Below are positions 1 through 61,932 of a stretch of 61,932 nucleotides of DNA, piece after piece. Every line of letters starts with the position of its first letter. The first letter of the stretch is position 1. This stretch comes from an uncultured Bacilli bacterium (GTDB taxonomy: Bacteria; Bacillota_I; Bacilli_A; RF39; UBA660), in NCBI GenBank assembly GCA_944358795.1, contig CALVRW010000015.1, positions 1 to 61,932 on the forward strand, given 5' to 3'. Below the pieces are notes generated by a model. It was not told the origin of the DNA. It saw only the letters and a program-made list of their open reading frames with translations, and did not search any database. The position numbers were made by a program, and so were the translations under genes.

Positions 1-401
1 CCATTTTTCATTCTTTCTTTATCTAAAACATAACCTTGAATTGTAAAAGTTTTTAAAACTTGAGTTGCCCATCTTCTAAACTGAGTGGCACGAAGCGAAT
101 TTACTCTATATCCGACTGAAATAATCGCATCCAAATTATAAAATTCAACGGTTCTTTTTACTTGCCTATTTCCTTCGAGTTGAACTAATTCCATTTTGGA
201 ATAAGTTGACTCTTTATCCAATTCTTTTTCTCGATATATATTTTTAAGATGCTTGGCAATTGCAGGTTGACCAGTATTAAATAATTCTGACATTGCTTTT
301 TGTGTCATCCATAAAGTTTCGTTTTCATAGCGCACTTGAATTCCTTTCTCTTTTTCTTCTAACTTAAAAGTAATAAATTCTTCAGCACTACTTCTAATCA
401 T
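1..401 (-). CDS. RhuM-family protein, N-terminal part (3' end runs off the window)
   Basis: Absent from the ORF track because it is cut by the window edge. My translation from ATG at 399-401 reads MIRSSAEEFITFKLEEKEKGIQVRYENETLWMTQKAMSELF...FYNLDAIISVGYRVNSLRATQFRRWATQVL. This is the same family as 18025-18570. Confidence 0.7.
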   Translation of the reverse strand, partial: MIRSSAEEFITFKLEEKEKGIQVRYENETLWMTQKAMSELFNTGQPAIAKHLKNIYREKELDKESTYSKMELVQLEGNRQVKRTVEFYNLDAIISVGYRVNSLRATQFRRWATQVLKTFTIQGYVLDKERMKN

Positions 402-700
402 TAAATCTTTTGTCACAAAATTGTCTCCTTTCCTTTTTAATATAATAAGGGGGGTACTAAATCGGTATCAAGCGGTTAATATTTGTTTTGTTTGTATTCA
501 TTTTTATTTCATTCTCGCATTAAATCAATTTCATTATAGCATACTTTTTTACAAAAGAAAAAGTAGACGTCATCTACTTTATAAATGGTAATCCATGTGA
601 TTCATTTCATTTTTTTTCAATGTATGAACATTTCTCTTTCAATTTCATATTTATATAATATGATTAATACTTCTATTCAATTATTTATTGATTCTCTTTT

Positions 701-1321
701 TTACAAGTACTTTTCCTTGAAATAAATATTCTTTTTTTCTTCTGCTTCTGGTGTAAAAACGGGATTCCAATAATCTTCTGTTTGTTTCAGTGCTTCTTCT
801 AATGTTAAACGATCATCAGGAATATAAATATCACTAGATTTAAATAAATTACCAGTTAAATCTAGTTCGAAAATTTCTTTTCCTAATAAACGATGTGACC
901 AAAAATCCAAACACGCTTGATCTGTGACCCAAATTGAATGAAGTCTACTTGGGAGCATTGGAAAAAGTTGACGGCGACAAATTTCTAATGCTGCCTCACA
1001 TTTGGTACGATTCGCATTGCTAATAATCATAAAAGCATCTTCTAATAAAGAATGAATTAATTTTGGATCTTGTTTTTCAATTCCTTCTTCTAAATAATGT
1101 TTTATTACCCAAGATAAAGAACAAGGGTCTTCATTCATTAAATAAATATTCGTATTAAAATCAGGAATTGCTCTTCCACATTTAGATATAAAATTATGAT
1201 CAACTATAAATTCATTATTTTCTTGCCATAAATCATCATATTCATTCGATTGATGAATATGAAACATGGTTTTATTTTTAACTTCCATATGTCCCTCCTT
1301 TATTTGTTGTATATTATACAC
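701..1321 (-). CDS. hypothetical protein (206 aa)
   Basis: Long ORF with no motif I can name. Confidence 0.55.
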   Translation of the reverse strand: MYNIQQIKEGHMEVKNKTMFHIHQSNEYDDLWQENNEFIVDHNFISKCGRAIPDFNTNIYLMNEDPCSLSWVIKHYLEEGIEKQDPKLIHSLLEDAFMIISNANRTKCEAALEICRRQLFPMLPSRLHSIWVTDQACLDFWSHRLLGKEIFELDLTGNLFKSSDIYIPDDRLTLEEALKQTEDYWNPVFTPEAEEKKNIYFKEKYL

Positions 1322-1419
1322 ATAGCAGTTTTGTTGTCAAGTACATAACTAATTCCAAATTATGATTGTCTTTTTTTAGAATTTATTTTATGCTATTATT
1401 ATAATGAAAGGATGATTTT

Positions 1420-1884
1420 ATGATTCGTATCTGTTTTGTCTGTCTTGGAAATATTTGTAGATCTCCAATGGCCGAATTTATTTTTAAAAATATGATTAAA
1501 ATGGAAAATTTAGAAAATAAGATTTCAGTTGAATCTAGAGGTACAAGTGATGAAGAATTAGGTAATCCTGTTCATCCAGGAACAATAAGAGAATTAAAAC
1601 TACATCATATTCCATATCAAAATAGAACTGCAATTAACCTAAAGAAAGATGACTATCAGAAGTTTGATTATTTTATCGGTATGGAATCTTACAATTGTCA
1701 AATAATGCGGCAATTATTTTTAGGTAATTCTGAATTAAAAATTCACCGACTACTTGATTTTTCACCACTAAAAAAAGATATTGCTGATCCATGGTATACG
1801 AGCAACTTTTCTTTGACCTATCAAGAAATTGAAATGGGTTGTAAATATTTCCTTGAATATTTAATCAAAAAAGAGAATTTATGA
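1420..1884 (+). CDS. low-molecular-weight protein-tyrosine phosphatase
   Basis: N-terminal CLGNICRSP (C-X5-R-S P-loop) and a DPWY Asp loop. RBS aaaggatg lies upstream. Confidence 0.85.
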   Translation: MIRICFVCLGNICRSPMAEFIFKNMIKMENLENKISVESRGTSDEELGNPVHPGTIRELKLHHIPYQNRTAINLKKDDYQKFDYFIGMESYNCQIMRQLFLGNSELKIHRLLDFSPLKKDIADPWYTSNFSLTYQEIEMGCKYFLEYLIKKENL

Positions 1885-2111
1885 ACTGATTCTCTTTTTA
1901 TGTTTTTCAAGTTTCTATTACGATTTTACTTCATTCTTTTTTTCTTATTAAAATAATGAATTGCTACCATCATTTGTATATCATTGCTTTATTTCTTTTC
2001 TGTTTTCATTTTTAAAGCTATATCAGAATACATATCCTGTTTGTTTATTGTATCTATACCAACTAATTTAGAATGATTTGTGATTGTTTTTCTATATTAT
2101 CACTTCGTTAA

Positions 2112-3164
2112 TTATTTTACTCTTTTTAATTGATATTCTTTTATTTTCTCTATAATAACTGGGTAAAATTCATCAATCGTTTGATAATCATTTCTTTGAT
2201 TCTCATATTCACATAAACTATCGATAATTGGTTCCATATAAATAAAACCATTTTCTTTTTCTTGCTCTACAATTTGTTGTCCCCATTTTTCATTACCATA
2301 CATATTTATAACATAACGCACTTCTAAAGCTCTAATGATATGTTCATTCAAAATATGAGTATCATATGGATATGCCTGTTTTTTCATATTTTCTCTAATA
2401 TCATCAAATAAATTAGTTTTTTCTGTAACAATTCCTAATCGACTAGTGATAGGATCAATATATGCATGACTAAACTCATGAAAAGGATTATAAAGCGTTA
2501 ATTCTTCTTTTCCACTATTATTAAATAAATCATTGGATTTCATCTCACGAAATATTGGAAAACAATCATAAACTTCATTATTATTATCACAACAAAATCC
2601 CCCATTCGTAATACAAGGTGTTAAGTTCACAATTAGTTTTTTACTCAATCGATAACCGTAATACTTTTCAAAGTAACTAAATAAATTATATTTTTGAAAA
2701 GCAGATGATGCTGCAACAACCCATTTTTTATATAAATCTCTATGTTCATTATAAAATTCGTCAAACCTAATTTCTAATCTAAATTTATTTAATTCATTAA
2801 TAAAATCATAAATAGATTCATCACTTTGTAATCTTTCTTTGTAACAATAATCTGTTAATTTATCTACTTTTAAATTTTCATCCAATTGTAAAAACAAATC
2901 CAATGGTGCGTCATAATTAAACCCATGAGTATCTACGATTCTCTCAAAATCTTTTATCACTTTATGATTGCTAAATTTTTGAAATCGTTTGATAATTTCA
3001 TCCACATAAAATTGATTTCCATACTTCTGAAATAAAATATCATATTTTTGATGATAATTACTAATCCACATAATAATCCCTAATAATTCTGTTCTATAAT
3101 CTACTTCAATATTAATATCATTTACTTGTATATTGACACTCTCCATATTATTTTTTCCTTTCAT
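2112..3164 (-). CDS. hypothetical protein with HExxH-like motif (HEFSH), possible metallopeptidase
   Basis: 350-aa ORF with HEFSHAY. The family assignment (DUF4932-like) is from memory only. Confidence 0.55.
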   Translation of the reverse strand: MKGKNNMESVNIQVNDINIEVDYRTELLGIIMWISNYHQKYDILFQKYGNQFYVDEIIKRFQKFSNHKVIKDFERIVDTHGFNYDAPLDLFLQLDENLKVDKLTDYCYKERLQSDESIYDFINELNKFRLEIRFDEFYNEHRDLYKKWVVAASSAFQKYNLFSYFEKYYGYRLSKKLIVNLTPCITNGGFCCDNNNEVYDCFPIFREMKSNDLFNNSGKEELTLYNPFHEFSHAYIDPITSRLGIVTEKTNLFDDIRENMKKQAYPYDTHILNEHIIRALEVRYVINMYGNEKWGQQIVEQEKENGFIYMEPIIDSLCEYENQRNDYQTIDEFYPVIIEKIKEYQLKRVK

Positions 3165-3214
3165 TCAACTACAAAACACTTCATTCATAATAACATGAGT
3201 GACTGCTTCTTTGT

Positions 3215-3748
3215 TTATAAAGTAGTCTCTTTTTTTGGTATCGTAAACTTTGTCATATCGTTTTTTTCTAGTTCTAGTAGTTTTATTTTATTTTGAATAC
3301 CACCACCATAACCTGTTAAGCTTCCATTTATTCCAACAACCCTATGACATGGAATAATGATACAAATAGGATTCCAGCCAACTGCTCCACCTACTGCTTG
3401 AGCAGACATTTTACGAATTCCTTTTCTTTTTGCTATTTCTTTGGCAATATCGTTATAAGTAATTACTTTTCCGTATGGAATTTGATTCATAATATCGATT
3501 ACCATACTTCTAAATGGAGTTAAATTTTCTATTTTATAATTTGGTGTAAAGTTAGGTTTTTCCCCACAAAAATAGATATCTAACCATTTACTAGTCTCAT
3601 CAAAAATAGGTAATTCTTGAATGGTATATTCACCAGTATGTTTAGAAGAATCTCTTGAACCTTCAAACCATAATCCTGTTAAATATTCTCCATCACTACT
3701 CATATAGATTACACCAAGTGGGGAATGATATGCTTTTCTATACATCAT
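3215..3748 (-). CDS. ogt: methylated-DNA--protein-cysteine methyltransferase
   Basis: Active-site IPCHRVV motif and a C-terminal DNA-binding domain pattern. Confidence 0.85.
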   Translation of the reverse strand: MMYRKAYHSPLGVIYMSSDGEYLTGLWFEGSRDSSKHTGEYTIQELPIFDETSKWLDIYFCGEKPNFTPNYKIENLTPFRSMVIDIMNQIPYGKVITYNDIAKEIAKRKGIRKMSAQAVGGAVGWNPICIIIPCHRVVGINGSLTGYGGGIQNKIKLLELEKNDMTKFTIPKKETTL

Positions 3749-3850
3749 TTTATTTTCTCCTTCTTTAATAGCAACTCTAGTTCCAACAAAACATCTTGGT
3801 ATGCTAGACGCGAATCATGTTCAATTTCAGCATAAGTGTTAAAAATACAT

Positions 3851-4290
3851 TTACACCAAACTTTTCATATAATATCTTGTTTCTGTTTCATCTATAATCG
3901 AAAAGCCTAATTTTTTATAAAGAGAAATTGCTCGTTTATTTAACTTATACACCCATAAATAGACAATATCATGTTCCATTAATACTTGTTTTAAATTCTT
4001 GTTCCAATTCCATTATTTCTATTATTTTCTTCTAAATATAGTTCATTTATTAATAAGCCATCATCTTTATTTTCAATGCATAAACACCCTACTTTATGGT
4101 GATTTACCTCTATCATTTTATAATGTTCTAAATGTTCATAAACTTGATTTTTAACGTACTGATTGATTTGTTCTTTTTCCTCTTTTGTTAGTTTACCAGC
4201 ATATTCAAAAATGTTACTTAACTCATAGTCAATTAATTTTGACATATCCTGTTTTGTTGCTTTTTTTAATTCATAATTCATTATTATCAC
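3851..4290 (-). pseudogene. GNAT N-acetyltransferase split by a frameshift
   Basis: ORF 3991-4290 ends at ...NNGIGTRI*. Another frame immediately continues LKQVLMEHDIVYLWVYKLNKRAISLYKKLGFSIIDETETRYYMKSLV*, the typical GNAT C-terminus. Confidence 0.6.
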
Positions 4291-4297
4291 TCTTTTT

Positions 4298-4699
4298 TTA
4301 TTTATTTCTTTGTTTTATATATTGTTTTACGAGTGGGATTCTTATTGTATCTTTTTCTCTTGTACTCATTTCTAAGTATTCTAAATATTCTTCTATATTT
4401 TGTAAATAATAATTTCCTACTTTTTCAGGCTGATAGTTCAGATTCTCTTTCTTTCCATCACATACACACTCTATTTTATCTGTTACTTCATACCAATCAT
4501 TTCCCTTTGGTTTTAACTGATAGTTCTTTTTTAATTCTTCCAATCCTAAATCTGTCACTGCAATATCTAAATCTCCAGCATCAGGATAAATATCTCTTAA
4601 TACTAAAGCACTAGAAGATAGAATCCAATATTCCTCTACATCTAGTTTTAAAGAAGATAGTAATTCTAATAGTTCTGTTTTATTCATTCTTTTTTCCAT
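4298..4699 (-). CDS. hypothetical protein, possible nucleotidyltransferase fold
   Basis: 133-aa ORF with a GDLDIAV-type motif. The functional call is weak. Confidence 0.45.
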   Translation of the reverse strand: MEKRMNKTELLELLSSLKLDVEEYWILSSSALVLRDIYPDAGDLDIAVTDLGLEELKKNYQLKPKGNDWYEVTDKIECVCDGKKENLNYQPEKVGNYYLQNIEEYLEYLEMSTREKDTIRIPLVKQYIKQRNK

Positions 4700-4736
4700 A
4701 CTAAATATTCCTTTCTCACATATTCTTTTTCTAGTT

Positions 4737-6188
4737 CTAAACTTCCAATTTTTTTACTTTTTCTTTTCCTTGTTCCATCACACGATTCATTGATTCTTGT
4801 CTTTGATATAACAGATTTAATTTCTTTTTCAAATCTGTTTCTAAGGTTTCAAATTGTTCCTGTATCTTTCTTACTTCAGGAAAATCATATGATCCATATT
4901 CTAATAAAAATTCATTTTTTAAGGATTGTAGTTGTTCTATCGAATCTTCATAAACATTTGAAGATACTTCTAATGCTTTTTGTTCACTAGATAATTGCTC
5001 TACAATCTTTTCTGCATTAAAATATGCGACTTGGTTTTCTTTATCCTTTCCTAAATTTCTCATTCCTCGTATTCCATAGTTTGTAAATACTGCTCCTAAG
5101 AAAATATCAAACATCGATACTTTCTTCTTAAAAAAGCGAGAGATTCCAAATCCAGTTATCAAAGTACTCGTAATGATTTTTCCGAATGTTTTAAAGATTC
5201 CTCTTTTTTTCTTTTTAGATAGTACTTGTTCATTCATTTTTTCCATTAACTGTTGTTGCTTTCTAATTTTAAGAACTAGTTCTTGTTTTAATAACTCATT
5301 TTTTGTAAGAATCGCTTCTTTTTTATGATGAATAGTTTCTTTTGTTTGATTTTGTTTCGTATAACATTCATTTTTTAACATTACACACGCATCAAATGTT
5401 TTTCTAATTTTTTCGTTCTTTTGGTAGGGAGTCATTTTTGATTGAAGTTGTTCTAATTTTTCAATTGTTTGATCAAAGTTAGTGGAAGTCATCGATTGTT
5501 TAATATGATTTAGTTCTTGTTCAAAAGAATGATTTAACATTCGTATTTTTTCTTCTTCTAAATCTATTCCACCTTTTTTCTTTTGTTCTAAAATCGGTTC
5601 TTGTATTTTTTGATTCACGATTTGTTCTTGTTGTTCTAATCTTTTTTTTGTTTGTTTTTGTGTTGTTTCAATTGCGGTAATTTTTTCCTTACTTTCTGTA
5701 ATTTTTTTCTGGTTATCAGTCTTTTCTTTTTTCTTATTTTTCTTTTCTATCTCATTTAACTCTTTTTTTACCTCTTCTAATGTTTTTTGTTGTTGATTTT
5801 GTTTCTCTTGTATTTTTACCAAGGTTTCTTTTTGAGCAATTGCTTGTTTTTTTGTTTCTATCTTTTTTGTGTTTTCTTTTTTGACTTCTATTTTTAAAAA
5901 GTTCGTTTCTTCCTGTAAAGCTTGTAACTTCTTATCAATTTGGAGTAATTGTTTTTCTTCTTTTTTCTTTGGTAACAAAATTGTTTCTACTACTCCTAAA
6001 AATAATCCAATTACTGTCAAACAAATTACTTTTGGTTTAGAATATGTTTTAATCTGTTGTTCTTTTTTTCTCGCTTCTTCTGTTCTTTTTTTACATATTT
6101 TTTCTTCTTCTTGTTTTTTCTTTTTTTGCTGTTTTAAATTTCTAAGCCAGAGAAAAAAGCGATTTTTTCTACTTCCTCGTTCCCCCAT
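4737..6188 (-). CDS. K/E/Q-rich coiled-coil membrane protein
   Basis: 483 aa with a basic N-terminus and a hydrophobic segment (VICLTVIGLFLGVV). Long charged heptad-like stretches follow, then a second hydrophobic patch (FKTFGKIITSTLITGFGI). Confidence 0.6.
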   Translation of the reverse strand: MGERGSRKNRFFLWLRNLKQQKKKKQEEEKICKKRTEEARKKEQQIKTYSKPKVICLTVIGLFLGVVETILLPKKKEEKQLLQIDKKLQALQEETNFLKIEVKKENTKKIETKKQAIAQKETLVKIQEKQNQQQKTLEEVKKELNEIEKKNKKKEKTDNQKKITESKEKITAIETTQKQTKKRLEQQEQIVNQKIQEPILEQKKKGGIDLEEEKIRMLNHSFEQELNHIKQSMTSTNFDQTIEKLEQLQSKMTPYQKNEKIRKTFDACVMLKNECYTKQNQTKETIHHKKEAILTKNELLKQELVLKIRKQQQLMEKMNEQVLSKKKKRGIFKTFGKIITSTLITGFGISRFFKKKVSMFDIFLGAVFTNYGIRGMRNLGKDKENQVAYFNAEKIVEQLSSEQKALEVSSNVYEDSIEQLQSLKNEFLLEYGSYDFPEVRKIQEQFETLETDLKKKLNLLYQRQESMNRVMEQGKEKVKKLEV

Positions 6189-6274
6189 AATATCACCTAT
6201 TCAGTATTATACCATATAAAATGTTGTTACTCTCTTTTTTATTCTAGACAAAGAAAAAGAAGATTGCTCTTCTT

Positions 6275-7939
6275 TTAACTAATAATACTTACTAATGTAA
6301 TTTTTGCGTATCCATTTCCAGTATTACCTGTAATGTTTCCACTACCTCTTGGGTTTGGCATTGAAGCATTACCTGCAATCATAGAAGTGCTTGTAAACTT
6401 TTTACCAGAATAATGGACTGGTGAAGCGGTATGTTTTCCAGTACTATCAATTGCGTTACATCCATTATGACCAGAGATGAATGACGATCCTCCAGCTCCA
6501 GAACTAACACCACTATTGATGTAACCGCCTCCTCCGCCACCGTAGTAGCCTCCTCCGCCACCACTTCCGTGTCCGGCTTCAGAGTTTCCACCGATTCCAA
6601 ATATACCAGCACCACCATTATTAGTAGCACCTTTTCCTCCTGCTGTTTGAGTTCCACCAGTTGCTAAAGTATGAGATGCACTTCCAGAATTTAATATTCC
6701 AGCTCCTCCTGTAAGTGCTCCTCCATATCCTCCAACTGCAGCATTGGTATAATTTGATGCTCCAGCTCCACCAGCAGCTACCATGATTCGACTACGAAGT
6801 CCCATTGTATCATTCCAATAACCATTTACTAATCGAATATCAGTGGCTCCTCCTCCAGAACCTCCACCTTGGTAGGCATTTCCTCCAGAACCACCACCAT
6901 TAAAGGTATCCGTAGCTGGATTAGAAGCTGATCCATTGTATCCTTTTTCTCCTACATAAATATATACTTTTTCATTGGCATCCAAAGTCATAATTCCTGA
7001 AGTATAAGCACCTTTTCCTCCTGCTACTAATGTACCAGTTCCATTGGTATTTGGATAACTTGATCCACCTTGTGCTCCCCATAATTCAAATTTATATGAA
7101 CCTTTTACAGGCGTTGTAAATTCTTGTTCTGATGACTTATAATCAAAATTATTATTGGTATTGATTTTAATAACCGTACGCGTTCTTTGAGAAATTGTTT
7201 TTCCATCCTCTACTAAATTATAAATTAACTGATAGGTTCCTGATGCCGTTCCCACACTACCTATTATTTTTACACGAGAATCATTTTCAACTGTACTACC
7301 ATCTTTTTTTCTAACATAATAACCTGGTTCTGTATAGGTTTTATCTTGTAATACAATTTGACTATTTCCCTTTAAGAATAATTGTTCTGTTGTTTCTATA
7401 TCACTAATATTAAGATCCCCGACTGATGATTCTAAACTATTATATAAATAAACAACACGAACACCATAATCACCTTTTACTAAAGGGTGTGTCACAGGAA
7501 TATCAATGGTAATCATGGAATCTTTTTTTCCATGTTCCACATTTAAAAAGGTTTCATTTGTAATTTTTACTTTTCCATAACTACTTCCACTTACTAATTT
7601 GGTTGTATAATCTCCATAGTGAAAGGTATTACTTACTTTATCAAAGCTAAGTGTCTTAACAGAATCATCTTCAAAGGTAAAACTAAGACAGTTATCTCCT
7701 GTTTGACATTTTGCCGCAATTTTTATCTTTTGTTCTTCAAAGCTCTCTGCTACTTTTTTTGTCATCAAACCTTGTTTAATTAACAATTCCGTTTTTAATC
7801 CATCTTTTACATATAATTCTTTTAAATTTAATACAATTTGAAATAAAATTAAAACAATTACGAGTGTCAAACTAAATGACACTGTAAGTTCCACAATTGT
7901 AAATCCTCTTCTATTTTTTATAATCCCATTTTTATTCAT
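6275..7939 (-). CDS. type IV pilin-like protein with C-terminal glycine-rich domain
   Basis: N-terminus is KNRRG|FTIVELTVSFSLTLVIVLILF (prepilin cleavage/methylation motif). The C-terminal ~270 aa carry repeated GGxGG blocks (ELWGAQGGSS...GGKGAY...GGGSGGGATD...GGGGGYYGGGGGGY). Confidence 0.75.
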   Translation of the reverse strand: MNKNGIIKNRRGFTIVELTVSFSLTLVIVLILFQIVLNLKELYVKDGLKTELLIKQGLMTKKVAESFEEQKIKIAAKCQTGDNCLSFTFEDDSVKTLSFDKVSNTFHYGDYTTKLVSGSSYGKVKITNETFLNVEHGKKDSMITIDIPVTHPLVKGDYGVRVVYLYNSLESSVGDLNISDIETTEQLFLKGNSQIVLQDKTYTEPGYYVRKKDGSTVENDSRVKIIGSVGTASGTYQLIYNLVEDGKTISQRTRTVIKINTNNNFDYKSSEQEFTTPVKGSYKFELWGAQGGSSYPNTNGTGTLVAGGKGAYTSGIMTLDANEKVYIYVGEKGYNGSASNPATDTFNGGGSGGNAYQGGGSGGGATDIRLVNGYWNDTMGLRSRIMVAAGGAGASNYTNAAVGGYGGALTGGAGILNSGSASHTLATGGTQTAGGKGATNNGGAGIFGIGGNSEAGHGSGGGGGYYGGGGGGYINSGVSSGAGGSSFISGHNGCNAIDSTGKHTASPVHYSGKKFTSTSMIAGNASMPNPRGSGNITGNTGNGYAKITLVSIIS

Positions 7940-8023
7940 ACAGAATCCTCGCTATTCTTTAATCATTATATACTATTTTAGTATTCTTTTTCAAGTAGCG
8001 AAACAAGAAAAAAAGAATAGTAA

Positions 8024-8233
8024 TTATTCTTTTGGTGGTTTATATTCTAATACATCATCGATGTTACAACCCATAACATAACAAAGTTTAGCTAAAACAT
8101 CCATATCTACCTTTGTTAATGGTGCATTATTATAATAAGATTTTACTGTTTGATGTTTGAGTCCTGTTTCTTTACTAAGTTCATAAACACTAACTTCTCT
8201 AGCATCCATAATTTCTTTAATTTTAATATTCAT
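8024..8233 (-). CDS. XRE-family helix-turn-helix regulator
   Basis: MNIKIKEIMDAREVSVYELSKETGLKHQTVKSYYNN has the HTH_3 pattern. I prefer the internal Met over the track start at 8302. Confidence 0.65.
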   Translation of the reverse strand: MNIKIKEIMDAREVSVYELSKETGLKHQTVKSYYNNAPLTKVDMDVLAKLCYVMGCNIDDVLEYKPPKE

Positions 8234-8350
8234 TTTACCATAATCTTTATATTCAGCTATTTTTCTTTTTACACCTACTGTTTTCCTACTCAAACATATC
8301 ACCTCAAATTCACTTTTATTTTAACATGTTTCCACTTTCAAAAATATTCC

Positions 8351-8379
8351 TTGCGATGGTGCCATTATGATGGTATAAT
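8351..8379 (+). promoter_or_regulatory. sigma-70-type promoter for 8399-8653
   Basis: TTGCGA (8351-8356), a 17-nt spacer, then extended -10 TGgTATAAT (8372-8379). Confidence 0.5.
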
Positions 8380-8398
8380 TATCACAGGAGGTGAACAC

Positions 8399-8653
8399 AT
8401 GCCTGTAAAACACCATTATACTACACTTGAAAAAGAGGCAGATAGAATTACATTGTTGTTAATTAAAAACCGCCGTACTGATAAAGATATGTTTACTCTA
8501 ATTGAAGAATTTATGGATCCTAAATTTAAAGAGGATGCCGTTACGATAAAAAGCCTAATTCCAACTTTTCTAGCAAGACATTTTTATTATGAAATTCAAT
8601 CGATTGACCCTTTTCGTATTCGTTCGTTCAAAATAAAAACTTCACGTTATTAA
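8399..8653 (+). CDS. hypothetical small protein (84 aa)
   Basis: Strong RBS caGGAGGTgaacac before ATG at 8399. The upstream part of the track ORF (8150-) lies antisense to the XRE gene. Confidence 0.55.
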   Translation: MPVKHHYTTLEKEADRITLLLIKNRRTDKDMFTLIEEFMDPKFKEDAVTIKSLIPTFLARHFYYEIQSIDPFRIRSFKIKTSRY

Positions 8654-8664
8654 TTCGTGAAGTT

Positions 8665-9159
8665 TTATTTAATTGTTCCAAATCGATTAAATGGAAATAA
8701 AGAGAAATTCGTTGTTCCTAAAATATCTTCTTTCTTTACCAAACCAATGGTTCTACTATCAGTAGAATTCATTCGATTATCCCCCATAACAAAATAATAA
8801 TCATCCGGTATTTTATCATATCCTAATTCTTCTAATTTAAAATTTCCTGTTTTTCCATGTTGAAATGTTTCTTTTACTTCTTTTTTATTAATATAAAGTT
8901 TTCCATTTTGATAAGAGACATAATCTCCAGGTAAACCCACAATCCGTTTTACTAATTTAGTACCATGATAATCTAATACCACAATTTGAAATCGTTTATA
9001 ACTATGATCCCATTTGTTTAACAGTAATATTTGTTTATCTTCTAACGTTGGTACCATCGAAGTTCCTTGTACTCGTACTGGTGTAATTAGAAAAATACGA
9101 ATGAGTACTACTACAGCTATGATAATGATATAAGGAATACATTCTTTTAATAATTTCAC
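8665..9159 (-). CDS. lepB: signal peptidase I
   Basis: GTSMVPTL (Ser box), KRIVGLPGD (Lys box) and GDNRMNSTDSR. Confidence 0.85.
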   Translation of the reverse strand: MKLLKECIPYIIIIAVVVLIRIFLITPVRVQGTSMVPTLEDKQILLLNKWDHSYKRFQIVVLDYHGTKLVKRIVGLPGDYVSYQNGKLYINKKEVKETFQHGKTGNFKLEELGYDKIPDDYYFVMGDNRMNSTDSRTIGLVKKEDILGTTNFSLFPFNRFGTIK

Positions 9160-9198
9160 TAGCCCCTCCTTAAGAAAAAATAAGACGGTAACGCCTTA

Positions 9199-9546
9199 TT
9201 AATTTCTTTCTTTAATTTTAATTTGTTTAACAGAATTTCTAAGGTAACCTAATTTAGCTTGTCTTACACTACCTTTTCTATCAACGTTAATGTAATCAAT
9301 GATAGGTGTATTCATTGGGAATGTTCTTTCTACTCCAACACCGTTAGATACTTTTCTAACGATAAAGTTTTTACTAATTCCACTACCTTGAATTGCCATA
9401 ACAATTCCCTTAAATTCTTGGATTCTTTCTTTGTTTCCTTCTTTTACCTTAACTCCAACAGTAATAGTATCTCCTACTTGGAACGCTGGTAAATCAGTTC
9501 TAATTTGTTTTTTTGTAACTGTTTCAATTAAATTCATTTCGTTCAC
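9199..9546 (-). CDS. rplS: 50S ribosomal protein L19
   Basis: Classic L19 sequence, 115 aa, downstream of trmD. Confidence 0.95.
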
Positions 9547-9624
9547 GCTTCCTTTCTTTTTCTAAACTATAATCATTCACTAATTGTTACAAGGATTAGT
9601 CAGCGGATTAAGTCGACGTTTTAA

Positions 9625-9653
9625 ATTATAACATAAAACAAGTTGGGATGCAA
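9625..9653 (-). promoter_or_regulatory. promoter upstream of rplS (followed by a ~75-nt leader)
   Basis: Minus strand reads TTGCAT, a 17-nt spacer, then TATAAT (attata at 9625-9630, atgcaa at 9648-9653). The leader could be an L19-type leader, but I could not fold it convincingly. Confidence 0.45.
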
Positions 9654-9655
9654 GA

Positions 9656-10138
9656 TTATCTTGATCTTCTTCCACTCGTTTTTTCGTTTTCTTCAACAAG
9701 TGGTGTTAAATATACTTGTTTAATACGTAATTCTCGCTCTAATAGTGCAATTTTCTTCATTAATAATTCAACATAACGTTGCTCTAAGAACTCTCGATAA
9801 TTATTCATAATCGTTCGACGATAGCGATCTAAGTCATTTAATACAATCTCAATTAAACTTCCATCTTCATCTTCTCCATTTTCAATCATTTCTAAAATTT
9901 GTAAAATATATTGAAGATAAGAATCTAATTTTCTCTTAATTTTTCGTTTTAATACTTTTTCAATAAAAGATGGATTGATGATAACCATTTGATTTACCAT
10001 AACACCATCATATTTCACTTGATTTTTTGGTGTTACTTTAAATCCTTTTGCTTTACTATAATCAATATATACAATTTCTCCATTATAATCTTCTGTTGAT
10101 AGATAATAATGTTTTTGATTTTGCTTTTTATGGCTCAT
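9656..10138 (-). CDS. hypothetical protein (160 aa) between trmD and rplS
   Basis: Clean ORF with a charged, helical C-terminal half and no recognisable motif. Confidence 0.55.
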   Translation of the reverse strand: MSHKKQNQKHYYLSTEDYNGEIVYIDYSKAKGFKVTPKNQVKYDGVMVNQMVIINPSFIEKVLKRKIKRKLDSYLQYILQILEMIENGEDEDGSLIEIVLNDLDRYRRTIMNNYREFLEQRYVELLMKKIALLERELRIKQVYLTPLVEENEKTSGRRSR

Positions 10139-10142
10139 ACTA

Positions 10143-10811
10143 TCATCTCTTTTCTAATAAATCAGGTCTACGTTCTTTTGTCCTTTTTATTTGTTCTTGA
10201 TAACGCCACTCTTCTATTTTTTTATGATGGCCAGAAAGTAATACTTCTGGTACTTTCATTCCTCTAAAATCGACTGGTTTGGTATAAACAGGATAATCTA
10301 GTAAATTATCATGGAAAGAATCTTTGACATGGGATTCTGTATTAATCACACCATCTAATAATCTTACAATACTATCGGTAATCACCATACTTGCAAGTTC
10401 TCCACCTGTTAAAACATAATCGCCAATACTAAGTTCTAAATCAGCACAGCTTCGAATTCTTTCATCAAATCCTTCGTAATGACCACAAATAAAGATTAAA
10501 TGTTTCTTTTGCGTTAAAGTATGGGCCATCGTTTGTGTATGTGTGATTCCTTGTGGAGATAACAAAATAACATAAGAATCATCCGTTTTAATCGCATCTA
10601 GACAATCGAAGATTGGTTGTGGCATTAGTACCATTCCCGCTCCACCACCATAACTATAATCATCTACTTTTTTATGAGGATCTAAAGAGTAATCACGAAA
10701 ATTAATAATATTAATTTCTACTTGTTTATTTTCAATTGCTCGTTTGATAATCGATTCGGTTAAAAAACCATCAAACATTGCTGGAAATAATGTTAAAATA
10801 TCAATTTTCAT
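10143..10811 (-). CDS. trmD: tRNA (guanine37-N1)-methyltransferase
   Basis: [10 protein letters not shown]...YGGGAGMVL...[11 protein letters not shown] pattern, with rimM-trmD synteny. Confidence 0.95.
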
Positions 10812-11295
10812 TTAATAATCCCTCTATATTTTGTACTTCAATCTTGTGATGTTCTAAATCTACTTTCGTAATAAATTCTGATACATTTGGTATAAAACAA
10901 GTATATTTATCTCCAATCACACTAAAGATATCATGGGCTTTACTTTTTAAAATATTTTTCACTGTTCCAATTGCTTCACCTTGATAGTAAACCGTTAATC
11001 CTAATAAATCTTCACTAAAATAACCATCTACATGAACATCTTCTTTATTAAAGTAAATACTATCTCCTTTATAAATAATAACATCGTTAATATCATTGAT
11101 TTCTTCAAATGTAATCATATCATAAATTTTATGATGACGATAACGTTTAACTGTAAATGGTTGTTTCTCTTTTCCAATATATAAAATTCTTCCCGGTTTT
11201 AATACTTCTTCTTTAAATTCTATATCACTAATAACTCTAATTTCTCCTTTAATCCCATGGGTTCCAACCATATCGCCAATATATCTAAATTCCAT
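10801..11295 (-). CDS. rimM: 16S rRNA processing protein RimM
   Basis: [11 protein letters not shown] motif, PRC barrel C-terminus, and overlap with the trmD start. Confidence 0.9.
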
Positions 11296-11302
11296 ACTAC
11301 AC

Positions 11303-12031
11303 CTACTTATCTAATTCATAAAGAATAATACTTGTCGCAACACCAACATTTAAAGATTCACAAGTACTACTCATATCGATATATATAAAATCATCACAAA
11401 GGGTTGCTACTTCTTCACTCATGCCGTTTCCTTCATTTCCCATTATTATAGCAAACTTTGATTTTTTTTCAATCTCTTTTAAACTTTTTCCATGTGTTAC
11501 TCTTGTTCCCAAAATAGAATATTGTTGCTCTTTTAATTGTGGTAAAAAAGTTGTTAAGTCGCGCTCAATGATGTTAATGTGAAAAAGCATCCCTTGACTA
11601 GAACGAACTACCTTTGGATTATATAAATCAACCGTTCCTTTTCCTAAGACAATTGTATCAACATGAAAAGCGACAGCACTACGAATAATTGTTCCAAGAT
11701 TACCTGGATCTTGAATGCCATCTAATACAAGAATACGACTACCTAGTGTTTCTTTTTCAGGGCACTTAGAAACAACCCCCATAACTGGTTGTGGTGTTTC
11801 TACATCACTAATATAATAAAGAATATCATTTGTTACATACATCTTTTCTACATCTAACGGAAATAATTCATCTTGTTCTAAAATTAATTCTTTTAAATAG
11901 CCACTTTTAAATGCTTCTAATACCAAGTGACTTCCTTCCACTAAAAATAATCCTGTTTTATCACGATATTTTTTTTGATTTAATTTTTTTAACTCTTTTA
12001 TCTTCTTATTTTCTGTTGATGTATAAAGCAT
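11303..12031 (-). CDS. TrmH/SpoU-family RNA 2'-O-methyltransferase
   Basis: DGIQDPGNLGTIIRSA, GNEGNGMS and SLNVGVATSI motifs. I prefer ATG at 12031 (RBS aGGTGAtact) over the GTG at 12058. Confidence 0.8.
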   Translation of the reverse strand: MLYTSTENKKIKELKKLNQKKYRDKTGLFLVEGSHLVLEAFKSGYLKELILEQDELFPLDVEKMYVTNDILYYISDVETPQPVMGVVSKCPEKETLGSRILVLDGIQDPGNLGTIIRSAVAFHVDTIVLGKGTVDLYNPKVVRSSQGMLFHINIIERDLTTFLPQLKEQQYSILGTRVTHGKSLKEIEKKSKFAIIMGNEGNGMSEEVATLCDDFIYIDMSSTCESLNVGVATSIILYELDK

Positions 12032-12106
12032 AGTATCACCTAAACAGTATTTTAGCACATTTTCCTTGGTTTTAAAAGAACAGATAAGGAAAAAAGAAAC
12101 TTATTC

Positions 12107-14146
12107 CTAAGCTTCTTTTGTATAATCACATTCACTACATTTTATAATTCCTTTTTTCGTTACCACTAAAGCTTTCCCACATTCTGGACATACCTCTCCA
12201 GTTGGTTGATCCCAGAACGCTGTTTTACATTTTGGATAACGGTTACATCCATAGAAAAGTTTTCCTCGACGACTTTTCTTTTCAATAATTTGTCCTTCGC
12301 TACAATTTGGACACTTACAAATAACTTTTTCTTCTTTTGGTTCTGTTTTAATATATTTACACTCTGGATAATTACTACATGCGACAAATTGTCCATAGCG
12401 TCCTTTACGAATGACTAAGTCACTACCACAATTTGGACATGTCTCCCCAGTCTTTTCTGGTGCTTTCTTTTCTAACTTATCGAAAGCATCTTTTAAAGCA
12501 GGCTCAAATTCTTTATAGAAACTTTCCAATGTTTTATACCAAACTTTTTTTCCTTCCGCAATTTTATCTAAATCAGCTTCCATTTTTGCAGTATATTCAA
12601 CATTGATAATATGACTAAAACATTCTTGTAATTTATCTGTTACTTCTATTCCAATCTCTGTTGGTTGGAATTTCTTTTCCACTAAATTAACATATCCTCT
12701 TGTTTTAATATTATCCAAAATGGTCGCATACGTACTAGGACGTCCAATTCCTAGTTCTTCTAATTCTTTAATTAATTTTGCTTCAGTAAATCTTGCTGGT
12801 GGTTTTGTAAAATGTTGTTCTTTGGTAATCTCATTTGCGACAATGACATTCGACTGATAAGTATCGAGTGGTGGTAAGATTTTATCATCGGCTTTTTCAT
12901 AATCACCATATACTTTTAAGTATCCATCAAATACAATTACTTGACCGGTTGCTTTAAATTGGTAATCATGATTATTTAAAATAACGGTTGTGTTTTCTGT
13001 TTTCGCATCATGCATTAAACTTGCAAGAGCACGCATATAAATCAAGCGATAAAGTTTATATTCATCATCAGTTAAGTATGGTTTCATACTAAGTGGATCA
13101 CGGTTAATGCTAGTTGGTCGAATTCCTTCATGGGCATCTTGGACATTTTCTTTTTTCTTACTCTTTCTTACGGTTCCAACATAGTCTTTTCCGTATTTAT
13201 CATTGATATAAGCATACGTTGTTTTAATAAAGTCATCAGATAAACGAGTAGAATCGGTACGCATATAAGTAATAAGTCCAACTGTTTCTGTATCTAATTC
13301 AATTCCTTCATATAATTTTTGTGCAACACTCATCGTCTTTTTCGCACTAAATCCTAATTTTGTTGATGCTTCTTGTTGTAACGTACTTGTAATAAATGGT
13401 AATTTTGCTTTACGACTCTTTTTCTTCTTGTCTACACTTTCAATGGTAAAGGAATTCGTTAGCTTATTTAATATTTCATTTGCTTCGCTTTCACTTTTTA
13501 CTTCAATCTCTTTATTTTGATATGCGAATAAATCGGCTTCAAATTCTTTGAATAACGCTGTAATCGTCCAATATTCTTCAGAGTTAAATGCTTCAATTTC
13601 TCGTTCACGATCAACAATTAGTTTTAAAGCAACACTTTGAACACGTCCTGCACTAGTTCCAGCCGTTTTTGACTGAATTAGTTTACTAAGACGAAATCCA
13701 ATAATACGATCGAGAATTCTTCTCGTTTCTTGAGAATTTACTAAATTTTGATCAATCTTTCTTGCATGTTGAAACGATTCTAATACTGCGTTTTTCGTAA
13801 TTTCGTGAAATACAATTCGTTCGTAATTCTCTTCATTTAATCCAAGACAATCATACAAATGAAAACTAATTGCTTCTCCTTCACGGTCGGGGTCGGTTGC
13901 AAGATAGACAAAGTCTGATTTTTTTACTTCTTTTTTTAATTCATCAATGACTTTTTTCTTTCCTTTAATCGTCGCATAATCTGGTTTAAAGTGATTTTCA
14001 ATATCAACACCTAGTCCATATTTTCCCTTCGTTGAAAGATCTCGAATGTGTCCTTTACTAGATAATACTTTAAATTCTTTTCCCAGATATTTTTCAATTG
14101 TTTTTGATTTACTTGGGGACTCCACAATTACTAATTTTTTTGCCAT
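12107..14146 (-). CDS. topA: DNA topoisomerase I
   Basis: Toprim start (LVIVESPSK), DPDREGE, active-site region GLITYMRTDS, and three C-terminal CxxC zinc ribbons. Confidence 0.95.
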   Translation of the reverse strand: MAKKLVIVESPSKSKTIEKYLGKEFKVLSSKGHIRDLSTKGKYGLGVDIENHFKPDYATIKGKKKVIDELKKEVKKSDFVYLATDPDREGEAISFHLYDCLGLNEENYERIVFHEITKNAVLESFQHARKIDQNLVNSQETRRILDRIIGFRLSKLIQSKTAGTSAGRVQSVALKLIVDREREIEAFNSEEYWTITALFKEFEADLFAYQNKEIEVKSESEANEILNKLTNSFTIESVDKKKKSRKAKLPFITSTLQQEASTKLGFSAKKTMSVAQKLYEGIELDTETVGLITYMRTDSTRLSDDFIKTTYAYINDKYGKDYVGTVRKSKKKENVQDAHEGIRPTSINRDPLSMKPYLTDDEYKLYRLIYMRALASLMHDAKTENTTVILNNHDYQFKATGQVIVFDGYLKVYGDYEKADDKILPPLDTYQSNVIVANEITKEQHFTKPPARFTEAKLIKELEELGIGRPSTYATILDNIKTRGYVNLVEKKFQPTEIGIEVTDKLQECFSHIINVEYTAKMEADLDKIAEGKKVWYKTLESFYKEFEPALKDAFDKLEKKAPEKTGETCPNCGSDLVIRKGRYGQFVACSNYPECKYIKTEPKEEKVICKCPNCSEGQIIEKKSRRGKLFYGCNRYPKCKTAFWDQPTGEVCPECGKALVVTKKGIIKCSECDYTKEA

Positions 14147-14230
14147 AATCCACTTCCTTTGTCATTTTACATTTATACACTATAAATATCATAATGTCAA
14201 CTTCATAATAATATACACCAAAAAGATACT

Positions 14231-14770
14231 TTATTCCTGTTCAAATGCAAAAAAATAAGGATTTTTTAACATTTCTTCTTGTAACGATGTCTTTTCTCCA
14301 TGACCTGGATAGATTGTAATGTCTTTCGGATACTGTTTGATTTTATCTAAAGAATGCTTCATATCTACTTCATTTCCACCTGGTAAATCCATTCTTCCAA
14401 TGGAACCTTGAAAGATAAAATCGCCAACAAACATCGCTTTTTCTTCTTTAAAATAAATACTAATTAAATCTTCTTTATGACCAGGTGTAGGAATCATTTC
14501 AAACGTAAATAGTCCAACCTGATTCATTCCTTCTTGTAAAGAAGTTCTATCATACACAGGTACTTGATAAAAGCTAGTAAGATCTTTTAATGCACCAATA
14601 TGATCAAAGTGATAATGAGTAATTACGACACCAATGACTTTTTTATCACCAATTGTTTTTTTAATTCGCTCACTTTCTTCTCCTGGATCAATTACAAGAA
14701 CTTGATTTTCTTTTTCTAATAGATAGCAATTGGTTTCAATCGGTCCTACAACTAATCTCGTTATCTTCAA
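14231..14770 (-). CDS. MBL-fold metallo-hydrolase
   Basis: THYHFDH (HxHxDH). TTG start with strong RBS aAAGGAGAGattctat. Confidence 0.8.
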   Translation of the reverse strand: MKITRLVVGPIETNCYLLEKENQVLVIDPGEESERIKKTIGDKKVIGVVITHYHFDHIGALKDLTSFYQVPVYDRTSLQEGMNQVGLFTFEMIPTPGHKEDLISIYFKEEKAMFVGDFIFQGSIGRMDLPGGNEVDMKHSLDKIKQYPKDITIYPGHGEKTSLQEEMLKNPYFFAFEQE

Positions 14771-15665
14771 ATAGAATCTCTCCTTTCCATAATGCCGTTA
14801 AAAAGTCTGTAATTTGTTTACTTGGAATTCCAATTCCAGCCGCATGTGGATGTCCTCCACCTCCATATTGTTCAGCAATTTTAGAAACATCAATTTCTCT
14901 ACTACGTAAACTAATTCCACCATTCATATTGATAATCATGACAAACTCAATTTCTGGATGACGAAGCAAAAGAGTATTCCCGAGTTCACTACGATATTTT
15001 TCAGCAAAGACAATTCCTGCTTGATACCCACATACTTTTGCTTTCTTCATGCGTAATTCTCGTTTATCAATATATCGTTTTTGATTCTCTTCTTCTAATT
15101 TTAATAATTCTGTTTCAAAAAAACTGAAACAAAACTGTTCCTTTTGTTCTTGTAATCGTTTTGTCATCTCTATTACATATCGTTTTTCTCCATATAATTC
15201 AAACAACATTCCAAGCTTTGGTGCAAGGATATCTTGCTGTTCTAAAAAAGTCCATAAATCTAAATGTTTGACACTTGTCACATACTCAGTTAATCCTTTT
15301 GTATTTTCAAGTCCTTGTGTTAATAAATAGGTATAAAAAAGCGTTGTTCCACATTCTTCGGTATCAATCGTAACATAAGGATAATTACTTGCGAATAAAT
15401 GAGTTGCATGATGGTCAAAAACAAGAAATTTATTTTTGTAATCACTTGTTTCTATTTTCTCATAAATACTTTGTGGAACTGTTAAATCAACAATATAAAT
15501 ATGTTCATAAATACTTAAGTCTCGTTTCAAAAACTCTTCCATAAATGTTTCTACTTCATGAACATCTAATAATTGATACTCATATTCTTGACTTGTTAAA
15601 TTCATTAAAATAAGTGGACTTACTCCATCGACATCTTTTACATGACTAATCACAAACTGTTTCAT
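14736..15665 (-). CDS. DHH-family phosphoesterase (NrnA-like)
   Basis: N-terminal DVDG, then DHHATH, and GGGGHPHAAG (DHHA1). Confidence 0.75.
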   Translation of the reverse strand: MKQFVISHVKDVDGVSPLILMNLTSQEYEYQLLDVHEVETFMEEFLKRDLSIYEHIYIVDLTVPQSIYEKIETSDYKNKFLVFDHHATHLFASNYPYVTIDTEECGTTLFYTYLLTQGLENTKGLTEYVTSVKHLDLWTFLEQQDILAPKLGMLFELYGEKRYVIEMTKRLQEQKEQFCFSFFETELLKLEEENQKRYIDKRELRMKKAKVCGYQAGIVFAEKYRSELGNTLLLRHPEIEFVMIINMNGGISLRSREIDVSKIAEQYGGGGHPHAAGIGIPSKQITDFLTALWKGEILFEDNEISCRTD

Positions 15666-16290
15666 ATTGATCCCTTTCTAATATCTCTTTTACTGGTCCA
15701 TACGTTTTACGATATCCTTCAATTAAACCATATTCTTTTAATGCTTCTAAATGTTTTTTCGTCGGATATCCTTTATGATTTTTAAATCCATACATTGGAT
15801 ATTTTTCATCTAATTCATACATCATCTGATCTCTTGTAACTTTTGCGATAACACTAGCTGCCGCAATGGTAATACTTTTCGCATCTCCTTTAATAATTGG
15901 TGTTACAGGAATATCTAATTCCATTGGCATCGCATCTGATAATACATGTTTCACATCTACTTTTTCTCTTACTTTCGTAATTGCTCTTATCATCGCTTCT
16001 TTCGATGCTTGATAAATATTCATCGTATCAATTTCTTCTGGAGTGCACATCCCGATTTCTACTGCTACTGCATGATCCATAATATATTGATAGAACTGAT
16101 TTCGTTTCTTTTCACTTATTTTTTTAGAATCAGTTAACCCCTCTAAGGCAAAGTCATGAGGAAGAACAACACAGGCAGTAACCACTGGACCAATCAAAGG
16201 TCCTCTTCCTACTTCATCAACACCAGCGACAAATGAAATTCCTTTTTCCCATAACTCTTTTTCATATTGATATAAATCTACTTCTTCCAT
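15646..16290 (-). CDS. rnhB: ribonuclease HII
   Basis: GVDEVGRGPLIGPVV, DSKK and KGDAKSITIAAASVIAKVTRD. Confidence 0.9.
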   Translation of the reverse strand: MEEVDLYQYEKELWEKGISFVAGVDEVGRGPLIGPVVTACVVLPHDFALEGLTDSKKISEKKRNQFYQYIMDHAVAVEIGMCTPEEIDTMNIYQASKEAMIRAITKVREKVDVKHVLSDAMPMELDIPVTPIIKGDAKSITIAAASVIAKVTRDQMMYELDEKYPMYGFKNHKGYPTKKHLEALKEYGLIEGYRKTYGPVKEILERDQYETVCD

Positions 16291-16293
16291 ACA

Positions 16294-16638
16294 CTACCTC
16301 ATCTCTTTTTTTATCCAGTTCATAATGATTTCAACAATTTCATCGATTTGTTTTTCTGTTAACGGAACTGTTTTGGGAATATGATACCATTTTTCTAAAC
16401 ACCCACGACAACAAGTAGCTGTCGCATGCTGGGCAATAAAGACTGGATGCCCTTTCATCGGTGTTTGTTTTCCATCCTTTATGGTTGAATAATTCGCTAA
16501 CCGTTGTTGAATAAAATCATCGGCATGCCTTTTTATCGTATCCATTCCTTTTTCTTTTATATACACTTTTTCTTTTTCTGTTAAATGAAAACGACTACGA
16601 AACTTTGACTTTTCTAATGCTTCTGTTTTATCTATCAT
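16294..16638 (-). CDS. small Cys-motif protein (DUF4186-like)
   Basis: 114 aa with a CCRGCLEKWYHIPK motif. The family name is from memory. Confidence 0.55.
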   Translation of the reverse strand: MIDKTEALEKSKFRSRFHLTEKEKVYIKEKGMDTIKRHADDFIQQRLANYSTIKDGKQTPMKGHPVFIAQHATATCCRGCLEKWYHIPKTVPLTEKQIDEIVEIIMNWIKKEMR

Positions 16639-16692
16639 AAAATCCCTTCTTCTATTTATTATAACATGACAGGATAGAAAAAAAACAAGATT

Positions 16693-17052
16693 TCAAATCT
16701 TGTCTAAAATTACTTTTTCATAATTATCAATTTTATAATTTAATTTATCTAAACTTTTTTGTAAATCATTCATTTTACTCGTAATTTCACGACGTTGTTC
16801 TTCTAAAATTTGCTTTCGTTCTATTTCACTATTTGGAATACGAAATAACGAAATATACCGTTTTAATCGTTCCATGCTCATACCGGCATTGCGCATGCAA
16901 ACAACAAATTCAATATTAGAAAAATTCTCCTCGGTATAATTTCGAACACCATTTTTTCTTTCAATTGGTAAAATAATTCCTTCTTTTTCATAATATCGTA
17001 ATGTTGCTTCACTAATATGATATTTTTCACTTACTTCTTTAATTGTCATCAT
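16693..17052 (-). CDS. MerR-family transcriptional regulator
   Basis: N-terminal IKEVSEKYHISEATLRYYEKEGI HTH followed by a coiled-coil tail. Confidence 0.8.
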   Translation of the reverse strand: MMTIKEVSEKYHISEATLRYYEKEGIILPIERKNGVRNYTEENFSNIEFVVCMRNAGMSMERLKRYISLFRIPNSEIERKQILEEQRREITSKMNDLQKSLDKLNYKIDNYEKVILDKI

Positions 17053-17633
17053 AACACCTTTATCTTATAAACTTTGAATCCATTCATCCATTTCTGTTTG
17101 TGAAGTAACCACCTTGTTTTCTTGATAATCTTCTGTAAAACAATATCATTCTAGGTTCTACAGTAGCTCCAGGACACATTGTTTCATCTTTATAAAAATG
17201 TTCATATTCTGTCCCTTAATTTACAAAAACACTATCATGAATTATCCCCATAGGTTCCATAATGGCACTTCTTTTTCTACAATCTGATTATATCACAAAA
17301 ATCATTTTTTTTAGAATATACGAAAAAAGAAATTAATTCATGAAACAAAGATGAGTCTCTTATTATAAATTATTCCTTATCTAAATCAATTCATTCATAT
17401 TCACGGTTTCCTACTCCAAGGTCATAAGCGGTTTCTATAGTAGGAACACAATGACGTAATTCTATTCTCTCTATGAATTTATCTTTACCTGAATCAATAG
17501 AATGATATACAAGAACAAGACAAGCTTGATCTTGAAATGTAATCTTATCTCCATTTTTTATCTTTTGAGACTTTTCATTTAATAACCTAGTTATCTTCTT
17601 TTTGATAGAAGACTGTTTTTTGAAAATCTTGTT

Positions 17634-18570
17634 TTAACTAAGGAAATTCATAACCAGGTCAATTATAATTTCTTTTTCTTTTGGGTTTGACTCCGCAATC
17701 AGTAATGTTAAAGCCGTTAAAGTGTTATTATCAATAACTTGTTTACCCTCTTTATACAAAATACCCATAATAATTTAAGAAATAAATAAACAAAGTTGCT
17801 GCGATTCTTTTATTCCCATCAATGAAAACATGATTTTTAACAATCATATATATAAAATTAGAAGCTTTTTCTTCTATACTTTGATAAACATCTTTACCAC
17901 CATATGTTTGATAAATATTTCCTATAATTGCTTCTAAACCTCTATTTCTTTCAATAGCAAAAATATCACTTTCTTCATTAAATCTTAACTTATTAATTAT
18001 CTCTAAACAATCTCTGTATTTTATTCACTTTTGACTATTATTTCCTTTAGGTTTTAATAATGTTCTATGATCATAATCGTCTAATAAATCAAGTGTTTTT
18101 GAATAACTTCCTATTACTCTCAAAATTTCTTTGGCATCATTATTTTCTAATTTTTCATCGATTCTATTTGCAATATCTATTAGTTTAATCGTCTTTTCTA
18201 AATATTCTAATCTTTTTTGATTAACAGCATAACCTTTTATCATGTAATCTTTTAATATTTTATTTGCCCATTTTCTAAAAATAATACCATTTTGTGATTT
18301 AACACGGTAGCCAACTGATATAATTACATCTAAATTATAAAAAGGAACTTTTTGTTTAACACCATCAACGTGTAAATTTTGCACGGTGTTAGTTTCAATT
18401 AATTCTCGTTCCTTAAAAATATTAATGATATGTCTTCTTATATTAGATTCCTCTCTGCCAAACAATTCAGCCATTTGTTTGACATTTAACCACACAGTCT
18501 CATCTTTCATATTAACTTCAAGTTTTATTCCTTGATTTTCAAATAAAATTATTTCATTTTTTTGATTCAT
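17634..18570 (-). pseudogene. RhuM-Fic/DOC fusion gene disrupted by an in-frame TGA and a frameshift
   Basis: The RhuM part is 18025-18570. After TGA at 18025-18027 the same frame continues IKYRDCLEII...KNHVFIDGNKRIAATLFIYFL (Fic motif H-x-F-x-DGNKR) to TAA at 17752. The tail LYKEGKQVIDNNTLTALTLLIAESNP... sits in another frame. Confidence 0.7.
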
Positions 18571-19079
18571 TGTCTTCTCCTTTCTTACTCTCTACAACTA
18601 AATTGTATAGTAAAGAAAATCGATTGTCAATGATTTTAGCGAACATTTGTTTTGGTTTTTTCTATAATCACTTCACTTTAAAATTTTCTCATTATAATTT
18701 ATCATATTCTTCATCGCTTACAGGCTCGCACCATTCATTTGATGTTTCTTCACCCGGTACCTCAATCGCAATATGACTAAACCACGTTTTCTTGGTCAAA
18801 TGACACAATAAAGGTTTCATTCTTTTTTTGTCTTTTCATCTTCTATTTCAAATTCAAATTCATTTCCTGTCTTTAGTATAAATCTTGAAACTCTAGGTAG
18901 TTTATTTCCAAACTCTTCATAATCTCCTATTAATATGCACTCTGCCAAATTCTTTTAAGGCGACGGGGTCTTCAAAATATTCTTCTATCTTTCTAATCAG
19001 TTTAGAAAGAGTCTTATTTTCATCAATTAACTGCTCATAATTCTTAATACTATCTTTAATCTTATTTAGTCTATCATAT

Positions 19080-19500
19080 CTATTTTCTTTCTAGCAATGT
19101 CCATCTTTTATATAGTTCATGATTGGTCCATAAGTTTTTCAGTAACCATCCTATTAACCCATATTTATTAATGGTTTCTAAATGTTTTTTGGTGGGATAA
19201 CCTTTATGATTTTTAAAACCAAATTCTGAGTGTTTTTTATCTACTTCATATAATATTCTATTCCTAGTGACTTTTGCGATAACGTTAGCGGCGGCAATTG
19301 ACATACTTTTAGTATCGCCTTTGATTATTGGCATGATTGGGATATCAATATCTATGGGCATAGCATCAGACAAAACATATTCTAATTTTACTTGCTTTTG
19401 AACTTCTCTGATAGCTTTAATCATCGCCTGTCTACTGGCTTCATATATATTTATTTGTTCAATTTCTTCTGGGCCAACTATTCCTACTCCATATATTGTT
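19080..19500 (-). pseudogene. decayed second copy of RNase HII (N-terminus missing; stop and frameshift in the C-terminus)
   Basis: Translation ...GPEEIEQINIYEASRQAMIKAIREVQ...KGDTKSMSIAAANVIAKVTRN...GFKNHKGYPTKKHLE parallels rnhB at 15646-16290. The catalytic DEVGRG start is absent. A shifted frame reads GY*KTYGP where rnhB has GYRKTYGP. Confidence 0.7.
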
Positions 19501-19700
19501 TTCTATTGCTTTATCAACCTTATAAAACATTTTTCTTTCATTTACCAATTATTCTATAGACAATTTTGGTAAATTGCTTAATTTTTATGTTGCAAATTTC
19601 CAAATTACAAGTTTTTATAATCTATAATTTTATGGTTAAAGTTTAAATTACTTGATTTGAAAAACAAGTGCCAGTTTATTAGCACTTGTTTAAAATTAAT

Positions 19701-20063
19701 TTAATTTTTTTGATAATTTATTAAGAAAAGTACGGAATCTATAATCAATAAAATTCCTATAATTATGGCTAATGTTCCTCCTGAAATTAGTTCTAATATA
19801 GCCACAACAACACCTATAATACCCGCCCATATTGAGCCTTTATGAGCTAATCTAGCAGCTATATACATAAATATCAATCCAAATAATAACACAATGAAAT
19901 CAACTAAGTCATAGATATCTGTTGTAAATGTTCCTGTAGCTCCTCCAAAAAAATACAATACTTTAACAATAACATTAAGTAGATAAACATAGAAAAGAAT
20001 ATTAAAAATTATTTCAATGCCTCTTCTTCTGTTGTTAAGTTTTTCTTGATTCATATAATACAC
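19701..20063 (-). CDS. small integral membrane protein
   Basis: 120 aa with 3-4 hydrophobic spans. A hairpin terminator lies at 19663-19690. Confidence 0.5.
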   Translation of the reverse strand: MYYMNQEKLNNRRRGIEIIFNILFYVYLLNVIVKVLYFFGGATGTFTTDIYDLVDFIVLLFGLIFMYIAARLAHKGSIWAGIIGVVVAILELISGGTLAIIIGILLIIDSVLFLINYQKN

Positions 20064-20305
20064 TCCCTCTCATTTTAATATATTGATACAAGTATATTGT
20101 AATTTATTTTTATTATAAAAACAAGTTTGGATATATAGAAATATTAAATTATTTACATTGTGTGTGTAAATTATAGATAAGAATATTTATGTTATTATCT
20201 ATAATAATTTCCTTTTTTAAATAAATTCATTTTTGTTAGTTTTTTTCTTTCTTCAAATAGTGTTTACAACTTCTACTCTCTGTTTATAATATCTAGTAGT
20301 CTTTT

Positions 20306-20602
20306 TTAATTCCTTAACTTTTTGATGTTTAGCATTTGATTAAAAGTTCTTTTTCTATCTTCACGTTCATTTTTCAATCTCTCATTATATTCTTTTTCAT
20401 AATCTTTTACTAAATTATGAAAACCTTTAACATATTTTTCTTTCAAAGGTACTATTTCAATATTATCTTTAGTTAATCCTAGTTTTATATTTGGATTAGA
20501 GTTATAAGCCTTTTTCTCTCTTTTGTTATGTGAGCCAATTTGTGATAAATCATTCAAAGTATAAATAGGTTCGTTTCTAAAGATAGCATAATTCAGATTC
20601 AT
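20306..20602 (-). pseudogene. truncated Mob/Pre-type plasmid recombination (relaxase) gene, N-terminal ~98 codons only
   Basis: MNLNYAIFRNEPIYTLNDLSQIGSHNKREKKAYNSNPNI resembles the Mob_Pre N-terminus (...G..HN.RE...). The downstream HxDE..PH.H region is missing. RBS GGAGGtagatata precedes the ATG at 20602. Confidence 0.5.
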
Positions 20603-20662
20603 TATATCTACCTCCATTCACGTATAAAAAAAGAAATCTACACGAGACTTCTTTTTTCCTTA

Positions 20663-20962
20663 TTATCTTTCTGCGTAAACGCTAGCTTGTTTTTTATCTT
20701 TTCCTACACGTTCAAATTTAACATATCCATCGATTTTCGCAAATAAAGTGTGGTCTTTTCCCATACCTACATTTTTACCTGGATAAATTCTTGTTCCACG
20801 TTGACGGTAGATAATAGATCCAGCAGTAATGAATTCTCCATCAGCAGCTTTTGCTCCTAGACGTTTTGATTCACTATCACGTCCGTTTTGTGTAGATCCT
20901 TGACCTTTTTTATGTGCAAATAATTGGATATTTAATTCCATTAATTTTAAGTTTTCTAACAT
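20663..20962 (-). CDS. rpmA: 50S ribosomal protein L27 with N-terminal propeptide
   Basis: ...LNIQLF|[24 protein letters not shown] AAGGAGGTGtcctc before the ATG at 20962. Confidence 0.95.
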
Positions 20963-21276
20963 GAGGACACCTCCTTATTTAATTTTACATATTTTTGATA
21001 TTGTTTTTCTAATTTTTCAAGTAAATCTAATAAGTTCATGATTAATAAATCTACTACTTCATCATGATTAATAATCTTGATAGAAACAAATCCATCTTTT
21101 TCTTCATATTCAATACTATCGTTACGATATCTTACAATAGCATTCACAGTTGTAATGACCATACTACTTACAGAAGCACATACGATATCAAATCCACTTC
21201 TATCATAACCAGCATGTCCTTTTATTACAACTTCTTCAATTTGGTTTTCTTTCTTATAAATATTAACTTTTATCAT
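20956..21276 (-). CDS. prp: ribosomal-processing cysteine protease Prp
   Basis: 106 aa between rplU and rpmA, with [18 protein letters not shown] (His/Cys dyad). Confidence 0.85.
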
Positions 21277-21278
21277 TC

Positions 21279-21581
21279 TTATTTACAGTTAATAGATTTG
21301 ATTTCTACTTTTGTATATGGTTGACGGTGACCTTGTTTTTTACGGAATTTTTTCTTTGGATTGTAATGGAATACAATAATCTTCTTATTTTTTCCGTGTT
21401 TTAAAACAGTTCCTGTTACAGTTGCACCTTCAACATATGGATGTCCAACTTTTCCGTTTGCTAGTAATACTTTGTCAAAAGTAACTTCTTTTCCAGCTTC
21501 TACGTCTAATTTTTCAACGTATAAGATTGTTCCTTCATTAACAGCGTATTGCTTTCCACCAGTTTCAATAACAGCGTTCAT
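21279..21581 (-). CDS. rplU: 50S ribosomal protein L21
   Basis: [12 protein letters not shown]... is the classic L21 start. Confidence 0.95.
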
Positions 21582-21584
21582 AAA

Positions 21585-21690
21585 TAACCTCCTTCATTTT
21601 TCTAAGACTCGCCGTAAAGGTACGAATATTCGTTTTATAAACCTTTAACCCGTGCGGTTGTAGTAACAGAGGTACTACACAATTAAAGAT
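21585..21690 (-). promoter_or_regulatory. structured 5' leader of rplU-prp-rpmA (possible L21-type leader)
   Basis: ~105-nt untranslated gap containing hairpin GTAGTAcctctgtTACTAC and a CCGCACGGG segment. Assigned by position only. Confidence 0.3.
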
Positions 21691-21694
21691 TTTA

Positions 21695-22456
21695 TCATAG
21701 TTTCCTTTTAAAGTCAAACATTCTATGAAGAAATTCTCGCTCGGAATAACATTTTTTTCCTTGGTAAAAAACATGACGATAATCGCGTTGCATCTTTTTT
21801 GTATTTTCTCCAAAAATCGTTTTATATTTTTTAAAAGGATAATAAGTTTGATAGCGTTCTAACAAGAATTTAGAAAAGACAAATTTTCTTCGTTGATACT
21901 CTCTTTTCCACTCTAAAAAAAGAAAGAAAAATGTTAAACATAAGATAAAATTAAAAGGATATGTAAGACAGTAAAAAATGAGACAAAATAAAGTTAACAT
22001 TGAAATAAACAGTGTTAGAATTTGACTTTCATAAAAAGATAAAACATAATTTCCAATTACTTGGAATAGTTTTGATCCATCTAACGGAACAATTGGTAGT
22101 AAATTAAATCCGAGTATCAAGTAATGATAATAAGAAAACATTGAGTCCTTAATCCAACACTTTAATAGCAAGTACCCAATCATCTGCATCATCGGTCCAG
22201 CTAACACAATTAAAAGTTCTTCTTTTAGGGGACGATTTAAACTTTCATGAAATAAAGTCAGTCCTCCAAACGGAAGAATGATAATTTTTTCGATGTTCCA
22301 ATGAAAAAAAGAAGACATCAAAATATGTCCACATTCATGAATGAAAATCAAAATCATAATCATAGAGAAATCTTTAAAATAACCGGTCATGATAGACACA
22401 ATCATGAAAACATAAAATAATAGATGAATCTGAGTTTTCCCATGCTTTTCTTTCAT
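21695..22456 (-). CDS. M50 site-2 metalloprotease, SpoIVFB-like
   Basis: HECGH (HExxH) in a TM helix plus FNLLPIVPLDGSK (NxxPxxxLDG). Located directly upstream of rplU, as in Bacillus. Confidence 0.75.
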   Translation of the reverse strand: MKEKHGKTQIHLLFYVFMIVSIMTGYFKDFSMIMILIFIHECGHILMSSFFHWNIEKIIILPFGGLTLFHESLNRPLKEELLIVLAGPMMQMIGYLLLKCWIKDSMFSYYHYLILGFNLLPIVPLDGSKLFQVIGNYVLSFYESQILTLFISMLTLFCLIFYCLTYPFNFILCLTFFFLFLEWKREYQRRKFVFSKFLLERYQTYYPFKKYKTIFGENTKKMQRDYRHVFYQGKKCYSEREFLHRMFDFKRKL

Positions 22457-22459
22457 TCC

Positions 22460-23062
22460 CTACTCCTTTATATAATCTTTATAATCTAAATTTTTTCCTT
22501 CCTTTTGAAATACAAGATACAAACTACGATCTTTCACTTGACCAATTAAATCCCCTTTTTCAACATAATCATATAATTTTACGTTCACTTCTGCTAAATT
22601 CCCATACCAAGTATCGACACCACTCATTCCTTGAATAATAACGGTTTGTCCATATCCTTCTTTTTTACCAATAAATACAACCATCCCACTTTCCATATTA
22701 GGAACCAAGTAATTTTTATCAACAGTTAGTTTTACCCCATCACGGTAAAGACTTTGATCTTGATAAGCTAATGATTCTTGAAATACCGTTGTTACTGGTT
22801 GTTTAATAAATTCTTGAAAAGGAATGGGACTACCAAAATAAGTTTGATAAAGTTGATTTACTTTGGCAAAAGAAAAGTTCTTTATAAAAACTTCTTTATA
22901 AAATTTCGTTTTTAAACTGGTATTACTTTTCAAAGTAATTAGCGTAAGAAGGGTTAGTACCGTTACAATTAATAATTTGGTTATATACTTCGTAATGAAT
23001 AAACTTCCTTTATTTTCTTTCTGTATTTTTTTCACTCGTTTCTTTTTTTTCCGTTTGTCCAT
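22460..23062 (-). CDS. degenerate M23/LytM-domain membrane protein, SpoIVFA-like position
   Basis: One TM segment. The C-terminal LytM barrel pattern GMVVFIGKKEGYGQTVIIQG...WYGNL...GDLIGQV has its metal-ligand His positions replaced (Q, G). Confidence 0.6.
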   Translation of the reverse strand: MDKRKKKKRVKKIQKENKGSLFITKYITKLLIVTVLTLLTLITLKSNTSLKTKFYKEVFIKNFSFAKVNQLYQTYFGSPIPFQEFIKQPVTTVFQESLAYQDQSLYRDGVKLTVDKNYLVPNMESGMVVFIGKKEGYGQTVIIQGMSGVDTWYGNLAEVNVKLYDYVEKGDLIGQVKDRSLYLVFQKEGKNLDYKDYIKE

Positions 23063-23114
23063 CCTATCACCAATAAAATTTTATGATACAAAAAAAGGAA
23101 TTATGAGCAAATTC

Positions 23115-23615
23115 CTAATCAATTTTTCTAATATGGTATTTTTTTGCAAAAAAATCGGTAATGAGATAAACGATACTGACATAAAATAAATTTAATAATA
23201 ATGAAGAAAAGATGCTTTCCCATAATCGTTCCATATGAAAGGCAAATAACCCGGATAAACATAAAATTCCATATTCCATTACTCGATAAAGAAAGATTAT
23301 GACTACACTAATTAAAATAACACTAAAGACATTATTACTAAACAATTGATTCAGAAAACAAATAAATAGTCCTAATAGAACAAAGAGTACCAAATTCATC
23401 ATTAAAGTATCTGTAAATACAACATCATATAAAAAACCAATTCCAGCGCAAACTTTTAAATAATTTGTTTTTTCTCCATTAAAATATGGATAAATAATAA
23501 TAAGCGAAATTAAAGTAAATAATGGAACAAAGAGATTGGTATCTAACGGTATAAAATTACTTATGATACTTTCTAAAAAGAAAGAGAAAATGAGAACAAC
23601 AACTACGATTGTCAC
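23115..23615 (-). CDS. mreD: rod shape-determining protein MreD
   Basis: 166-aa polytopic membrane protein, overlapping and downstream of mreC. Confidence 0.7.
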   Translation of the reverse strand: MTIVVVVLIFSFFLESIISNFIPLDTNLFVPLFTLISLIIIYPYFNGEKTNYLKVCAGIGFLYDVVFTDTLMMNLVLFVLLGLFICFLNQLFSNNVFSVILISVVIIFLYRVMEYGILCLSGLFAFHMERLWESIFSSLLLNLFYVSIVYLITDFFAKKYHIRKID

Positions 23616-24475
23616 TTTGTCTCATCCTTTCTTTTTAACACGGTTACATAATTTAAATCATCGTAATCAACAGTACCTTCTACAATAACTGTTTTTGCTA
23701 AATCAAAATTATCCGTTTTGATACTTTTTACTTTTCCTATCATGATTCCACTTGGAAAAATATCTCCCATTCCGGTTGTCGTTACAATGGATCCTTTTGG
23801 AATTTTCATATTTGTTGAAATTCCTTCAATCGAAAATGTTCGATTTTTTTTATTATAACCAGATAATAAACCATAAACATATTGATCTCCAACTTGAATT
23901 TTAACAGAAATCTTATTATTTGCATCATCACTCGTTAATAATTTTACTGTACTATTAAAAGCAGTTGTTTTGATAACTTTTCCAACAAGTCCTTCACTTA
24001 CAATGACTGCCATATCTTTTTTAACACCATTTTTTTCACCTTTATCAATCGTAATCGTATTATACCAATATCCTAAATTACGATTCACTACAGTAGCATT
24101 CAAATAACTACTTTCTCCTAAGACATGATTTAATTCTAATGTTTTTTTCATATCTTCTACTTCTTTTTTTAATTCTAAACGTTCTGCATTAATTAATTCC
24201 GTTTCTTTTACTTTCTTCTCTAATTTTTTATATTTTTCATATAAATCTTGTTTTTCCTGATATTCCGTAATTTTATCTTTAACAAACTTAATTGGTGCAT
24301 AGACTACTTTATTAGCTAGTAAAACGGTATCTTTAATACTCTTTTCAATCGGTGATAATTCTCTTTCTGTTCTAACAATATTCGTTATCATTCCTAGTAC
24401 AATAGCAACAATAACAACCACAATTAATATCATATATTTTTTTTCTAATTTATTTTTTCTATACACATGAATCAC
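23612..24475 (-). CDS. mreC: rod shape-determining protein MreC
   Basis: TM segment, coiled coil, then beta-barrel domains (GLVGKVIKT...FPSGIMIGKV). Confidence 0.85.
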   Translation of the reverse strand: MIHVYRKNKLEKKYMILIVVVIVAIVLGMITNIVRTERELSPIEKSIKDTVLLANKVVYAPIKFVKDKITEYQEKQDLYEKYKKLEKKVKETELINAERLELKKEVEDMKKTLELNHVLGESSYLNATVVNRNLGYWYNTITIDKGEKNGVKKDMAVIVSEGLVGKVIKTTAFNSTVKLLTSDDANNKISVKIQVGDQYVYGLLSGYNKKNRTFSIEGISTNMKIPKGSIVTTTGMGDIFPSGIMIGKVKSIKTDNFDLAKTVIVEGTVDYDDLNYVTVLKRKDETK

Positions 24476-24513
24476 CTATCTCATTATAATATATTTTGCA
24501 GTACTTTAAAAGA

Positions 24514-25200
24514 TTAAATATCATGGTTTTCAAAAAAACTATAGTATTTTTTACGACTAATAATAATATGATCAATCACAGGAATTCCAAGTATTTTCCC
24601 TGTTTCAACTAATTGTTCTGTTACCATAATATCCATTTCTGATGGTAGGACATTGCCACTTGGATGATTGTGAATACAAATAATAGAACTTGCACTAATT
24701 AAACATGCTTCTTTAAATATTTCTCTTGGATGAATCGTACTATAATTAATCGTACCAATAAATAATAATTTTTCTTTCAAGATTCGTTTTTGATTATCTA
24801 AATAAATACCATAAAAATATTCTTGTTTTTTGGTTGCTAACGTATCTTTATAATAATCATAAATCATTGCTGCTGTTTTGAATTTTTCTTGATATAACTC
24901 AGGCTTTTTTGTCCCCATTCTTCTACCAAACTCTAATGCGGCTAAAAGAGTCATCGCTTTTACTGTTCCAATCCCTTTAATCTCTTTTAATCGTTCTATC
25001 GTTAACTGCTCTATATCATCTAGAGATTCTATTAAGGATAACACTTTCATTGCGACTAATTTTACATTTTCTCCCCTTGGGCCACTTTGTAATAAAATAG
25101 AAACTAAATCTTCGTTAGAAATGGAATTAAGTTCTTGCTTTAAAAAACGTTCTCTTGGTCTATCATCTTTTGGTAGTGTTTTGATTGTCACCGCCATCAA
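24514..25200 (-). CDS. radC: RadC-family JAB-domain protein
   Basis: HhH region followed by the HNHPSG JAMM motif. Confidence 0.9.
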   Translation of the reverse strand: MMAVTIKTLPKDDRPRERFLKQELNSISNEDLVSILLQSGPRGENVKLVAMKVLSLIESLDDIEQLTIERLKEIKGIGTVKAMTLLAALEFGRRMGTKKPELYQEKFKTAAMIYDYYKDTLATKKQEYFYGIYLDNQKRILKEKLLFIGTINYSTIHPREIFKEACLISASSIICIHNHPSGNVLPSEMDIMVTEQLVETGKILGIPVIDHIIISRKKYYSFFENHDI

Positions 25201-25660
25201 TTACCAACTCCTTGTAACTTGTTAGAACATTCGAAATAATGACACGAATGGTATCGATATCTTCTGTTTGTTCTAACAATGTATCATATTTAGAAAGTTG
25301 ATCTAAAAATCCAATCGAATGAATTACGATATCTTTCACATAAATAACATACCCTAATTCTTGATAATATCCTTTTAATTTTTCAATATTTTTTTTATTT
25401 TTCGTAACTCCTACATAAGCATGATACTTTCCATCTTCTTCCATATAGATATAATTTTCTAACCCCTCTAAATTTTTTTTCATACTCTCAATCGTAGAAT
25501 ATACTCCCACTTGTAAAAAGGAAGCGGATTCTCCATCTAACTTACTCATAACAGGTAAACTTACATTTTCAATTTCATATTGTGAAAACATAAATTTTCC
25601 CATAAGAAAACCAATGAATAAAGCGCTCAATACTGGTACAAGCATATATTTTAATTTCAT
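25163..25660 (-). CDS. membrane-anchored SPOR-like domain protein
   Basis: I prefer the start MKLKYML (RBS GGTGATact). One TM segment, then FLQVGVYSTIESMKKNLEGL...YHAYVGV, which resembles a SPOR repeat. Confidence 0.5.
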   Translation of the reverse strand: MKLKYMLVPVLSALFIGFLMGKFMFSQYEIENVSLPVMSKLDGESASFLQVGVYSTIESMKKNLEGLENYIYMEEDGKYHAYVGVTKNKKNIEKLKGYYQELGYVIYVKDIVIHSIGFLDQLSKYDTLLEQTEDIDTIRVIISNVLTSYKELVIDGGDNQNTTKR

Positions 25661-25726
25661 AGTATCACCAAGATTATCATAACAAAAAAAGAACCCTATT
25701 TTTGTCGAAATAAGGCTCAATCATAA

Positions 25727-26104
25727 TTAGTGTAATTTTCGTTCGATACGATACACTTTTTGTGGTTCCTTCTCCTTTGGTTTCGTTAGTTCCTCTTTCA
25801 TCATTTCAATTTCATAAATAATTTGTTGTTTCTCTCGAATCTCTTCTTGTAACTCTAATTGTTTATCTTCTAATGTCTGTTCTGAAATCGACTCTTTCAT
25901 CATCGTTTTTATTTCATCTAACGTAAATCCAAATCGTTTCAATAAGATTATTTTTTTACAATCTTCTAAGTTTTGTAAATCATACATTCGATACTTGGTA
26001 AACGGATCAACGGAATTTGGTTTCAAAAGATCAATTTCATCATAATAACGAATCGTCTTAATCGGTAACTCTGTTATTTCTGAAAATTCTCCAATTCGAT
26101 ACAT
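25727..26104 (-). CDS. MerR-family transcriptional regulator
   Basis: MYRIGEFSEITELPIKTIRYYDEIDLL HTH. Confidence 0.8.
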   Translation of the reverse strand: MYRIGEFSEITELPIKTIRYYDEIDLLKPNSVDPFTKYRMYDLQNLEDCKKIILLKRFGFTLDEIKTMMKESISEQTLEDKQLELQEEIREKQQIIYEIEMMKEELTKPKEKEPQKVYRIERKLH

Positions 26105-26204
26105 CGTATCCCTCCTCGTTTTATACTATAACACTCCAGTTAACTGGAAAGTCAAGTGGTTACTTGTATCATGGCAAAAAAAGAAAGAATGTGCAAATTC
26201 TTTC

Positions 26205-27908
26205 TTAAAAATACCAATCAGGAAGCCAACGCATTGATTCAATTTTCTTTTCAGAAATTGGTGTTCCTGAAGTAACTGGTAAAAAGTAGATAAAACATAG
26301 AATTACAATACATAAGAAAATAGGAATAATCATATAAAGTTTTGTTTTCTCTACTAAATCTTTTACTAATTTTGTAAGTGCTAACATGACAAATGGTAAT
26401 GCTGGATAATAATGATATAAGAACATACAACGACCAATCACTAAATATGGGAAGAATAGACATAAGAAGGCAATCACTAAGATAAATACTGATTTTTCCT
26501 TTTTCCAAGCACGATAGAAGCAATAAATCATTGCAAGTGCTCCAGTCCACCAAATAACAATATTTCCTAACCCACTAATTGTTCCACGCATACCATCTAC
26601 TGTACTACTTGTATAATACCAAACTGGTTTTAACATGAGTGGCCAAGTATACCATTCCGATGAGAAAGAATGCGTCGCATTTAACGTAGAATGATAATCA
26701 TACATTGCCGACGTGATATCGAAGAAATCTTGTAAACTAGAAATATGATAAATAGAAACATCAGGGAATAAAAAATAACAACCTAAATAAACAGTTAGAG
26801 GAAAGAATACAAAGAAGATAAAACAACTTCCGATAATCTTTATCATTTCTTTCTTACTTTTTTCTGTTATTTTCTTCTTATTTAAGAAATAAGTACGATA
26901 AAAGTGAACAAAGAATACAATTGCAAGACCTAGTCCAGCAAATAATCCAGTCCATTTTGTTGCAATGGCAAGAGAAATACTGATACCGGACAATCCTAAG
27001 AATAATAATTTACGTGATAGTTTCGTATCGCTTGGTAAATCGATATAACGATACATGAAATAATAAGACGTTAAAATAAATAATGTAAGATGGGTATCCA
27101 TCGTCCCTATTCTAGCTTGAGCAAAATGGAAATTATCGAATACCATGAATAATGCTGATAATAAAGCAAATCCACGATTTTTAAATAATGCTTTCCCAAA
27201 TAAATACATTACAGCAATTAATAAAATTCCACTGATATTTCCCATGAGACGGTAATAAAATGGTGCCATACCAAATAAGGCAACTGGAATTGCTTGAATT
27301 AATTTTGCAAGTGGTGGATGAACCCATTCATAAGAAGGAAGTCCATTGGCATATTCATACGCTGCTCTTGCAAAATAAACTTCATCAAAATAAGTACTAT
27401 TTTTATAACTAATTGTTTCTGGAACAGTATCTTGCTCATCTAAAAGTACCACATCGTCTTTGTTTATCGCTCGAATTCTTGCTCCACCATCTAATGTAAA
27501 TTCTCCTAAAGATGCTTCTTCTGTATTTGATACTAATTTTAAATACCGCAATTCATTTGTTGGCATAAATTCTAAGTCATACCATCCAAAGACATAATCT
27601 TCTTCTTTGGTATTTCCTAATAACTCATAGTTTTCTCCATCTTCTGACCCATATACAAGATAAGACCCCTGTTTTGGACCAACAAAATATCGCATCTTAG
27701 TTACTTTACCTGTAACACCAGATACTTCATAAACATGAGAAGAATTGACTTTGTCATCCACAATAAAGGTCTGAGGATTGGTCATACTCCCTAAATTGAT
27801 AAAAGAAAATATTCCATATCCAAGTAAAATAACACCTAAAATAATTACATCAATGATATCTATTTTTGCTGTTTCCTTCTTCGTAAAAAATTGTTTTAAC
27901 CATTTCAT
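26205..27908 (-). CDS. polytopic glycosyltransferase, GT39/PMT-like (phospholipid-carrier dependent)
   Basis: 567 aa: a TM segment, a ~130-aa extracytoplasmic beta domain, then ~10 TM segments and the C-terminal ...WLPDWYF typical of the PMT_2/4TMC architecture. Confidence 0.7.
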   Translation of the reverse strand: MKWLKQFFTKKETAKIDIIDVIILGVILLGYGIFSFINLGSMTNPQTFIVDDKVNSSHVYEVSGVTGKVTKMRYFVGPKQGSYLVYGSEDGENYELLGNTKEEDYVFGWYDLEFMPTNELRYLKLVSNTEEASLGEFTLDGGARIRAINKDDVVLLDEQDTVPETISYKNSTYFDEVYFARAAYEYANGLPSYEWVHPPLAKLIQAIPVALFGMAPFYYRLMGNISGILLIAVMYLFGKALFKNRGFALLSALFMVFDNFHFAQARIGTMDTHLTLFILTSYYFMYRYIDLPSDTKLSRKLLFLGLSGISISLAIATKWTGLFAGLGLAIVFFVHFYRTYFLNKKKITEKSKKEMIKIIGSCFIFFVFFPLTVYLGCYFLFPDVSIYHISSLQDFFDITSAMYDYHSTLNATHSFSSEWYTWPLMLKPVWYYTSSTVDGMRGTISGLGNIVIWWTGALAMIYCFYRAWKKEKSVFILVIAFLCLFFPYLVIGRCMFLYHYYPALPFVMLALTKLVKDLVEKTKLYMIIPIFLCIVILCFIYFLPVTSGTPISEKKIESMRWLPDWYF

Positions 27909-28004
27909 ATTAGTATCACCATACCCATTATATCGAAAAATTAAAAAAATTGAAAGAACTTTATTGCAAGAAAAAGAGCCCCGAATCCGTAGACCCTAGC
28001 CCTT

Positions 28005-29270
28005 TTATTTAATCATAAAACTAACACCTTTCTTTTCATTTTTTACAGTTATTTCATAGCCACAATAGAAAATGGTTTTCTTTACGATGGAAAGTCCTAA
28101 TCCAAATTGTCCATTTATTCCTTTCTTGTAAGGAGTGAATATATCAGAAAGGATATTTGGATCAATGTTAGGTCCATCATTATATAACGTAATAGTATTT
28201 TTCTTAATTGTTACTTTTATTTTCTTTTCGGCATATCTGACAAAATTACCAAGTAAATTATAAATTACAGCTTCCCACATATCTTCAGTTCCAGTAAAAA
28301 TACTGTTATTATCAATGGAAATCTCCCATTTTACGTTTGGTGCTTGCAATTTAAAATCTTGGGCAGCTTTTCGTATTACAAGAGCAACATCTGTTTTAGA
28401 ACTTCGAAATTCTTTAGAATCTTTGATATAGTTTAGTTTATTAAGGTATAGTAAGGAGTGTACTTTTGATTCTAATTTCATAACTTCATCATTAATAATT
28501 TCAAGTCCTTTTTCCGTTGTTTCTACACCGTCATCAATTGCTTCAATATAAGATTTTATTACCGTGAGAGGAGTTTTAAAATCGTGCGAGATATTTTGAT
28601 ACATTTGGTTTTTATATTCTTCTTGCTCTTTTAACGTAATCCGCATTTCATCAATGGTATCAGATAACATTTTAAGTTCATCATCTTCCGCATATTTATA
28701 ATGATCCTGATACTCATCATTTGAAATATTGTCTACTTTCTCTTTTAGATGTTCTATTTTTTTCACTAATTTTCGTGACCATAAAATGAATAGTCCAACT
28801 GCGACTAAAAATGTCACTAATAACAACGGTATAATGGTATATAAAACATCTTGTCTCATCTCTTTTATATAGCTGTCATTGGTGATGGATACTTTTTTTA
28901 TATAGTCACTATATGAAGTACTATAATAATAAGTATTCCCATGGTAGTTGATTTTACCATATTCTTTATTGGTATACTTTAAAACTTGTCCTGGCGTAGC
29001 ACGCTTAAATAATTTATGAAAATTATCAGAAGCAATGATCTCATTATCTGCAGTAACGTAGAGGTATACGACATCACTTGCTAATTTATTTTCACTAATA
29101 CCATTATCGAGTAATTCTAAGGGTTGCTTTAAATATTGATATATATTATTTTCATAAATAGGCAGTAAGGTATTGGGTAAAATAATTCCCAGTGCAAATA
29201 GTACAATTCCAAATATGATCGCACTAATTTCTAGTAGTTGTTTTGATAAATCTGATTTTAAATTTCTCAT
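28005..29270 (-). CDS. sensor histidine kinase
   Basis: Two TM segments, H-box SHDFKTPLT, and N/G boxes (NLLGNFVRYA, GLGLSIV). Confidence 0.85.
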   Translation of the reverse strand: MRNLKSDLSKQLLEISAIIFGIVLFALGIILPNTLLPIYENNIYQYLKQPLELLDNGISENKLASDVVYLYVTADNEIIASDNFHKLFKRATPGQVLKYTNKEYGKINYHGNTYYYSTSYSDYIKKVSITNDSYIKEMRQDVLYTIIPLLLVTFLVAVGLFILWSRKLVKKIEHLKEKVDNISNDEYQDHYKYAEDDELKMLSDTIDEMRITLKEQEEYKNQMYQNISHDFKTPLTVIKSYIEAIDDGVETTEKGLEIINDEVMKLESKVHSLLYLNKLNYIKDSKEFRSSKTDVALVIRKAAQDFKLQAPNVKWEISIDNNSIFTGTEDMWEAVIYNLLGNFVRYAEKKIKVTIKKNTITLYNDGPNIDPNILSDIFTPYKKGINGQFGLGLSIVKKTIFYCGYEITVKNEKKGVSFMIK

Positions 29271-29929
29271 ATAAATCGATATCCAAACCCATATAATGTA
29301 TTAATTCTAATATTTGGCATCTTCTTTCTTAGACGACGCACTAAATCATCCACTACACGGTCACTACCAAAATAGTCTGGTCCCCAAATATTTTTTAAGA
29401 TATCATCACGACTAAATGATTTATTTTTATTAGTTAAAAACATAATTAATAAATCAAATTCTAGTGTTGTTAAATTGATTTCTTTTCCATTTTCGGTTAC
29501 CACTCTTGTGTCTTTATCAATTTCATATGTTTCATAATGTACTTTATTTGTATCATGAGAATATACTCGTTTTAAAATTCTTCCAACTCTTAAAACTAGC
29601 TCTTTAGGGGAATATGGTTTTGTGATATAATCATCACTTCCAAGTTCTAATCCGATTATTTTATCTAGATCTTGATCTCTGGCAGAAGTAAAGATAACAG
29701 GAACTTCACTATCGGTTTCGCGTATTTTTTTTATAATATCATATCCACTAACAGTATCTCCTAACATAATATCTAAGATCCATAAGTGAACTTCATTTCC
29801 AACATAATTGATTGCGTCTGTTCCATTATAAAAGTTGATTACTTCATATCCTTCTTTTTCAAGATACGTTTTAATTAAATTATTTAAATTATTTTCATCT
29901 TCTACCAAACAAATTTTATACATATCCAC
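29267..29929 (-). CDS. OmpR-family response regulator
   Basis: Receiver domain (LVEDE...DIMLGD...KP) plus a winged-helix C-terminus (GFGYRF). Confidence 0.9.
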   Translation of the reverse strand: MDMYKICLVEDENNLNNLIKTYLEKEGYEVINFYNGTDAINYVGNEVHLWILDIMLGDTVSGYDIIKKIRETDSEVPVIFTSARDQDLDKIIGLELGSDDYITKPYSPKELVLRVGRILKRVYSHDTNKVHYETYEIDKDTRVVTENGKEINLTTLEFDLLIMFLTNKNKSFSRDDILKNIWGPDYFGSDRVVDDLVRRLRKKMPNIRINTLYGFGYRFI

Positions 29930-30142
29930 ACCTCGTTATTAGTATATCATGATTTTCTTCTCTTTTCTAGCTTATCACATCCTTTCTAAGGCTTATATAA
30001 CATCAAGATTTATTTAAAATTTTCATTATTTACTTCTTTTATTTTTGAATTATTTTTTCTTTCTATCACCTCCGACACTAACATCATACCAATGAATTAC
30101 GGATAGATTATTAAAAAACTATGGGAAATTATGGAATTGAAA

Positions 30143-30168
30143 AATATCTTGCATCAAACGCAAGATAT
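30143..30168 (-). terminator. rho-independent terminator after obg
   Basis: Minus strand reads AAATATCTTGCgtttgatGCAAGATATTT followed by TTTC. Confidence 0.5.
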
Positions 30169-30169
30169 T

Positions 30170-31444
30170 TTATTGTCGATATTCAAATTCATAGTCTAAA
30201 ATACGGATATAATCTCCATCTTGAGCACCAAGTTCTTGGAGTTTATCATCAATTCCTAATTTTCTTAACTTTCTAGAAAAACGTAAGAATGCTTCTTCAG
30301 TTGTAAATTTTGTTAATTTGAAAATCTTCTCTATTTCTTCGCCACGAATTACCCAAACATCACCATCTTTGGTAATCGTAAATGGTTGTTCTTTCTTAAA
30401 TTTATATAATACATGACTTTCAAATTTTTCTTCTTCATATAATGGTTTTTTCGCAATATGATCTAACATATCTGATAATTCATGAATGACTGGTCCAAGT
30501 CCATCTGCATGAAGAGCTGAAATTGGAAATACTTTTACATCCGGATATTTTTCTTGGAATTGTTCTAAGTTTTCCATTGCTCCTTCTAAATCCATTTTAT
30601 TGGCAATGACAACTTGTGGTTTTTCCATCATCTTTTTATTAAAGGCTTCTAATTCATGATTAATAATTTCAAAGTCTTCGATTGGACTTCTTCCTTCAAA
30701 TCCACTCATATCAATAATATGAGCAATTACTCTTGTTCGTTCAATATGTTTTAAGAAACGATCTCCTAGTCCTTCTCCTAATGATGCTCCTTTAATTAAA
30801 CCTGGTAAATCGGCAACAACAAATGATTTTCCCTCACCAGCACGAACAACTCCTAAATTTGGCTTTAACGTTGTAAAGTGATAAGCAGCAATTTTAGGCT
30901 TACTAGCAGATATTTTAGAAATAAAAGTTGATTTCCCAACACTTGGCATTCCTACTAGTCCGACATCCGCAAGTAGTTTTAATTCTACTTTTACTTTTAA
31001 ATGTTCCCCTTCTTCTCCATTTTCTGAATAACTTGGAGCTGGATTAGAACGAGTTGCAAAGGCAATATTACCTCGTCCACCACGACCTCCTTTTGCAACA
31101 ACAACTTGTTCTTTATTCTTTGTTAAGTCAGCAATAATTAAACCTGTATCTAAATCTGTAATAACAGTTCCTAGTGGTACCCTTACTATTTCATCTTCTG
31201 CTTTTCTACCGTGCATTCCTTTTCCTTGGCCATTTTCTCCTTTTTTTCCTTTAATTAATTTTTTATATCGTAAATCAATTAATGTGTTGAGTCCTTCATC
31301 TACTTCAAAAATGATACTACCACCATTTCCTCCGTTTCCACCAGCTGGTCCTCCCATTTCAACATATTTTTCACGACGGAATGCCATACATCCGTCTCCA
31401 CCATTACCGGCCATTAATTCTACGATTACTTCATCTATAAACAT
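30170..31444 (-). CDS. obg: GTPase Obg/CgtA
   Basis: Gly-rich Obg fold (GGDGCMAFRREK...GGNGG), G1 GMPSVGKST, G3 DLPG, NKMD, and a C-terminal OCT domain. Confidence 0.95.
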   Translation of the reverse strand: MFIDEVIVELMAGNGGDGCMAFRREKYVEMGGPAGGNGGNGGSIIFEVDEGLNTLIDLRYKKLIKGKKGENGQGKGMHGRKAEDEIVRVPLGTVITDLDTGLIIADLTKNKEQVVVAKGGRGGRGNIAFATRSNPAPSYSENGEEGEHLKVKVELKLLADVGLVGMPSVGKSTFISKISASKPKIAAYHFTTLKPNLGVVRAGEGKSFVVADLPGLIKGASLGEGLGDRFLKHIERTRVIAHIIDMSGFEGRSPIEDFEIINHELEAFNKKMMEKPQVVIANKMDLEGAMENLEQFQEKYPDVKVFPISALHADGLGPVIHELSDMLDHIAKKPLYEEEKFESHVLYKFKKEQPFTITKDGDVWVIRGEEIEKIFKLTKFTTEEAFLRFSRKLRKLGIDDKLQELGAQDGDYIRILDYEFEYRQ

Positions 31445-31493
31445 AGTATCACCTCTTCGTCCCTCTTATTATACATGAAAATTTCTTTAAAAC

Positions 31494-32240
31494 CTAGCCT
31501 TTCACGAATTCTTTTTCTCTTTCTTTATTTCTTAAGATAACCGGGATATAAGCAACAAATGCCATACACATTCCCGTTATCTCTAATAAAATAATTGGAT
31601 AATTAAAATGTCTTAAAAAAGGATATAATTGAAATACATGTTCTGGTATTTGATTCGAAAAGATATAATTGGTATTAAAAATGTAATTAAAAATCGTTGC
31701 GAAAATAAATACTAGATTAGCAACAAAGAATACTTTGATAAAATCTTTTTTCGTAATCTTTAAATCATACATATAATAAACAAGAAAACTACCTAGTAAG
31801 AAAATATGGTGACTAATAATCCATTGATAAAAAATAAACGAATCAAAACTACTTACCATTTTAGGCCATATAATCGCTGGTAATGGACCAATAAACGTAA
31901 AGAAATAAATGACATTTAACCAATTCTTTTTCTTTAATAACAATGCGATCATAAAAGAAAAACTAGAGATATAACAAAAATGAATTGGTAAATGATTTTT
32001 CCAAGAATAAATTCCATAATAAGAAAAACCATTATAATAAATAAACATATTCAAATATAAAATGATAATCAGACCATAGGTTAAAATCGTCTTATTTCTA
32101 GGACTTATATTTTTAATTTCATCACGATAATAATAAATCAGATATAATCCTAAAATCACAATAAAGGTTAATGCATTATGTAACGGACCAAATAATGTAA
32201 ACTGCATCCCCGGTATTTGATCTACAAAAAATTCTCTCAT
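31494..32240 (-). CDS. polytopic integral membrane protein (YwaF/TMEM164-like, tentative)
   Basis: 248 aa with ~7 TM segments. The family name is from memory only. Confidence 0.6.
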   Translation of the reverse strand: MREFFVDQIPGMQFTLFGPLHNALTFIVILGLYLIYYYRDEIKNISPRNKTILTYGLIIILYLNMFIYYNGFSYYGIYSWKNHLPIHFCYISSFSFMIALLLKKKNWLNVIYFFTFIGPLPAIIWPKMVSSFDSFIFYQWIISHHIFLLGSFLVYYMYDLKITKKDFIKVFFVANLVFIFATIFNYIFNTNYIFSNQIPEHVFQLYPFLRHFNYPIILLEITGMCMAFVAYIPVILRNKEREKEFVKG

Positions 32241-32303
32241 ACAACCGACTCCAATACTACTACAAACTATTTCAAATAAATTATATCATAATTTTTCTCC
32301 ATT

Positions 32304-32330
32304 TAAAAAATACCATATCATTATGGTATT
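32304..32330 (-). terminator. terminator of the split LysM gene
   Basis: Minus strand reads AAUACCAUA-augA-UAUGGUAUU (9-bp stem) followed by UUUUU. The stop codon lies inside the hairpin. Confidence 0.6.
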
Positions 32331-32437
32331 CTCAATACTTGACCGATTCTTAAATTATCACTTGTTAATTGATTCAACCGTTTTATTTCATCTACTGTTG
32401 TACCAAATTTTCTTGCAATATTCCATAACGTATCACC
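32321..32437 (-). pseudogene. detached 3' segment of the PG-binding/LysM gene (last LysM repeat)
   Basis: Translates to (G)[37 protein letters not shown]. It is near-identical to LysM repeats 1-2 at 37030-37330 and in frame with 37007-37867 once 32438-37006 is removed. Confidence 0.8.
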
Positions 32438-32570
32438 TGATACATTTTTTATGTAGCATTTTGAATTTTCAGTTTCTTAATCGAATGCCTGATTGTTAAC
32501 ATATAAAAATAATTATTCTCTAAAAAAATATCCTATTAATTTTTACTAAAATTAATAGGATGAGAAATTT

Positions 32571-33119
32571 TTAATGATTTTTTTGTAATTTTAAAACTTT
32601 TACTAACCTATTTATGATTACAGGTCTTGCAAATTGTTCTTCTAGTGTTAATACACCATTTTTATATCTACTATATGCTGCATCGTAATTACCTTGTTCG
32701 ATTTGTTCAACACAATATTTTACAATGTTATTATAAATATAATGATAAATAATATCTGATTTTTCTTCTTTATTAATTATTTCAACAATTGTAGGTGCAA
32801 TTTCATAATAATGCGCTATATCTTCTTTTGAAACAAATGCATCTCTAAACCATCTTAATAACGTTAACTCATAACAATTATCATCGAAGTTTTCTTGAAA
32901 ATGACTCATACAAGCAGATGTTAAATAACATTTAATATCTGTGTGTTCTGTACTTCCATTTGTTGTATCAATAATATGAGCTGTTTTTGTATCACTATCA
33001 ACAGCTATATGAATTGATTTATGTTCTTCTTGTGGATTATTTGTATAAACATCAACTTTTGTATCATATCTTTTGCTATTAGGTGTTGTTGTTTTAATAA
33101 TTGGTTTATTATCTGACAT
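32571..33119 (-). CDS. hypothetical protein with conserved Cys-motif C-terminal domain
   Basis: I prefer the start MSDNKP (RBS AAAGGAG). It contains CYLTSACMSHFQENFDDNCYELTLLRWFRDAFV...YYEIAPTIVEIIN, a motif I recognise as widespread but cannot name. Confidence 0.55.
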   Translation of the reverse strand: MSDNKPIIKTTTPNSKRYDTKVDVYTNNPQEEHKSIHIAVDSDTKTAHIIDTTNGSTEHTDIKCYLTSACMSHFQENFDDNCYELTLLRWFRDAFVSKEDIAHYYEIAPTIVEIINKEEKSDIIYHYIYNNIVKYCVEQIEQGNYDAAYSRYKNGVLTLEEQFARPVIINRLVKVLKLQKNH

Positions 33120-33516
33120 CTTGATCATTCTCCTTTTCATTTTTATCATTTAATATTTCAATTAATATTTTTCCTATTTCGTATAATGCATATGATATAC
33201 CTTCACAATGAAATATTCCATCATAATCAGCTAGGCATAATTCTAATTCTGAAACATTACTTTCTAATTGTTTATATTCTTTTTGAATCTTATAAATGTT
33301 ATGATTATTAAAATAAGCTTGCCAATTTTTTGTTGTGGATAATAATTCTTTGAAATAACAAATGATTTGATTTCTTGACACTTCAAAATAAATTTCGTTT
33401 TTTAAAGTATTAATATTATTTAAATTTTTTTCAGTTTGTTCTATTATATATTTTATATTTTCATTGAAACAATTTATTTGTTCTTCACTAATATTATAAC
33501 TAATGATATACAACAC
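33109..33516 (-). CDS. hypothetical protein (135 aa)
   Basis: ORF translationally overlapping the next gene, with no motif. Confidence 0.45.
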   Translation of the reverse strand: MLYIISYNISEEQINCFNENIKYIIEQTEKNLNNINTLKNEIYFEVSRNQIICYFKELLSTTKNWQAYFNNHNIYKIQKEYKQLESNVSELELCLADYDGIFHCEGISYALYEIGKILIEILNDKNEKENDQDVR

Positions 33517-33667
33517 CTCCCATTTTTATTTCAAATACTCTTAAAGAAATCTTTACATTTAATTAATTTCAACTTGGACATATTCAAATTTTTCTTTCTT
33601 ATATACTATTATAAACTTTTATATAAACAAATCAATATTTAACATAAAAAATAGTTTCTAATATCTT

Positions 33668-35215
33668 TTATATCGTATTTTTAAATGTTAATATAATATC
33701 TATTTGTTTATTTTGATAAATATAAATTTTTTCAACTAGATGAATGATTAACTCTCTAGTTGGATCATTCATTGATAAAAATTCATTCATATAGTTTTCT
33801 ATTCCATTTTTATCTATTTTATTAGGTTCAATTAATTCAGTTTTTAATTCTTCAATCGTTAATTTGTTATTTTTGATTTCTTTTTTTATAATTTCACTTA
33901 TTCTTACATATTGCTCTTCATCAATCACACTATTTAACATATCCATATAAATTTTATCTAAATTTGTAATCAATTGATTATTTTTATGTTCTAAACATTC
34001 AATTTGATGCTTCAATTTTAACATATTATCTTCAAACTCTGTATTATGAATTTTATTTTTTACTATATTTATATCTAAATTTTTTTTACAAACATCTCTA
34101 ATATTATCTAGAATTACTTTTTCTAATCGTTCATAATTATTGATATGTGCTGTACAAACTTGATATTTTGAATAGGTCCTATAATAATTACAAGTCGTAT
34201 AACTTCTACCAGTTTTATTTTGATATCGAATCGAAATACGATGTTTACAATCACCGCAATATAAAAGTCCATCTAATAAATAAAATCTTTTTTTCTCTGG
34301 CCTTTTTACATTTTTTGGTAATAATGTTTGTACAAGCTCAAATGTATCTTTATCAATAATTGCTTCATGAGTATTTTCTACAATCATATAATCATTAGGA
34401 TTATTCTTAACAAACTTTTTCAGTTTATAATTAATCTTTTTCGTCTTCCCTTGTACAACATCTCCAGTGTATATTCGATTTGTAAGAATCGCTTTCACTG
34501 TTGTATCAACCCATACACCATGTTCTTGTGATAAACATTTTTTATTCCAAACATAATGATAATAGGATGCTGGTGTTTTTATTTTTTTTTCAGTAAGGTA
34601 TTGAGCAATATAATGATAGGTATTCCCTTTAAGTGCTAAATCAAAAATTAATTTAACTACTACTGCTTGTTCTTCATTTATTACTAAATGATTTTTATTA
34701 ATTGGATTCTTCCTATATCCAAATGGACATCTTCCCGATACATATAACCCATCTTTCATTCTTGAGTGAAGGCTGCTTTTGATTTTTTTCGAAATATCTT
34801 TAGCATACATATCATTCATGATGGCTTTAAAAGGAGCAATATCATTACTTGCATTATCGATAAAAGTATCGATTCCATCGTCAATCGCAATATATCTAAT
34901 CTGATTCTTTGGAAAATATTTTTCGATTAACTCTCCTGTACCAATATAATCTCTTCCAAGTCTAGACATATCTTTGGTAATCACCATATTAATTTTCCCT
35001 AATTCAATATCTTTCATCATTCTTTTGAATGATGGTCTATCAAAATTCGTTCCAGAAAATCCATCATCAACATATTCATCTACTACTATATAATTATTTT
35101 CTTTCACATACTGTTTTAGTAAACTTCTTTGACTAACAATACTATCAGACTCTATATTCCCATCATCTCTTGATAATCTTATATAAAGTCCTACTTTATA
35201 ATTACTATTTTCCAC
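33668..35215 (-). CDS. large serine recombinase
   Basis: Resolvase catalytic domain VGLYIRLSRDDG...SIVSQR, a recombinase domain, a zinc ribbon (CGDCKHRISIR...C..YRTY...C) and a long C-terminal coiled coil. 515 aa. Confidence 0.9.
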   Translation of the reverse strand: MENSNYKVGLYIRLSRDDGNIESDSIVSQRSLLKQYVKENNYIVVDEYVDDGFSGTNFDRPSFKRMMKDIELGKINMVITKDMSRLGRDYIGTGELIEKYFPKNQIRYIAIDDGIDTFIDNASNDIAPFKAIMNDMYAKDISKKIKSSLHSRMKDGLYVSGRCPFGYRKNPINKNHLVINEEQAVVVKLIFDLALKGNTYHYIAQYLTEKKIKTPASYYHYVWNKKCLSQEHGVWVDTTVKAILTNRIYTGDVVQGKTKKINYKLKKFVKNNPNDYMIVENTHEAIIDKDTFELVQTLLPKNVKRPEKKRFYLLDGLLYCGDCKHRISIRYQNKTGRSYTTCNYYRTYSKYQVCTAHINNYERLEKVILDNIRDVCKKNLDINIVKNKIHNTEFEDNMLKLKHQIECLEHKNNQLITNLDKIYMDMLNSVIDEEQYVRISEIIKKEIKNNKLTIEELKTELIEPNKIDKNGIENYMNEFLSMNDPTRELIIHLVEKIYIYQNKQIDIILTFKNTI

Positions 35216-35384
35216 TATCTTTACTCATTTCTTTGACATGGAAATCATGATGATGGTTAGATTTACGATTTTGATAAATCGTATGAAACTTTTTTTGAAG
35301 TTCACTTTTTAAAACATTGGCTATTATTTCGTTGATAGATTTTTCATTTTCATTAAATTGTAAATTCACTTTATATTGAACCAT
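35205..35384 (-). CDS. small protein upstream of, and overlapping, the recombinase gene
   Basis: MVQYKVNLQF... with GGAGG 11 nt upstream. Function unknown; a directionality-factor role is speculation. Confidence 0.35.
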   Translation of the reverse strand: MVQYKVNLQFNENEKSINEIIANVLKSELQKKFHTIYQNRKSNHHHDFHVKEMSKDSGK

Positions 35385-35567
35385 AGAATTTAATACCTCC
35401 ATTAAACTCTATGGCTTTAATTGTTGTTTTAGTAATACTCAAAAACTGAATCAAGTCTTAAACTATAGAAAATTCTGTCTGTCATCCTAAAAATATTCAT
35501 AATTTATAGCATAAAAAAATCATCCTATTTTCTAGTTTTCTCTAAATTTTATAGGATGACTAATTTT

Positions 35568-36845
35568 CTAATTTATTTTTTCATATAATTTTGAATATAA
35601 AACAAACGGTTCATGCCAATCTTTATAATATCTCATAATAGCATCTCTAGATGGTAGACCTAATTTAACTAAATCTTTAGCAGCTTTTGGTATAGAATTA
35701 CCATCTTTTATGTAAGCAAGAATAATATTATCAATTTCTTGTTTTGTAAATTTTGCTTTTTTCTTTTTCTTGATTACTATATTATATTTTTCACAAAATA
35801 AATCAAAAGTACCAAAATTTTTATAAATCGTACTTTCAGATATTGGAAAGATATCTAAAAAATCTTTTCTTGTATTAAATACCCTATCTCTCGTTTGAAA
35901 TAATTCTTCAATATATTTGTCAATATCAGAAGTAGTTATTAGTTCATTTTTTTTAGAAATTTGAGAACCAACAAGTTTTTGAAAATTCCCCATAGTTCCA
36001 AAATACTTATATATTACTCCTGCTGTTGGCAAGTTGTTTTCTAAACACAAATTTTTCTGTGTTATTTTTCCATGCTTTTCAACAAATTTCTTTCCAGCTT
36101 CCAATACTTTATCCTTTGTCCAATTATTTCTAATTTTCAAATTAAACATATCTTTCTTCATCTCATTTAATCCTGTATATTCTGGATAATGTCTAATAAT
36201 ACAAGGATATGAAGGCAATCCATTATATGATTTCAAATCTTTTTCTAAAATATCACCATTGATTTTGATATAATCTTCCAAAGCTTCTTTTATTGTTTCT
36301 CTGTTCCATGCAATTGGTTCTTTTAAATTAAATGATTGTTTTAAAGTTTGAAAATCTCCATAGTATTTATATACATATTTTATCGATGGAAGATTATTAT
36401 ACACTCTATTAAAATCAACTTTATTTATGGTTCCCTTTTTATTAATAAAGTTTGAAATAATTAAATCAAATTTATCTTTAGTCATTTCTTCAGATTCTAT
36501 TTTTGTGTTTTCAAAAGTATCAATTTCGTTCGGTTCATTAGAATCATCTTCATCTATGCTTCTACCTTCAAGAAATTTTTTTGCTTTCTCATCTAAAAGG
36601 AAATCAGTAAGTTCTTTATCATTTTTCTTTAAATTACATTCAGAACACAAAATTTGACAGTTAGATTTAATCGACTTGCCACCTTTAACATATGCCTCAA
36701 TATGATCAAAATGTCCTTCATTTATAGACTTCAATTCTTTTCCGCAAGCTTCACAACATATTCTGCCATTATTTTTTTCTAAATTTTCTCTAACTATTGA
36801 AAATTTTATAGAATCAGTAAAATCTCTCATAATTATACCTCGCAC
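35568..36845 (-). CDS. HNH endonuclease-domain protein with five ~55-aa helical repeats
   Basis: N-terminal CCEACGKEL...GHFDHIEAYVKGG...CQILCSECNLKKNDK. Repeated modules follow, each ending in a ...LPS/T..x.I.k.YG.F... pattern (homing-endonuclease-associated repeat type). Confidence 0.8.
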   Translation of the reverse strand: MRGIIMRDFTDSIKFSIVRENLEKNNGRICCEACGKELKSINEGHFDHIEAYVKGGKSIKSNCQILCSECNLKKNDKELTDFLLDEKAKKFLEGRSIDEDDSNEPNEIDTFENTKIESEEMTKDKFDLIISNFINKKGTINKVDFNRVYNNLPSIKYVYKYYGDFQTLKQSFNLKEPIAWNRETIKEALEDYIKINGDILEKDLKSYNGLPSYPCIIRHYPEYTGLNEMKKDMFNLKIRNNWTKDKVLEAGKKFVEKHGKITQKNLCLENNLPTAGVIYKYFGTMGNFQKLVGSQISKKNELITTSDIDKYIEELFQTRDRVFNTRKDFLDIFPISESTIYKNFGTFDLFCEKYNIVIKKKKKAKFTKQEIDNIILAYIKDGNSIPKAAKDLVKLGLPSRDAIMRYYKDWHEPFVLYSKLYEKIN

Positions 36846-36967
36846 ATCTTAAATATTAAATATATTATACATTATTTTAGGTATGTTTTCAATCATAGTA
36901 TTAATTACTATATTAAATTTAATGAAAGAGTTGATTACATATAAAAAAGTATACAATTGTTTATACT

Positions 36968-37867
36968 TTAATATAACTCATTATTCCCCATAAAAATTGT
37001 ATCACCTGCCACGACAGTATAAGTTTTCACACTTGGTACTTTTAGTATTTGACCAATTCTTAAGTTATCACTTGTTAGTTGATTCAATCGTTTTATTTCA
37101 TCTACCGTTGTACCAAATCTTTTTGCGATGTTCCATAACGTATCTCCTGCCACAACAGTATAAGTGGATACATCTTGTGGTGGTATTACCTCTCCTGTTG
37201 TTGGTATTTTTAATACTTGACCTACTAAAATCGTATCATTTGTTAAATTATTCAATCGTTTTATTTCATCTACTGTAGTACCGAATTTTTTCGCAATACT
37301 CCACAAACTATCACCTGGAACAACCGTATAAGAAATCGTATTTCCCTCTTCTGTTTCTCCATCACAAATTGCAAGTGGTGCATAAAGGGTATCAAGGGCA
37401 CTCCATGTATCTCTTCCAACAATACCATCGGCTGTTAGATGGTTAATTGTTTGAAATGATTTCACTGCTGTTTGGACACTGGTATCAAAATTTCCATTGA
37501 TTGGTCCATTATAATAAAGTAAATTCGTTAAAATTCGTTGTAACTCCATTACATATGGTCCACTGCTCCCAAGACGAAGTGTTGGTTTTGTTTGTATCTT
37601 ACTAGCTGGCAACATATTATTTGTAAGACGAAATAAAGCATCCCAAGTATCTCTTCCAACAACTCCGGTTGGATTTAATCCTTGATCTTGTTGAAACCTT
37701 TTTACTGAGTCAGTAGTACGATTCCCAAAACTCCCCGTGATACTAGCATCATAATAACCTAATAATTTCAATTTTTCTTGTAATATCATCACTTCATTTC
37801 CCGTACTTCCTTCTTCTAATGGTGGATAACGAAATGTTGATTGTTTTTCTTCTAAATCATTATTCAT
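36968..37867 (-). CDS. 5' portion of a PG-binding (x2) + LysM (x2, third truncated) protein; reading frame runs into the element
   Basis: Two PG_binding_1-like repeats (GSTGNEVMILQEKLKLLGYY..., GSSGPYVMELQRILTNLLYY...) and two LysM repeats ([27 protein letters not shown]...). The ORF ends AGDT-IFMGNNELY*, with the last 9 codons read from element DNA. Confidence 0.8.
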   Translation of the reverse strand: MNNDLEEKQSTFRYPPLEEGSTGNEVMILQEKLKLLGYYDASITGSFGNRTTDSVKRFQQDQGLNPTGVVGRDTWDALFRLTNNMLPASKIQTKPTLRLGSSGPYVMELQRILTNLLYYNGPINGNFDTSVQTAVKSFQTINHLTADGIVGRDTWSALDTLYAPLAICDGETEEGNTISYTVVPGDSLWSIAKKFGTTVDEIKRLNNLTNDTILVGQVLKIPTTGEVIPPQDVSTYTVVAGDTLWNIAKRFGTTVDEIKRLNQLTSDNLRIGQILKVPSVKTYTVVAGDTIFMGNNELY

Positions 37868-37973
37868 AAAAACACCTCCATTACTATCATTATATTAAAA
37901 TTATCAAGTATGGTTCTCTTAGATTGATAATTATTTCCTATAAAACATATAATAGATTGATAGTAGAAAGGAT

Positions 37974-39203
37974 TTGAAAAATATGGCAAAAGGTCGCTTA
38001 GTTGTAAGTGTTTTTGTTGATAATATTGCTGAACCAATTCAAGGTGCAACTGTTCATATTAGTGGAAAAGATACCGAACTGGATCTTGTAACAGACCAAT
38101 CCGGGAGAACAGAAATCATAGAATTAGACGCTCCAGATAAACGTTATTCTTTAGAACCACAAACAGAAGTTCAACCATTTAGTACTTATAATATTACCGT
38201 TACAAAAGAAGGTCTTGGTACAAGTTCAATTGTTGGGGTACAAATCTATGATGGGATTGAATCATTTCAAGAAGTATTCTTTCATACATCACAAGAAGGA
38301 TATGGTAGAAATGTAACTGTTGTTACTCCCCCAACATTATGGGAAAATGGAGATCCTAAAATAATTGAAAATCCTGATAATGTAAAGCCTGAAGGAAAAG
38401 TATTACCAAAAGTAATTATTCCAGGATATATTATTGTACATGATGGTGTTCCAAGTGATACATCTGCACCTAATTATTATGTGACATTCTCAGATTATAT
38501 TAAAAATGTAACTTCTTCTGAAATATATCCAAGTTGGCCAAAAGAGACATTAAAAGCTAATATTCATGCGATTGTATCTTTTACCTTGAATCGTGTTTAT
38601 ACGGAATGGTATTTATCAAAAGGATATAATTTTACTATTACTTCTTCTACTGCATATGATCAAAAATATACTCATAATAGAACTATTTTTGATACTATTT
38701 CTAATGCTGTTGATGAAGTATTTATGGAATATTTAACATTTCCTGATCGTGGTTATCCTTTTTTAGCGCAATATAGTGATGGAAAAAATGTCGTAAGAGA
38801 TGGATGGCTCAGTCAATGGGGTTCTAAATCATTAGGAGACAAAGGATACAACTCCTTACAAATTGTAAGATACTACTATGGAAATACGATTGAACTTAGA
38901 AATGCTGAATTAGTAGATAATCTTCCCACTTCTTTTCCTGGTTATAACTTAAAAGAAGGAGCCTGTGGTGAAGAAGTAAGACAACTACAAAATGCTCTCA
39001 ATAAAATACATGGTAGTTATCCGGCAATTCCAACAATTAAAAATGCTAATGGAATATTTGATTCTGATACTGTAGCTGCTGTAAAAAAATTTCAAAGTGT
39101 TTTTAATTTACCTGTAACAGGAGTTGTCAATTTTGCAACTTGGTATCGTATTTCAGCAATCTATGTAGCAGTATCCAATATGTTAAAAGGCATTTATGGA
39201 TAA
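37974..39203 (+). CDS. SleC-like spore cortex-lytic enzyme / peptidoglycan-binding protein
   Basis: IVHDGVPSDTSAPNYYVTFSDYIKNVTSSEIYPSWPKETLKANIHAIVSFTLNRVYTEWY...GWLSQWGS plus a C-terminal PG_binding_1. It matches my memory of clostridial SleC. Confidence 0.6.
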   Translation: MKNMAKGRLVVSVFVDNIAEPIQGATVHISGKDTELDLVTDQSGRTEIIELDAPDKRYSLEPQTEVQPFSTYNITVTKEGLGTSSIVGVQIYDGIESFQEVFFHTSQEGYGRNVTVVTPPTLWENGDPKIIENPDNVKPEGKVLPKVIIPGYIIVHDGVPSDTSAPNYYVTFSDYIKNVTSSEIYPSWPKETLKANIHAIVSFTLNRVYTEWYLSKGYNFTITSSTAYDQKYTHNRTIFDTISNAVDEVFMEYLTFPDRGYPFLAQYSDGKNVVRDGWLSQWGSKSLGDKGYNSLQIVRYYYGNTIELRNAELVDNLPTSFPGYNLKEGACGEEVRQLQNALNKIHGSYPAIPTIKNANGIFDSDTVAAVKKFQSVFNLPVTGVVNFATWYRISAIYVAVSNMLKGIYG

Positions 39204-39230
39204 AAAAAAGAATGAAATTATTTCATTCTT

Positions 39231-41633
39231 TTACTTTACAACGATATTTACTAATTTCTTTGGTATTGTAATTACTTTTACAATTTCTTTTCCATCCGTA
39301 AATGTTTTTACATTTTCAATTTGGAACGCTAGAGCTTCCATTTCTTCTTTCGTTGCACCTGTATGTACTTCTATTTTTCCACGTACTTTACCATTTACTT
39401 GTACAACTAATTGGAATGTATCGTTTTCTAATTTACTTGGATCATAACTTGGCCAAGGAGTATCAGAAATTGCTACTTGATATCCACATAATTCATTTAA
39501 TTCTTCTGTAATATGTGGTGCAATTGGATTTAATAATTGTAAGAATGTATGATAATCTTTTTTCGTAATTGTCTCTTTCGCTTCAAATTCATTTAACAAT
39601 ATCATTAAAGCAGATACCGCTGTATTATATTTCATATTATCTAAGTCTTCATCTACTTTTTTAATTGTTTGATTCATCATAATTTCTAAACTAGGTGTAT
39701 AAGTGTCTTCATCTGTAAGATGATCTTTCATACGGTAAACACGGTCTAAGAAACGTTTACATCCTTTTAATCCATTTTCACTCCATGCAGCATCTGATGC
39801 ATAATCTCCAATAAACATTTCATAGGTACGAAGAGCATCAGCACCATATTCACGAACCATATCATCTGGATTTACAACATTTCCTTTACTCTTACTCATC
39901 TTTTCACCATTAGCACCTAGAATCATACCATGAGCAACACGTTTTTTAAATGGTTCTTTAAATGGAACGAATCCTTGATCGTATAAGAAACGATGCCAGA
40001 ATCTTGCATATAATAAATGTCTTGTCGCATGTTCCATACCACCATTATAATAATCTACCATACCCCAATATTTCATCGCATCTTGACTGGCAAATTCCTT
40101 GTCATTATGTGCATCCATATAACGTAAGTAATACCAACTAGATCCTGCCCAATTTGGCATTGTATCTGTTTCTCTTCTTGCTTTTTTACCACAGTTTGAA
40201 CAAGTTGTATGAACCCAATCTTCTATTTTCGCAAGAGGACTTTCTCCGTTATCCGTTGGTTCATAACTTGCTACATTTGGTAACGTTACTGGTAAATCTT
40301 CTTCTTTTACTGGTACCCATCCACAATCTTCACAGTATACCATTGGAATTGGTTCTCCCCAGAAACGTTGACGAGAGAATACCCAATCTTGCAAACGGTA
40401 ATTTACTTTTTTATGACCAATTTTGTGTTCTTCTAAATAGTGAAGCATCTTTTCAATTGCTTCTTTTTTATTGGTAATTCCATTTAATATACCAGAATTA
40501 ACCATTTCACCATCCCCAATATATGGTTCCTTTTCAATATCTCCACCTTTGATTACTTCAATAATTGGAATATTAAATTTTTTTGCAAAGGCATAATCAC
40601 GATCATCATGTGCTGGAACAGCCATAATTGCTCCAGTACCATAACTCATAAGAACATAGTCACTCGTCCAAATTTCAACTTCTTCACCAGTAACTGGATT
40701 AATTCCTGTTAATCCATTAATTTTAACACCCGTTTTTTCTTTTGTCATATCAGTACGTTCAATTTCTGACTTTTTATGTGCTTCATTACGATAAGCAATC
40801 ACTTCATCATAGTTTTGAATACAATCTTTATATTTTTCAATATAAGGGTGTTCTGGTGAAATTACCATAAATGTCACACCATATAATGTATCACATCTTG
40901 TTGTAAAGACTGTTAATGCATCTTCTACTTCTTTTAATTTGAAGTTTACTTCAGCACCAACACTTTTTCCAATCCAATTAATTTGAGCTGTTTTAATACG
41001 GTCTAGAAATTCAGTTTCCTCTAATCCTTCTAGTAATTGTTCTGCATACTCACTCATTTTAAGCATCCATTGTTCTTTTTCTCTTTTTTCAATTGGTCCT
41101 CCACAACGTTCACATACGCCACCTTCTGCTTCTTCATTTGCTAAACCAATCTTACAATTTGGACACCAATTAATTTCTGTTTTTGCTTTATAAGCCATCC
41201 CATGTTTTACAAATTGTAAAAATTGCCATTGTGTCCATTTATAATAATCTGGATCTGTTGTTGAAAATTCTCTACTCCAATCAAAGGAAATTCCTAAATC
41301 TTGAATTTGTTTTTTAAATACTTTTATATTTTCTTTTACTGCTTCACTTGGATGAATGTGATTTTTAATTGCATATTGTTCTGCTGGAAGTCCAAAGGCA
41401 TCCCATCCAATTGGATAAAGTACATTATATCCCATCATTCTTTTTTTACGTGCCATTGCATCAAGGGCAGTATAACTTCTTACATGTCCTACATGAAGTC
41501 CTGCTCCACTTGGATAAGGGAATTCTACTAAGTAATAAAATTTTTCTTTCTCACTTGTATTTGATGCTTCAAATGTTTTATGTTCTTCCCAATATTGTTG
41601 CCATTTTTTTTCTATCTTATTAAATTGATACAT
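39231..41633 (-). CDS. leuS: leucine--tRNA ligase
   Basis: HVGHVRSY (HIGH), KMSKSKGN (KMSKS), a CP1 editing domain. 800 aa. Confidence 0.95.
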
Positions 41634-41634
41634 A

Positions 41635-41982
41635 CTATCTCCTACTTTCTTTTTTTTGTAAATATTTTCCTAACACATGATAACTAAGTAAAATACTTGG
41701 AAATAAGATTACAAATCCTAATAGTAACATCCAAATAATATTTGATACTAAACTTGCAAGTGTTACCGTAATACTAATGATAAAACTATTTACCATAATG
41801 ACTTTTTTTACTAACCATTTTAAATCAAATTGATTTAGTTTTAAATGATATACTTTTTTTAAATAATTGATTTCTGTACTTTTCTTCATCTTTTGTAATT
41901 TATCTTCTTTTCTCACTACAAACATCGTATAAATGAAATACACAATGATGTAAGAAAAAATCCATAAAATCAGTTGTTTCAT
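41635..41982 (-). CDS. small membrane protein co-transcribed with leuS
   Basis: I prefer the start MKQLILWIF (RBS GGAGGGaat). The track's GTG extension lies inside the T-box. Three hydrophobic spans. Confidence 0.55.
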
Positions 41983-41997
41983 ATTCCCTCCAACATA

Positions 41998-42215
41998 TAA
42001 AAAAAGTACTATGGATTTAAGGACGTGTGAACGTGGTACCACCTTAATTCATAATACTTTGATTATCTTTCTTGTGTTAACGCTACTATCCATGCGGCGA
42101 AGATTCGCAACTAGAAAAGCAAGTTCATGATATCAATGACAAAAGTTTTCACCAACCACTTTTTCTCTAAGCTCAGGTATATCATTACTACTCTTTTCCT
42201 TCGTCTTTCATTTAC
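41998..42215 (-). promoter_or_regulatory. T-box leader (Leu specifier CUU)
   Basis: Minus strand carries AGUA box, AGAGA...GUGGUUGGUGAAA, GAA-CUU-G (aag at 42121-42123), the T-box sequence AAGGUGGUACCACG (about 42030-42046) and a U7 run (41998-42005). Confidence 0.65.
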
Positions 42216-42228
42216 TTAGTATATTATA

Positions 42229-44640
42229 TTATACTTGTCCAATATATTCAAGTAAATTTAAGAATAATTTAATAAATTTCTTTTCTAATCCTTTTCTTCC
42301 TAATTTACGAATAGCAATACGTTTTTTCTTAATTGGTGCATCACTAAACAAGATGCGATCAATTCGTTCTTTCATTTCTGTTTGTAACTCTAAATCACTA
42401 ATAATGGATTCAATATCATCGTTAATTAAACGAACGGCATCAATTTCAATATCTTTTCCTTTACAATTGATCGTAAGTTGTCCAATTGATGGAATATTTT
42501 CTACTTCGACAACAAAGTCTGGTCCATCGACATAAGACTTACATTCTAACTTCTCACTATTAAAGTAAACAACAACATCATTTGCTTGTTTTGTATTACG
42601 GAAACGAACTTTATAATTTCTTCTATCTGGTACAATTCCACTCTTTCCTTCAATAGAACGAATAATCATTGTATAATTACTTGGTAAATAATTATATTCA
42701 ATAGAAGTTAATAGATAAAAGCCTCTCTTATATAGATCACTTACTCCATCATCTTCATATAAATTATATTGATTACTCTTACCAGGGAAAACATGGATTT
42801 CCATATTTTTTGGTGGGTTAATATCATTTAAGCGTTCATTATCTCCAAGGGTAATAATTGCTCCTGCTTTCGCAAAAACGGGATAATCTTCATCTTTAAA
42901 GAAGGAAATATATTCTCTACCACCTGGAAATTTCTTTCCTGTCATAAAGTCATACCAAGTACCATCTGGAATATAAAATTTATGAACAGAACGATTCATG
43001 ACATAATCTTTCTTATGAATAATTGGACTTACAAATAATTCTGTTCCTAAATAATATTCATTACGATAACGAATATCATCATAATATTCTGGAGCTTTAT
43101 AGAAAATTGGCATTACAAGTGGCATTCCATATTTATAATATTTATAAGATTCAGCGTATAAATATGGAATTAATTTTTTACGAAGCGTTAAATAACGTTT
43201 TACAATTTGTGATGTTTTATAACTCCAACGCCATGGCTCTCTCTTATAATATTTTCCTGCTTCACTACCAAATTTTAAGATAGGACTAAATGTTCCTAAT
43301 TGAACAAATCTTGTATATAATTCATTATCTTCTGTTCCTTTATAGTATCCTCCAATATCATGAGCAAAGAAACTAACTCCATTATTGGCAGCACTAACAT
43401 TATAAAATGGAACTTCTCTTAACGTATCCCATCCTACTGTAGAATGTCCAGCATATAATACTGGATATTTATGCGGATTAACAAGAGAATTATTCGATAA
43501 AAGTAGTGGACGACGTTTATAATCACGTTTCATATCATTAAATTCGTAATGATTTAAAGCCCATAATCCTGATAAATTATTAGGATCACGATAAGTAATA
43601 TTATAAAAGTCAACACCAATCGCATCTAATGGATGGATAAGTAGTTTTAAATATACTTCTAAAAAGTGGGGATTTAAAATATCAAATGCGACAACTCCAT
43701 CTTTATCAGCTGGTAAATAGTTAATTACTTTATCATAATAAGCTTCACCTGGATAAATTCCATCTCCAGGATTAATTTCTAATCCAACACGAATTCCTTG
43801 TGAGTGTAGATATTCAATCATACCAGCTGGATTACGGAATTTATTTTGATTCCAAGTAAATCCTGATTCTACTACTTTTTTACCAAGTTGATTTTTTTCA
43901 TGCCAATCAGAATTTAATACTAAAACAGATAGTGGTATTTCTTCATCTTCAAATTTATCAATTAATTCTTTTAACGAAGTATCATCATATCCAACGTTTC
44001 TACTCCACCAACTACCTAGAGCGAATCTTGGAATTAAAGCTGGCTCACCTGTTAAATAAAAATAATCTTTTAAACATTGCGCAAAATCTTTTAAATATAA
44101 GAAAACATAAACATCTGCATACCCTGGTTCTCTATTTGTAATAGAACCATCCTCATTGTATACAATTCCACTATTATCATAAATAGCAGCAAATCCATCA
44201 GCAGAATATAATCCTTTACTAAATTTTACTTTTCCATCTGTCATATCCATCGTAAGACCTGGAGTACCATAATTTCTAACTTCTGGATGTTTATAATACC
44301 AAATACGATCTGTATTTAATAATTCAATTCTTAAATTCGCAGTCGAATTATATTTTGCTCCCTCAAATGGTCTTTCTTTCATATAAGTCATACGGAAATA
44401 TTTGGTCGCAATTTGTAACACACCCGCTTCATCATGATAGCGAAATTCTGCTTGAGGAAAATCTCGTTTCTCAACAATTTGTGTCGGACGATCTTCAAAT
44501 TTACCATTTGGATGATATTCTAAACGAATCAGACGTTCTGTTAAAACAGTAATACGATATTTTTCTCCTTTAAAAATATTTTTTTGATTTGCCTTTGCTC
44601 TGTTATAATCTACTCTAAAATGTTCACCTAAATTCGCCAT
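42229..44640 (-). CDS. glycoside hydrolase family 31 (alpha-glucosidase/xylosidase type)
   Basis: 803 aa. It has the LNSDWHE / GVDFY region and FAHDIGGY (acid/base region), and the overall GH31 length and architecture. Confidence 0.75.
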   Translation of the reverse strand: MANLGEHFRVDYNRAKANQKNIFKGEKYRITVLTERLIRLEYHPNGKFEDRPTQIVEKRDFPQAEFRYHDEAGVLQIATKYFRMTYMKERPFEGAKYNSTANLRIELLNTDRIWYYKHPEVRNYGTPGLTMDMTDGKVKFSKGLYSADGFAAIYDNSGIVYNEDGSITNREPGYADVYVFLYLKDFAQCLKDYFYLTGEPALIPRFALGSWWSRNVGYDDTSLKELIDKFEDEEIPLSVLVLNSDWHEKNQLGKKVVESGFTWNQNKFRNPAGMIEYLHSQGIRVGLEINPGDGIYPGEAYYDKVINYLPADKDGVVAFDILNPHFLEVYLKLLIHPLDAIGVDFYNITYRDPNNLSGLWALNHYEFNDMKRDYKRRPLLLSNNSLVNPHKYPVLYAGHSTVGWDTLREVPFYNVSAANNGVSFFAHDIGGYYKGTEDNELYTRFVQLGTFSPILKFGSEAGKYYKREPWRWSYKTSQIVKRYLTLRKKLIPYLYAESYKYYKYGMPLVMPIFYKAPEYYDDIRYRNEYYLGTELFVSPIIHKKDYVMNRSVHKFYIPDGTWYDFMTGKKFPGGREYISFFKDEDYPVFAKAGAIITLGDNERLNDINPPKNMEIHVFPGKSNQYNLYEDDGVSDLYKRGFYLLTSIEYNYLPSNYTMIIRSIEGKSGIVPDRRNYKVRFRNTKQANDVVVYFNSEKLECKSYVDGPDFVVEVENIPSIGQLTINCKGKDIEIDAVRLINDDIESIISDLELQTEMKERIDRILFSDAPIKKKRIAIRKLGRKGLEKKFIKLFLNLLEYIGQV

Positions 44641-44826
44641 ACTATCCCTCTATTCTTTTTTATCTTCTTTTATATTATACCAATTTTTTATAAAAGAAAA
44701 AAGTATTTTACAAAAACTAATAGAAAAGAATAAAAAACTCAACTACTTAAAGTTGAGCCTTTCTATCATCTTGACTTTAGAAAACACATTTTTTCTCACT
44801 TTGTCTTTTTAAAAAGTGTATTGACA

Positions 44827-46368
44827 TTAATTAGAAACTACCACAGCACGAGATGAGTTATTACTACTTTCGAACCCTCCATTTCGACTTGTACGAAACA
44901 CACCTGCACTAGAATTGCTATTATAGTATCCACCTCGTCCAATCCAAGGATCAGTTGAATGAGGCATATAGCCATAATCGTCATACCAATGCTTTGGATA
45001 AGATGATGTATATACTTCTTTCATCGCATCTCCTAATTTACTGATACTATGATTAGATGCATCTGTATTATAATCATATTTATCATAGTATTTACTATCT
45101 GGAGCACTTGTAAATCCACTACTTGCCGTATTAAAATTTCCATCTTGTTTTACACTACTAGCCATTACGTATTCATATGCTCCTCCACTCATATCGAAGA
45201 TTCCTGTAATGTTTCCTGTTGTACTTTGATTGTACGTTCCATTTCCTTTACTTCCGTAAGCATTTTTGCAAGTGCTTGTAGTACTTTCCGTTACGCTATC
45301 TGCTCCACATCCTGTTATAAAATTACTATTATTATTTAAAATGATTTCACTGTTTTTCCCGTATTTACTATGTGATAGGTATGCAACCGCTCCCCATTCT
45401 ATATTCTTCATCATATGAGAATCATAACTACTTAATCCATAATTACTGTCCATACTTTTTATAATATTAAATAATGAACTTACATTTTGATTTCTTAAAG
45501 AGGATACATTTGGTTTAATCGTTGGACTTGACGCTGTTCCTGTCATTTCAAATTTTCCTACCCACATTCCTGATAATTCTGTACTTCCCAACGTAAAGGC
45601 TGGATGTGTTAACCATTCTCCATTTTTTGTTCCTGTACTTTTTGATGTACTATTACTTTCAAATTCGATTTTAATTTCTTGTGGTTGTGATTCTTTACCT
45701 TCTACATTCCATAATTGATATTTATATCTTGGTATCCATACATAATAAGCTAGTATATCTGATTCTGTGATTGCTGTTCCAGGAGTAGCGCTTTTATACT
45801 TGTCTCTTGAATCGTTTGTAACAGCTACGGCATTCGCCCATTTCTTTTGGTCGTAATCATACCATTTAGAATTAACATCTGCTTTGACTGTCTTTCCGTT
45901 ACTATCAAATGTTACAGGAATTATTCCATCTTGAACCACTGGAGCTCCGTCACTACTACTTCCCCCTCCTGTAACACATTCTGCTTCTGTTTTCTTACTT
46001 TCATCGATTGTTACTTCTTCTGTATCGTAGTCTTTTACTACACAAAAACCATTAATCCATGCACGAAGTTGGGTATCCATTTCTTCATTAATATCCAATG
46101 TAAATTTTGTTGGTTTTGTTCCCTTCATCGGTAGATTACTACCTTCATCATAATGATATGGTGGATTGACATTTTCAATTCCAGATGTTGCGGCAGCAAG
46201 TTCTCCTGCTTTAATCACACTATATCCTGCATCTCTGGCTGCACTCTTTTTCGCATCATTTATTACATTCATGATTAATGGAGTTGCGATTAGGGCGATA
46301 ACTGCTAGTATGACGATAACTGCAAGTAACTCTATTAACGTAAATCCTTGTTTTGCTTTTTCCTTCAT
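44827..46368 (-). CDS. type IV pilin-like protein with C-terminal C-type-lectin/FGE-sulfatase-like domain (paralog A)
   Basis: I prefer the start MKEKAKQG|FTLIELLAVIVILAVIALIATPLI (RBS GAAGGAG). The C-terminus ...GIFDMSGGAYEYV...GRGGYYNSNSSAGVF...RAVVV is SUMF1-like. About 85-90% identical by eye to 58404-59942. Confidence 0.8.
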   Translation of the reverse strand: MKEKAKQGFTLIELLAVIVILAVIALIATPLIMNVINDAKKSAARDAGYSVIKAGELAAATSGIENVNPPYHYDEGSNLPMKGTKPTKFTLDINEEMDTQLRAWINGFCVVKDYDTEEVTIDESKKTEAECVTGGGSSSDGAPVVQDGIIPVTFDSNGKTVKADVNSKWYDYDQKKWANAVAVTNDSRDKYKSATPGTAITESDILAYYVWIPRYKYQLWNVEGKESQPQEIKIEFESNSTSKSTGTKNGEWLTHPAFTLGSTELSGMWVGKFEMTGTASSPTIKPNVSSLRNQNVSSLFNIIKSMDSNYGLSSYDSHMMKNIEWGAVAYLSHSKYGKNSEIILNNNSNFITGCGADSVTESTTSTCKNAYGSKGNGTYNQSTTGNITGIFDMSGGAYEYVMASSVKQDGNFNTASSGFTSAPDSKYYDKYDYNTDASNHSISKLGDAMKEVYTSSYPKHWYDDYGYMPHSTDPWIGRGGYYNSNSSAGVFRTSRNGGFESSNNSSRAVVVSN

Positions 46369-46398
46369 TCTTTTACTCACTCCTTCTATTCTATTAGT

Positions 46399-46427
46399 AG
46401 TATATCTTTTTTTAGGTATACCTTCAA
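46399..46427 (-). promoter_or_regulatory. promoter of paralog A
   Basis: Minus strand reads TTGAAG, a 17-nt spacer, then TATACT. It is conserved upstream of paralog B. Confidence 0.45.
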
Positions 46428-46564
46428 TACACTTTTTTCGATGTTTTTTCATAAAAAAGAGGATACTAAATCATCCCCCCAATTTCTGCTATTTACTAAT
46501 GAAAGAGACTTTTATTCTTTTCATTTGCATCATAACAGATTAATCTTATAGTATCAATCAATTA

Positions 46565-47572
46565 TTAAAGTACTGACTTAGAAATACTGATTACTGGACG
46601 TACACCATAGTAATTATTATTTTTCACTTCTGAATAATATAAACGTCCTGCATAACGTACATACCACGCATTATTTGCTACTGAAAGAATTGGAGAACTT
46701 GTCCAATATCCCATTGTACTACTATCATTTACATCACATCCCCAAGAAGTACATCCTTGTGTATAATTAAATAACCATTTATATTTTGCTTTTCCCTGTG
46801 CAATACTTGGGTCGTTTTGTTTATTCGTTTCAAAGTAAAACCAATTATCTTTTCCAGCTACATTCGCATCAAATCCTGTATTTCCTGTAATTTTCGCAAT
46901 TTCATTTGCGCCAATTAATCTAGGATTCAAACTACTATTCCATGTTGCTGTATCACTATTAAGTACTGTTTTTACTTCTTTCATTTGTGAATTACTACCA
47001 CTAGAATTCCATGCGACTTTAGCAGTTGTATTATGATCAAGAATAACATTGACAGTACTACTATTTTCACTATCGTTAAATGCATGCCATTTCATACACC
47101 CAGTTTTTGTTCCTGTTGTACTCTTTGCTTCGCTAGAACTACATTTTTGATTTGTTTCTGGATTAAAATAAATAACTGTTCCATTATCATATTTAGGATA
47201 TTTTATACTTGCAGTACAACTTTCACCCTGTTTTAATAATTCATAATTTGCTTTCTTTTTATTATCCGTTACAATTTTAACATATCGATCAGGTTCTAAA
47301 GTTGTACCTGTTTCTAAATCTTGAACTGGTTCATCTAACAAGTCGGCATCAATTAATTCTTGAATTAATACACAACTTGTTTGATTAGGTTTTAAATTTT
47401 CTTCTGAGTATAAATATGCGGCATGAAAAATGATTTCTTTTTGTGTTTCTGATATTTGTTTTTGATTATTCTTTACTTGATTCAAAATGAGTGGTACTGC
47501 TAAAAGACAAATAATACTAAAAATTGTTAGTACAGCAAGTAACTCGATTAATGTAAATCCTTTTTTTTTCAT
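46565..47572 (-). CDS. type IV pilin-like protein with DUF1566/Lcl-like C-terminal domain
   Basis: MKKKG|FTLIELLAVLTIFSII. The C-terminus YWTSSP...NAWYVRYAGRLYYSEVKNNNYYGVRPVISI resembles the DUF1566 ending. Confidence 0.7.
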   Translation of the reverse strand: MKKKGFTLIELLAVLTIFSIICLLAVPLILNQVKNNQKQISETQKEIIFHAAYLYSEENLKPNQTSCVLIQELIDADLLDEPVQDLETGTTLEPDRYVKIVTDNKKKANYELLKQGESCTASIKYPKYDNGTVIYFNPETNQKCSSSEAKSTTGTKTGCMKWHAFNDSENSSTVNVILDHNTTAKVAWNSSGSNSQMKEVKTVLNSDTATWNSSLNPRLIGANEIAKITGNTGFDANVAGKDNWFYFETNKQNDPSIAQGKAKYKWLFNYTQGCTSWGCDVNDSSTMGYWTSSPILSVANNAWYVRYAGRLYYSEVKNNNYYGVRPVISISKSVL

Positions 47573-47583
47573 ACGCTCACCCC

Positions 47584-47964
47584 TTACCCATTACATGGCG
47601 TTTCTGAATATTTTGCATGAAATTGACCATTCTCATCCATTGATACTGTAACACAACCATTCATTTTACTTCCATCTTTAGGATTAATAATATCCTTATC
47701 TTCAACAACATCTCGTTCTTTTAATAATGTTAATGAAAGCTTAGCTGAAGTAGTATCATCCGGTAATATTTCACTGATATTTTCGGCAACAAACCCTTCC
47801 GTTGCTCTTTCTATTTCAAAGATCTGATTTTGATATGCTTTTTCTTTATTTTGACTAATAATTCTTCCAACAGTAGGAACTGCTACTAACGCAATGACTG
47901 CTAAGATTACAATCACTGCTAATAATTCTATTAATGTAAAAGCTTTTTCATTCATTTTAACCAT
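47584..47964 (-). CDS. ComGC-like minor/major pseudopilin (126 aa)
   Basis: MVKMNEKA|FTLIELLAVIVILAVIALVAVPTV, followed by a small globular domain ending in Cys...Cys. Confidence 0.7.
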   Translation of the reverse strand: MVKMNEKAFTLIELLAVIVILAVIALVAVPTVGRIISQNKEKAYQNQIFEIERATEGFVAENISEILPDDTTSAKLSLTLLKERDVVEDKDIINPKDGSKMNGCVTVSMDENGQFHAKYSETPCNG

Positions 47965-48046
47965 ATTCTCACCTATTTTACTTTCTCTTACACTGTATCA
48001 CATTTAGAAATTCTTTTCAAGATATTAATAAAAAAGAGAAATAAAA

Positions 48047-50621
<2,575 letters not shown>

Positions 50622-50776
50622 ATTACCACCCTACTTTATTATAACATTCTAATACTCTCTTGTTAAGCAGTAGACACTCTTTTTTACACCAAAATAATAA
50701 CATTTTTTGATATCCCTAAATTTGTATTATTTCTTTTATTTATGGTATAATAATGTAATTAGAAAGGACTGATTTG

Positions 50777-52030
50777 ATGCAGATACGAGAGTTAACAAAT
50801 GAACAATTTAAACAATTCGCTTCTGTATATCCAATGAGTAGTATTTATCAAACGATTGAATATGCTCTCGTTATGAATCATCAGAATTATCAAAGTTTAT
50901 TATTAGGTTATATTGATGATGCGAATAATTTAGTAGCTGCATCACTTGTTTTAATCGAGCGATTAAATGGTTTTAAATATGCATATGCTCCAAGAGGATT
51001 TTTAATTGATTACCAAAATGAAGAGCTAGTTAAAAATTTTACCACCGCATTAAAACAATATCTTGGAAAAAAAGATGTCATTGCAGTTAAAATTAGTCCT
51101 ATGATTCCTCGTATTATTTACGACGAAAAAACAAAGATGACCTATCAAAATAATCAATATGATAGAATCTATGAAATATTAAGAAAATATGGATATTTCC
51201 ACATGGGTTATAATCTATACTTTGAAGCACATAAACCAAGATTTGAAGCAATTATTGATATGAATAAACCTTATTATCAAATCTTTCAACATTTTAAAAA
51301 ACAAGTACGTACTAAAATTAGAAGTGCTGCCAAAAAAGGAGTACAAATCTATAAAGGAAACGAATCTAACTTAGAATATTTATACTTACAAGCGAAAGAT
51401 AATTATCCAAGAGATTTAAAATATTATCAAGATTGTTTTCAATATATGGGAAAAAAGAATATGATGGAATTCTTTTATGCCAAAGTGAATACTGAACAAT
51501 ATTTAAAAACTGTCAAAAAACAATACGAATACTATGAAACAAAAGTTGGACAAATGAATCAACTCATTCAAAAAGCGGATGCGAAAAAGAAAAGTCGTCT
51601 ATTAAATAAAAAAATGAAATTAGACTTAGAATTTGCTAACTGTCAAAAAAATCTTGTAAGTGCGACAAATTTACTTGCTGAATTTCCAGATGGTGTGATT
51701 ACCGCATCTATTATGGTTTCCTTACATAAAGATGAAGTAAGAGTTTTAGCAGATGGATATGACACTCGTTTCAAATCATTTCATTCTAAAAACTTTCTTA
51801 TTTGGCAACTCATAGAACGTTATTCGAAATTAGGATATAAAAAATTTAACTTAGGCGGAATGTCAGCAATGAACATTACAGATAATCCTTATCAAGGATT
51901 AAATCAATTTAAATTAAGTTTTAATCCTCAAGTATATGAATATATTGGTGATTTAGAATTAATTACAAACCGTATGTTATATCGTCTATATCGAAATACG
52001 GCACCAATTAGAAATATAATAAAAAAATAA
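50777..52030 (+). CDS. FemAB/FemX-family peptidoglycan aminoacyltransferase
   Basis: ~417 aa with the GNAT-like duplicated fold pattern, an inserted coiled coil (residues ~240-290), and a C-terminal ...GLNQFKLSFNP. Confidence 0.75.
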   Translation: MQIRELTNEQFKQFASVYPMSSIYQTIEYALVMNHQNYQSLLLGYIDDANNLVAASLVLIERLNGFKYAYAPRGFLIDYQNEELVKNFTTALKQYLGKKDVIAVKISPMIPRIIYDEKTKMTYQNNQYDRIYEILRKYGYFHMGYNLYFEAHKPRFEAIIDMNKPYYQIFQHFKKQVRTKIRSAAKKGVQIYKGNESNLEYLYLQAKDNYPRDLKYYQDCFQYMGKKNMMEFFYAKVNTEQYLKTVKKQYEYYETKVGQMNQLIQKADAKKKSRLLNKKMKLDLEFANCQKNLVSATNLLAEFPDGVITASIMVSLHKDEVRVLADGYDTRFKSFHSKNFLIWQLIERYSKLGYKKFNLGGMSAMNITDNPYQGLNQFKLSFNPQVYEYIGDLELITNRMLYRLYRNTAPIRNIIKK

Positions 52031-52095
52031 TTTCTATTCAAGAAATTATTTTTTTATTATTTTTGGATATACTAATGATAATTGAGGTGATAAGA

Positions 52096-52527
52096 ATGAG
52101 ACAATTACTTAGTATGGTAGTATTAGGATGTCTCTTATTTGGTGGTTTTTTGTATGTAGTAGGAAGAATTACCAAGCCAATTGAAAGACAATTAAATAGC
52201 CATCAAACACTATATATTTTAACAGAAGAACATGTAGAGGAAGTTGAAGAATCAATCAAACATTATATTACAGCTGTAGAAAATGATATTAAAATAAATA
52301 TCAATCAAAATAATAATTATAAATCACCAAGACAATGTAAAGTTGGAAAAAATCCTCGTTTTTGTAAAATTAGTTACCGCGAATATATTTATGTTGGAAT
52401 CGTTGATCATTATCCAAGTGAAGGAGTAATTAAATTTGATACCAAAGGAAATGTGGTCGGAGGAAATATGAAAATCTACCGCTTCTCTTTTCAAATAAAT
52501 CCTGATGGCACACTTACGAGAAAATAA
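52096..52527 (+). CDS. membrane-anchored hypothetical protein
   Basis: I prefer the start MRQLLSMVVLGCLLFGG (RBS GAGGTGataaga). A terminator hairpin precedes it at 52026-52052. Confidence 0.5.
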   Translation: MRQLLSMVVLGCLLFGGFLYVVGRITKPIERQLNSHQTLYILTEEHVEEVEESIKHYITAVENDIKININQNNNYKSPRQCKVGKNPRFCKISYREYIYVGIVDHYPSEGVIKFDTKGNVVGGNMKIYRFSFQINPDGTLTRK

Positions 52528-52529
52528 AA

Positions 52530-52558
52530 AAATAGATTACATTTTGTAATCTATTTTT
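52530..52558. terminator. bidirectional terminator between 52096-52527 (+) and tuf (-)
   Basis: AAAAATAGATTACattttGTAATCTATTTTT. Confidence 0.55.
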
Positions 52559-52571
52559 ATTATACTAGTAA

Positions 52572-53756
52572 TTATTCAACAACTTCTGAAACGTTACCAG
52601 CACCAACTGTTCTACCACCTTCACGAATAGAGAATTTAGTTCCATTTTCGATAGCGATAGGAGCAATTAATTCAACTGTCATTTCAACGTTGTCACCAGG
52701 CATAACCATTTCTACACCTTCTGGTAATTCAATAACTCCTGTAACGTCTGTAGTTCTGAAATAGAATTGTGGACGGTAGTTACTGAAGAATGGAGTATGT
52801 CTTCCACCTTCTTCTTTGCTAAGTACATAAACTTGAGCTTTGAATTTTTTGTGTGGAGTAACACTTCCTGGTTTAGCTAATACTTGACCACGTTCAACAT
52901 CTTCACGAGCAATACCACGTAATAATACTCCAGCATTATCTCCAGCTTCTGCGTAGTCTAATTGTTTACGGAACATTTCGATTCCTGTAACAACAGCTTT
53001 TTGAGTTTCTTTAATACCAACGATTTCAACTTCATCGTTAAGTTTTAATTGTCCACGTTCAACACGTCCTGTAACAACAGTTCCACGACCTGTAATTGTG
53101 AAAACGTCTTCAATTGGCATTAAGAATGGTTTGTCATTTTCTCTAACAGGATCTTCAATCCAGCTATCAACAGCATCCATTAATTCATTAATTGATTCAA
53201 CATATTTAGCATCTCCTTCAAGAGCTTTTAATGCTGATCCACGAATAATTGGAGTGTTGTCTCCGTCGAATCCGTATTCGCTTAATAATTCACGAATTTC
53301 CATTTCAACTAAGTCTAATAATTCTTCATCATCAACCATATCACATTTGTTCATGAATACTACCATACGAGGTACTCCAACTTGACGAGCAAGTAAGATG
53401 TGTTCACGAGTTTGTGCCATAGGTCCATCAGTTGCAGCAATAACTAAGATTGCTCCATCCATTTGAGCTGCTCCTGTAATCATGTTTTTTACGTAGTCAG
53501 CGTGTCCTGGACAGTCAACGTGAGCGTAGTGACGTTTGTCAGTACGATATTCAACGTGAGCAGTGTTAATTGTAATTCCACGTTCTCTTTCTTCTGGTGC
53601 TTTATCGATATTAGCATAGTCTTCGAATTGAGCATATCCTTTATCAGATAATACTTTTGTAATAGCAGCAGTTAAAGTTGTTTTACCGTGGTCTACGTGT
53701 CCAATTGTACCAATATTCATATGTGGTAACGAACGGTCAAATTTTTCTTTTGCCAT
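52572..53756 (-). CDS. tuf: elongation factor Tu
   Basis: [14 protein letters not shown] and NKCD. 394 aa. Confidence 0.97.
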
Positions 53757-53882
53757 ATTAAATTTCCTCCTTTATTTATCTACATTTATTATTTTATAGA
53801 AAATCACTTAAAATATCAAGTATTTTTCAGTAATTTTGCTATCTTTATTGAAATAATCAGGAAGGGATTATCCCCTACCTAA

Positions 53883-55955
53883 TTAATTTCCTCCATTTTT
53901 CTTAATGATTTCATCAGCAATGTTTTTTGGTGTTTCTTCATAGTGATCAAATACCATAGTAAAGTTTCCTCTACCTTGTGTATTACTACGTAAACTTGTT
54001 GCATAACCAAACATTTCTGATAGTGGTACCATTGCATCAATTGCAAGGGCATTTCCACGTGATTCTTGTCCTAGTGGACGTCCACGACGAGAAGTAATAT
54101 CTCCCATAACGTTTCCTAGGTATTCATCAGGTACGATTACTTGAACTTTCATAATTGGTTCTAGTAATACTGGTTTACATTTATTTTTTGCTTCTTTTAA
54201 AGCTAAACTTGCAGCAACTTTGAATGCCATTTCACTAGAGTCTACATCGTGGTAAGAACCATCGAATAATGTTGCTTTTACGTCTACCATAGGGTATCCA
54301 GCAAGTACTCCAGTTTTCATTGCATCTTGAAGACCTTTATCAGTTACTGGAATATATTCACGAGGAACTACTCCACCAACAACTGCATCAACGAATTCAT
54401 AACCCTTATCTGGATTTGGTTCAAATTTGATCCATACATGTCCATATTGTCCACGTCCACCAGATTGTTTAATGTATTTTCCTTCACATTCTGCAGCTTG
54501 TGTAATTGTTTCACGATAAGATACTTGAGGTTGACCAATATTTGCTTCAACACCAAATTCTCTTTTCATACGGTCTACAATAATGTCTAAGTGAAGTTCA
54601 CCCATACCTGCGATAATTGTTTGACCAGTTTCATGGTTTGTACTTGCTCTAAATGTTGGATCTTCTTCACTTAATTTTTGTAAAGCGATTCCCATTTTGT
54701 CTTGATCCCCTTTAGATTTAGGTTCAATTGCAAGTTCGATAACTGGTTCTGAGAATACCATTGATTCTAGAATGATTGGATTCTTTTCATCACATAAAGT
54801 ATCTCCAGTTGTCGTGTTTTTAAGTCCTACAGCAGCAGCAATGTCTCCTGTATATACTTCACTAATTTCTGTACGATTATTCGCATGCATTTGTAAGATA
54901 CGTCCAATACGTTCTTTCGCATCTTTATTAGAATTTAATACATAAGATCCACTCTTTAAATGTCCTGAGTAAACACGGAAGAATGTTAATCTTCCAACGA
55001 ATGGGTCTGTCATTACTTTGAATGCTAATGCACTAAATGGTTCAGAATCTGATGGATGACGAACAATATCATCACCATGTAAATCTGTTCCTTTTACTGA
55101 TTCAATATCAGTTGGTGCTGGTAAGTAATCAATTACCGCATCAAGTAATAATTTAACTCCAGTATTTCCTAATGCAGTTCCACACATAACTGGGAAGAAC
55201 TTAACATCAAGTGTTCCACGGCGAATTGCACGTTTTAACATATCTACTGGGATTTCTTCTCCCTCTAAGTAAAGATTCATTAATTCATCGTCAAATTCAG
55301 CAACTGCTTCAATTAATTCAGCACGTTTTTCTAAAACGATGTCTTTATGATCTGCTGGGATTTCAATTTCTTCAGCATTTTCTGCTTGTTCTCTATCATA
55401 GTGATAACATTTTAATGTTACTAAGTCTACGATTGTTTTGAATTCACTTTCAGCACCGATTGGCCATTCAATTGGAGCATAGTTTACTCCTAAACGGTCT
55501 TTAATCGTTGTTAAGCAATATTCAAAATCTGCTCCCATTTTATCCATCTTATTACAGAAGATAATACGAGGTACTTTGAATTCATCAGCTTGACGCCATA
55601 CAGTTTCTGTTTGTGGTTCTACTCCAGCTTGTGTATCTAAAAGAGCAACTGCTCCGTCTAGTACACGAAGTGAACGAGAAACTTCTACTGTAAAGTCTAC
55701 GTGACCTGGAGTATCGATAATATTTAAACGATATCCTTTCCAATAAGCAGTAGTAGCGGCTGACGTAATCGTGATTCCACGTTCTTGTTCTTGTTCCATC
55801 CAGTCCATAGTACCTTCACCATCATGAGTTTCCCCAATCTTGTGAATTTTACCAGTATGGAATAAGATACGTTCTGAACAAGTTGTTTTTCCGGCATCGA
55901 TGTGAGCCATGATACCGAAGTTACGTGTATTTTCTAAACTATATTCACGAGCCAT
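53883..55955 (-). CDS. fusA: elongation factor G
   Basis: [17 protein letters not shown] and NKMD. 690 aa. Confidence 0.97.
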
Positions 55956-55982
55956 ATTCTCTATTTCCTTTCTTAAATCTGA

Positions 55983-56450
55983 TTACCAACGGTAATGAGC
56001 AAATGCTTTATTTGCTTCTGCCATTCTGTGAGTATCTTCACGTTTTTTAACAGCTCCACCGATTCCGTTACTAGCATCAACGATTTCGTTTGCTAATTTT
56101 TCAGCCATAGAATGACCTCCACGGTTACGAGCATTTTCTTTTAACCAACGAAGTGCTAAAGTTTGAGCTTCATCTGCTCTAACTTCCATCGGTACTTGGT
56201 AGTTTGCTCCACCAACACGACGAGTTTTAATCTTTAACGCTGGTTTGATGTTTTCCATAGCAGCTTCAAAAACTTCCATTGGATCTTTATTTGTTTTTTC
56301 TTTCACCATATCGAATGCATTATATACAATCGTTTGTGCTTTTCCTTTTTTACCATCTAACATAATTGTATTAATTAATTTTGTAACAACTTTAGAATTG
56401 TAAATAGGATCTGCTAAAACATCTCTTTTTACTGCACGATTTTTACGCAT
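55983..56450 (-). CDS. rpsG: 30S ribosomal protein S7
   Basis: Classic S7 sequence in str-operon order. Confidence 0.97.
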
Positions 56451-56484
56451 AGGTTTCTCCTTTCTTTTTTATTTTAAACAGTGA

Positions 56485-56901
56485 TTATTTTTTCTTTGGT
56501 TTTTTAGTACCGTATTTACTACGACCTTGACGACGAGCATCAACACCAGCCGTATCTAATGTACCACGAATAATATGGTAACGAACTCCGACTAAGTCCT
56601 TAACACGTCCTCCACGAATTAATACAACACTGTGTTCTTGTAAGTTATGTCCTTCTCCAGGAATATAAGCAGTTACTTCCATGTTATTACTTAATCTAAC
56701 ACGAGCATATTTACGTAACGCTGAGTTTGGTTTCTTTGGTGTCATTGTACCAACACGAGTACATACTCCACGTTTTTGTGGTGCATTTAAACTAGTATAT
56801 TTCTTTTCTTTACTGTTAAATCCAATTCCAAGTACTGGTGCTTTACTTTTTCTAGTCTTGTTGCTTCTACCTTTTCTTACTAATTGATTAATTGTAGGCA
56901 T
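56485..56901 (-). CDS. rpsL: 30S ribosomal protein S12
   Basis: [12 protein letters not shown]...[10 protein letters not shown]. Confidence 0.97.
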
Positions 56902-57058
56902 TTCGTATCCTCCTCTCCACTACACACATCCAGGTGTTTCACATTTTCCCTTAATTAAAGATTTACCTAAGTAAACCTTAATTAAATGCAATAATAATAT
57001 ACCACTTAATCCTATGTGTGTCAATATAAAATAGACGATTTTTCAAACGAAAAAGAAG

Positions 57059-57526
57059 TTAGTTTCCACTTACTTCTTTCGTTACATCATACCCTTTTGT
57101 TTCATAGATTGTTCCACATCTTAAATAAGTTGTATAATTCTCATTTAATTTATCATATTCTACATATCCTAAGCAATCCACATTCGAATCTTCCACAGAA
57201 TAAATAGTAGGAATATATTCATTTTGAATCAGTGTTGGTAATGTAACAAACTCTATATCATTTGTTGTACTATTTACTTTAAAATATGGAATACTTTTTT
57301 CTGCAATCTTATCTTCTAACTCTTGATAAGTACTAGTTTCAATTGTTCCTGACTCTTCTAACTTTTCTGGATCTTCTGCTGTATAATCAATTGCTGGAAT
57401 ATCAGAAGATATACTTGGATGTTCTGTTTCTAATTGATGATATAAAACAGACACAATTGTAATCGATAGTAATAGAACAAAGATAAATGCGATTACATCT
57501 ACTTGCCCAAATCCCTTTTCATTCAT
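57059..57526 (-). CDS. pilin-like small protein with atypical N-terminus
   Basis: MNEKG|FGQVDVIAFIFVLLLSITIV has a prepilin-like leader with Asp instead of Glu at +5. A C-terminal Cys pair is present. Confidence 0.5.
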   Translation of the reverse strand: MNEKGFGQVDVIAFIFVLLLSITIVSVLYHQLETEHPSISSDIPAIDYTAEDPEKLEESGTIETSTYQELEDKIAEKSIPYFKVNSTTNDIEFVTLPTLIQNEYIPTIYSVEDSNVDCLGYVEYDKLNENYTTYLRCGTIYETKGYDVTKEVSGN

Positions 57527-57540
57527 TTTATCACCTTCTT

Positions 57541-58200
57541 TTAGAATAGTTCATTTTCTTCTTCAATTTCTTTTAAACGATATAACTTCGCAGGTCTTCC
57601 TGTTGTACCTTCTGTCTTGTAACCTGTTTCCTCAATTAAATCATTCTGCATAAAACGTTTTCTAAAATTACGTCTATCTAAAGGATGTCCCAATGCTGAT
57701 TCATACACACGTTGCATTTCTGGTAAAGAGAAATCACTTGGAAATAGATATTTTAATCCTATTTTATTCATTAATAATGTTTGTAATTGCTCGATCGATG
57801 ACTCAATGATTTCTAAGTTATCAAATCCAACTTTTGGTAGATTGCGAATTGGAAACCAGTCTAATTCTTCTTTCGAAATTTCTTTCTGTTTCAACTCTAC
57901 TGTCTTACTATCTACTAAACAAACATGATTAATTCCAATAACACGTTTTTCTACTTTACGATCTACAGCACTAAACGTATTCCCTTCTTTAATAAACGTT
58001 ACTGGAAGCCCAGCTTGTTCTTCTAAACAAGAAGAAATCGTTTCTTCCAAAGAAATATCTTTCTTAATCATTTTACTAGGTAAAATCCAATACCCCTTAT
58101 ATGGTTCTTTTTTATTTTTTTGAAGTAATACACAAATCTCACTATTCATAACAGTAAAAATTGTTGCGATTGCTTCAACATAATTCAGCTCACCTTTCAT
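57541..58200 (-). CDS. Nudix-fold protein with C-terminal winged helix (NrtR-like regulator)
   Basis: I prefer the start MKGELNY (RBS AAAGGAGAtaat). It has a Nudix-like fold without a clean GX5EX7REUXEE box. C-terminus: FSLPEMQRVYESALGHPLDRRNFRKRF...GRPAKLYR. Confidence 0.65.
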   Translation of the reverse strand: MKGELNYVEAIATIFTVMNSEICVLLQKNKKEPYKGYWILPSKMIKKDISLEETISSCLEEQAGLPVTFIKEGNTFSAVDRKVEKRVIGINHVCLVDSKTVELKQKEISKEELDWFPIRNLPKVGFDNLEIIESSIEQLQTLLMNKIGLKYLFPSDFSLPEMQRVYESALGHPLDRRNFRKRFMQNDLIEETGYKTEGTTGRPAKLYRLKEIEEENELF

Positions 58201-58294
58201 ATTATCTCCTTTGTGTTCTAAATACACGGACTATTATAAAATCTTTTACCCGGTTTGTCAAGTAGAAATGACAGGTTACCACGAAGTTATAAAA

Positions 58295-58323
58295 CCACAA
58301 CTTGCAAGCAAGTTGTGGTTTTT
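58295..58323. terminator. hairpin terminator downstream of paralog B
   Basis: CCACAACTTGC-aa-GCAAGTTGTGG, flanked by an A-run and a T-run. Confidence 0.55.
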
Positions 58324-58390
58324 CCTTTCGTTATCCTTATTTTACAAATTACTTCTATATCTTCTTTTCCTTATTCTTTCTTCTAAGAGA

Positions 58391-58406
58391 TAGTCGCTAG
58401 CGACTA
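58391..58406. repeat. perfect 16-nt palindrome TAGTCGCTAGCGACTA containing the stop codon of paralog B
   Basis: Read directly from the sequence. It forms a 6-bp stem plus a CTAG loop, and TAG occurs in all three frames on both strands. Confidence 0.9.
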
Positions 58407-59942
58407 GTTGCTGACCACGACACCACGAGCCGAGACGACACTGTCCCCGCTACCGCTGTAGTGGAACGAGGAGAACACACCCGCGTTCGAATTAACGATG
58501 CAGTGACCACCGCGGTACACCCAAGGGTAGGACGAGAGAGGCATATATCCGTAATCATCATACCAATGTTCATATGATGAAACGTAAACTTCTTTCATCG
58601 CATCTCCTAATTTACTAATACTATGATTACTATTACTTGTATTATAATCATATTGGTCATAATATTTACTATCTGGGGCACTCGTAAATCCACTAGTTGC
58701 CGTGTTAAAACTTCCATCTTGTTTTTTACTATTTGCCATTACATATTCATAAGCTCCTCCACTCATATCAAAGATTCCAGTAATGTTCCCTGTCGTACTT
58801 TGATTATACGTTCCATTTCCTTTACTTCCGTAGGCATTTTTACAAGTGCTTGTACTACTTTCACTAGCACTATCTGCTCCACACCCGGTTGTAAAATTAC
58901 TATTGTTGTTTAGAATAACTTCTCCATTTTTTCCATATTTACTATGTGATAGGTACGCAACTGCTCCCCATTCACTATTTTTCATCATATGGCTATCATA
59001 ACTGTTTAATCCATAATTACTTCCCATACTTTGAATAATATTGAAGAATGAACTGATATTTTGATTTCTTAAGGAAGTTAAATTTGGTTTGATGGTTGGA
59101 CTTGATGATGTTCCTGTCATCTCAAATTTTCCTACCCACATTCCTGATAATTCTGTACTACCAAACGTAAATGCCGGATGCGTTAACCATTCTCCATTTT
59201 TGGTTCCTCTACTTTTTGGAGTACTCTTACTTTCAAATTCGATTTTAATTTCTTGTGGCTCGGATGCATCCCCATCTACATTCCATAATTGATATTTATA
59301 CCTTGGTATCCATACATAGTAAGCTAAGATATCTGATTCTGTGATTGCTGTACCAGCACTTGCATTTTTATACTTGTCTCTTGAATCATTTGTTACTGCT
59401 ACAGCATTGGCCCATTTCTTTTGATCGTAATCATACCAATCACCATTAACATCTGCTTTTACTGTTTTTCCATTACTATCAAATGTTACTGGGATCATTC
59501 CATCTTGGATTACTGGGGATCCATCATTACTACTTCCTCCTCCAGTTACACAATCTTTTTCTGTTTTCTTGCTTTCATCGATTGTCACTTCTTCTGTATC
59601 ATAATCTTTTACAACACAATATCCATTAATCCAAGCACGAAGTTGTGTTTTCATTTCTTTATCTATATCAAGTGTAAATTTGGTTGGTTTCGTTCCTTTC
59701 ATTGGTAGGTTACTACCTTCATCATAATGAAATGGTGGATTAACACTTTCAATTCCTTCGGTTGCTGCTTTTAATTCTCCAGCTTTTATCACACTATATC
59801 CTGCATCTCTTGCTGCACTTTTCTTCGCATCATTAATCACATTCATAATAAGTGGTGTTGCGATTAGTGCGATAACTGCTAATATAACGATAACCGCAAG
59901 TAACTCTATTAACGTAAATCCTTGATATGTTTTTTCCTTCAT
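58404..59942 (-). CDS. type IV pilin-like protein with C-type-lectin/FGE-sulfatase-like domain (paralog B) carrying a DGR-type variable-region-like tail
   Basis: I prefer the start MKEKTYQG|FTLIELLAV. It is colinear with paralog A except for the last 44 codons. Confidence 0.8.
   Translation of the reverse strand: MKEKTYQGFTLIELLAVIVILAVIALIATPLIMNVINDAKKSAARDAGYSVIKAGELKAATEGIESVNPPFHYDEGSNLPMKGTKPTKFTLDIDKEMKTQLRAWINGYCVVKDYDTEEVTIDESKKTEKDCVTGGGSSNDGSPVIQDGMIPVTFDSNGKTVKADVNGDWYDYDQKKWANAVAVTNDSRDKYKNASAGTAITESDILAYYVWIPRYKYQLWNVDGDASEPQEIKIEFESKSTPKSRGTKNGEWLTHPAFTFGSTELSGMWVGKFEMTGTSSSPTIKPNLTSLRNQNISSFFNIIQSMGSNYGLNSYDSHMMKNSEWGAVAYLSHSKYGKNGEVILNNNSNFTTGCGADSASESSTSTCKNAYGSKGNGTYNQSTTGNITGIFDMSGGAYEYVMANSKKQDGSFNTATSGFTSAPDSKYYDQYDYNTSNSNHSISKLGDAMKEVYVSSYEHWYDDYGYMPLSSYPWVYRGGHCIVNSNAGVFSSFHYSGSGDSVVSARGVVVSN
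58407..58538 (-). other. candidate DGR variable region (VR)
   Basis: 132 nt at ~60% GC (hand count 79/132). Only 17 A on the coding strand, none at codon position 3. 23/44 codons are NNC. It contains GCGGGTGTGTTC, which I recall as typical of lectin-type DGR repeats. Confidence 0.6.
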
Positions 59943-59972
59943 TCTTTTATTCACTCCTTCTATTCTATTAGT

Positions 59973-60001
59973 AGTATACCATTTTTCGGGTACACCATCA
60001 A
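59973..60001 (-). promoter_or_regulatory. promoter of paralog B
   Basis: Minus strand reads TTGATG, a 17-nt spacer, then extended -10 TGgTATACT. Confidence 0.45.
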
Positions 60002-60245
60002 TATACTTTTTTCGACAAATTTTTTAGAAAAATCACTTCCTTTAATTATCTCTTTTTCATACAAAAAATAGGAGGAGGGCTAAATCGCCCCCCCTATTTT
60101 TGCATTTTGCTAACCAATTTAAATCATACTGCTAGCAATATAAATGAGAAGAACTACTTTTCTACTCTAAAAAAAGTATATCATGTATACTTTAAGATGT
60201 AAATCAATGAAAGAAGATCTCATTGATTTATGATATAATATCTTA

Positions 60246-60425
60246 TTCTTTCGTATAAGAGAGAATAAAATATTGTGTTTGAGTTTGGGCAGAGTATATC
60301 AGGGGTCTTTGAATCCATAAAAATGACTGCCCGTCTCTTATCTTATTATTAATCTAGTCTTAGAAAGTGGGGTCTTGTATCCATATAACCAGCATGATGA
60401 GATAATTGTAAGCTCTAAGAGTCAA
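60246..60425 (+). ncRNA. candidate IS110 bridge-RNA-like ncRNA
   Basis: Extended -10 TGaTATAAT at 60231-60239. There are two stem-closed loops: GGGCAG 60287-60292 / CTGCCC 60327-60332, and TCTTAGA 60358-60364 / TCTAAGA 60414-60420. Each holds a copy of GGGGTCTT(T)G(A)ATCCATA (60302-60319, 60369-60385). Confidence 0.45.
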
Positions 60426-60445
60426 ACAATGAAAGGAAGTATTAT

Positions 60446-61648
60446 ATGAAGTATGTTTTAGTACTAGACATTGCTAAAGGTAAAAGTATGTTTATGTTAT
60501 CTAGTGATGATGGTGAAATTTTATTAGAACCTACAGAATACGCACATAATAAATCTAATTTTGAATTTATTAATTCTTGTATTCATAAACTAAATATCAA
60601 AGATAATTTAACTGTTGTTATGGAAGCAACTAGTATCTATCACAAAGCACCAGAAAGATTTTTTAAAGAAAATAATTATCATGTTATTGTCTTTAATCCT
60701 CTTATTGGTAAAGAAATTACGAACACTATCAGAAAAACAAAAACTGATAAACAAGACTGCATTAAATTAACTAATTTATTTTGGAAAGGTAGTATTCCAA
60801 ATAGAATTTATAAAGAAGATGAGATTTATACCAATCTTAATGAATTATCTAGACATTATTATCATTTAGACGAAGGTTTAACTAGACATAAGAATCGTTA
60901 TAAAGAATTATTACATCTTTGTTTTCCAGAATTCGAATTGTGTTTTAAAGATGGAAAAATATATGATTTAACTGCTTTAAACTTTATCAAAGAGTTTCCA
61001 CACGCTTATATTATTAAAGAAAAAAGAGTTGATGCTCTTGCTTACAATATGGCTAATACAAATGGTAGACATATCAACTATTATAAGAGAAAAGCTAATA
61101 CGATTAAGGAATATGCCCAAAATTCTTATCCAGGAGTAAGTAAGAATTCTAAAGATGTTGATAATCTTAAACAATTAACCGATATCATTATTGATATTTC
61201 TAAACAAAAAGATAATGTCAAAAACCAAATGATTGAACTTGCCAAACAAACTAAACATTTCGAATGCATTGTTTCGATATTTGGTATTGGAGAATTATCC
61301 ACCTCTTTAATTATCGCTGAATTAAAAGATATTACTAGATTCAATAATGTTAAACAAATTAATGCTAGTTGTGGATTAGATCCTACTATAATTCAATCAG
61401 GTAAAAGTATAAATTATCATGGTCCAATTTCCAAAAGAGGAAATAGATACGCTAGAAAAATATTATTTAATTGTAGTCGAAATATTGTAACTATATCAGC
61501 TAAATGTGATAAAGAAAATCCAATTTATGTTTATTATCAAAAGAAAAAACAGGAAGGTAAACATTACTATGCTTGTTTAACTGCCTGTTCCACTAAATTA
61601 ATTAGAATTATTTATGCGTTGTGCATAAATAACTCAACCCAAAATTAG
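60446..61648 (+). CDS. IS110-family transposase/recombinase
   Basis: LDIAKGKS...MEATSIYH...NP...KTDKQD (DEDD RuvC-like domain). The C-terminal Tnp domain reads IFGIGELSTSLIIAELKDITRF...GLDPTIIQSGKS...ISKRGNRYARK. Confidence 0.9.
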   Translation: MKYVLVLDIAKGKSMFMLSSDDGEILLEPTEYAHNKSNFEFINSCIHKLNIKDNLTVVMEATSIYHKAPERFFKENNYHVIVFNPLIGKEITNTIRKTKTDKQDCIKLTNLFWKGSIPNRIYKEDEIYTNLNELSRHYYHLDEGLTRHKNRYKELLHLCFPEFELCFKDGKIYDLTALNFIKEFPHAYIIKEKRVDALAYNMANTNGRHINYYKRKANTIKEYAQNSYPGVSKNSKDVDNLKQLTDIIIDISKQKDNVKNQMIELAKQTKHFECIVSIFGIGELSTSLIIAELKDITRFNNVKQINASCGLDPTIIQSGKSINYHGPISKRGNRYARKILFNCSRNIVTISAKCDKENPIYVYYQKKKQEGKHYYACLTACSTKLIRIIYALCINNSTQN

Positions 61649-61932
61649 TTTAGCATTTTATTTAAAATATATCAACTTTTTAACACCAAATTTTAAAAAA
61701 AATAATCACTTTTGGTGTTTTAAGGCGTGGTGTAAACTACAGTTTCAGGCAAAATCACAACTTTTTAAGAAATTTACAAAAACTACTTGTAAAAACTTAG
61801 AAAGTCATAAATAAAAGAAAGTTTTGGGAGATTAAAAAAATTAGACATCTTTTTGTCTAATTTTTTTAAGATAAAATTTAGTTTGCTTCGTTGATCTCTT
61901 CTAAAATTTTTTGGCGAAAAGAATAAAAGTCA

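Follow-up and report, generated by a model that had tools for sequence, protein, structure and literature searches.

The window analysed here, a 61,932-nucleotide stretch of DNA from an uncultured Bacilli bacterium, carries a LysM gene that lies in two separate pieces on the minus strand. The 5′ part (37007-37867) encodes two PG_binding_1 domains, two complete LysM repeats and a third repeat as far as ...YTVVAG, and no signal peptide was found in it. It belongs to a 299-aa open reading frame (ORF; 36968-37867) whose C-terminus reads ...YTVVAGDT followed by IFMGNNELY and a stop codon, which is precisely the point within the third repeat where the original prediction had placed the interruption. 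The 35 missing codons were said to lie in frame and on the same strand at 32321-32437; this fragment indeed encodes a 35-codon continuation that starts after GDT, completes the third repeat, ends in two stop codons and is followed, as proposed, by its own terminator, an intrinsic-type hairpin with a U-run (32300-32333, minus strand; −11.2 kcal/mol, z = −4.4). In-silico removal of 32438-37006 (4569 bp) fuses the two pieces into an intact 325-aa ORF, and the expected rebuilding of the repeat is borne out by Pfam, which recognises two PG_binding_1 (5e-40) and three LysM domains (2e-61) in the joined protein. The uninterrupted orthologue of about this length that had been sought in relatives exists: a related species (loci L021-L024) possesses a 325-aa version with 88% identity and identical synteny, providing a natural empty site.

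Both junctions were predicted to share one core sequence. A search of the 61.9-kb window for this core, GTATCACCTG, gives two positions and no more, 32430 and 36999. Joining the ends of the element gives an attP, ATAAAAATTGTATCA-CC-TGATACATTTTTTAT, whose arms match at 14 of 15 positions, reproducing the geometry originally described. In the orientation of the gene, attL (36978-37035, minus strand) is composed of host ...ACTGTCGTGGCA-GG-TGATACAATTTTTATGGGGAATAATGAG, with the crossover dinucleotide at 37005-37006 (CC on the plus strand) and a P′ arm that supplies the tail of the truncated protein. The corresponding attR (32410-32465, minus strand) is composed of the P arm and host DNA encoding G-D-T-L-W-N-I-A, AAAATGCTACATAAAAAATGTATCA-GG-TGATACGTTATGGAATATTGC, with the crossover at 32436-32437. 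Comparative data support both this crossover and the precise boundaries: the base after GG is not the same in attL and attR at loci L001, L006 and L009, and the crossover was assigned to the GG for that reason. Arms of about 28 + 28 bp, the P′ arm included, are conserved across 21 distinct elements, and the outer attL and attR arms of the window's copy agree with the family consensus. The attP is therefore an imperfect inverted repeat around a non-palindromic central dinucleotide, with a core common to attL and attR, as expected for elements moved by large serine recombinases (LSRs). The GC content of the element is 0.17-0.29, against about 0.30-0.37 in its flanks. IMG/VR and the fetched loci yielded no circular or attP form.

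A recombinase had been assigned to 33668-35215, and the 515-aa minus-strand protein encoded there has the full LSR architecture, comprising an N-terminal Resolvase domain with the serine nucleophile (PF00239, 1e-21), a Recombinase domain (PF07508, 6e-24) and a zinc-ribbon domain, Zn_ribbon_recom (PF13408, 7e-10). It matches the phrog_95 integrase (9e-105). The ORF is intact, and the motif that holds the catalytic serine, YIRLSRDD, is invariant among 25 homologues; we predict that the enzyme is catalytically active. Its start is overlapped by 11 nt by a 59-aa ORF (MVQYKVNL...; 35205-35384, minus strand) preceded by a GGAGG Shine-Dalgarno sequence and present in 26 of the 26 intact elements examined. 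This small ORF, translationally coupled to the LSR, and the LSR itself are conserved in all elements and form the invariant core of the family; in typical members, the P arm contains the LSR stop codon. The 59-aa ORF falls into 14 clusters among 1.84 billion representatives and matched no known family, with no homology to known directionality factors. It is a candidate recombination directionality factor or regulator, and the sole candidate for the former role. In about half of the relatives, a sigma-A-like promoter (TTGACT-18-TATCAT) and a palindromic operator lie upstream of it. The window's copy has lost roughly 100 bp from this conserved upstream region and its 59-aa ORF has diverged in the C-terminal half, which might make it less active.

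The remainder of the element is cargo. A 425-aa HNH endonuclease with C-terminal repeats (35568-36845, minus strand) has its own sigma-70-like promoter match (36892-36864) and a terminator hairpin downstream (about 35515-35565), and homologues with 83% nucleotide identity are found in L052 and L057. A second cassette (32571-33516, minus strand) contains orf135 (33109-33516) and orf192 (32571-33149), and a terminator hairpin comes after them (about 32504-32570). Homologues of orf192 occupy the normal cargo position, partnered by a 121-aa ORF, in five other distinct elements (L006, L056, L060, L118 and L119), and occur with different partners in L074 and L095. At 33629-33686 (minus strand) lies a fossil attP-like junction, made of a degenerate P arm and a degenerate P′ arm with GGGGAATAATGAG deleted. 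Aligned with the L056 left end, it scored 97.5; a separate alignment to the attP consensus scored 48, and shuffles, made for the latter alignment only, gave 39 ± 4. This junction marks where two tandem cassettes fused. The window's copy is such a fusion, with the HNH gene and the core followed by orf135/orf192 and a dead junction inside, and it travels as a single unit. The 4.6 kb showed no genes for phage structure, replication or lysis, and the cassette none for transfer, replication or packaging.

The element is one of a large family, in which more than 30 independent relatives (LSR identity 75-89%) share the same conserved attP arms of about 58 bp around the GG crossover; the same attL and attR arms occur at about 45 loci whose LSR reaches 75% identity or more. 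All of these relatives interrupt a LysM repeat between the glycine and aspartate of the motif Y-x-V-x-x-G-D-T/S-L-x-x-I-A. Among 26 reconstructions, two (L001 and L031) were cut by contig ends, and the 24 evaluable distinct cases all restore uninterrupted LysM-repeat ORFs upon excision. The repeats split by this LSR clade belong to at least five unrelated gene types: PG_binding-LysM, Amidase_3-LysM, M23-LysM, GH25-LysM and LysM-only genes. The GH25-LysM target is a secreted muramidase with a signal peptide (L052-55), and an M23-LysM target located behind a holin-like gene on IMG/VR contigs is probably a phage lysin. Host GC ranges from 22 to 46%, against an element GC near 24% throughout the family. 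Clustering at 90% identity gives more than 120 groups that share 76-82% identity with the window's LSR, some of which comprise 200-900 members, and at least 588 metagenome stretches encode an LSR relative at any identity; no close relative (above 40% identity) was found in reference phages or plasmids, and the family has so far been seen only in uncultured gut Firmicutes. Across 26 elements, the core is accompanied by varying cargo, including DpnII restriction-modification, Pycsar, OLD nuclease, RhuM, HNH, tRNA synthetases, an MMPL transporter and uncharacterised ORFs. This large family of gut-bacterial cassettes, which insert into LysM-motif DNA and carry defence or accessory genes, has apparently not been described before.

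All of these data derive from metagenome assemblies, and assemblies do break at LysM repeats, as in the contigs of L001, L031 and L057, whose ends coincide exactly with att sites. A chimeric contig joined at a LysM repeat is nevertheless an exceedingly improbable source of the arrangement, given that the same junctions were recovered from independent samples and assemblers (L025-27 in the case of this very element and dozens in that of its relatives), with conserved att arms and exact restoration of the ORF.

Comparison among loci shows that the element moves. Between the window and L025, the element is 98.3-99.9% identical while the flanking host genes are only 87-94% identical, a gap that requires recent transfer of the whole composite. 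Within one species, an occupied allele (L001) and an empty allele (L021) are 99.67% identical as far as the crossover GG. Together, the identity gap and the coexisting alleles indicate a mobile, recently transferred element. LSR divergence does not follow host divergence, and the same gene has been hit in sister species at repeat 1 (L006), repeat 2 (L001) and repeat 3 (the window and L025). We therefore consider it very probable that 32438-37006 represents a mobile cassette that has integrated here and depends on its LSR for movement. It could instead be a formerly mobile insertion, now fixed and decaying, with the LysM gene merely a truncated allele. The dead internal junction, the upstream deletion and the altered 59-aa ORF are in line with such a relic, as is the failure to find an empty allele at least 95% identical to the window's species; L009, a remnant that has lost its LSR while the target gene is still split, shows that such decay occurs. 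Against this stand the outer arms that fit the family consensus, the intact LSR with its catalytic motif and the recent transfer of the composite as a unit, which leave immobilisation very unlikely.

The original prediction had also proposed that the element resembles skin, with a small integrative element using a LysM repeat as attB as the fallback. The sporulation markers it had read in the host hold up: the divergent neighbour of the target is a genuine SleC homologue (PDB 9h68, E = 7e-99), and the suspected SpoIVFA/FB-like pair at 21.7-23 kb consists of M23 and M50 peptidases in the spoIVFA/FB synteny of mreC, mreD, M23, M50 and L21 leader. In 16 species (L001-L016), the target gene and sleC are conserved as divergent neighbours. 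In other hosts, targets lie beside SleC-like genes (L034-37, L042, L048, L051, L069) or beside CwlJ/SleB-like Hydrolase_2 genes (L028-33, L041, L045, L047, L058, L066, L095). Given such frequent cortex-lytic neighbours, target choice could be more than a matter of any LysM gene. On a skin-like role, the element would remain integrated during growth, and excision in the mother cell by the LSR and the 59-aa factor would rebuild a LysM gene of the spore envelope or germination. The host markers and the neighbours of the targets are consistent with this, as are the absence of a signal peptide from the target, the orientation relative to the target gene, which is that of spoIVCA to sigK, and the size of the 59-aa product, which falls within the 53-72 aa of the small directionality factors of sporulation elements (PMC10747680).

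The structural part of the original reading, an LSR element with a CC/GG crossover, precise ends and a restorable gene, is now backed by comparative data. In the conserved stretch ahead of the 59-aa ORF and LSR, no promoter of sigma-E/sigma-K type could be recognised; about half of the relatives have a sigma-A-like one there, the promoter consensus scan performed no better than chance in this AT-rich DNA, and the promoter reading is ambiguous. The family is not tied to sporulation genes, since the same LSR clade splits the secreted GH25 muramidase and the probable phage lysin. The protein is largely intact after insertion, so that reconstitution is not obviously needed; the gene in L009 stays split after loss of the LSR; empty and occupied alleles coexist at near identity; and horizontal transfer is recent. 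The 4.6 kb likewise contain no prophage-like sequence, a feature also of gin. We regard the skin-like role, whose support is circumstantial, as unlikely. Such a role could coexist with mobility. A combined version seems unlikely too. In it, the cassettes would form a new class of 'domain-homing' mini-elements, with an integrase that reads the coding sequence of the LysM motif and not one given gene, landing pads in many genes of distant hosts and in phage lysins as possible vehicles, and defence genes shuttled in this way; in spore formers, excision in the mother cell from LysM genes associated with the cortex or germination would come on top. If true, this would turn the family into a mobile version of skin that carries cargo. 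Of the two readings first offered, the fallback is better supported than a developmental element because the clade hits unrelated gene types, because sister species have insertions in different repeats of the same gene, because the element carries defence cargo, is conserved far above the host flanks and is polymorphic within a species, and because the recombinase can vanish and leave the gene split.

For the mobile cassette, the data suggest a mechanism in which the LSR would pair the attP of about 58 bp, an imperfect inverted repeat on GG, with an attB that is the DNA coding for the LysM motif, strand exchange taking place at the GG of the glycine codon. As GG is non-palindromic, every element is co-directional with its target gene. 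The P′ arm would then contribute a stop codon preceded by a brief conserved tail, IFMGNNE.., leaving the host with a shortened LysM protein in which the N-terminal domains and upstream repeats are preserved. Because the truncated protein retains its catalytic domain and other repeats, the fitness cost would be low, and the broad LysM landing pad would allow a 3-7 kb cassette without transfer genes to colonise hosts of widely differing GC cheaply. Phage lysin genes with LysM repeats may offer a route of transfer from cell to cell. The family shows LSRs that take as their natural attB the DNA encoding a ubiquitous domain motif repeated within proteins, and it adds a compact vehicle for anti-phage defence genes among gut Firmicutes. 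With a defined attP, an attB consensus, a set of integrases and a candidate 59-aa partner, it is also a candidate for recombinase engineering. Targets beside SleC- or CwlJ/SleB-like genes offer a concrete setting for studying whether a mobile cassette can turn into a developmental switch. For annotation, short LysM fragments beside recombinases should be read as a warning that they are halves of one gene.

The best PDB match of the LSR is the catalytic domain of TnpX (9e-27), and the cassette resembles Tn4451/Tn4453 (about 6 kb) as a small clostridial LSR-only element with cargo. TnpX is larger, its targets are GA-centred and loosely defined and these elements contain a mobilisation gene, in contrast to the strict target specificity of our cassette, in which no mob gene was seen. 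Staphylococcal cassette chromosome (SCC) elements (CcrAB/CcrC), also discussed in PMC5595907, are LSR-only cassettes without transfer genes of their own, with variable cargo and tandem or composite arrays. They measure 20-60 kb, need no separate small factor and use one gene only, rlmH, at whose 3′ end they insert, sparing the conserved coding sequence they enter. LSR-only mobility, variable accessory cargo, the lack of transfer genes, entry into a conserved coding sequence without its destruction and tandem composites (the fossil junction in the window) are shared with SCC; a single LSR in place of ccrAB/ccrC, an attB in a repeated domain motif in place of rlmH and a size of 2.9-7 kb are not.

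Sporulation genes known to be interrupted by elements excised in the mother cell include sigK (skin), spsM (SPbeta), gerE (gin) and yabG (yin) (PMC5025042, PMC4191935, PMC5499854, PMC10747680, PMC5595907). Skin (SpoIVCA/Skr), SPbeta (SprA/SprB), skinCd (CD1231/CD1234) and yin are prophages, in part defective, in specific sporulation genes, with the recombinase or directionality factor under sigma-E/sigma-K control (PMC5025042, PMC4191935, PMC5499854, PMC10747680). As in these, the interrupted gene of a spore former can be restored by precise LSR excision, here in silico, and our LSR has a full-length, low-scoring PDB match to SprA (E = 9e-20); it differs from them in the lack of phage genes and of a recognisable sporulation promoter, and in its many target genes. 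A further parallel is gin of Bacillus cereus (GirC/GirX), a 28.6-kb element with three recombinases found only in gerE, for which sporulation-timed excision has been demonstrated experimentally (PMC5595907). Like gin, our element is non-phage, combines an LSR with a small accessory factor (here the candidate 59-aa ORF), has an attP-like inverted repeat centred on a dinucleotide and splits a coding sequence that can be exactly rebuilt. Unlike gin, it measures 4.6 kb and comes from a clade that enters many unrelated genes at a domain motif and brings defence genes along as cargo.

The PG_binding_1/LysM gene of the window lies in two pieces. A 299-aa ORF (36968-37867, minus strand) reaches its stop nine codons past ...YTVVAGDT, and the absent end of its third LysM repeat was found, with two stop codons, at 32321-32437 on the same strand, followed by a hairpin and U-run (-11.2 kcal/mol, z = -4.4). 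Within the whole window the 10-mer GTATCACCTG occurs at both junctions only, and in-silico removal of 32438-37006 (4569 bp) yields a 325-aa ORF with two PG_binding_1 and three LysM domains, its restored attB junction being ACTGTCGTGGCA-GG-TGATACGTTATGGAAT. The joined element ends give ATAAAAATTGTATCA-CC-TGATACATTTTTTAT, with 14 of 15 positions agreeing between the arms; in target-gene orientation the reconstituted attP junction is CATAAAAAATGTATCA-GG-TGATACAATTTTTATGGGG. The element has a lower GC content than its flanks, and all its genes are on the minus strand: an HNH endonuclease (425 aa), a small ORF, a large serine recombinase (LSR), orf135 and orf192. The LSR (33668-35215) comprises 515 aa with Resolvase, Recombinase and Zn ribbon domains. 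The original prediction is thus borne out in its reading of a split gene, a sequence shared by both junctions, a deletion that recreates the gene, attP-like arms around CC and a recombinase inside the element.

Species-representative genomes were scanned using the SleC-like neighbour as query, and tblastn was run on the results. The divergent adjacency of the PG_binding/LysM gene and the SleC-like gene is conserved across sixteen uncultured gut 'Bacilli' MAG species, in most of which the former gene is uninterrupted. The SleC-like protein, for which NCBIfam gave no name, matches PDB 9h68, 'spore cortex-lytic enzyme pre-pro-form', over residues 4-402 (E = 7e-99), and we regard it as a true SleC homologue. 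The uninterrupted orthologue of about 325 aa, for which a search in relatives had been proposed, exists at four loci (L021-L024) with 325 aa, 88% identity and the same leuS / sleC / LysM / TMEM164 synteny. Other species carry related LSR elements in other repeats of the same gene, in repeat 1 at L006 (3.4 kb) and in repeat 2 at L001 (6.0 kb). The occupied L001 and the empty L021 are 99.67% identical across 8.7 kb, right to the crossover GG; therefore, both alleles are present in one species. At L009 (7500-9056, minus orientation), the orthologous gene contains a 1.6-kb remnant that retains a cargo ORF of 380 aa and the two att arms, with the LSR cut to its last ~90 codons; without an LSR acting in trans, this LysM gene would stay split permanently.

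Two further features of these loci were recorded. Upstream of leuS lies a T-box leader (97 bits; window 42016-42210, minus strand). The space between the two is taken up by a 135-aa ORF (41635-42042), which shares only 27 nt with the leader and is possibly spurious. An IS110-family transposase (400 aa; window 60446-61648, plus strand) is 88% identical to a copy just downstream of the TMEM164 gene of L021 (9985-11187), the IS being common to both and the positions different.

At a clustering level of 90% identity, relatives 76-82% identical to the window's LSR form more than 120 clusters, some with 200-900 member sequences, and relatives of any identity occur on at least 588 metagenome stretches, human-gut assemblies included; reference phages and plasmids contained none above 40% identity. 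All loci that have sufficient flank and an LSR of at least 75% identity show the same ends. The attL consensus of these loci is host ...TAT-ACn-GTn-nnn-nnn-GG joined to nGATACnnTTTTTATGGGGAATAATGAG(TAA), and that of attR is ATTTAAAAATGTTACATAAAAATTGTATCw-GG joined to host nGAY-wCn-YTn-...-ATH-GCn. In all cases the host halves encode the LysM repeat motif, Y-x-V-x-x-G followed by D-T/S-L-x-x-I-A, and once the element is cut out between both GGs, the LysM-repeat ORF reads through without interruption in 24 distinct cases (from 26 reconstructions, L001 and L031 being cut by contig ends). Conservation extends over ~28 + 28 bp of the attP arms, and that of attB is the conservation of LysM codons. 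The targets are PG_binding_1 x2 + LysM, Amidase_3 + LysM, Peptidase_M23 + LysM and LysM-only proteins, as well as a GH25 muramidase with a signal peptide from a host of 46% GC; the element GC stays at ~0.24 regardless of host GC (0.22-0.46). LysM targeting by more distant enzymes was considered and rejected, as no LysM motif adjoins the LSRs with 57% identity or less (L079-L127); the specificity belongs to the LSR clade at 75% identity or above. Within a few kb of LysM-targeting cassettes, L028 (14454-16756) and L034-L037 (1-6277) contain different LSR genes (505, 526-569 and 588 aa), several of them accompanied by an HTH gene and an upstream ORF of 61 aa; these regions accumulate serine-recombinase elements.

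All intact elements (2.9-7.0 kb) have in common a right-end module, a small ORF and then an LSR of ~520 aa. In typical members the LSR gene overlaps the stop of the small ORF at its start and has its own stop codon within the P arm. The actual start of the small ORF is MVKYKVNL, which gives 59 aa behind a GGAGG Shine-Dalgarno. A full HMMER scan of 1.84 billion representatives yielded 14 small clusters with lengths of 51-78 aa throughout, and a word-indexed search matched a near-identical copy alone; the ORF is without known family, and its profile had no match in the PDB. Known directionality factors span 53-72 aa (PMC10747680), a range that includes this length, and we infer this role for the 59-aa ORF. 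About 60 nt upstream of it, the alignment reveals a conserved palindrome, GGTATG-N7-CATACC (L001, L028, L040, L043, L048, L052, L056 and others), and about half of the elements have TTGACT-18-TATCAT upstream. In several, a 67-aa ORF just before the palindrome reads as ribbon-helix-helix-like from its sequence (no Pfam match); together, this ORF and the palindrome resemble a repressor/operator pair that would switch the recombination module. The window's copy of the 59-aa ORF (35205-35384, minus strand) has lost ~100 bp of the upstream region, palindrome included, and its C-terminal half (..FHTIYQNRKSNHHHDFH..) is without the TCN..ELPCNHTHY Cys/His pattern of the family; its LSR has altered termini and is 6 aa shorter. 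The core module has diverged in this lineage.

Between attL and the core module lies variable cargo: a DpnII restriction-modification system, Pycsar (PycC + PycTM), an OLD-family nuclease, RhuM/PDC-S05 with SWIM and UPF0158 proteins, a kinase-phosphatase-RNA ligase, TyrRS and a class II tRNA synthetase, a short-chain dehydrogenase (SDR), an MMPL transporter, the HNH-425 protein (L052 and L057 too, 83% nt identity) and a 121 + 195-aa pair, of which the larger member is the window's orf192. An equivalence of orf135 with the 121-aa partner was rejected, similarity being undetectable. PADLOC assigned nothing to orf135, orf192 or the HNH protein except a weak REase HNH match. The aminoacyl-tRNA synthetase genes are complete, class II adjacent to Pycsar and TyrRS adjacent to the OLD nuclease (L050, element 718-4069; L063, element 2571-6148), and may provide resistance to synthetase inhibitors or counter tRNA-targeting defence.

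In the window, the orf135/orf192 cargo is located downstream of the LSR. Right after the LSR stop (33629-33686), a degenerate P arm is followed by a degenerate P' arm from which GGGGAATAATGAG is deleted (13 nt). This sequence aligns to a degenerate P arm and then to the L056/L006 left-end leader with a score of 97.5, the shuffle control (39 +/- 4) belonging solely to a separate alignment to the attP consensus. It follows that, like composite SCC elements, the window's element consists of two tandemly fused cassettes, and the attP-like junction between them is dead.

An identical composite occupies the same LysM repeat in another host (L025). Between the window and L025 the element is 98.3-99.9% identical, whereas the flanking host genes are just 87-94% identical; host flanks of further compared elements share 88.6% and 72%. 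Given this discordance, the histories of element and host are uncoupled, and the window's element has been mobile recently. The exact attP pattern of the excised form was found neither in IMG/VR nor in all 135 loci. From the intact LSR, the consensus outer att arms and the near-identity in a diverged host, we infer that the composite is active. The whole account is built on metagenome assemblies, whose contigs often break at LysM repeats, and on sequence inference.

These data are consistent with standard LSR integration. The attP of a circular element would pair with a LysM-coding attB, and a staggered 2-bp exchange at GG would fix the orientation of the element with respect to its target gene; the truncated host protein would gain a defined tail and stop from the conserved P' arm. 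For excision, a directionality factor would be required besides the LSR, the 59-aa ORF being the sole conserved candidate. Immediately ahead of the M23-LysM target is a holin-like gene (phrog_1863; weak matches to holins and haemolysins), and two such contigs are in IMG/VR. This split gene may be a prophage lysin, and phage lysin genes may serve as landing pads and vehicles for cassettes. The loci concerned are L060/L056/L118/L119 (about 4155-5366 and 8560-8860) and also L040, L043 and L100.

In addition to mobility, the cassette could be excised developmentally in the mother cell, like skin, a reading retained because both can coexist (SPbeta), and which we consider improbable. The host encodes SleC, and at 21595-23062 (minus strand) M23 (200 aa) and M50 (253 aa) peptidases lie between mreD and the L21 leader/rplU. 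The order corresponds to spoIVFA-spoIVFB-rplU of B. subtilis and supports sporulation of the host; Pfam recognises the M50 protein, for which NCBIfam gave no match. The target protein is without a signal peptide, and many targets across the family adjoin SleC-like or CwlJ/SleB-like (Hydrolase_2) genes. However, certain targets are non-sporulation genes, truncation spares most of the target protein, and the L009 gene is still split after LSR loss. Allele polymorphism within a species and recent transfer likewise speak against such excision, as do the sigma-A-like promoters upstream of the core in relatives. Inspection of the alignment upstream of the 59-aa ORF and of the sleC/LysM intergenic region gave no convincing motif for sigma-E or sigma-K; the CATATA(A/T)T that precedes sleC is ambiguous, as it reads equally as TTGATA-18-TATAAT. 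A sigma-70 consensus scan was uninformative (57 sites vs 49 +/- 8 expected by chance). The sporulation markers in the original prediction were found, and the support they lend to the developmental role it had suggested is circumstantial.

As a mobile cassette, the window's element works like other LSR elements. A literature search on LysM with serine recombinase, integrase or intervening element found nothing relevant and no description of LysM-targeting serine recombinases; its coverage was incomplete, making this absence of evidence only. Its closest analogues are gin (GirC/GirX), which is non-phage (PMC5595907), the SCC cassettes, which are LSR-only and have cargo and composites, and Tn4451, the best catalytic-domain PDB match of the LSR. 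In contrast to these three, the present element has a compact fixed core, carries defence-type cargo and targets a domain-coding motif that is found in many genes and repeated within them.

Follow-up and report, generated by a model that had tools for sequence, protein, structure and literature searches.

A GC-rich, adenine-poor gene tail in an uncultured Bacilli bacterium as the probable variable region of a prepilin-type lectin diversified by a retroelement presumably located elsewhere in the genome

The window, i.e., the whole analyzed stretch of 61,932 nt (contig CALVRW010000015.1 of assembly GCA_944358795.1 of an uncultured Bacilli bacterium), carries close to its end a minus-strand gene, hereafter gene B, whose last codons depart sharply in composition from the rest of the reading frame. 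The features considered below are as follows:

58404-59942, minus strand: gene B, coding for a 512-aa prepilin-type protein with a C-terminal lectin-fold domain of the type found in diversity-generating retroelements (DGRs), delimited by open reading frame, sequence, Pfam and AF2 model.
59859-59927, minus strand: class III (prepilin) signal with N-methylation motif, QG/FTLIELLAVIVILAVIALIATPL, recognized by Pfam PF07963 and lying at the start of a long N-terminal helix.
58407-59525, minus strand: globular C-terminal domain, approximately residues 140-512, with an FGE-sulfatase/C-type-lectin-like fold as in DGR variable proteins, assigned by Foldseek.
58407-58545, minus strand: candidate variable region (VR), adenine-poor, NNC-rich, 59.8% GC, proposed from composition, allele differences and the match to template repeat (TR) columns.
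58407-58433, minus strand: invariant 3' end of the VR, TCGGCTCGTGGTGTCGTGGTCAGCAAC, encoding SARGVVVSN and placed as an IMH-like homing element would be, found by cross-locus comparison.
58391-58406, minus strand: perfect palindrome TAGTCGCTAGCGACTA with the TAG stop codon of gene B, found in the sequence and by DNA folding.
58291-58322, minus strand: intrinsic-terminator-like hairpin aaaccacaacttgcttgcaagttgtggtttt downstream of gene B, read from the sequence.
44827-46368, minus strand: paralog A, coding for a 513-aa protein 85% identical to that of gene B by alignment.
60446-61648, plus strand: IS110-family transposase gene, divergent from gene B and located 5' of it (Pfam DEDD_Tnp_IS110 and Transposase_20).

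The ATG of gene B at 59942 is preceded by a GGAG ribosome-binding site, and the N-terminus of the encoded protein, QG/FTLIELLAVIVIL, represents a class III signal with G(-1), F(+1) and E(+5), followed by a hydrophobic helix. The prepilin-type N-terminus proposed in the first-pass annotation, which had been made from the DNA letters, was borne out both by Pfam, where N_methyl scored 29.7 bits at a cut-off of 21.2, and by the AF2 model (pLDDT 89.7), in which a helix at residues 11-64 precedes the strands of a beta-sheet at residues 71-112. The boundary of the C-terminal domain is approximate, being set by a low-pLDDT linker at residues 134-139. Comparison of the model with the PDB by Foldseek placed TaqVP first (5vf4, E=3e-10, probability 1.00), followed by FGE (2q17) and EgtB (4x8b), in agreement with the C-type-lectin/FGE-like fold suggested earlier for this domain. 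Pfam gave no sequence-level FGE-sulfatase match in the gene B protein; among its homologues, more than 7,850 of which are in the protein database, P0043 has a precomputed FGE-sulfatase annotation from Pfam. The predicted product would thus combine a type IV prepilin N-terminus (cleavage/methylation motif, hydrophobic helix and small pilin head) with a fused TaqVP-like domain of ~370 residues, and the last 44 codons of the latter would form the diversified surface. It is plausible that such a protein acts as an adhesin on a type IV pilus or pseudopilus; no prepilin peptidase and no assembly ATPase or platform genes were found among the annotated ORFs of the window.

The last 132 coding nucleotides of gene B (58407-58538, minus strand) comprise 79 G+C (59.8%) against 34.3% in the other 468 codons, and represent the GC-richest 132-nt stretch of the window, which as a whole has 29.7% GC. 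The composition changes within ~10 nt at 58544, while the first variable codon lies at 58536-58538. Only 17 adenines occur in the tail, distributed as 8/9/0 over codon positions 1/2/3, and 23 of its 44 codons are of the NNC form. Under the codon usage of gene B itself, the chance of none of 44 codons ending in A is 7e-11, that of at least 23 NNC codons is 3e-13, and that of 17 or fewer adenines is 7e-12. All the counts given for this tail in the first-pass annotation (GC, A, third-position A and NNC codons) were reproduced to the number. The sole other patch of at least 55% GC in the window (6462-6617) was considered as a VR and rejected, as it is a run of glycine codons.

The 27-nt 3' end of the VR is identical or changed at 1-2 bases in the loci L001, L002, L003 and L087/L088, the proteins of which are 68-95% identical. 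The palindrome TAGTCGCTAGCGACTA, which had been described as embedding the stop codon and placed like the hairpin of characterized DGRs, was found at 58391-58406 as claimed; folded as DNA, it gives a 6-bp stem with a 4-nt loop, and it is identical in L002, L003 and L087/88. The folding energy of this hairpin is unexceptional (z = -0.85). Hairpins of other sequences follow the stop codon at the equivalent place in L004, L005, L007, L022, L023, L036 and L045, i.e., in seven of the eight relatives with a cis-encoded DGR and a resolved TR.

Complete cassettes were found in metagenome-assembled genomes (MAGs) of related gut Bacilli, where they follow the order target, TR, MutS-like gene (Msl), Avd, reverse transcriptase (RT). 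At eight related loci the tail of the target gene is repeated 0.2-0.7 kb 3' of the stop, and the two copies differ almost only at adenines of the downstream one: the mismatches fall at TR adenines in 16/17 cases in L004, 16/16 in L005, 10/10 in L007, 16/17 in L022, 20/21 in L023, 16/16 in L036, 19/21 in L045 and 6/6 in L047. The genes that follow these TRs were assigned to MutS_I, bAvd and RVT_1, the RT bearing the motifs IGNYTSQ and YMDD. According to tblastn, the MutS-like/Avd/RT trio is present at these eight loci and at L051, and nowhere else in the 85 loci and the window. L051 possesses the cassette genes, its TR not being resolved by the gapless scan, and is counted among the nine cassettes but not among the eight TRs. 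In all nine, the Msl-Avd-RT block lies 3' of the target stop, with the TR in between in the eight where it was resolved. One MAG contains seven paralogs on five contigs, which share one common VR scaffold and have no cassette within 10 kb; it would be a precedent within the clade for diversification in trans.

Comparison of alleles revealed a pattern of the same kind in gene B. Its protein is 95% identical to that of L002, and the two genes differ at 23 sites in the 132-nt VR, distributed as 12/10/1 over the codon positions, against 46 differences in the remaining 1404 nt, distributed as 4/4/38 (VR versus the rest, Fisher P=2e-10 for codon position and 2e-9 for density). In comparison with L003, third-position differences affect 5/44 codons of the VR and 133/468 codons of the rest of the gene (P=0.013), so that the VR is the better conserved part at these sites. 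When the window copy, L002, L003 and L087 were considered together, 19 of the 23 variable codon columns aligned with TR codons bearing A at position 1 or 2, and none of the 23 invariant columns did so (P=4e-9), the TRs used in this comparison being those of relatives and not one from the genome of gene B itself. Variation among these alleles is concentrated at codon positions 1 and 2 of the VR, mostly in columns that match TR adenines of relatives. Between the window and L001, a 99.8%-identical contig of the same strain, the VR is identical, and no diversification is visible on this short time scale. L002 may not be orthologous to the window copy of gene B, since the 400 nt upstream differ from those of L001.

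The absence of an RT, Avd or template repeat from the 62 kb, also stated in the first-pass annotation, was confirmed by three approaches. Pfam analysis of all 56 ORFs with a length of 120 aa or more (three of which were identified solely via matching genes in L001) and tblastn with the cassette proteins of the relatives found no RT, Avd or MutS-like gene in the window, and an A-tolerant gapless scan of the window and all fetched loci for a TR of this genome returned only the VRs themselves. Likewise, no TR, Avd or RT was found in 12 kb beyond the window, and no cognate TR or RT in L001 (10 kb on each side) or in the sister-paralog contigs L003 and L084-L088; in total, ~120 kb assigned to this organism or to the sample from which it came (window, L001, L084 and L086) contain no cassette. 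The same organism is present in the assemblies ERZ28614666 and ERZ24773502. Degenerate TR patterns (CCTTGGGTGNNCCGCGGTGGT...) had 0 matches in viral, genome and metagenome contig collections; as the window's own VR was also unmatched there, the lineage is absent from those collections. The VR had no blastn match among GenBank phages, a protein search with a TR-like peptide (all variable codons as Asn or Lys), aimed at a TR annotated as an ORF, gave three word-sharing candidates, none of them significant, and exact-product look-ups with the window protein, P0002, P0125 and P0008 returned no match. A 121-nt repeat family of the window (32324, 37034 and 37202) was considered as a TR/VR set and rejected, the repeats being those of LysM domains.

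Paralog A was analyzed as a possible template and as a possible second target. Its tail (44830-44961) aligns with that of gene B without gaps, has 40.9% GC against 34% in the rest of the gene, and contains 36 adenines (11 of them at position 3) and 4 NNC codons, without a hairpin; the contrast with gene B noticed at the outset (gap-free alignment, 36 A, 11 at position 3) is therefore real. The Asn-rich tail of paralog A was rejected as the template: it differs from the VR of gene B at 64 of 132 positions, 31 of which are third codon positions, and for this reason it cannot be the TR. Judging from its sequence, paralog A is neither a current DGR target nor a template. The tails of paralog A and L086 have drifted back to an AT-rich codon choice, with no hairpin after them, while L084/85 have lost the hairpin and the 3'-end element with a tail still at 55% GC; the L084 copy, located between proS and rnfC, keeps most of the scaffold and has a decayed 3' end. 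Against these decayed tails, the state of the VR of gene B looks actively maintained.

Considering these data, we conclude that the GC-rich tail at 58407-58545 is very probably the VR of a DGR target gene, the retroelement of which would lie elsewhere in the genome. This reading is supported by four independent lines of evidence, namely the cassettes of relatives, the allele pattern, the column match and the fold, and it upholds the core of the initial proposal, in which a prepilin-type protein with a lectin fold ends in a DGR VR and the retroelement lies beyond the sequence examined. In such a system, a TR elsewhere in the genome would be transcribed and copied by the DGR reverse transcriptase with misincorporation opposite template adenines, and the cDNA would then substitute for the VR, homing being presumably guided by the invariant GC-rich 3' end and the hairpin overlapping the stop codon. 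Judging from five alleles, the predicted template would read ATGCCT AAC TCA TCC AAC CCT TGG GTG AAC CGC GGT GGT AAC WAC AAC AAT AAT NNG AAC GCA GGT GTG TTC AAC TCG AAC AAC AAC AAC GGT AAC AAG AAC ARA AAC AAC TCG GCA CGT GGT GTC GTG GTC AGC AAC. Template AAC/AAT codons could in this way be turned into codons for any of ~15 amino acids, and the scaffold codons would be expected to shun adenine entirely; this avoidance of adenine would explain an A-poor, NNC-rich and GC-rich tail in a genome of 30% GC. Remote (trans) targeting of gene B and of the sister copies with the same 3' end by an extant cassette is only inferred by us, since neither the cognate TR nor the RT of this genome turned up in the sequences searched.

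The lack of a cassette in the ~120 kb attributable to the organism or its sample, together with a VR unchanged between the window and L001, is also what one would see if the DGR of an ancestor had written the tail and the TR/RT cassette had since been lost, so that a frozen allele now evolves by ordinary mutation. The same organism has decayed tails in paralog A and L086 and a degraded 3' end and hairpin in L084, and loss of targeting does therefore happen in the lineage. The contigs searched, however, are a small part of the genome, and a frozen VR is difficult to reconcile with the complete lack of third-position A in the tail of a gene 41% of whose own codons end in A, or with a 3' end and palindrome identical to those of copies whose proteins are just 68% identical. 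The conservation of silent sites in the VR rather suggests continuing overwriting from a template, and we regard such a fossil origin as rather unlikely.

Two further explanations appear far less probable. The first-pass annotation had considered a cassette formerly adjacent to gene B and parted from it by insertion of the IS110 element or by an IS-mediated rearrangement, and indeed 500 nt separate the transposase gene from the start of gene B, and there is a break in the assembly at this place, ~120 nt past the IS110 gene. The idea is nevertheless unsupported, because all nine cassettes lie 3' of the target stop and the IS110 lies 5' of gene B. On its 3' side, gene B is followed by the terminator-like hairpin and then by NrtR, rpsL, rpsG, fusA and tuf, while beyond the IS110, as seen in the same-strain contig L001, there are a 164-aa ORF, rpoC and rpoB. 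Moreover, the sister copies with the same scaffold, one between the genes gap and pgk (L003) and another after an NAGPA-domain gene downstream of a pgk-tpi-gpmI cluster (L087), have no IS or cassette nearby, and none was found near the L084 copy either; separation by the IS110 is thus very improbable. The other explanation is that the GC-rich segment came from a homologue of higher GC content, by ordinary recombination or horizontal transfer, or that the assembly is chimeric, with no retrohoming involved; the abrupt composition boundary at ~58544 is what either would leave. The same junction and tail, however, recur in assemblies made independently from four further samples (L001, L002, L003 and L087/88), no GC-rich donor was matched in the phage, viral, genome and metagenome searches, and the differences among the tails fall at the first and second codon positions of columns where the TRs of relatives have AAC/AAT, with silent sites fixed. 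A foreign segment would not give this pattern, and we consider an import or chimera hardly credible.

Placed among known systems, the VR of gene B is a fresh example of the known DGR mechanism. In the prototype, Mtd of Bordetella phage BPP-1, the gene ends in a VR poor in adenine, the 3' element of which is GC-rich and invariant, and a hairpin/cruciform comes directly after it. Gene B appears to share the adenine-poor 3' VR, the GC-rich 3' element and the hairpin, but it belongs to a cellular chromosome and lacks a cassette for at least 10 kb in both directions, in contrast to a phage tail-fibre gene with its cassette in cis. TaqVP of Thermus aquaticus (5vf4), the best structural match, likewise bears its VR at the extreme C-terminus; the identity is only 14-15% with a TM-score of 0.36-0.47, and the match reveals no N-terminal pilin module in TaqVP. 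The TvpA system of Treponema denticola resembles gene B and its sister copies in that a surface protein of CLec/FGE fold carries its VR at the C-terminus, and in paralogous targets that lie among housekeeping genes, share one VR scaffold and are far from the RT. TvpA begins with a lipoprotein signal, unlike gene B, whose N-terminus is a type IV prepilin signal; the Treponema DGR is also of the HRDC type, while the relatives of gene B use Msl and Avd, and the TR and RT of gene B were not located. Seven additional scattered targets were described for the TvpA DGR, and remote targets are documented for other DGRs as well (Wu et al., 2018, PMC5758913). Msl-containing cassettes correspond to ‘architecture D’ of Wu et al. 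(2018) and to the Bfr/Bth/Bun elements of Bacteroides (PMC11601372), with which the relatives of gene B share the order target, TR, MutS-like, Avd, RT, the gut setting and a target with its VR at the C-terminus that is, by prediction in the case of the gene B family, an adhesin associated with pili. The Bacteroides elements act on type V pilus components in a Gram-negative host, whereas the gene B family has a type IV prepilin and occurs in MAGs of uncultured Bacilli/Mycoplasmatota-like bacteria with many paralogs per genome.

The case demonstrates that a DGR target can be recognized by sequence alone, far from its retroelement, a class that large DGR surveys say they miss owing to fragmented assemblies (PMC8144416). 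It further draws attention to a scarcely described group of DGR targets that begin with a type IV prepilin N-terminus and occur in uncultured gut Bacilli; in the literature, a G-type pilin domain was found mentioned only once, and in passing, for DGR targets (PMC11661182). Quite possibly, although here we are tentative, the prepilin-fused TaqVP-like lectins (>7,850 proteins in uncultured gut Bacilli/Mycoplasmatota-like bacteria) form a multi-paralog repertoire of hypervariable type IV pilus or pseudopilus adhesins, in which one Msl-Avd-RT cassette would rewrite scattered copies in trans, and copies would enter or leave diversification as their 3' homing element and hairpin are acquired or degrade. 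If these proteins are indeed adhesins displayed on pili, targeted hypermutation of several paralogous pilus lectins would serve adaptation to host or microbial surfaces, in parallel to Bacteroides, where recent work demonstrated this for type V pili (PMC11601372). Within one organism, some paralogs look active, others are half decayed and others have decayed completely, which offers a natural series for the entry of targets into DGR control and their exit from it. Paralog A, at the decayed end, is adjoined by two more pilin-like genes (46565-47572 and 47584-47964).

The last 132 coding nucleotides (58407-58538) of the prepilin-lectin gene, designated here gene B, contain 79 G+C (59.8%), the remaining 468 codons having 34.3% GC, and constitute the highest-GC stretch of this length in the window (29.7% GC).

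58404-59942, minus strand: gene B, an ORF of 512 aa with GGAG before the ATG

Of the 17 adenines in this tail, eight are at codon position 1, nine at position 2 and none at position 3; NNC codons make up 23 of its 44 codons. The tail of its paralog A (44827-46368, minus strand), which aligns with it without gaps, holds 36 adenines (11 at position 3) and four NNC codons at 40.9% GC; every figure counted by hand for the two tails in the first-pass annotation was reproduced by our recount. Under a chance model based on the codon usage of gene B itself (41% of codons ending in A, 9% in C), the probability of no codon ending in A is 7e-11, that of 23 or more NNC codons 3e-13 and that of 17 or fewer adenines 7e-12. 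The stop codon is enclosed in a perfect palindrome, TAGTCGCTAGCGACTA, at 58391-58406, which folds to a 6-bp stem with a 4-nt loop. The only other stretch of the window exceeding 55% GC, 6462-6617, was rejected as a second variable region (VR), being a run of glycine codons; it lies within a gene (6275-7939, minus strand) for a 554-aa protein with the prepilin-like N-terminus RRGFTIVEL and bacterial surface Ig-like and ALK/LTK-type glycine-rich domains.

The sole Pfam detection in the gene B protein was the prepilin N-terminal methylation motif (QG/FTLIELL...). The family comprises more than 7,850 matches at E<1e-5, most members sharing this motif; source annotations call a few of them prepilin-type or type II secretion proteins. 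With an alignment of 64 sequences as input, AlphaFold2 gave a confident model (mean pLDDT 89.7), in which a long N-terminal helix (residues 11-64) is followed by a small head of beta-sheet; a linker of low confidence (134-139) leads from there to a large globular domain. The sole strong Foldseek match of the model in the PDB was TaqVP (5vf4; E=3e-10, probability 1.00), the variable protein of a Thermus aquaticus diversity-generating retroelement (DGR), which has the same fold as this predicted domain; formylglycine-generating enzyme (FGE) and EgtB came next. Since these proteins head the list, the C-type-lectin/FGE-sulfatase-like fold proposed earlier is borne out, and the predicted fold is specifically that of a solved DGR target.

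Scanning the GTDB species genomes yielded 80 loci of the gene B family, mostly from MAGs of uncultured gut Bacilli, one MAG often supplying several; the source organisms include Candidatus Fimihabitans intestinipullorum, Clostridium sp. CAG:762 and Acholeplasma sp. CAG:878. When each locus was compared with itself, eight proved to carry a second copy of the homologue's 3' tail, 0.2-0.7 kb downstream; nearly all mismatches fall at adenines of this downstream copy, the template repeat (TR).

Mismatches between tail and downstream copy that lie at TR adenines
L004: 16/17
L005: 16/16
L007: 10/10
L022: 16/17
L023: 20/21
L036: 16/16
L045: 19/21
L047: 6/6

In these relatives the TR is followed by genes encoding a protein with a MutS_I domain, a bAvd protein and an RVT_1 reverse transcriptase (RT) with IGNYTSQ and YMDD motifs. 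The MutS-like/Avd/RT trio was matched by tblastn in the eight TR loci and in L051, with no further match among the 85 loci and the window. Such a cassette is of the Msl type, 'architecture D' of Wu et al. (PMC5758913), also present in Bacteroides elements (PMC11601372). Of the eight relatives whose TR was resolved, seven have a hairpin overlapping or directly following the stop codon, its stem sequence differing between lineages. Judging from these sequences, the gene B family is a DGR target family. In L051 a VR-like tail (65% GC) has the three cassette genes (11000-13700) 0.8 kb to its 3' side; a gapless adenine-tolerant scan found no TR there, perhaps because the TR differs by an indel. The target gene and TR of L036 are present in two identical copies 3.8 kb apart (4882-5336 and 8670-9124); this target-TR unit was either duplicated in tandem or doubled artificially during assembly.

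Four other assemblies (L001, from the same strain as the window, L002, L003 and L087/88) share the tail scaffold and an identical palindrome with gene B, and the last 27 coding nucleotides are the same or nearly the same in all of them; overall protein identity to gene B is 99, 95, 85 and 68%, respectively. Between the window and L002, which may not be a strict ortholog since its upstream region differs from that of L001, the 132-nt tail shows 23 differences (12/10/1 by codon position) against 46 (4/4/38) in the other 1404 nt, with Fisher P=2e-10 for codon position and 2e-9 for density. Silent sites compared with L003 are better conserved in the tail (5/44 changed) than in the rest of the gene (133/468; P=0.013). 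When the four alleles were aligned with the TRs of five relatives, which stand in for gene B's own, 19 of the 23 variable codon columns matched TR codons with adenine at position 1 or 2, against 0 of the 23 invariant columns (P=4e-9 for the contrast). Repeated rewriting of the tails from a common AAC-rich template would be the expected origin of such an allele pattern. The sole differences between gene B in the window and in L001 (N404S, K406A and T416S) fall at residues 404-416 (window ~58695-58735); other paralogs have the residues seen in L001, which suggests a short tract of gene conversion among the copies.

The first-pass statement that these 62 kb contain no RT, Avd or template repeat holds. 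No RT, Avd or MutS-like accessory gene was detected by Pfam among all 56 window ORFs of at least 120 aa (three of them identified only via matching genes in L001), the cassette proteins of relatives gave no tblastn match to the window, and no TR was revealed in it by a scan that scored a position as matching if the candidate was identical or adenine. The tail of paralog A was rejected as a template, as it differs from that of gene B at 64/132 positions, 31 of them third positions. The window is one entire contig, ending ~120 nt past the IS110 gene (window 61649-61932; L001 7600-9500). L001, an ENA metagenome contig (99.8% identical), runs on past IS110 into a 164-aa ORF, rpoC and rpoB; the window thus ends where the assembly broke at the IS, and with this extension no cassette lies within 10 kb on the IS110 side of gene B. 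The other flank has a hairpin resembling a terminator, the gene of an NrtR-type regulator, an ORF of 155 aa and rpsL-rpsG-fusA-tuf. Patterns fitting the TR or VR had 0 matches in viral, GTDB-genome and JGI-metagenome contigs; since even the window's own VR was unmatched, the lineage is missing from these collections. Nothing was found by blastn against phages or with a TR-like peptide as protein query.

The tail of gene B is a standard DGR variable region, and composition, fold, allele pattern and the cassettes of relatives agree that the initial call was essentially correct. Gene B displays all the target-side features, namely position, adenine depletion, a modelled CLec fold, an invariant 3' end with a hairpin and adenine-specific variation (relative to the relatives' TRs), while the template-side features, a TR and an RT with Avd, are found in homologous loci. 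Ordinary divergence, import of foreign GC-rich DNA or an assembly chimera would not produce this tail, as the codon-position split, the silent-site conservation and the TR-adenine columns fit template rewriting instead. That gene B is a currently active remote DGR target we infer only, because its cognate TR and RT were not found in the window, the L001 extension or the viral, GTDB, JGI and phage scans, and because the VR is identical in the window and L001. An orphan VR, whose cassette was lost from the genome, has a small though not negligible probability. The remnant of a cassette split from gene B by IS110, also considered in the first-pass annotation, is unlikely, since the target is followed on its 3' side by the MSL-Avd-RT genes in 9/9 examples, and in the eight resolved cases the TR lies in between, whereas IS110 is located 5' of gene B and housekeeping operons occupy both flanks.

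Two more gene B paralogs are carried by the metagenome ERZ28614666, which contains the same strain. One of them (L084), located between proS and rnfC, retains a mostly intact GC-rich VR scaffold, its last four codons and palindrome (11400-11560) being mutated towards A/T, from GTGGTCAGCAAC TAG TCGCTAGCGACTA to TTAGTTAGTGAG TAG TCGCTATTGATTG; its tail is the same in two samples, and the gene has the look of a target on its way out of DGR control. The tail of the other (L086) has drifted towards AT (49% GC, nine third-position A, hairpin absent), like that of paralog A. The 82 family tails compared are roughly two-state, either GC-rich and A-poor, often with a hairpin, or of ordinary composition, and for most GC-rich tails the fetched flanks contain no cassette. 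The MAG MGG24433 (CATNCE01) possesses seven paralogs on five contigs (L046, L059, L062, L063, L082) with one common VR scaffold, whose end reads SARLVLLG and whose variation lies at AAY-type columns; these paralogs have no cassette within 10 kb and no stop-overlapping hairpin of the kind seen in the cis-DGR relatives. Because GC-rich tails are mostly cassette-free and the seven MGG24433 copies share a scaffold, DGR action on scattered copies appears to be common in the clade. Scattered targets are known in other DGRs, including seven remote ones in Treponema (PMC5758913).

The less familiar part is the fusion of a type IV prepilin N-terminus to a TaqVP-like domain, a combination that uncultured gut Bacilli carry in many paralogs per genome. 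The literature search found no paper linking DGRs with prepilins or RF39-type bacteria, and just one that names, in passing, a 'G-type pilin' domain in DGR targets (PMC11661182); in Bacteroides, DGR-diversified type V pilus adhesins have been described (PMC11601372). Directly upstream of paralog A, adjoining enolase, are two prepilin-motif genes, 46565-47572 (minus strand; 335 aa, weak DUF6273 match) and 47584-47964 (minus strand; 126 aa), and glycolytic genes (gap, pgk, tpi, gpmI) also surround paralogs in L003 and L087.

Three further genes of the window are probably remnants of integrated mobile elements.

18025-18570: RhuM-family gene
33668-35215: large serine recombinase
35568-36845: HNH endonuclease

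A peptidoglycan-binding protein gene (36968-37867) contains a 121-nt LysM-coding repeat at 37034-37154 and 37202-37322, and a third copy (32324-32444; 86% identical), outside any long ORF, may be a gene fragment. A 300-nt direct repeat, 15705-16004 versus 19136-19435 (70% identity), has one copy in the RNase HII gene region.
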